Source of the DNA: Planctomycetes bacterium RIFCSPLOWO2_12_FULL_50_35
GTDB lineage: Bacteria > Planctomycetota > Brocadiia > Brocadiales > Bathyanammoxibiaceae
Direction of reading: 5' to 3'
DNA: 21,312 bases
NCBI GenBank assembly: GCA_001828605.1
Contig: MHZB01000050.1
Location: forward strand, 1-21,312
Part shown: positions 1 through 21,312 of the stretch, one piece after another
Position numbering within the stretch: the first letter of the stretch is position 1
Layout: each line of letters starts with the position of its first letter
Notes under the pieces: model-generated
Database searches by the model: none
Told to the model about the DNA's origin: nothing
What the model saw: only the letters and a program-made list of their open reading frames with translations
Program-made: the position numbers and the translations under genes

Positions 1-2
1 CA

Positions 3-140
3 AGGTTGCCCCTATTCCCACTATTCACCAAGATAGAAATAACACCCCTGGTAAACCAGGAAAAGGCCCTGCAGGATGCCCGCAGGATGTATCAACTGGT
101 AAAAGACGTCGACACGATGGTCTTCCCCACCAGTCCATAG
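3..140 (+). CDS. Possible 3' end of an upstream CDS (product unknown), truncated by the window edge
   Basis: The frame starting at nt 3 is open for 45 codons (...EITPLVNQEKALQDARRMYQLVKDVDTMVFPTSP) and ends at TAG 138-140. No family is recognised. It is too short to appear in the ORF track. Confidence 0.3.
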   Translation, partial: RLPLFPLFTKIEITPLVNQEKALQDARRMYQLVKDVDTMVFPTSP

Positions 141-144
141 CCTC

Positions 145-420
145 GTAGGGGCAGACTTCCGTGTCTGCCCATTTGTAATCACCACATCTATCGGGCCTTA
201 CCAAATGTAGCGTTGGAGCTTGCTCTCCGCCTTAGGCGGATTGAACGTGGCAGCAAGCTGCCACGCTACACAAAAATATTTTTTACCGTATGGTGCGCCT
301 CGGCGCACCATATACTTTTATCGTCATTGCGGGGGCGTAATGTCTATGAGATTGCTTCGCTTCGCTCGCAATGACAAAAAGTAGTCACAGGATGTGTCTG
401 GACACACCATTCCACTATCC
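145..420. repeat. Array of five different GC-rich hairpin (REP-like) elements
   Basis: (1) GTAG 145-148, then stem GGGCAGAC 149-156 / GTCTGCCC 163-170. (2) TGTAGCG 206-212 pairs with CGCTACA 264-270, and 18-nt arms 207-224 / 252-269 match at 16 of 18 positions; inner hairpins are CCGCC-TTA-GGCGG and CGTGGCAGC-AA-GCTGCCACG. (3) TATGGTGCGCC 289-299 / GGCGCACCATA 302-312. (4) GTCATTGCG 323-331 / CGCAATGAC 367-375. (5) GTAG 381-384 followed by the GTGTC/GACAC hairpin. Confidence 0.6.
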
Positions 421-526
421 TCGTATATTTCCTACACTCCTACCAACAACCCCATTGACCAGCAAAAGACTGATGGGGTATTATTTTGTTGACCGCAGAG
501 CTTTAAGGGGAGATTCTATCTAGCAC

Positions 527-555
527 TTAAAACCTAGGTTGTCCTCGTGTATAAT
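527..555 (+). promoter_or_regulatory. Candidate sigma70-type promoter for the MrcB_N-HNH gene
   Basis: TTAAAA (527-532), 17-nt spacer, then a perfect TATAAT (550-555), about 65 nt upstream of ATG 619. The -35 box is weak (4 of 6 matches to consensus). Confidence 0.3.
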
Positions 556-592
556 GAAATAGGTGCCTTTTTAAAGTTAAATAAAATTCTAT

Positions 593-610
593 TTGCATTT
601 TAAAATGCAA
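593..610. promoter_or_regulatory. 18-bp perfect palindrome TTGCATTTT|AAAATGCAA (operator-like site)
   Basis: Read directly from the sequence. It lies between the candidate -10 box and start codon 619, ending 8 nt before the ATG. The palindrome is certain; a regulatory function is inferred. Confidence 0.4.
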
Positions 611-618
611 TAACGGAA

Positions 619-1575
619 ATGCTAAGAGAAAATATAGAAAGAATTTTAAGAGAATACCCTTCCGCAAAGAATGAGCCTTTCTCGGGACATGCTTTAGCTC
701 ACTTTTTACGCCACGATTTCCCAAAGGATTTAGAGAGTTTAGTCGATAACCCAAATAGATACAAATTTACTGGCTCGGCCGGTCAAGGGACTTGGGCTAA
801 CTGCCCTTGGGTTGCAGTTTTTGATATTCTTGTTACAGAGTCGGCACAATCCGGTTATTACCCTGTCTATTTATTTCAAGAAAATATGAAAGGAGTGTAC
901 CTTTCTTTAAATCAGGGTGTAACAGAGATAAGAGAGAAATATAAAGATAATCCGAAGCATGTCTTAAAAATACGGGCATCAGATTTTAGAGCGCAAATCG
1001 GACCTAGTCTTGAGGAATTTCAAGATACACCAATAAACCTAGCAATTTCATCAACTTCAGAGCTTGCAGCGTTCTACGAAGTTGGTAATATTTATGCGCA
1101 ATATTACAATTCTGACAATCTACCCTCGGAAGATCAACTCATATCAAATTTCAGAGATATGCTGAGATTATATGAGCTCCTCAGCTATAACGAAAATATT
1201 CCGACTGCATCGTCTGTGAGAGAACAAGACGAACCATATATTTCAAAGGGTACAGAAGACCTTAGGAAGTTACGAGAACACAAAAGGATAGAGAGAAATG
1301 TAAAATTATCGAAGGCAGCAAAAAAAAATCATGGCTACACTTGCCAAGCATGCGGTTTTAATTTTGCTAAATTTTATGGCCTATTGGGTGAAGAATTTAT
1401 CGAAGCACATCATCTGACACCTATATCCGAGTTGAAGGGCCAGCGGGTTACACTTGATCCGGTTCATGATTTTGCAGTTCTTTGCTCTAACTGCCATAGT
1501 ATGATTCACAGATTTGAAAAGCCAGAAGATATAGAAGCCTTTAAAAGGATCTTGCGCCAGCGAAATATCAATTAA
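619..1575 (+). CDS. MrcB_N (DUF3578) domain fused to a C-terminal HNH nuclease; candidate modification-dependent (Type IV) restriction endonuclease
   Basis: The N-terminal region has the 'GSAGQGTWANCPWVAVFDILVTESAQSGYYPVYLFQENMKGVYLSLNQGV' signature typical of the McrB N-terminal DNA-binding domain family. The C-terminus has the HNH/zinc motif 'CQACGFNF...EAHHLTPISE...LCSNCHSMIH'. The gene is markedly AT-richer than its neighbours. Confidence 0.85.
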   Translation: MLRENIERILREYPSAKNEPFSGHALAHFLRHDFPKDLESLVDNPNRYKFTGSAGQGTWANCPWVAVFDILVTESAQSGYYPVYLFQENMKGVYLSLNQGVTEIREKYKDNPKHVLKIRASDFRAQIGPSLEEFQDTPINLAISSTSELAAFYEVGNIYAQYYNSDNLPSEDQLISNFRDMLRLYELLSYNENIPTASSVREQDEPYISKGTEDLRKLREHKRIERNVKLSKAAKKNHGYTCQACGFNFAKFYGLLGEEFIEAHHLTPISELKGQRVTLDPVHDFAVLCSNCHSMIHRFEKPEDIEAFKRILRQRNIN

Positions 1576-1590
1576 CACAACGTTAGAGAA

Positions 1591-1710
1591 GTAGGTGGGT
1601 GCTCAGGGCTTTAGCCCTAGGTATGGATTGTAGATATTAATTCACACAGGGCTAAAGCCCTGCGATCCTCTCCCCATAAAATTCGTAGGGACACAACATA
1701 TTGTGCTCCT
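1591..1710. repeat. REP-like hairpins between convergent genes; probable bidirectional terminator region
   Basis: GTAG at 1591, 1630 and 1685. Hairpin AGGGCT-TT-AGCCCT (1605-1618) and its reverse-complement copy CAGGGCT-AA-AGCCCTG (1647-1662). CACAA/TTGTG hairpin at 1692-1705. Located between the stop codons at 1575 (+) and 1739 (-). Confidence 0.55.
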
Positions 1711-1738
1711 ATTCTTATTAATCCAAATTTGTGCTGTA

Positions 1739-3184
1739 CTACGCAGGCAGTGAGATGGTCTTTGATGTGCCGGCGTAGCAGTCCTTGTAATAATCGCCGG
1801 AGGCCTGCAGTTTGTGCAGGTTTTCAAGCACCTGCAGGAATACCTGGTCCCAGTCCTGGCTTACCCTGAGGGCAAACATGGAGTTGCGCGGGTCGCCGGT
1901 CTCCTGCATGGACGTCCTGAACCTCTTGCGGATGCTGTCTCCAGCGTATACATGGTCATATACGTACTGCATGCCGTCTACAAAATCGTCCAGGGTCATG
2001 TCAACAAACTTATGAACCACGTTGGCAGTTTCATAGTAGACCCAGTCCTCGGGGAAATTCTTGCGGAAGAGCCTCTTCTCCGAATCAAGCCGGTAGAAAA
2101 GTGGCGTCTTGGGGAATGGACAGTCAAGACCGTAGGTCAGGATGTCCACCTTGCAGTCGTACACAAAATCAACCATTTTCTTGAACGAATCCTTGTCGTC
2201 GCCGTCGGCGCCGAACACCACTGAGGCCCAGACGATAAGACCCGCATCGTGTATCTTCTTTATGCAGTCCTTGTAATTGGTCGCCCCCAGTTTTAGGTTC
2301 ACCCTCTTGCCCATCTTTTTGAGGACCTCCGGGTTGGTGCTCTCAATACCGACCAGGAAGCCGAAGTTGCCTGACTTTCTCATCAGGCTGAGGGCCTCTG
2401 CGTCCTGTGAGATATTCAAGGCTGTAAAGCCAAGCCAATCCTTCTTAAGGTCTCTCTCAATCATCCCCCTGAAGAGGTTCTTCGCCCTTTCGGCCGAGCG
2501 CGCGCCGTGGCCGTAGAAATTGTCCTCGGCGAACATAAGTCCCTTATAAGTCGTGGCCGCCATCTCATCGAGCACGTCCTCGTAGGGCCTCTCCCTGAAC
2601 TTCTGTCCCTGGAAAGTGGGCACGCTGCAGAAATCGCAGCGGTTGGGACAGCCCTTGGTGGTTATTATAGAAGAGAACTTGTAGCCGTACTTCCTTCTCA
2701 TAAGTTCTCTGTCGGGATATACTCTTTTTAGCACTGAGAGGTGCGGGAGGCCGCCGTCATAACGTCTCTGCAGCTTCCCGTTTTCAAAATCCTTTATGAC
2801 CTGCGGCCAGACGGTCTCCGCCTCGCCCGTAATAACCGTGTCTGCGTACTGCAGGGCTTCTTCTGAGGACACAGAGGTGTGTATGCCGCCCATAATTGTG
2901 GTACAGCCGTGTTTCTTCGCCGCCTGGGCAATCTTGTAGGCCCTTGGGGCCTGATAGGTGAGTGCGGTTATTGCTACTATATCCGGGGGGGCAAAGGTTA
3001 TGTTCTCTTCGCTGTCATCAAGCGCCAGCTCCAGGTTCTCGTCAACGACGTCAAACTCCCAATCATCACCCGGTGTGAGGGCAGCAATGTAGGCCAGATT
3101 CAGAGGCATCTGGACTATTACAGATATGCTTTCCTCGCCGTGACGTCCTGGAGGATGAGGGTTTACGAGCATTATCTTCTTCAT
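1739..3184 (-). CDS. B12-binding (class B) radical SAM enzyme
   Basis: CxxxCxxC cluster motif 'GCPNRCDFCSV'. The N-terminal Rossmann-like B12-binding region reads 'IVAITALTYQAPRAYKIAQAAKKHGCTTIMGGIHTS'. I place the start at ATG 3184 (MKKIMLVNPH), preceded by GGGAGA with an 8-nt spacer. The ORF-track start at 3274 would overlap the upstream gene. Confidence 0.9.
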   Translation of the reverse strand: MKKIMLVNPHPPGRHGEESISVIVQMPLNLAYIAALTPGDDWEFDVVDENLELALDDSEENITFAPPDIVAITALTYQAPRAYKIAQAAKKHGCTTIMGGIHTSVSSEEALQYADTVITGEAETVWPQVIKDFENGKLQRRYDGGLPHLSVLKRVYPDRELMRRKYGYKFSSIITTKGCPNRCDFCSVPTFQGQKFRERPYEDVLDEMAATTYKGLMFAEDNFYGHGARSAERAKNLFRGMIERDLKKDWLGFTALNISQDAEALSLMRKSGNFGFLVGIESTNPEVLKKMGKRVNLKLGATNYKDCIKKIHDAGLIVWASVVFGADGDDKDSFKKMVDFVYDCKVDILTYGLDCPFPKTPLFYRLDSEKRLFRKNFPEDWVYYETANVVHKFVDMTLDDFVDGMQYVYDHVYAGDSIRKRFRTSMQETGDPRNSMFALRVSQDWDQVFLQVLENLHKLQASGDYYKDCYAGTSKTISLPA

Positions 3185-3189
3185 AACCT

Positions 3190-4617
3190 TTATCTCCCGT
3201 TCTCTAAAATCATGTTTGCGACCCGCCAGCCCGAAGACACGACGGCACAGACACCGGGTCCCGGGTTGGTCCAATGTCCCGCCATGTAGAGGTTATCTAC
3301 CGGCGTCTTATTACTTAGCCTGCCCGGTCCCGTCTGGTCCAACGTTACGGCCCACCCGTATGCAGCACCCTTTGAATTAAGTGTATACCGCCAAAGGGTC
3401 TTTGGTGTTGCCGCATCCACTACCTCGATGTGTCTTTCAAGGTTCGGCACAAAATCTTCCAGGTAGCGTATTGTACACTTGGTAAGTCTATCTTTCAAGC
3501 CCTTCCAGTCCTTAACCTCATCATATTTTTCCTCTGTGGTGGCCACTACTGTTATCTCCTGCCGGCCCTTTGTGGCAAGTGACGGGTCTACCTTGGTCGG
3601 CGCCGATACGTATTTCCACTGGTTGTTAGGGCTGTGATAAAACCCCCTCTTAAAATTACTTAAATCCACATTCGGGTCCAGACCAAGATAAAGGAGAAAA
3701 TAAGAAGGACTTTCTTTCATCCCCCTGATTCTGTCCATATAAGCCGGGTCCACTTCTTCCTTGATCAGGTCAGAAAAAGTCTGTTTGGCGTCAACGTTTG
3801 AGACAACGTATTCAGCCTTAACGTCTTCACCCCCGTCAAGTCTTACTCCGGCCACCTTGTTATCTCTAAGAAAAATCTCTTTTACCTTGGAAGACAGGAG
3901 CAGGTCACCGCCAGAGTCCCTGAGACTCTTGGCAAAGGCGTTTGCAAAATTTTGTGTTCCTCCCTTTGGATACCAGGCCCCGTCTCTGAGATAATTTACA
4001 AGCATCTGGCACATACCGATACTCGAAACCTCATACGCCGGTGAACCTAGATACCCCCACTGCCCCGCCAGTACCGTCTTAAGCTCCAGGTCGTCGAAGA
4101 AACTGTCGAGCATTACCCCATAGGTCTGTTCCCTGTACTTCTGCAGTGTGGGGCTATTCTCCGATTCGTTTATTATGGCCCTGTACAGCTTTATAAACTC
4201 ACTAAAAAATCTGGATATATTATCCTTTTCTGCCGGGTATCTCCGTTGTAAGGACGACTTATAGCTCTCGATGTCTGCGGGTATGTCTATGGAGAACGAA
4301 GGGAATATGAGGCTGTCCATCGGGTCCAGCCCAAAGAATTCCAGCTCTATCCCCAATTCCTTCAGGCATCTGCCAACTATACTGTACTTACTACAGCCCC
4401 CGATGTGATGTACGGCGGAATCGAAGATATACGCCCCTCGTTTAAACGACGTGCAGTAGCCCCCTGGGATGTTATGCTGCTCTACTACCAGGGTCTTCTT
4501 GCCCCTCTTGGCAAGGAAGGCGCCCGAAACCAGCCCTCCTACGCCCGCTCCAATTACAACAACATCATATTTATCCTGCAACTCACTCTTTTTTATAGAA
4601 AGGCCGTGTCCCGCCAT
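3190..4617 (-). CDS. FAD-dependent oxidoreductase, phytoene desaturase (CrtI)/amine oxidase family
   Basis: N-terminal dinucleotide-binding motif 'DVVVIGAGVGGLVSGAFLAKRGKKTLVVEQHNIPGGYC'. The length and C-terminal 'LYMAGHWTNPGPGV' are typical of the CrtI/CrtISO-like family. Confidence 0.9.
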   Translation of the reverse strand: MAGHGLSIKKSELQDKYDVVVIGAGVGGLVSGAFLAKRGKKTLVVEQHNIPGGYCTSFKRGAYIFDSAVHHIGGCSKYSIVGRCLKELGIELEFFGLDPMDSLIFPSFSIDIPADIESYKSSLQRRYPAEKDNISRFFSEFIKLYRAIINESENSPTLQKYREQTYGVMLDSFFDDLELKTVLAGQWGYLGSPAYEVSSIGMCQMLVNYLRDGAWYPKGGTQNFANAFAKSLRDSGGDLLLSSKVKEIFLRDNKVAGVRLDGGEDVKAEYVVSNVDAKQTFSDLIKEEVDPAYMDRIRGMKESPSYFLLYLGLDPNVDLSNFKRGFYHSPNNQWKYVSAPTKVDPSLATKGRQEITVVATTEEKYDEVKDWKGLKDRLTKCTIRYLEDFVPNLERHIEVVDAATPKTLWRYTLNSKGAAYGWAVTLDQTGPGRLSNKTPVDNLYMAGHWTNPGPGVCAVVSSGWRVANMILENGR

Positions 4618-4619
4618 TT

Positions 4620-5873
4620 CTAGGAGTATTTAGACATTATCAGGGCAGAACAATTGCCCGTATACGAGAATGACTCCACAAGCACATTATCTACCCGTGC
4701 CTGTCTCTTTTTATTCGGCACGTAGTCCAGGTCACAGTCAGGGTCAGCTTCTTTATAGTTGATGGTAGGGGGGATAAACCCCGTATTGATTGACATGACC
4801 GAGGCCGCACACTGCATCGCACCTGACGCATCAAGGCAATCTCCCGTCATGGACTTTATCGCACTTATAGGTATCTTCTTTGCAAGGTCGCCGAGGGCCT
4901 TCTTTATGACGGTGCTCTCCATCCTGTCACCGTTAATACTGGAGTTGGCGTTAGCATATATCAAGGAAACGTCCTTCGGCTTGAGTCCGGCGCCATTGAG
5001 AGCCATGGATATGGCCCTTACCCCTCCCCCCCGGTCTTCACTGCCGCCCAAGTTGGGGTTGAAGCTGGTACCATAACCTTTAACCTCTGCGTATATCTTG
5101 GCGCCCCTTGCCTTGGCATCTTCCATGCATTCAAGAAGGAGAAGCGCTGCGCCCTCACCCATAACTATACCGTTACGCCTTTTGTCGAAAGGCGCACATA
5201 TCTCTACGCCACCGGCGCTATTGCTCCCGGACAGCACCCCCGCTTTGCAGGCAGCCCAGAATATATTCTTGGTAAGCCCATACACACCGCCCGCCATAAC
5301 GACCTTTATCCTGCCAAGCCTAAGAAAGTCAGAGGCACATATTATTGCGTCCACACCGCTTGATTCACCGGTAGAGATGGTAGAGTTGAGTCCCTTTGCC
5401 CGGCAAAATATAGAGGCACGGCTGGCGGGGGCGTTTAAGACCGTATTAGGAAAGTCCATCGGGTTGACGTAGTTAGGCCCCTCACTGAGGGCCTCCATAT
5501 CAAAGGTGCTTATGCTGTCAATGCTGCCAAAGGTGGAGCCGAGAACTATACCGAAGTCATCCTCCTTGTATACCTTATCGAGTTTGGCGTCCTCCATGCA
5601 TATGCTTGAGGCGGCGGTAACCAAGAGAGACGTCCTGTCAAAATGACGTATCCCCTTACTCCCCAAGAACTTGTTAGGGTCAAAATCCGGTATCTCTCCG
5701 GCCTTTTTGGACCTATATTCACTCACGTCAAAAAGGCTTATCGGCTTTATGCCTGAGACACCGTTCTGCAGGTTCTCCCAGAAACTCTCCTTGCCGACGC
5801 CGACAGGGCTTATGATGCCTATGCCTGTAACTACTACCCTTTTTTCCATTAGTCTGCTTATTCCAGAAACCAA
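4620..5873 (-). CDS. Ketosynthase paralog lacking the Cys-His-His triad (KS-beta / chain-length-factor-like)
   Basis: Full-length KAS fold, alignable with the adjacent KS, but 'STGESSG' replaces 'PTACAAG' (Cys->Glu), 'YANANSS' replaces 'SAHGTGT' (His->Asn) and 'SMTGDCLD' replaces 'SMMGHTMG' (His->Asp). The start could instead be ATG 5849 (MEKRVVVTGIG). Confidence 0.85.
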   Translation of the reverse strand: MVSGISRLMEKRVVVTGIGIISPVGVGKESFWENLQNGVSGIKPISLFDVSEYRSKKAGEIPDFDPNKFLGSKGIRHFDRTSLLVTAASSICMEDAKLDKVYKEDDFGIVLGSTFGSIDSISTFDMEALSEGPNYVNPMDFPNTVLNAPASRASIFCRAKGLNSTISTGESSGVDAIICASDFLRLGRIKVVMAGGVYGLTKNIFWAACKAGVLSGSNSAGGVEICAPFDKRRNGIVMGEGAALLLLECMEDAKARGAKIYAEVKGYGTSFNPNLGGSEDRGGGVRAISMALNGAGLKPKDVSLIYANANSSINGDRMESTVIKKALGDLAKKIPISAIKSMTGDCLDASGAMQCAASVMSINTGFIPPTINYKEADPDCDLDYVPNKKRQARVDNVLVESFSYTGNCSALIMSKYS

Positions 5874-5921
5874 AGACAGAAAACCGCCAGATGAAGACTT
5901 ATAACTGCACCTACTGGTGAT

Positions 5922-7151
5922 TTAGTTAAGGAATTTCTTGACTACCAGACAGCTGTTATTACCACCAAAGGCGTACGCAGTGTTAAGGGCGATGTCTACG
6001 CGGTGTTCTCGCGATACGTTCGGCACATAGTCCAGGTCGCATTCGGGGTCTTTTGTCTCGTAGTTTATCGTGGGTGGGACTTTATTGTTTTTAACCGTCA
6101 GCGCACAGGCAATAGTCTCTATGGCACTTGCCGCGCCCATAGTATGACCCATCATAGACTTTATAGAACTTACCATGAGCTTATTAGCATGCCTACCAAA
6201 CACCTTTTTTATAGAAATAGTTTCTGCCTTATCGTTGGCAACGGTGCCGGTGCCGTGGGCACTGATATACTGTACGTCCTCAGGGTTAATCCGAGCATCC
6301 TGAAGGGCCTTTTTAACGCAAGAGATTACGCCGTCTCCCTCGGGATGAGGGATTGTAATGTGATAGCTATCGCAGCTCAGACCGTATCCTATAATCTCCG
6401 CATAAATGTCCACTCCCCTCGCTAAAGCGCTGTCCAGGGACTCCAGCAGCAGTATGCCCGCCCCCTCTCCGATCAACATCCCCTTTCGATTCTTGTCAAA
6501 GGGCCTGCATACGTCCGGCGCCACTGCGGCCAGACGGCTGAAGCCTGTAAAGGCTACCTTTGAAAACGGATCCGAACCGCCTGCAAGCATGAAGTCCACC
6601 CTACCCAGTTTTATAAGGTCGCAGGCGTAACCGATGGCGTAGTTACCTGCAGCACACGCTGTAGGTATAATGGTGTTAGGCCCCTTAAACCCAAACACCT
6701 TGGCTATATTGGCGGGTATATTGTTGCACGGGTGCTGAAGGAAGAGCCGGCTGTCAATCTGGCTCTCCTCGTTTTCATATCGGAGGAGGTCAATTTTTTC
6801 TAGTATCTGTATCTCACCGCCGGTCGTTCCAACCGAGACACCCATTCTCTCTGGGTCTATAGCATTCAATTTAAGTCTCGAATCGTCCAGTGCCAGCTTG
6901 GCAGCCGCTATAGCAAACTGAGAACCCCTTCCGAAACTCTCAGTCGAACCATTATCTATATAGTCGTGAAAGTCAAAGTCTTTCACCTCACATCCCTTGT
7001 GAACCTTATGTTGGGACGTGTCAAAACAAGTAACGTCATCTACGCCAGATTTGCCCGCAAGTATAGCCTCCCAAAAGGCTTCCTTACCTGAACCAACAGG
7101 CGTTATGGCACCTACACCCGTAATAACTATACGTTTATTATACTTATTCAT
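5922..7151 (-). CDS. Beta-ketoacyl-ACP synthase II-like (FabF family), catalytically intact
   Basis: Active-site Cys in '[14 protein letters not shown]'. His residues in 'ISAHGTGT' and '[12 protein letters not shown]'. N-terminal '[14 protein letters not shown]'. Confidence 0.92.
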
Positions 7152-7163
7152 ACCTCCGCAACC

Positions 7164-7613
7164 TCAACCGAGAGACGTCTTATCAGCCGTAGCAAAAGTG
7201 AATGAAGCCTTCGCTACCGTATCCTCTCCAACTCTTGCAATGCCTCGCACCATGGCCGCATTAGAGACAACCTTCTCTACGTCTATCTCCAGAAACAATT
7301 GGTCCCCTGGGAAAACTGGTTTCACAAAACTTGCTTTTACTCCGGCCAGTAAAAAGACTGCGCCCGGATTGTTGTCCTGTTTGAAGCTTTTCTTGAAGAG
7401 TATTATTGCGGCCTGCGCCAATGCCTCTAGGGTAAGGGCCCCCGGCATTATTGCATATTCTGGAAAGTGCCCTGCGAAGAAAGGTTCATTCCCGGAAACA
7501 TTCTTGAGGCAAACTACCCTTTTCCCTTCCTCTAATTCAACTACTTTATCTATAAACAGGAAGGGGTATCTTTGGGGGACGAGCTTCTTTACCTCCTCGA
7601 AATTCATTATCAT
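7164..7613 (-). CDS. fabZ: 3-hydroxyacyl-ACP dehydratase, FabZ family
   Basis: 'RYPFLFIDKVVEL...NEPFFAGHFPEYAIMPGALTLEALAQ' contains the canonical FabZ His (GHFP) and Glu (LEALAQ). Confidence 0.9.
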   Translation of the reverse strand: MIMNFEEVKKLVPQRYPFLFIDKVVELEEGKRVVCLKNVSGNEPFFAGHFPEYAIMPGALTLEALAQAAIILFKKSFKQDNNPGAVFLLAGVKASFVKPVFPGDQLFLEIDVEKVVSNAAMVRGIARVGEDTVAKASFTFATADKTSLG

Positions 7614-7640
7614 AGGCCCCTTTTGTCAAGCCTTTTGGGC

Positions 7641-7916
7641 CTAGGCTTCCTGCAGCCTTCCACTCTCAGCCAGCACCGATTTGGTCATGTCAATGGTAGC
7701 CGTCAAAGAGGTGATATCTACCAGCTTCTCCTCTGGTATCTGAATCTTAAATTTCTTCTCTATAAGAGCTAATATCTCTAGGGCTAAGAGAGAGTCTATC
7801 TCTAATTCCTTAAAGAAATTGGCATCTCTCTTCTTCCAAATTTCGTCCCTATCTAGTTCCGTAACTTCCGCAACAATGGACGTTACCTCTTTTTCGATAT
7901 CTTCTACGTTCAACAC
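7641..7916 (-). CDS. Acyl carrier protein
   Basis: Phosphopantetheine attachment motif 'LEIDSLLALEI'. 91 aa. GTG start at 7916 preceded by AAGGAGAG. Confidence 0.9.
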   Translation of the reverse strand: MLNVEDIEKEVTSIVAEVTELDRDEIWKKRDANFFKELEIDSLLALEILALIEKKFKIQIPEEKLVDITSLTATIDMTKSVLAESGRLQEA

Positions 7917-7977
7917 GCTCTCCTTAATGTTAAAAAGCCGCTAATAAGCTAAATAACCCCTCTGAAGATACAGCTCT

Positions 7978-8223
7978 CTACGTGAATTGTCTAACATATA
8001 CCACAGCCTCAACTATATTGTCAATAGCAATCTTAGGCCCTAAGTCCATAGTTCTGCAAGGCGCAGTTAAAATCTTAGACAAGGCGATAAAACCGTCAAG
8101 TGTTGGGGCGTATAACGCCAAAACTCTTACCGTAAAAGCGCTGTCCATACCGCAGTTACTGACAGTACCCTCTGCAAGACTGCGCATTTCCTCGGCCGAT
8201 GTTGGAGGCCTCATTTTTCCCAT
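7978..8223 (-). CDS. Hypothetical 81-aa protein, uncertain gene
   Basis: The minus-strand translation looks more protein-like than the overlapping plus-strand ORF 7982-8317 (S/T/L/I-rich, typical of antisense reading). No convincing RBS. There is a weak by-eye resemblance to the N-terminal half of AhpD/carboxymuconolactone-decarboxylase-like proteins ('RVLALYAPTLDGFIALSKIL'), which I do not trust. Confidence 0.35.
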   Translation of the reverse strand: MGKMRPPTSAEEMRSLAEGTVSNCGMDSAFTVRVLALYAPTLDGFIALSKILTAPCRTMDLGPKIAIDNIVEAVVYVRQFT

Positions 8224-8327
8224 CCATTTTGGAAAGGTTTATAACATCCAAGTCCTTAAACTGCGAGGGTTTCTACGGCACACGTCCACATCTGCCTTGT
8301 CGATCCTTTTCAAGTGACTTAAAGTCC

Positions 8328-8355
8328 TTGACAAAATCTTTTCGTTCTGTAGAAT
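8328..8355 (+). promoter_or_regulatory. Candidate sigma70 promoter for hemL
   Basis: Perfect TTGACA (8328-8333), 16-nt spacer, TAGAAT (8350-8355). Confidence 0.4.
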
Positions 8356-8386
8356 GGCTTTTTCTTTTACTTGCGGAGATTCTACT

Positions 8387-9694
8387 TTGCCCCCAGTGAC
8401 AAAGAACTTCACCATCAGTAAATCTAACGAGGTCTTCAAAGAGGCATTAAAACATATCCCCGGTGGGGTGAACAGCCCGGTAAGGGCCTTCGGCCCCGTC
8501 GGTGGCCATCCCATATTCATACAGTCCGGCTCGGGATGCCGTATAAGAGACATAGACGGCAACGAGTATATAGACTACGTGTGTTCCTGGGGACCCCTAA
8601 TCCTTGGTCATAACGAACCATACGTAGCAAGACAAATTAAGGCCGCTGTAGATAAGGGTACAAGCTTTGGGGCGCCCACAGAGTTAGAGGTACAACTGGC
8701 TAAACTCGTAAAAGAGTTTATGCCGTCCATTGATAAGGTAAGGATGGTAAACTCCGGTACGGAAGCCACTATGAGCGCCATCCGGCTTGCCAGGGGGTTT
8801 ACCAGGCGTGATTTGGTAATAAAGTTTGAAGGCTGTTATCATGGTCACGTAGACGGCCTCTTGATAAAGGCAGGGTCCGGGGCAACAACACTGGGTGTAC
8901 CGACAAGTCCGGGCGTCCCCCAGGGTTATATTGACAGCACAATTATCCTCCCCTTTAACGACAGTAATGCTGTAGAAAATTTTTGTAGGGAACGGGGTAA
9001 AGAGGTTGCCTGCATAATCCTGGAACCGGTGGCAGGGAACATGGGCGTAGTACCACCCAAACCCGGTTACCTGGAAAAGCTGCGGGAGATAACAAGGCAT
9101 TACAGTATCGTCCTCATCTTTGACGAGGTGATGACGGGTTTCCGCGTATCGCCTGGCGGCGCACAGGAACTGTACGGTATAAAACCCGACCTTACTACAT
9201 TAGGAAAGGTAATTGGCGGCGGCCTGCCGGTAGGCGCCTACGGCGGGAGGGCTGAGATAATGGACCGCGTAGCCCCGGTTGGCCCAGTATATCAAGCTGG
9301 AACGCTCTCCGGGAATCCTGTGGCCATGAGCGCGGGCATAGCTACCCTTGAGAGACTGAGGGATAAAAACATATATAAGCAGCTTGAAAAAAAATCCCAA
9401 TGTCTTGCAGAAGGATTCGAGAAATCGGCGCGTGACGCCGGGGTAAAAACATACCACACAAGGGTAGGTTCCATGCTCTGCACCTTCTTTACAAAAGACA
9501 CCGTTCACGATTATAAGACGGCAACGTCTTCTGACACAAAGCGTTACGCTCGCTACTTTAACGGCATGTTGGAAAGGGGCGTATATCTGGCGCCTTCCCA
9601 GTTTGAGGCAGCCTTCGTCTCCGCCGCCCATAATGACTCAGACATAGAGGCCACTATCGAGGCGAGCTGTCAGGCAATGAAAGATTTACCGTAG
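8387..9694 (+). CDS. hemL: Glutamate-1-semialdehyde 2,1-aminomutase
   Basis: '[12 protein letters not shown]' signature, and class-III aminotransferase PLP lysine context '[21 protein letters not shown]'. The maximal ORF starts at ATG 8354, but that ATG lies inside the candidate -10 box. TTG 8387 has GGAGA (8375-8379) 7 nt upstream and gives a normal-length N-terminus. Confidence 0.93.
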
Positions 9695-9704
9695 GTCTAA
9701 AATA

Positions 9705-10337
9705 ATGGAAGCCCATGCAAGCAGAGACAATCTACGAGAAGCCTCTCAAAGACTTAACGCAATGTGCCTCAAGGCAGAGAGGATGCTGCACACTACTATA
9801 GATGGGTTTATACGTCACAGTGAGAAGAGGATAAAACAGGCTGAAGAGATTGGAGACGATATATTCAAGGATGAAAAGGAACTAACAGGTTTCCTGGTTG
9901 GAATTCCCGGCAAAACGGAAGAGGAGAAGGAGCAACTAAAGGAACTTATTGCAGCGGTAAGCCATCTTCATAGGGTCGCAGAGGCATTGAAGAACATGCT
10001 GCCTATCGTAAGGAATAAGATAAAGGACGAGATTCTTTTCAGCAACAAGGCCGTAGAGGAATTAAAATCCCTTTTTGAAAATACCCGTAAGATTCTCAAA
10101 AGTGCGGGAGATGCATTTCTAACCGGAAATCCCGTCCTGGTAAAGTATGTGTTGGAGGAAGGAGTACGCCTGAATGAGGTTGGTGATAATTATGCCATAG
10201 AACATGAAGACAGACTTATTTCAGGGGTATGCGTACCCAAGGCATCTCCATTATACATAAATATACTAGATTGTTTATCCAGAGTTAACTGGCATACAAT
10301 GAGGGCTGTGGAGAGATTTTCCTCCAAAAAGGTATGA
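9705..10337 (+). CDS. PhoU-like domain protein (function uncertain)
   Basis: Helical, charged protein. The C-terminal 'EHEDRLISGVCVPKASPLYINILDCLSRVNWHTMRAVE' resembles the PhoU-like repeat pattern H..RL..G......S.....IL..L.R...H. Assignment by eye only. Confidence 0.55.
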   Translation: MEAHASRDNLREASQRLNAMCLKAERMLHTTIDGFIRHSEKRIKQAEEIGDDIFKDEKELTGFLVGIPGKTEEEKEQLKELIAAVSHLHRVAEALKNMLPIVRNKIKDEILFSNKAVEELKSLFENTRKILKSAGDAFLTGNPVLVKYVLEEGVRLNEVGDNYAIEHEDRLISGVCVPKASPLYINILDCLSRVNWHTMRAVERFSSKKV

Positions 10338-10342
10338 AGGAC

Positions 10343-10366
10343 GGGCAGGCAATAACAAACCTGCCC
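10343..10366 (+). terminator. Hairpin downstream of the PhoU-like gene (weak terminator or attenuator candidate)
   Basis: GGGCAGG (10343-10349) pairs with CCTGCCC (10360-10366) around a 10-nt loop. No U-tract follows. Confidence 0.25.
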
Positions 10367-10391
10367 TCCCCATTAGTGTTGTGAGCAGAGC

Positions 10392-10622
10392 TTGAACAGC
10401 AAAGGGCCGCCGGACACATATATCGCATACGGAAGGGCCATAAGCCTTGGCTTCTTCATGGTGGGGTCAATTGTAGGCTGTTATTTTGTAGGAAGCTATC
10501 TGGACTCTCGCTTTGGCACGACGCCAAAACTGATGATCACGTTTGTTATGCTGGGCATAGCCGCAGGTTTTGTGGAGTTCTACAGGGTGTTGAAGAAACT
10601 CTCGGCAAATAAAAGGCCTTAG
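10392..10622 (+). CDS. atpZ: AtpZ/ATPase_gene1-family small membrane protein
   Basis: 76 aa with two predicted TM helices ('ISLGFFMVGSIVGCYFVGSYL', 'LMITFVMLGIAAGFVEFY'). Located immediately upstream of atpI-atpB. TTG start. Confidence 0.75.
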   Translation: MNSKGPPDTYIAYGRAISLGFFMVGSIVGCYFVGSYLDSRFGTTPKLMITFVMLGIAAGFVEFYRVLKKLSANKRP

Positions 10623-10627
10623 GGCAT

Positions 10628-11080
10628 TTGGTGATGAGAGAACTGAACAAGGCTAATCTATTCGAACTAGACCCGGGTTTCCCCGAAAGGGTATTCGACA
10701 CGTCTCTATTTACGGGAATGCTGCTCATAGTGTGCTCCACGGCGCTGAATTCCATAAACTTTACCTTAAGCCTGGCGGCCGGTGTAGCCATCAGCCTCGC
10801 CTTCTGCCGGGTGTCGTGGTGGAGCATACGCCGCTTTATGCAGCCCGGATTGAAAGGGCAAAAACCCGCCTTTCTCTTACTCGGCATCATTAAATACGTC
10901 GCTATGGGTGTTGCCCTTTTTCTCCTGTTCAAACACTTTGACGTACACATAGTGGCGCTTTTCGTCGGCCTTAGCACCGTACAGGCCGTAATTACGTTAA
11001 AACTCCTAAGCTTATTGCTGGTTGGTTTCCTTAACAAATCGGTCAGGGTCCCAAGCGTACATTCACGGGACGTCTTCTAA
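10628..11080 (+). CDS. atpI: ATP synthase protein I
   Basis: 150-aa polytopic membrane protein directly preceding atpB. Alternative starts are GTG 10631 and ATG 10634. Confidence 0.75.
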   Translation: MVMRELNKANLFELDPGFPERVFDTSLFTGMLLIVCSTALNSINFTLSLAAGVAISLAFCRVSWWSIRRFMQPGLKGQKPAFLLLGIIKYVAMGVALFLLFKHFDVHIVALFVGLSTVQAVITLKLLSLLLVGFLNKSVRVPSVHSRDVF

Positions 11081-11106
11081 TCAGAAAGGAACGATAAGAG
11101 ACTGCA

Positions 11107-11859
11107 ATGACTGAAACATCACAGTCACACGGTGTCGTCGAACTGCCTTGTTTCTTGGAACTTTTCGTAGGCAAGGACTTTACACTGTTCGGTCTCACGG
11201 AAGAGCAGTTGGTGCCGGTGGTAATATCCGGGATAATAATAATATTTCTGTCGTTCCTGTCCATTTCGGTAACAAGCCGACTCGAGAAAATACCCGGTAC
11301 CATGCAGGCACTGCTTGAACTGGTGGTGGAGGGGCTGGACGACTTTATTGAATCGCAGATGGGCCACGTAGGCCGCGCCTTTTTACCGTTCCTCGGGAGC
11401 CTGTTTATTTACATATTATTTATGAACCTGATAGGGCAGATACCGCTTTTCCATTCCCCTACGGCTAACTACAATACTACGCTAGCCCTTACGCTTATAG
11501 TATTTCTGGTCACCCAGTACCAGGGAATAAAGACACGTGGACCCGTAGGTTATATTAGACATTTTGTCGGAGACCCCCTCTGGATGGCGCCTATATTCTT
11601 CCCACTGCACATCATACAGGAGTTCTTGGCCCGTCCGCTCTCCCTGTCCGTCCGTCTATTCGGGAACCTGATGGGGGAGCATACCGTGCTTGCGATATTT
11701 ATAGGTTTCTCCCCCCTCTTGTTGGGCTTTATCCCCATTCCCATACAACTTCCCATAGTCCTCTTGGACATGCTTTGTGCCACCCTTCAGGCAATCATCT
11801 TTTTCCTGCTGGCGTGCTTTTACATCTCAAGTGCAATGGGTGTACATGATGAACACTAA
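11107..11859 (+). CDS. atpB: F-type ATP synthase Fo subunit a
   Basis: Conserved 'LSLSVRLFGNLMGEHTVL' with the essential Arg, plus operon position. Confidence 0.95.
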   Translation: MTETSQSHGVVELPCFLELFVGKDFTLFGLTEEQLVPVVISGIIIIFLSFLSISVTSRLEKIPGTMQALLELVVEGLDDFIESQMGHVGRAFLPFLGSLFIYILFMNLIGQIPLFHSPTANYNTTLALTLIVFLVTQYQGIKTRGPVGYIRHFVGDPLWMAPIFFPLHIIQEFLARPLSLSVRLFGNLMGEHTVLAIFIGFSPLLLGFIPIPIQLPIVLLDMLCATLQAIIFFLLACFYISSAMGVHDEH

Positions 11860-11877
11860 GGAAACGGAGGTATATCA

Positions 11878-12150
11878 ATGATATATTTTGCAGCATTAGT
11901 CTTGGGTGTTGCTTTTGTGGCCATAGCCTCTTCCGGATGCGGCATAGGTATGGGCCTCTGTGTTGGAGGGGCGCTAAACGCAATGGCAAGGCAACCTGAC
12001 CTGTACGGTAAATTCCAGATAGTCATGTTCATTGGTCTTGCCTTCATCGAATCGCTGACCATATACGCCCTTGTCATATCGTTTATACTCCTGGGCAGAC
12101 TGCCCACTACGGAAGAAGTCATGGAGATAATCAAGCACACAGCCAAATAG
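11878..12150 (+). CDS. atpE: F-type ATP synthase Fo subunit c
   Basis: Hairpin proteolipid with 'AMARQPD' loop and carboxylate in 'AFIESLTIYALV'. Confidence 0.95.
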   Translation: MIYFAALVLGVAFVAIASSGCGIGMGLCVGGALNAMARQPDLYGKFQIVMFIGLAFIESLTIYALVISFILLGRLPTTEEVMEIIKHTAK

Positions 12151-12172
12151 CTTTCAGTGGAGGTCCTAAGAC

Positions 12173-12676
12173 TTGGAATTCTTAAAAGCCCTCGGGGTTG
12201 ATCTTAGACTGCTTATAATACAGGCAGCCGGTTTTCTGATACTCCTCTACATACTGAGGAAATACCTCTTTGGCAAAATACTGGCGGCCCTAAAGGCCAG
12301 ACGTGAAGAGGTTCAGGAGACCTACAGGAAGTCGGAACAGTACCGCGCAGAAGCGGCAAATCTAAAGACGAATTACGAGAGAAAGGTAACTGAGGCCGAA
12401 GCGGAGGCGGAAAAGAAGCTCACTGCCGCCGTAAAGGAGGCCAAGGTACTGGGCACGGAGATAGTTGAAAAGAGCCGTCAAGAGGCCGAGACAATAAAAC
12501 GAAAGGCGCATGAAACGGTGGAGCTGGAGAGAAAAAAGGCGGCGGCAGAGATTCGGAACCAGGTGGTAGACCTTTCCATACTCGCCACCCAAAAACTTAT
12601 AGAGACGTCCATCAGCAAGGCCAAGGCGGAAGAATTGGTAGACGAGTTCATCAAAGGCGTGGAGGGTATTAAGTGA
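12173..12676 (+). CDS. atpF: F-type ATP synthase Fo subunit b
   Basis: Single N-terminal TM helix followed by a long charged Ala/Glu/Lys-rich helix. TTG start 8 nt after GGAGG. Operon position. Confidence 0.9.
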   Translation: MEFLKALGVDLRLLIIQAAGFLILLYILRKYLFGKILAALKARREEVQETYRKSEQYRAEAANLKTNYERKVTEAEAEAEKKLTAAVKEAKVLGTEIVEKSRQEAETIKRKAHETVELERKKAAAEIRNQVVDLSILATQKLIETSISKAKAEELVDEFIKGVEGIK

Positions 12677-13221
12677 TAGATAAGACGCTAGCCATAGGGT
12701 ATCTCCAGGCGCTTTTCGAGCTGGCCAGATCAAAAGACCAATTTCAACAAGTCACCGGCGATTTGGAGGTCGTGGCTGAGCTTTTTAGACAAAATGAGAA
12801 ACTGAAAAAAATCTTTCTCCATCCCTCAGTCACACGGGACGAAAAGACAAGACTCGTCAAAGGCGTCTTTGCCCCACACGTAAGCCCCCTGGTCAGGAAC
12901 TTCTTTCTGCTTCTTGTGGAAAAAAGACGGGAGAATATATTAGACGACCTCCTGGAGCAGTACCACGCGGTGGCCGACTTAGTCGGCGGAAGGCACAGAG
13001 CCTTCATCAAGACGGCCGCACCTCTGACAGAAGACAGCCTTACCAGACTCAAGAAGGCCCTGGAAGACATGACTAAGAAAACAGTCGAGATGAACGTCCA
13101 GGTAACCCCTGAAATACTTGGCGGAGTAATCGTTAAAATCGGCAATAGGGTGCTTGACGGCAGCGTCGCCTCACGCCTTAAAAACCTGAGAAAGAAGTTG
13201 ATCGAGGTGGGTATCGGCTGA
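12673..13221 (+). CDS. atpH: F-type ATP synthase F1 subunit delta (OSCP)
   Basis: 'PEILGGVIVKIGNRVLDGSVASRLKNL' C-terminal OSCP signature. The GTG start overlaps the atpF stop (GTGA). Confidence 0.9.
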   Translation: MIDKTLAIGYLQALFELARSKDQFQQVTGDLEVVAELFRQNEKLKKIFLHPSVTRDEKTRLVKGVFAPHVSPLVRNFFLLLVEKRRENILDDLLEQYHAVADLVGGRHRAFIKTAAPLTEDSLTRLKKALEDMTKKTVEMNVQVTPEILGGVIVKIGNRVLDGSVASRLKNLRKKLIEVGIG

Positions 13222-13290
13222 CCTATGCGGTTAACACTCGTTCTTCTCAGAGACATCGGGATCTAAAAATAAGAATAGGAGTGCTTTGCA

Positions 13291-14805
13291 ATGGCGTTAA
13301 AACCTGATGAGGTTGCATCCATACTCAAGAAAGAGATAGAGGGATACGAAGAGAAACTCCGGATGGAGACCGTAGGAACGGTACTCCAGGTAGGCGACGG
13401 CGTAGCGAGGATTTACGGTCTGGATGACTGTATGGCAAGCGAACTGCTGGAATTTGCAAACGGGTTGTACGGAATTGCACTCAACCTGGAGGAGGATAAC
13501 GTAGGAGCCATCTTGCTGGGCTCAGACGAGAACGTGAAGGAAGGAGATACGGTAAAAACAACCGGTAAGATTGTGCAGGTACCTGTCGGTGAAGCACTCC
13601 TGGGAAGGGCCGTAAACGCCCTGGGACAACCGGTGGACGGTAAAGGTCCAATTGCCGCTGACAAATTCATGCCGATCGAGGGACGCGCGCCAAGCGTGGT
13701 AGAGAGAATGCCGGTAAAAGAACCGCTGCAGACCGGCATTAAGGCCGTAGACGCAATGATCCCCATAGGCAGGGGGCAAAGAGAACTAATAATAGGCGAC
13801 CGACAGACCGGCAAGACGGCCATCATGATAGATACCATTATCAATCAGAAAGACACGGACGTCCAATGTATCTACGTAGCCATCGGCCAAAAGATGTCCA
13901 CCATCCTGGACGTAATAAAGACACTTGAGAAATACGGCGCCATGGAATACACCACTATCGTGGTGGCCTCCGCCAGCGATCCGGCGCCGCTTCAATATAT
14001 CGCACCATTTGCAGGGTGCGCCATGGGGGAATACTTTAGAGACAACAAGAAGCACGCCCTGGTCATGTACGATGACCTCTATAAACACGCCCTTGCCTAC
14101 CGTCAGGTATCACTCCTGCTCAGGCGTCCGCCTGGAAGAGAGGCGTTCCCTGGGGATGTATTCAACATACACTCCCGTCTGCTGGAGCGGGCGGCCAAAC
14201 TAAACCAGGAACTCGGCGGCGGTTCTCTAACTGCCCTACCCGTGGTAGAAACCCAGGCGGGTGACTACTCTGCGTATATCCCAACAAACGTAATATCCAT
14301 TACAGATGGACAGATATACCTTGAGAGTGACCTGTTCTACTCGGGCGTCAGACCGGCCATTCACGTAGGGCTTTCGGTGTCAAGGGTGGGCGGAAATGCG
14401 CAAACGCCGGCGATGAAAAAGGTTGCCGGCATGCTCAGACTCACAATGGCTCAGTACCGTGAGCTTGCAGCATTTGCACAGTTCGGCTCCGAGCTCGACA
14501 AGGCCACGCAGGAACAACTCGAAAGGGGAAAACGCCTGGTGGAGATACTGAAACAGCCCCAGTACAGACCAATACCTTTTGAGAAACAGGTTATGATCAT
14601 TTTCGCCGGCGTAAACGGTTACCTGGGCAACGTACCCGTAGAAAGGGTGAGGGCGTTTGAAGAAAAGTTCCATAAGTTCATGGCCGAGAAATATCCTGCC
14701 GTGGGGGAAGAAATTAAAGAGAAGAAGAAACTCACTGACGACATTATCCACAGGTTGACCAAGGCCTTGGAAGAATTCAAGGGCACATTTGCAGAGGGTA
14801 AATAG
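13291..14805 (+). CDS. atpA: F-type ATP synthase F1 subunit alpha
   Basis: Walker A 'GDRQTGKTA', plus '[28 protein letters not shown]'. Confidence 0.98.
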
Positions 14806-14808
14806 AAA

Positions 14809-15681
14809 GTGCAAGGCACGCGTGAAATAAAACAGCGCATACGGGGCATCACAAACATCCAGCAGATAACCCGCGCAATGGAAATGGTGGCCGCGAGCCG
14901 GCTGCGAAAGGCCGAGGCGCGCATCGTTGCCGCACGACCATACAACGAGAAAATGACGGCCCTTCTGAACTACCTTGCAGCCACCACCGTCGGCAAAACC
15001 CACCCTCTGCTTAAGCCTCGAGAGCTCAAGGTGCTAAAGGTAGTGCTGATAACGGCGGATAAGGGCCTGTGCGGTGCGCACAACACCAACATCATACAAC
15101 GCACCTTAAAGTTTATAAGACAGAATCAAGACAAAGACGTCAGACTCATACTTATCGGCAAGAAGGGCCAGAACTATTTCCGCAGAAGACGCTACAACAT
15201 AGAAAAAACCGTCCCCGATGACGTGGAGAGGATCGGTGAAGGGTTAATAACGGAACTCGCCAACCAGTTCATTACGGACTACGAGACCGGCACATGCGAT
15301 CAAGTTCAGATATTTTTCACCAAGTTTATTACGATAATGCGCGGCCTGCCGACCTCCATGAAACTGCTCCCTGTGGAAACGGTAGCCTCAGGGGAGACTC
15401 AAAAAATTGCTTCTACTACAGACTACATATTCGAACCGTCGGCTGAGGACATATTCTCCAAACTCTTCCCCAAATACGTAGAGTCATCCATTCGCTGTGC
15501 CATATTTGAGTCCTTGGCATCAGAGTTTGCGGCGAGAAGGGTCGCAATGATCTCCGCCTCTGAGAATGCGGAAGAGATAATCGGGGAGCTTACACGCTCT
15601 TATAACAGGGCCAGGCAAGAGGCCATCACCAAGGAGCTCCTCGAGATAGTTTCCGGTGCGGAAGCGCTTGCACAGAAATAG
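14809..15681 (+). CDS. atpG: F-type ATP synthase F1 subunit gamma
   Basis: N-terminal 'IKQRIRGITNIQQITRAMEMVAASRLRKA' and C-terminal 'YNRARQEAITKELLEIVSGAEAL'. GTG start. Confidence 0.95.
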   Translation: MQGTREIKQRIRGITNIQQITRAMEMVAASRLRKAEARIVAARPYNEKMTALLNYLAATTVGKTHPLLKPRELKVLKVVLITADKGLCGAHNTNIIQRTLKFIRQNQDKDVRLILIGKKGQNYFRRRRYNIEKTVPDDVERIGEGLITELANQFITDYETGTCDQVQIFFTKFITIMRGLPTSMKLLPVETVASGETQKIASTTDYIFEPSAEDIFSKLFPKYVESSIRCAIFESLASEFAARRVAMISASENAEEIIGELTRSYNRARQEAITKELLEIVSGAEALAQK

Positions 15682-15700
15682 AAATAATTGTTTCAGGTAG

Positions 15701-17442
<1,742 letters not shown>

Positions 17443-17459
17443 TAACAGCCTTAAGCCTT

Positions 17460-18158
17460 TTACGTTGAACCACTCCCCTTCCGATGTGCCTCCCACTTCT
17501 CCTCAGCCTCCGGCACCCTCATATAAAGCGGTTGAAGCCGATATGGGTCAATAATTTCTCCCCTCTCAAATGCTGCCCTGCCAAGACGGGCTACCGCACT
17601 GGCCCTCGCCATGCCCATCTCACCGCCCCCAAAAGTCACTCCATCTACGGCAAATACCTCTCTATACTTAGCTGCACCGTCCCCAAAGATTAGGAGTGGG
17701 CGAGGTAACAACTCCAACAGCTTACGAGGATAGATAACCATAAGCCCGGACGACCGCCGCCATAATGCCCCAGAACGCTTATAGATACGTGCATATACCT
17801 GTTCTCTCCTTGCATCCAGCACCGGGCAGACAGTGGTCTCGTTTGTGGGGGCATTTTCCGCTAATACGTCAAGGGTGGAAACGGCTACCAACGGTTTCCC
17901 AAGTGTATAGGCCATGGCCTTTGCACAGGCGATACCCACCCTCAGCCCTGTGTATGAGCCGGGGCCGCTGCTTACCGCTATAAGACCTATCTCGTCCGGC
18001 TCGACCCCTAACGACTTGAACATATCCTCCAGAGAGGATACCAACGCCTTCCCGTGGCGCATACCTCTATCGAAGCTCCTCTCCTCAAGTGTGCTAGAGT
18101 CTTCACAGAGGGCTACGCTACCTACCAATCCAGATGTTTCTATGCCGAGGACCTTCAT
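17460..18158 (-). CDS. tsaB: tRNA t6A37 threonylcarbamoyltransferase complex dimerization subunit TsaB (YeaZ)
   Basis: 'MKVLGIETSG...VALCED' and 'IAVSSGPGSYTGLRVGIACAKAMAYTLGKPLVAVSTLD'. Confidence 0.9.
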   Translation of the reverse strand: MKVLGIETSGLVGSVALCEDSSTLEERSFDRGMRHGKALVSSLEDMFKSLGVEPDEIGLIAVSSGPGSYTGLRVGIACAKAMAYTLGKPLVAVSTLDVLAENAPTNETTVCPVLDARREQVYARIYKRSGALWRRSSGLMVIYPRKLLELLPRPLLIFGDGAAKYREVFAVDGVTFGGGEMGMARASAVARLGRAAFERGEIIDPYRLQPLYMRVPEAEEKWEAHRKGSGST

Positions 18159-18319
18159 ATTTGTCTGCAGGATTAACTCAGGTAATGGTCAAGACGTGGC
18201 CTTGACCTACCCTCGTCAGGCTAACTTTTCCCTGGTGATTTTATTACCCTTTTTATATGATATTAAACCTGCGCGGACAAGGCTAATCTTTGGCCAAAAT
18301 GCAGTGAGAAACAAGATTA

Positions 18320-19813
18320 ATGATACAGTGCAAGAACTACATAAACGGGCAATTCATAGGGTCTAGGGGTGGAACGCTGGAGAGAAGAAACCCTGCCAAT
18401 ACGCAGGAGGTAGTTGGCGTTATCAACCAGTCTGGTGAAGATGAAATAAATAATGCAGTTAGTGTGGCCCACAACGCCTTCCCCGCCTGGAGAGCCATTT
18501 CCCGTGTACGGAGAGGTGAATACCTTGACAGGTTGGTTCAAGTCCTGAAAAGGGAAACCGAGTCATTCTCCCGACTAGTTGCCAGGGAGATGGGCAAAAA
18601 CATAAACGAGGCTACCGCAGAGGTTACCGAAGGCATTCACATGGTACAGTACGTGGTCGGCACGGCGAGAACGCCGTTCGGCGACGTAGTGTCCTCCGAG
18701 ATAGCGGAAAAAGACTCCTTCATGAGGCGGAAACCCAAGGGTGTAGTGGCGGCAATCACCCCCTGGAACTTCCCGTTCGCCATACCGTTCTGGCTTATAG
18801 CGCCTTCTGTGGCAGAGGGGAATACCGTAGTCTTCAAGCCCTCTAAAGAGACGTCCTGTACCGCACAGAAGCTGGCGGAGTGCGTGCATGAGGTAGGCTT
18901 CCCGCCGGGTGTAATAAACTTTATCTACGGAAGCGGTGAGAAATGCGGTATGCCGCTGGTGCGCCACCCGGATATTCCCGTAGTCCTGTTTACCGGTTCT
19001 GCAGAGATAGGACAACAGATAAGAAAAGTCTGCGCAGAATTTCCTGATAAAATGTGCGCATGCGAGATGGGCGGCAAGAACGCCATCATCGTCCTGGATG
19101 ACGCCGACATGAACCTGGCCGTAAATGCCTCCGTCATAAGCGCCTACAAGACATCAGGACAGCGCTGTACGGCGGCAAGCCGTATCATAGTGCATAAAAA
19201 TCGCCTTAAAGAATTCGAAAAGAAGTTCGTTGAGATGTCAAAAAGAATACGCATTGGCGACCCTCTGGACCAGAACATGTTCACGGGACCGTTGATAAAC
19301 GAGACACAGATGAACAAGGTGTTAAACTACAACCAGCTCGCCAAAGACGAAGGCGCACGGGTGCTGCTCGACGGGGCTAGGCTGACTCAAGGTAAGTTGG
19401 CGAACGGCTACTTCCTTTCTCCATTTGTTTACAGGATGACGCACAATACTAAAAGCCGGGTGCTCAGGGAAGAGGTATTTGGTCCCCACGTAGCAATCAT
19501 CCCGGTAAAGGATCTGGAGCAGGCGATAGAAATCCACAACGACACCGATTACGGTCTCGTCTGTTCCGTCATCACGGAGGATTTCAGAAAGGCCAGGGAG
19601 GTGCGCGAGAGGTGCGATTACGGACTTGGCTATTGGAATCTTCCCACCATAGGGGCAGAGGTTCACCTGCCTTTCGGCGGGGTGAAGAAGAGCGGCACCG
19701 GAATGCCCTCGGCCAGTACGCTGATAGACGTAGTTACCCATCGCACGGCCTGGACGGTAAACTATTCCAAAGAAATCAAGATGGCACAGGGCATGAGGGT
19801 GGATATAAAATAG
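18320..19813 (+). CDS. NAD(P)-dependent aldehyde dehydrogenase family protein
   Basis: Catalytic Glu in 'CEMGGKNAIIV' and catalytic Cys in 'SGQRCTAASRIIV'. C-terminal 'EEVFGPHVAIIPV'. Substrate is not assignable from sequence alone. Confidence 0.9.
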   Translation: MIQCKNYINGQFIGSRGGTLERRNPANTQEVVGVINQSGEDEINNAVSVAHNAFPAWRAISRVRRGEYLDRLVQVLKRETESFSRLVAREMGKNINEATAEVTEGIHMVQYVVGTARTPFGDVVSSEIAEKDSFMRRKPKGVVAAITPWNFPFAIPFWLIAPSVAEGNTVVFKPSKETSCTAQKLAECVHEVGFPPGVINFIYGSGEKCGMPLVRHPDIPVVLFTGSAEIGQQIRKVCAEFPDKMCACEMGGKNAIIVLDDADMNLAVNASVISAYKTSGQRCTAASRIIVHKNRLKEFEKKFVEMSKRIRIGDPLDQNMFTGPLINETQMNKVLNYNQLAKDEGARVLLDGARLTQGKLANGYFLSPFVYRMTHNTKSRVLREEVFGPHVAIIPVKDLEQAIEIHNDTDYGLVCSVITEDFRKAREVRERCDYGLGYWNLPTIGAEVHLPFGGVKKSGTGMPSASTLIDVVTHRTAWTVNYSKEIKMAQGMRVDIK

Positions 19814-19836
19814 TCCTCATGTTAATCTAGCTCTAG

Positions 19837-19868
19837 GGGTGCCACAGGGCTTAAGCCCTGTGGCACCC
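19837..19868. repeat. 32-bp perfect palindrome GGGTGCCACAGGGCTT|AAGCCCTGTGGCACCC (REP-like; possible terminator of the aldehyde dehydrogenase gene)
   Basis: Perfect self-complementarity read directly from the sequence. It starts 24 nt after stop 19813. Its core CAGGGCT-NN-AGCCCTG recurs at 1604-1620 and 1647-1662. Confidence 0.7.
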
Positions 19869-19914
19869 GGTATAAAATAGCTTTTGTGATGCATCTCTTT
19901 TTAACTGCGGGTTA

Positions 19915-19970
19915 TGTAGTTGCCCCATTTATGGGGCTGTAATTTAAGCCTGATAAATCAGGCAACTACA
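19915..19970. repeat. GTAG...CTAC-bounded structured element (predicted three-way junction)
   Basis: TGTAGTT (19915-19921) pairs with AACTACA (19964-19970). Two internal hairpins: GCCCCA-TTTA-TGGGGC (19922-19937) and GCCTGAT-AA-ATCAGGC (19948-19963). Confidence 0.6.
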
Positions 19971-19981
19971 AAAAGTATTTT

Positions 19982-20037
19982 TGTAGGGACAGGGCTTGCC
20001 CCTGTCCGCGCGGACAGCCACGAGGGCTGTCCCTACA
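19982..20037. repeat. GTAG...CTAC-bounded double hairpin
   Basis: The outer 11-bp stem TGTAGGGACAG (19982-19992) / CTGTCCCTACA (20027-20037) competes with two local hairpins: GACAGGG-CTTGC-CCCTGTC and GGACAGCC-ACGAG-GGCTGTCC. Confidence 0.6.
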
Positions 20038-20058
20038 TTAAAAATTCAGTTTCTTTTC

Positions 20059-20158
20059 GTAGCGTCGGGCTTCGGCCGCGAGCTCAGCCGAACGGTCTCC
20101 GCACCCGACGGCGGTGCGACCGCTGCGAGCGGCGTCCGATGCGGAGATCGGACGCTAC
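20059..20158. repeat. 100-nt GTAG...CTAC-bounded composite hairpin element ending 21 nt upstream of the proC start
   Basis: GTAGCGTC (20059-20066) pairs with GACGCTAC (20151-20158). Internal stems: TTCGGC/GCCGAA, CGCACC/GGTGCG, CCGCT/AGCGG and CGTCCGAT/ATCGGACG. There is also a long-range TCTCCGCA/TGCGGAGA pairing. Confidence 0.55.
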
Positions 20159-20179
20159 AATATATCCGTGAGGTATAAT

Positions 20180-21007
20180 ATGCTTGACAAAGGTATCGGG
20201 ATAATAGGCGCAGGCAAGATGGGCGAGGCCCTCCTGAGGGGCATAATCAGGGCAGACCTTGCCAAGCCAAAAAAAATCTATATCTGCGACATCAACAAAA
20301 AGCGATGCGCCGACCTTGAAAAAGAACTAGGCGTTAAGACTGCCAAAAACAATAAGGAACTTGCAAAAAACGCATCACTAATCGTCCTGGCAGTGAAGCC
20401 TCCCGACGTGCCCGGCGCACTTGCGGAGATGTGCGATGAGATTAGACCGGATACACACCTCATCATATCCATAGCGGCGGGTGTTACCACTTCCACGCTT
20501 GAGTCCTGTCTTGCAAAGGGTTCCAGAATAATACGGGCGATGCCCAATGCCGCCTGTATGGTAGGTGAGGCGGCTACCTGCTATGTGGCAGGCAAAAACG
20601 CCACTGATAAGGACCTGGAAACCGCGGGTAAGATACTTGGTTCGGTAGGAAAGGCATTCCAGTTGGACGAGAAATATCTTGATGCCGTAACCGGCCTCAG
20701 CGGAAGCGGCCCCGCATATGCAGCTATGATTATCGAGGCGCTTGCCGACGGCGGGGTAAAGATGGGCCTCACCAGGGATACTGCCGTAAAGCTCGCCGCA
20801 CAGACCCTGATGGGCACTGCCAAGATGATTCTGGACGGTGGCTATAACACCGTTCAGATAAAAGAGATAGTAACGTCTCCGGGCGGAACAACCATAGAGG
20901 GGCTAGCCGCCCTGGAAAAGGGCGGACTGAGGGCAAGCCTGATACAGGCGGTCGAGGCCGCTACCCTGAAATCCAAGGCCCTGGGCGAAAAATCCACAAA
21001 GAAATAG
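20180..21007 (+). CDS. proC: Pyrroline-5-carboxylate reductase
   Basis: 'IGIIGAGKMGEALLRGI' NAD(P)-binding N-terminus, plus 'VTSPGGTTIEGLAALEKGGLRA' ProC signature. ATG 20180 is preceded by GAGGT with a 5-nt spacer. The ORF-track start 20114 lies inside the repeat element. Confidence 0.93.
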   Translation: MLDKGIGIIGAGKMGEALLRGIIRADLAKPKKIYICDINKKRCADLEKELGVKTAKNNKELAKNASLIVLAVKPPDVPGALAEMCDEIRPDTHLIISIAAGVTTSTLESCLAKGSRIIRAMPNAACMVGEAATCYVAGKNATDKDLETAGKILGSVGKAFQLDEKYLDAVTGLSGSGPAYAAMIIEALADGGVKMGLTRDTAVKLAAQTLMGTAKMILDGGYNTVQIKEIVTSPGGTTIEGLAALEKGGLRASLIQAVEAATLKSKALGEKSTKK

Positions 21008-21082
21008 TACAATCTCTGAGATGCCTTTACTTTATGCAAGTATAATCATACTACCACCTTCCGCACCATCTGCCGAACTGTA

Positions 21083-21109
21083 TTGACAAGCTTGCCCGCT
21101 TGATATAAA
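21083..21109 (+). promoter_or_regulatory. Candidate promoter for the aspartate kinase gene
   Basis: Perfect TTGACA (21083-21088), then TATAAA (21104-21109) after only 15 nt. The short spacer makes this a weak call. Confidence 0.25.
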
Positions 21110-21153
21110 CTTAATTTTTATCTTCATTTAGATACAACCACATAGAACGATAA

Positions 21154-21312
21154 ATGGGGCTTATTGTACAGAAATTTGGCGGTACTTCCGTAGCAGATGC
21201 CGGGAAGATCAAGGCTGCCGCCCAGAGGGTGGCGCAGTCCTTCAGAGAGGGCAATCAGGTGGTAGTTGTGGTATCTGCCCGCGGGCAGACCACGGACGAA
21301 CTCTTTGACCTC
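21154..21312 (+). CDS. lysC: Aspartate kinase, 5' partial (runs off the window)
   Basis: '[26 protein letters not shown]...[15 protein letters not shown]' is the canonical amino-acid-kinase N-terminus of aspartokinases. Confidence 0.9.

Follow-up and report, generated by a model that had tools for sequence, protein, structure and literature searches.

The six-gene operon on the minus strand at positions 1739–7916 of the analysed DNA (hereafter the window, a 21,312-nt stretch of contig MHZB01000050.1) is, as judged from its sequence, an ortholog of anammox 'Cluster I', known from Kuenenia stuttgartiensis as kuste3603–3608 and comprising amxACP, amxFabZ, amxFabF2, amxFabFmut, PDH and a B12-domain radical SAM enzyme (B12-rSAM). 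It is not a new system, and represents another copy of a cluster that is already known and actively studied. We consider it likely that in its groundwater anammox host this module, together with an adjoining second lipid operon, serves the synthesis of the ladderane acyl chain. New here are the placement of a convergent kuste2802–2805-type lipid operon beside a Cluster I operon, and the presence of the anammox-type six-gene core outside anammox bacteria.

Operon layout, Cluster I and host

ORF calling placed six tightly packed, co-directional genes on the minus strand, in the order ACP, FabZ, intact ketosynthase, dead-triad ketosynthase, CrtI-like flavoenzyme and B12-domain radical SAM enzyme. 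Pfam and NCBIfam profile searches confirmed the domain assignment of all six proteins, and for four of them the PDB contains structures of anammox orthologs. The features, with assigned orthologs in brackets, are as follows.

1–140, plus strand: muconolactone-isomerase-like (MIase-like) gene, last 45 codons; translation matches a 114-aa MIase-family protein (L094)
1576–1738, no strand: convergent intergenic hairpin region, from RNA folding
1739–3184, minus strand: B12-binding-domain radical SAM enzyme (kuste3608); 481 aa; Pfam B12-binding and Radical_SAM
3190–4617, minus strand: CrtI/CrtISO-superfamily FAD enzyme ('PDH', kuste3607); 475 aa; Pfam Amino_oxidase and NAD_binding_8
4620–5873, minus strand: dead ketosynthase KS-beta, CLF-like (amxFabFmut); from triad positions and PDB match
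5922–7151, minus strand: active ketosynthase KS-alpha (amxFabF2); 409 aa; Cys166/His299/Lys331/His336 intact
7164–7613, minus strand: 3-hydroxyacyl-ACP dehydratase (amxFabZ); 149 aa; FabA/FabZ models
7641–7916, minus strand: ACP (amxACP); 91 aa, GTG start; Pfam PP-binding

The short junctions described in the first-pass annotation were exact in all four cases: 27 nt between ACP and FabZ, 12 nt between FabZ and KS-alpha, 2 nt between KS-beta and the CrtI-like gene (TAGAAATG) and 5 nt between the CrtI-like and rSAM genes. A GGGAGA lies within the 3' end of the CrtI-like gene, where that annotation had located the rSAM ribosome-binding site. The remaining gap, between KS-alpha and KS-beta, measures 48 nt if KS-beta starts at TTG 5873 (417 aa) and 72 nt if it starts at ATG 5849 (409 aa). 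Downstream, the long hairpin at 1576–1738 is built from two inverted CAGGGCTxxAGCCCT copies and folds with −54.7 kcal/mol (z = −4.95 against shuffles); it is probably a bidirectional terminator that closes the operon.

Gene order is the same as in Kuenenia kuste3603–3608, with protein identities of 84, 59, 71, 60, 55 and 72% from ACP to rSAM, and in PDB searches the ACP, FabZ and FabFmut proteins were nearer to anammox-specific paralogs than to canonical FAS II proteins. The two clusters also share short junctions, an intact-plus-dead KS pair and an anammox host. This shared order and the 55–84% identity exclude non-collinearity or non-orthology with the Kuenenia cluster. The six-gene arrangement is not a chance one, since the same order recurs in Kuenenia, in other anammox MAGs and on non-anammox contigs.

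On the basis of literature and naming, the host is a groundwater anammox bacterium of the Ca. Avalokitesvara rifleensis population. The contig is placed in MAG GCA_001828565.1, which is listed among the anammox MAGs from Rifle aquifer groundwater, and proteins identical to those of the operon bear the name Ca. Avalokitesvara rifleensis, whose genus was established on MAGs that contain the core anammox genes; no hzs gene lies within the window. Cluster I is conserved across every anammox lineage sampled, and high expression has been reported in the literature. The proposal that such clusters synthesise ladderanes goes back to Rattray 2009 (PMC2649909), and Javidpour 2016 (PMC4790861) expressed kuste3603–3608 in E. 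coli, detecting all six proteins and no new fatty acids or lipid. Both agree with the background given in the first-pass annotation. Its central reading, that the operon is a candidate for the ladderane-type clusters postulated in anammox Planctomycetes and that the chemistry is unsolved, is borne out by the collinearity and the host MAG.

Enzymes of the module

The ACP carries its phosphopantetheine serine in an IDSL motif, and its best PDB match was the anammox ACP 7auf/7ax5 (139 bits), with canonical ACPs at about 30 bits. The dehydratase likewise matched the amxFabZ structures 7qv0/8ayi at 211 bits versus 114 bits for E. coli FabZ, and retains both catalytic residues, His49 and Glu63. The amxFabZ signature consists of Ile at position 69 (canonical Gly), Ser/Thr at 96 and Val/Ile at 115. 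Here, Ile70 aligns with amxFabZ Ile69, and the basic ACP-docking residues are replaced by Val97 and Val116, so that the tunnel Ile and the absence of basic docking residues are common to this operon and Kuenenia; position 96 differs, being Val, which is non-basic yet not Ser/Thr. The orthologous amxFabZ acts only on amxACP, rejects canonical ACP and prefers chains up to C8.

The active-site residues fit the KS/CLF-like pair proposed earlier: KS-beta lacks the Cys/His/His triad, having Glu170/Asn308/Asp345 instead, and keeps Lys340. KS-beta matched anammox FabFmut (PDB 9s5h_C) at 546 bits and canonical FabF at 268 bits. Its E-N-K-D pattern differs from V-N-K-E in Kuenenia and T-C-K-E in Scalindua, and the E-N-K-D/E pattern is common to 25 related anammox protein clusters; the chain-length factor of the Avalokitesvara lineage thus has Glu, not Val/Thr, at the catalytic Cys position, a further new observation. 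In the window the active KS adjoins its inactive homolog, and the heterodimer is known from orthologs alone (PDB 9s5h): the Granatino 2026 preprint shows that the two anammox ketosynthases pair as KS and chain-length factor. The heterodimer decarboxylates malonyl-amxACP, with a preference for C6–C8 chains.

This arrangement resembles highly reducing type II PKS systems (actinorhodin; ishigamide Iga11/Iga12; cispentacin AmcF/AmcG), which also place an active KS beside an inactive homolog with a stand-alone ACP and dehydratase, and to which the malonyl-ACP-decarboxylating anammox heterodimer is comparable. The dead KS is nonetheless nearer to FabF (268 bits) than to PKS ketosynthases (194/153 bits against PDB 1tqy), and those systems lack the CrtI-like flavoenzyme and B12-domain rSAM that are coupled to the pair here. 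The CLF Cys position is Glu, Val or Thr in the Cluster I family. In aromatic-PKS CLFs the residue known at this site is Gln.

The CrtI-like protein had CrtI (4dgk) as its best PDB match, at 97 bits. Membership of the phytoene desaturase family was rejected, with 168 bits against NCBIfam TIGR02734 (crtI_fam; cutoff 238), and only the broad Pfam Amino_oxidase family was reached. The ortholog kuste3607 neither replaces nor complements CrtI.

For the radical SAM gene, the ORF extends to 3274; read from the ATG at 3184, the protein has 481 aa and matches database entries at 100% identity. It scored 52 bits for Pfam B12-binding (cutoff 32) and 59 bits for Radical_SAM, and carries a CPNRCDFC cluster motif whose C179/C183/C186 are invariant in the alignment. 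With its B12-binding Rossmann domain and CX3CX2C radical SAM core it has the sequence features of class B, sharing the N-terminal Rossmann-type B12-binding domain and CX3CX2C barrel with TsrM, MgmA/Mmp10, CysS, OxsB, AprD4, BchE, HpnJ/HpnR and PhpK, at ≤18% identity to any solved member. Its AF2 model (pLDDT 84) had AprD4, MgmA, TsrM, OxsB and CysS as nearest folds, with match probability 1.0 and AprD4 as the nearest solved structure. AprD4 has a B12-binding domain but is not known to use cobalamin. Use of cobalamin by the enzyme of the operon is putative.

No curated NCBIfam family was reached by this protein, the best score being 88 bits where the cutoff lies at 600. TIGR04072 (rSAM_ladder_B12), a 'lipid biosynthesis B12-binding/radical SAM protein' family that likewise ties a B12-domain rSAM to FAS-like genes, was rejected at 75 bits against a cutoff of 360. 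The Kuenenia kuste3608 ortholog scored 87 bits and the rSAM of the neighbouring operon 85 bits. All three proteins fall far under the cutoff, and TIGR04072 thus represents a separate family of rSAMs. Jawsamycin Jaw4/Jaw5 offers a conceptual likeness, with no homology claimed, in that its rSAM acts on enoyl thioesters during chain growth. Jaw4 belongs to the type I PKSs, and Jaw5 to the HemN-like rSAMs, and Jaw5 is not known to carry a B12 domain. A 2026 review (PMC13459092) treats this iterative PKS and radical SAM cyclopropanase as a model for stepwise ring formation.

The neighbouring operon and non-anammox cores

A second lipid operon, of the kuste2802–2805 type, converges on the six-gene operon just beyond the left edge of the window. 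It encodes a PPTase/holo-ACP synthase (ACPS), a second B12-rSAM, a second KS/CLF, a FadH/OYE-type reductase, FabG and the MIase-like protein, whose gene is the last of the operon and ends at window position 140; an MrcB/HNH gene stands between the two operons. ACPS, rSAM, intact KS and dead KS are common to this operon and Kuenenia kuste2802–2805 (acpS, B12-rSAM, fabF and a dead fabB-like gene). Its 491-aa rSAM and Kuenenia CAJ73554 fall into one 90% cluster family, and its dead KS, like kuste2805, carries Phe in place of the Cys. The FadH/OYE, FabG and MIase-like genes are additional to the Kuenenia set, and the operon adjoins Cluster I convergently here, whereas in Kuenenia it has a distant locus tag. 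The earlier statement that ketoreductase, enoyl reductase, acyltransferase and thioesterase are absent thus stands for 1739–7916 and misleads as a picture of the locus, since FabG and the FadH/OYE-type reductase lie just outside the window.

We further found the six-gene core, with its dead second KS, in an Acidobacteria MAG (L091), in a non-anammox Planctomycetota MAG of 57% GC (L092) and on metagenomic contigs of 66–70% GC (L096, L098). These cores carry the supposedly anammox-specific hallmarks, namely the bulky FabZ tunnel residue and the amxACP-type insertion. Dietl 2023 and Granatino 2026 claim the cluster to be exclusive to anammox bacteria or ladderane producers; the non-anammox cores contradict this published exclusivity, so that the cluster is not confined to organisms known to make ladderanes. 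On L096, the Cluster I and neighbouring gene sets are joined in one co-directional cluster, and the two operons described here resemble the separated parts of one larger cluster, which in non-anammox bacteria is unsplit. The first-pass annotation had stated that its reading would be refuted if the same synteny were common in organisms with ordinary lipids or an already characterised product; the synteny does exist outside anammox bacteria, and this objection applies in part.

Proposed pathway and alternative products

In the pathway that we propose, the module would assemble an enoyl or polyenoyl chain of short length on its dedicated ACP, with ketoreduction supplied in trans by FabG of the convergent operon. 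The CrtI-like flavoenzyme may then desaturate or isomerise the enoyl/polyenoyl thioester, and the radical SAM enzyme, whose substrate is presumably an acyl-ACP, could form or alkylate C–C bonds through radical chemistry. The intermediate would be handed to the second KS/CLF, rSAM and FadH-type reductase of the neighbouring operon, the presumed end product in anammox bacteria being a ladderane acyl chain. The polyunsaturated acyl-ACP that the first-pass annotation supposes to be cyclised afterwards is a putative intermediate; published enzymology of the orthologs points to short C6–C8 substrates. The link to ladderanes is an inference.

The same genes might instead make a non-ladderane product common to anammox and non-anammox bacteria, for instance an acyl-ACP precursor or a lipid whose chain is short and polyenoyl, branched or otherwise modified, with the cyclobutane chemistry encoded elsewhere (for example in a kuste3335–3352-type cluster with extra rSAMs and SAM methyltransferases) or arising through anammox-specific changes invisible to synteny. 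Two observations that speak against the ladderane reading fit such a product: the complete cores with dead KS, FabZ residue and ACP insertion in L091, L092, L096 and L098, and the E. coli expression that yielded no new lipid. The failure of kuste3607 to substitute for CrtI speaks against the ladderane reading as well. Rattray (PMC2649909) moreover found that Desulfotalea, whose hydrocarbons are polyunsaturated and which makes no ladderanes, has syntenic clusters. However, the non-anammox carriers are all uncultured and could make related strained lipids, and Cluster I is kept in every anammox lineage sampled and reported as highly expressed; we regard a shared non-ladderane product as a serious but rather unlikely alternative to the ladderane chain.

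A place in secondary metabolism, in which the genes would form a highly reducing type II PKS for pigments or polyenes of the aryl-polyene or ishigamide kind and play no part in membrane lipids, is suggested by the KS/CLF architecture with stand-alone ACP and dehydratase, by precomputed ApeP-like and ApeI-like Pfam matches of the FabZ product, by weak NCBIfam similarity to cispentacin AmcB/E/F and by the frequency of antiSMASH-type 'ladderane' calls in non-anammox taxa. We judge it improbable: every cispentacin-model match fell far under its cutoff, genes for an aryl starter, ammonia-lyase, glycosyl- or acyl-transfer and export are absent from the operon and its neighbour, the short-chain preference speaks against long polyene pigments, and the cluster occurs throughout the anammox bacteria, whose genomes are small and streamlined. 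Least credible, and hardly to be entertained, is that these are redundant housekeeping FAS II paralogs with ordinary straight-chain products. FabF- and FabZ-type models are indeed the best family matches, yet the dead triad of the second KS contradicts this role, published amxFabZ rejects canonical ACP, the same operon also encodes the CrtI-like flavoenzyme and the rSAM, and the canonical FAS of Kuenenia sits elsewhere (kustd1386–1389).

A groundwater ortholog of Cluster I

ORF calling bore out the six co-directional genes that the first-pass annotation had placed on the minus strand between 1739 and 7916, and all six assignments are backed by Pfam and NCBIfam. The short junctions quoted there (27, 12, 2 and 5 nt) are exact, and the ribosome-binding site of the last gene does lie within the 3' end of the preceding one, the flavoenzyme gene, where a GGGAGA motif precedes the radical SAM ATG.

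Genes of the window operon
7916..7641, minus: ACP, 91 aa
7613..7164, minus: FabZ, 149 aa
7151..5922, minus: KS-alpha, 409 aa
5873..4620, minus: KS-beta, 417 aa (409 aa from ATG 5849)
4617..3190, minus: CrtI-like flavoenzyme, 475 aa
3184..1739, minus: B12-domain radical SAM enzyme (rSAM), 481 aa

KS-alpha and KS-beta lie 48 or 72 nt apart, according to the KS-beta start codon (TTG 5873 or ATG 5849). KS-alpha retains Cys166, His299, Lys331 and His336, and KS-beta carries Glu170, Asn308, Lys340 and Asp345 at those four catalytic positions. An ORF 5' of the ACP gene (7978-8223, minus strand, 78-81 aa), gene-called in several public assemblies, was rejected as a seventh gene; it has no Pfam match and no tblastn match in close relatives, including the 81%-identity relative at locus L012, and is therefore unlikely to be a real gene. 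Scans for promoter and terminator consensus sequences gave matches at the level expected by chance, and an Rfam scan, covering for instance cobalamin riboswitches, gave zero matches.

A Kuenenia stuttgartiensis protein is 72% identical to the window rSAM, and its gene is the last of an operon with the identical six genes in the identical order (ACP 84%, FabZ 59%, KS-alpha 71%, KS-beta 60%, flavoenzyme 55% and rSAM 72% identity). In the literature this is kuste3603-3608 or 'Cluster I', made up of amxACP, amxFabZ, amxFabF2, amxFabFmut, PDH and a cobalamin-type rSAM. Searching the PDB, we found that the window proteins match the solved anammox structures far better than canonical paralogs: 139 versus about 30 bits for the ACP (7auf), 211 versus 114 bits for FabZ (7qv0 / 8ayi) and 546 versus 268 bits for FabFmut (9s5h_C). 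The same search returned no solved ortholog for the flavoenzyme (nearest CrtI, 4dgk, 97 bits) or the rSAM (nearest TsrM, 6wte, 40 bits). Published amxFabZ hallmarks recur in the window FabZ, where Ile70 aligns with Ile69 (Gly in canonical FabZ) and Val116 with position 115; at position 96 a Val takes the place of the published Ser or Thr and is likewise non-basic. The window operon is almost certainly an ortholog of Cluster I, and the initial reading of a candidate ladderane cluster, together with the literature background given for it, was right: the operon is collinear with the Kuenenia cluster and the published work agrees.

The host assignment is consistent with this. An identical flavoenzyme sequence occurs on contig MHYX01000055.1 of GCA_001828565.1, a Rifle aquifer MAG that Okabe et al. 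2023 include in their list of anammox genomes; many Rifle metagenome scaffolds carry the identical sequence as well. Identical copies of window proteins carry the names 'Planctomycetes bacterium GWA2_50_13' and 'Candidatus Avalokitesvara rifleensis', the latter belonging to a genus proposed for aquifer MAGs that bear core anammox genes. The window itself thus contributes one further Cluster I ortholog, from a deep-branching groundwater lineage.

Cluster I is already known and under intensive study, so the operon is no discovery. The clusters were first proposed by Rattray 2009 (PMC2649909). When kuste3603-3608 was expressed in E. coli, all six proteins were detected and zero new fatty acids appeared, CrtI was not replaced by kuste3607, and kuste2802-2805 were assayed solely as separate operons (Javidpour 2016, PMC4790861). 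The amxFabZ dehydratase prefers chains up to C8 and accepts amxACP as its sole ACP (Dietl 2023), and amxFabF2 and amxFabFmut form a KS/chain-length-factor-like heterodimer that decarboxylates malonyl-ACP and favours C6-C8 (May 2026 preprint). All four studies state that ladderanes have no experimental tie to any cluster protein. Ladderane biosynthesis has been an open problem for 20 years, and experimental efforts to date have all centred on the Kuenenia, Brocadia and Scalindua versions of this cluster. The question behind it is an important one but the operon is a textbook candidate; what the present analysis adds is the linked partner operon, the homologs outside anammox bacteria and a Glu variant of the chain-length factor (CLF).

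This variant emerged from a protein search with the CLF, whose best 120 matches are all anammox proteins of at least 61% identity; the search is therefore uninformative on non-anammox carriers and was used just for an active-site census.

CLF residues at the four catalytic positions, among the best 120 anammox CLF clusters
T-C-K-E: 54 clusters, Scalindua type
V-C-K-E: 36 clusters
E-N-K-D or E-N-K-E: 25 clusters, the window and relatives of at least 66% identity
V-N-K-E: 6 clusters, Kuenenia
I-N-K-E: 1 cluster

The window CLF has Glu170 at the catalytic Cys position, for which the 2026 preprint (Granatino 2026) mentions Val or Thr alone; Glu is thus a variant of deep-branching groundwater clades.

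The partner operon converging on Cluster I

On the source-population contig L094, a second operon (13045-20992) converges on Cluster I from beyond the left edge of the window.

Genes of the partner operon
Holo-ACP synthase
B12-rSAM, 491 aa, 48% identical to the window rSAM
Intact KS
Dead KS, with Phe/Asn/Lys/Glu
FadH/OYE-type Fe-S flavoreductase, 668 aa
FabG, above its equivalog cutoff
Muconolactone-isomerase-like protein (MIase), last 45 codons at window 3-140, plus strand, clipped by the left edge

Its acpS, B12-rSAM, fabF and Phe163 dead KS match kuste2802-2805 of Kuenenia, and in a neighbour-joining (NJ) tree its rSAM groups with the 90% cluster containing Kuenenia CAJ73554. The earlier observation that the operon has no ketoreductase, enoyl reductase or accessory gene accordingly stands inside 1739-7916 and fails for the locus, where the partner operon encodes FabG and a FadH/OYE-type reductase. 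Side by side here and fused in other bacteria, the two operons show which genes belong together, among them FabG, the dienoyl-type reductase, the PPTase and a second KS/CLF plus rSAM; the E. coli construct of six genes had none of these.

Two elements separate the lipid operons:
619-1575, plus: type IV restriction-like protein of 318 aa that combines an HNH nuclease motif with an MrcB-like domain at its N-terminus
1576-1738, convergent intergenic: strong hairpin, two inverted CAGGGCT(T/A)(T/A)AGCCCT copies, -54.7 kcal/mol, z = -4.95

The nuclease gene looks like an insertion, since the Kuenenia locus has no such gene, and the hairpin is likely to be either a bidirectional terminator or something REP-like.

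Six-gene homologs outside anammox bacteria

Cluster I has been called exclusive or unique to ladderane producers (Dietl 2023; 2026 preprint), and antiSMASH-based papers, using a loose rule, had earlier reported 'ladderane-like' clusters in other phyla. We found the six-gene core at four non-anammox loci.

Non-anammox loci with the six-gene core
L091, Acidobacteria MAGs (13_1_40CM_2_60_7, GCA_036790625.1), 60% GC: ACP-FabZ-KS-KS-PDH-rSAM, stop and start codons overlapping, followed by FabG and FabH
L092, Planctomycetota MAG, 57% GC: six-gene core, then second rSAM, KS and SDR
L096, contig, 66% GC: core, second rSAM, MIase, second KS/CLF, ferredoxin, ECH and SDR, on one strand
L098, contig, 70% GC: fused arrangement similar to L096

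The anammox loci examined have 39 to 52% GC. Compared with the window, the non-anammox proteins are 46-52% (ACP), 40-48% (FabZ), 52-57% (KS), 41-47% (PDH) and 55-60% (rSAM) identical, and they share the bulky FabZ tunnel residue, the non-basic FabZ docking positions and the two-residue ACP insertion. The second KS is dead in both homologs examined, with A/F/K/D (L091) and L/C/A/D (L092) at the four positions. As judged from sequence, the homology is gene for gene, 'amx' signatures included, and anammox exclusivity of Cluster I does not hold for synteny or for the published signature residues. The cluster is consequently less useful as a genomic ladderane proxy, and the non-anammox clusters provide other gene sets with which reconstitution may prove easier.

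The rSAM genes are variously arranged. Two paralogous B12-rSAM genes stand in tandem directly 3' of the flavoenzyme gene in L092 (10001-12913) and L096 (10001-12998), and a Myxococcota fragment (L093, 1-2640) carries two rSAMs followed by a KS, with nothing further seen of the cluster; in anammox genomes the paralogs are divided between separate operons. L098 has an extra 442-aa radical SAM gene lacking a B12 domain between the dead KS and the flavoenzyme (5110-6438), and ACPS, ferredoxin, ECH, SDR and acyltransferase genes 3' of its B12-rSAM on the same strand. A 52% GC contig (L097, 10001-16113) has only rSAM-KS-KS-ECH-SDR-MIase, its SDR and MIase being 61-63% identical to those of the source organism; orthology of the two rSAM lineages is not clean, because this kuste2802-2805-like layout is paired with an rSAM 58% identical to that of Cluster I.

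Radical SAM enzymes and the candidate pathway

We modelled the window rSAM with AF2 (19 homologs, pLDDT 84), and a structure search placed AprD4, MgmA, TsrM, OxsB and CysS as the nearest solved folds. Judged by this model, the rSAM class is clear, and the structure search does not separate methylase, cyclase and dehydratase chemistry. AprD4 has the same N-terminal domain and is not known to use cobalamin, so 'B12-dependent' is an assumption for the window enzyme. No curated NCBIfam model reached its cutoff for the window rSAM or its Kuenenia ortholog, and the TIGR04072 'ladderane' rSAM family was rejected, with the window rSAM, kuste3608 and the neighbouring rSAM scoring 75-87 bits against a cutoff of 360.

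The family is small: 5.8 billion proteins yielded about 170-220 clusters at 90% identity, and no named member of these clusters comes from a cultured non-anammox organism. Rsams of the L098 type are the nearest outgroup to those of anammox Cluster I, with modest support (118/200, bootstrapped NJ) in a tree that resolves no deeper order. More distant B12-rSAMs (at most 38% identity) mostly lack FAS neighbours, Geobacter-type clusters excepted. A GTDB census by rSAM alignment used patterns from the generic CX3CX2C region and gives no usable distribution estimate; it returned at least four relevant loci (L011-L014), the other matches listed being unrelated rSAMs of 27-38% identity, mostly without FAS neighbours.

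Taken with the properties of the orthologs, the gene content suggests a pathway built on a private ACP, in which the KS/CLF heterodimer would prime by malonyl-ACP decarboxylation and handle short chains, and a dehydratase limited to that ACP would act up to C8. Ketoreduction may be supplied in trans by the FabG of the neighbouring operon. The flavoenzyme would act on an enoyl or dienoyl thioester, by desaturation or isomerisation; conjugated dienoyl intermediates are suggested by the FadH-type reductase of the partner operon. The two rSAMs could form C-C bonds or alkylate by radical chemistry, possibly in steps during chain growth, which is the third model of the 2026 review (PMC13459092).

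That the pathway serves ladderane synthesis in this way is, in our judgement, probable. The main rival, which we consider rather unlikely, is that the family makes a product or precursor which non-anammox bacteria have too, with other genes being needed for ring formation. The gene-for-gene homologs in other phyla are consistent with it; the paired rSAM and KS/CLF sets, at the source locus as in the fused clusters, fit the preferred route to ladderanes. An improbable but consequential extension is that Cluster I and the kuste2802-2805-type operon are halves of one ancient, horizontally mobile pathway, intact in non-anammox Acidobacteria, Planctomycetota, high-GC bacteria and possibly Myxococcota; should those organisms produce acyl lipids that are ladderane-like or otherwise cyclised by radical chemistry, ladderanes would no longer be confined to anammox bacteria. 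Were they to do so, the compact single-strand L096 and L098 clusters would be much better templates for reconstituting the chemistry.

Divergent from the operon, on the plus strand (8354-17442), lie genes for a HemL-like class-III aminotransferase and a PhoU-domain protein, together with an entire F-type ATP synthase operon in which AtpZ/AtpI-like genes are included. The source-population contigs examined (L001-L004, L094 and L095) likewise have these genes next to Cluster I; Kuenenia does not. The remaining genes (17460-21007) are ordinary housekeeping ones and encode an aldehyde dehydrogenase, a pyrroline-5-carboxylate reductase and, on the minus strand, a TsaB-like member of the TsaD family.
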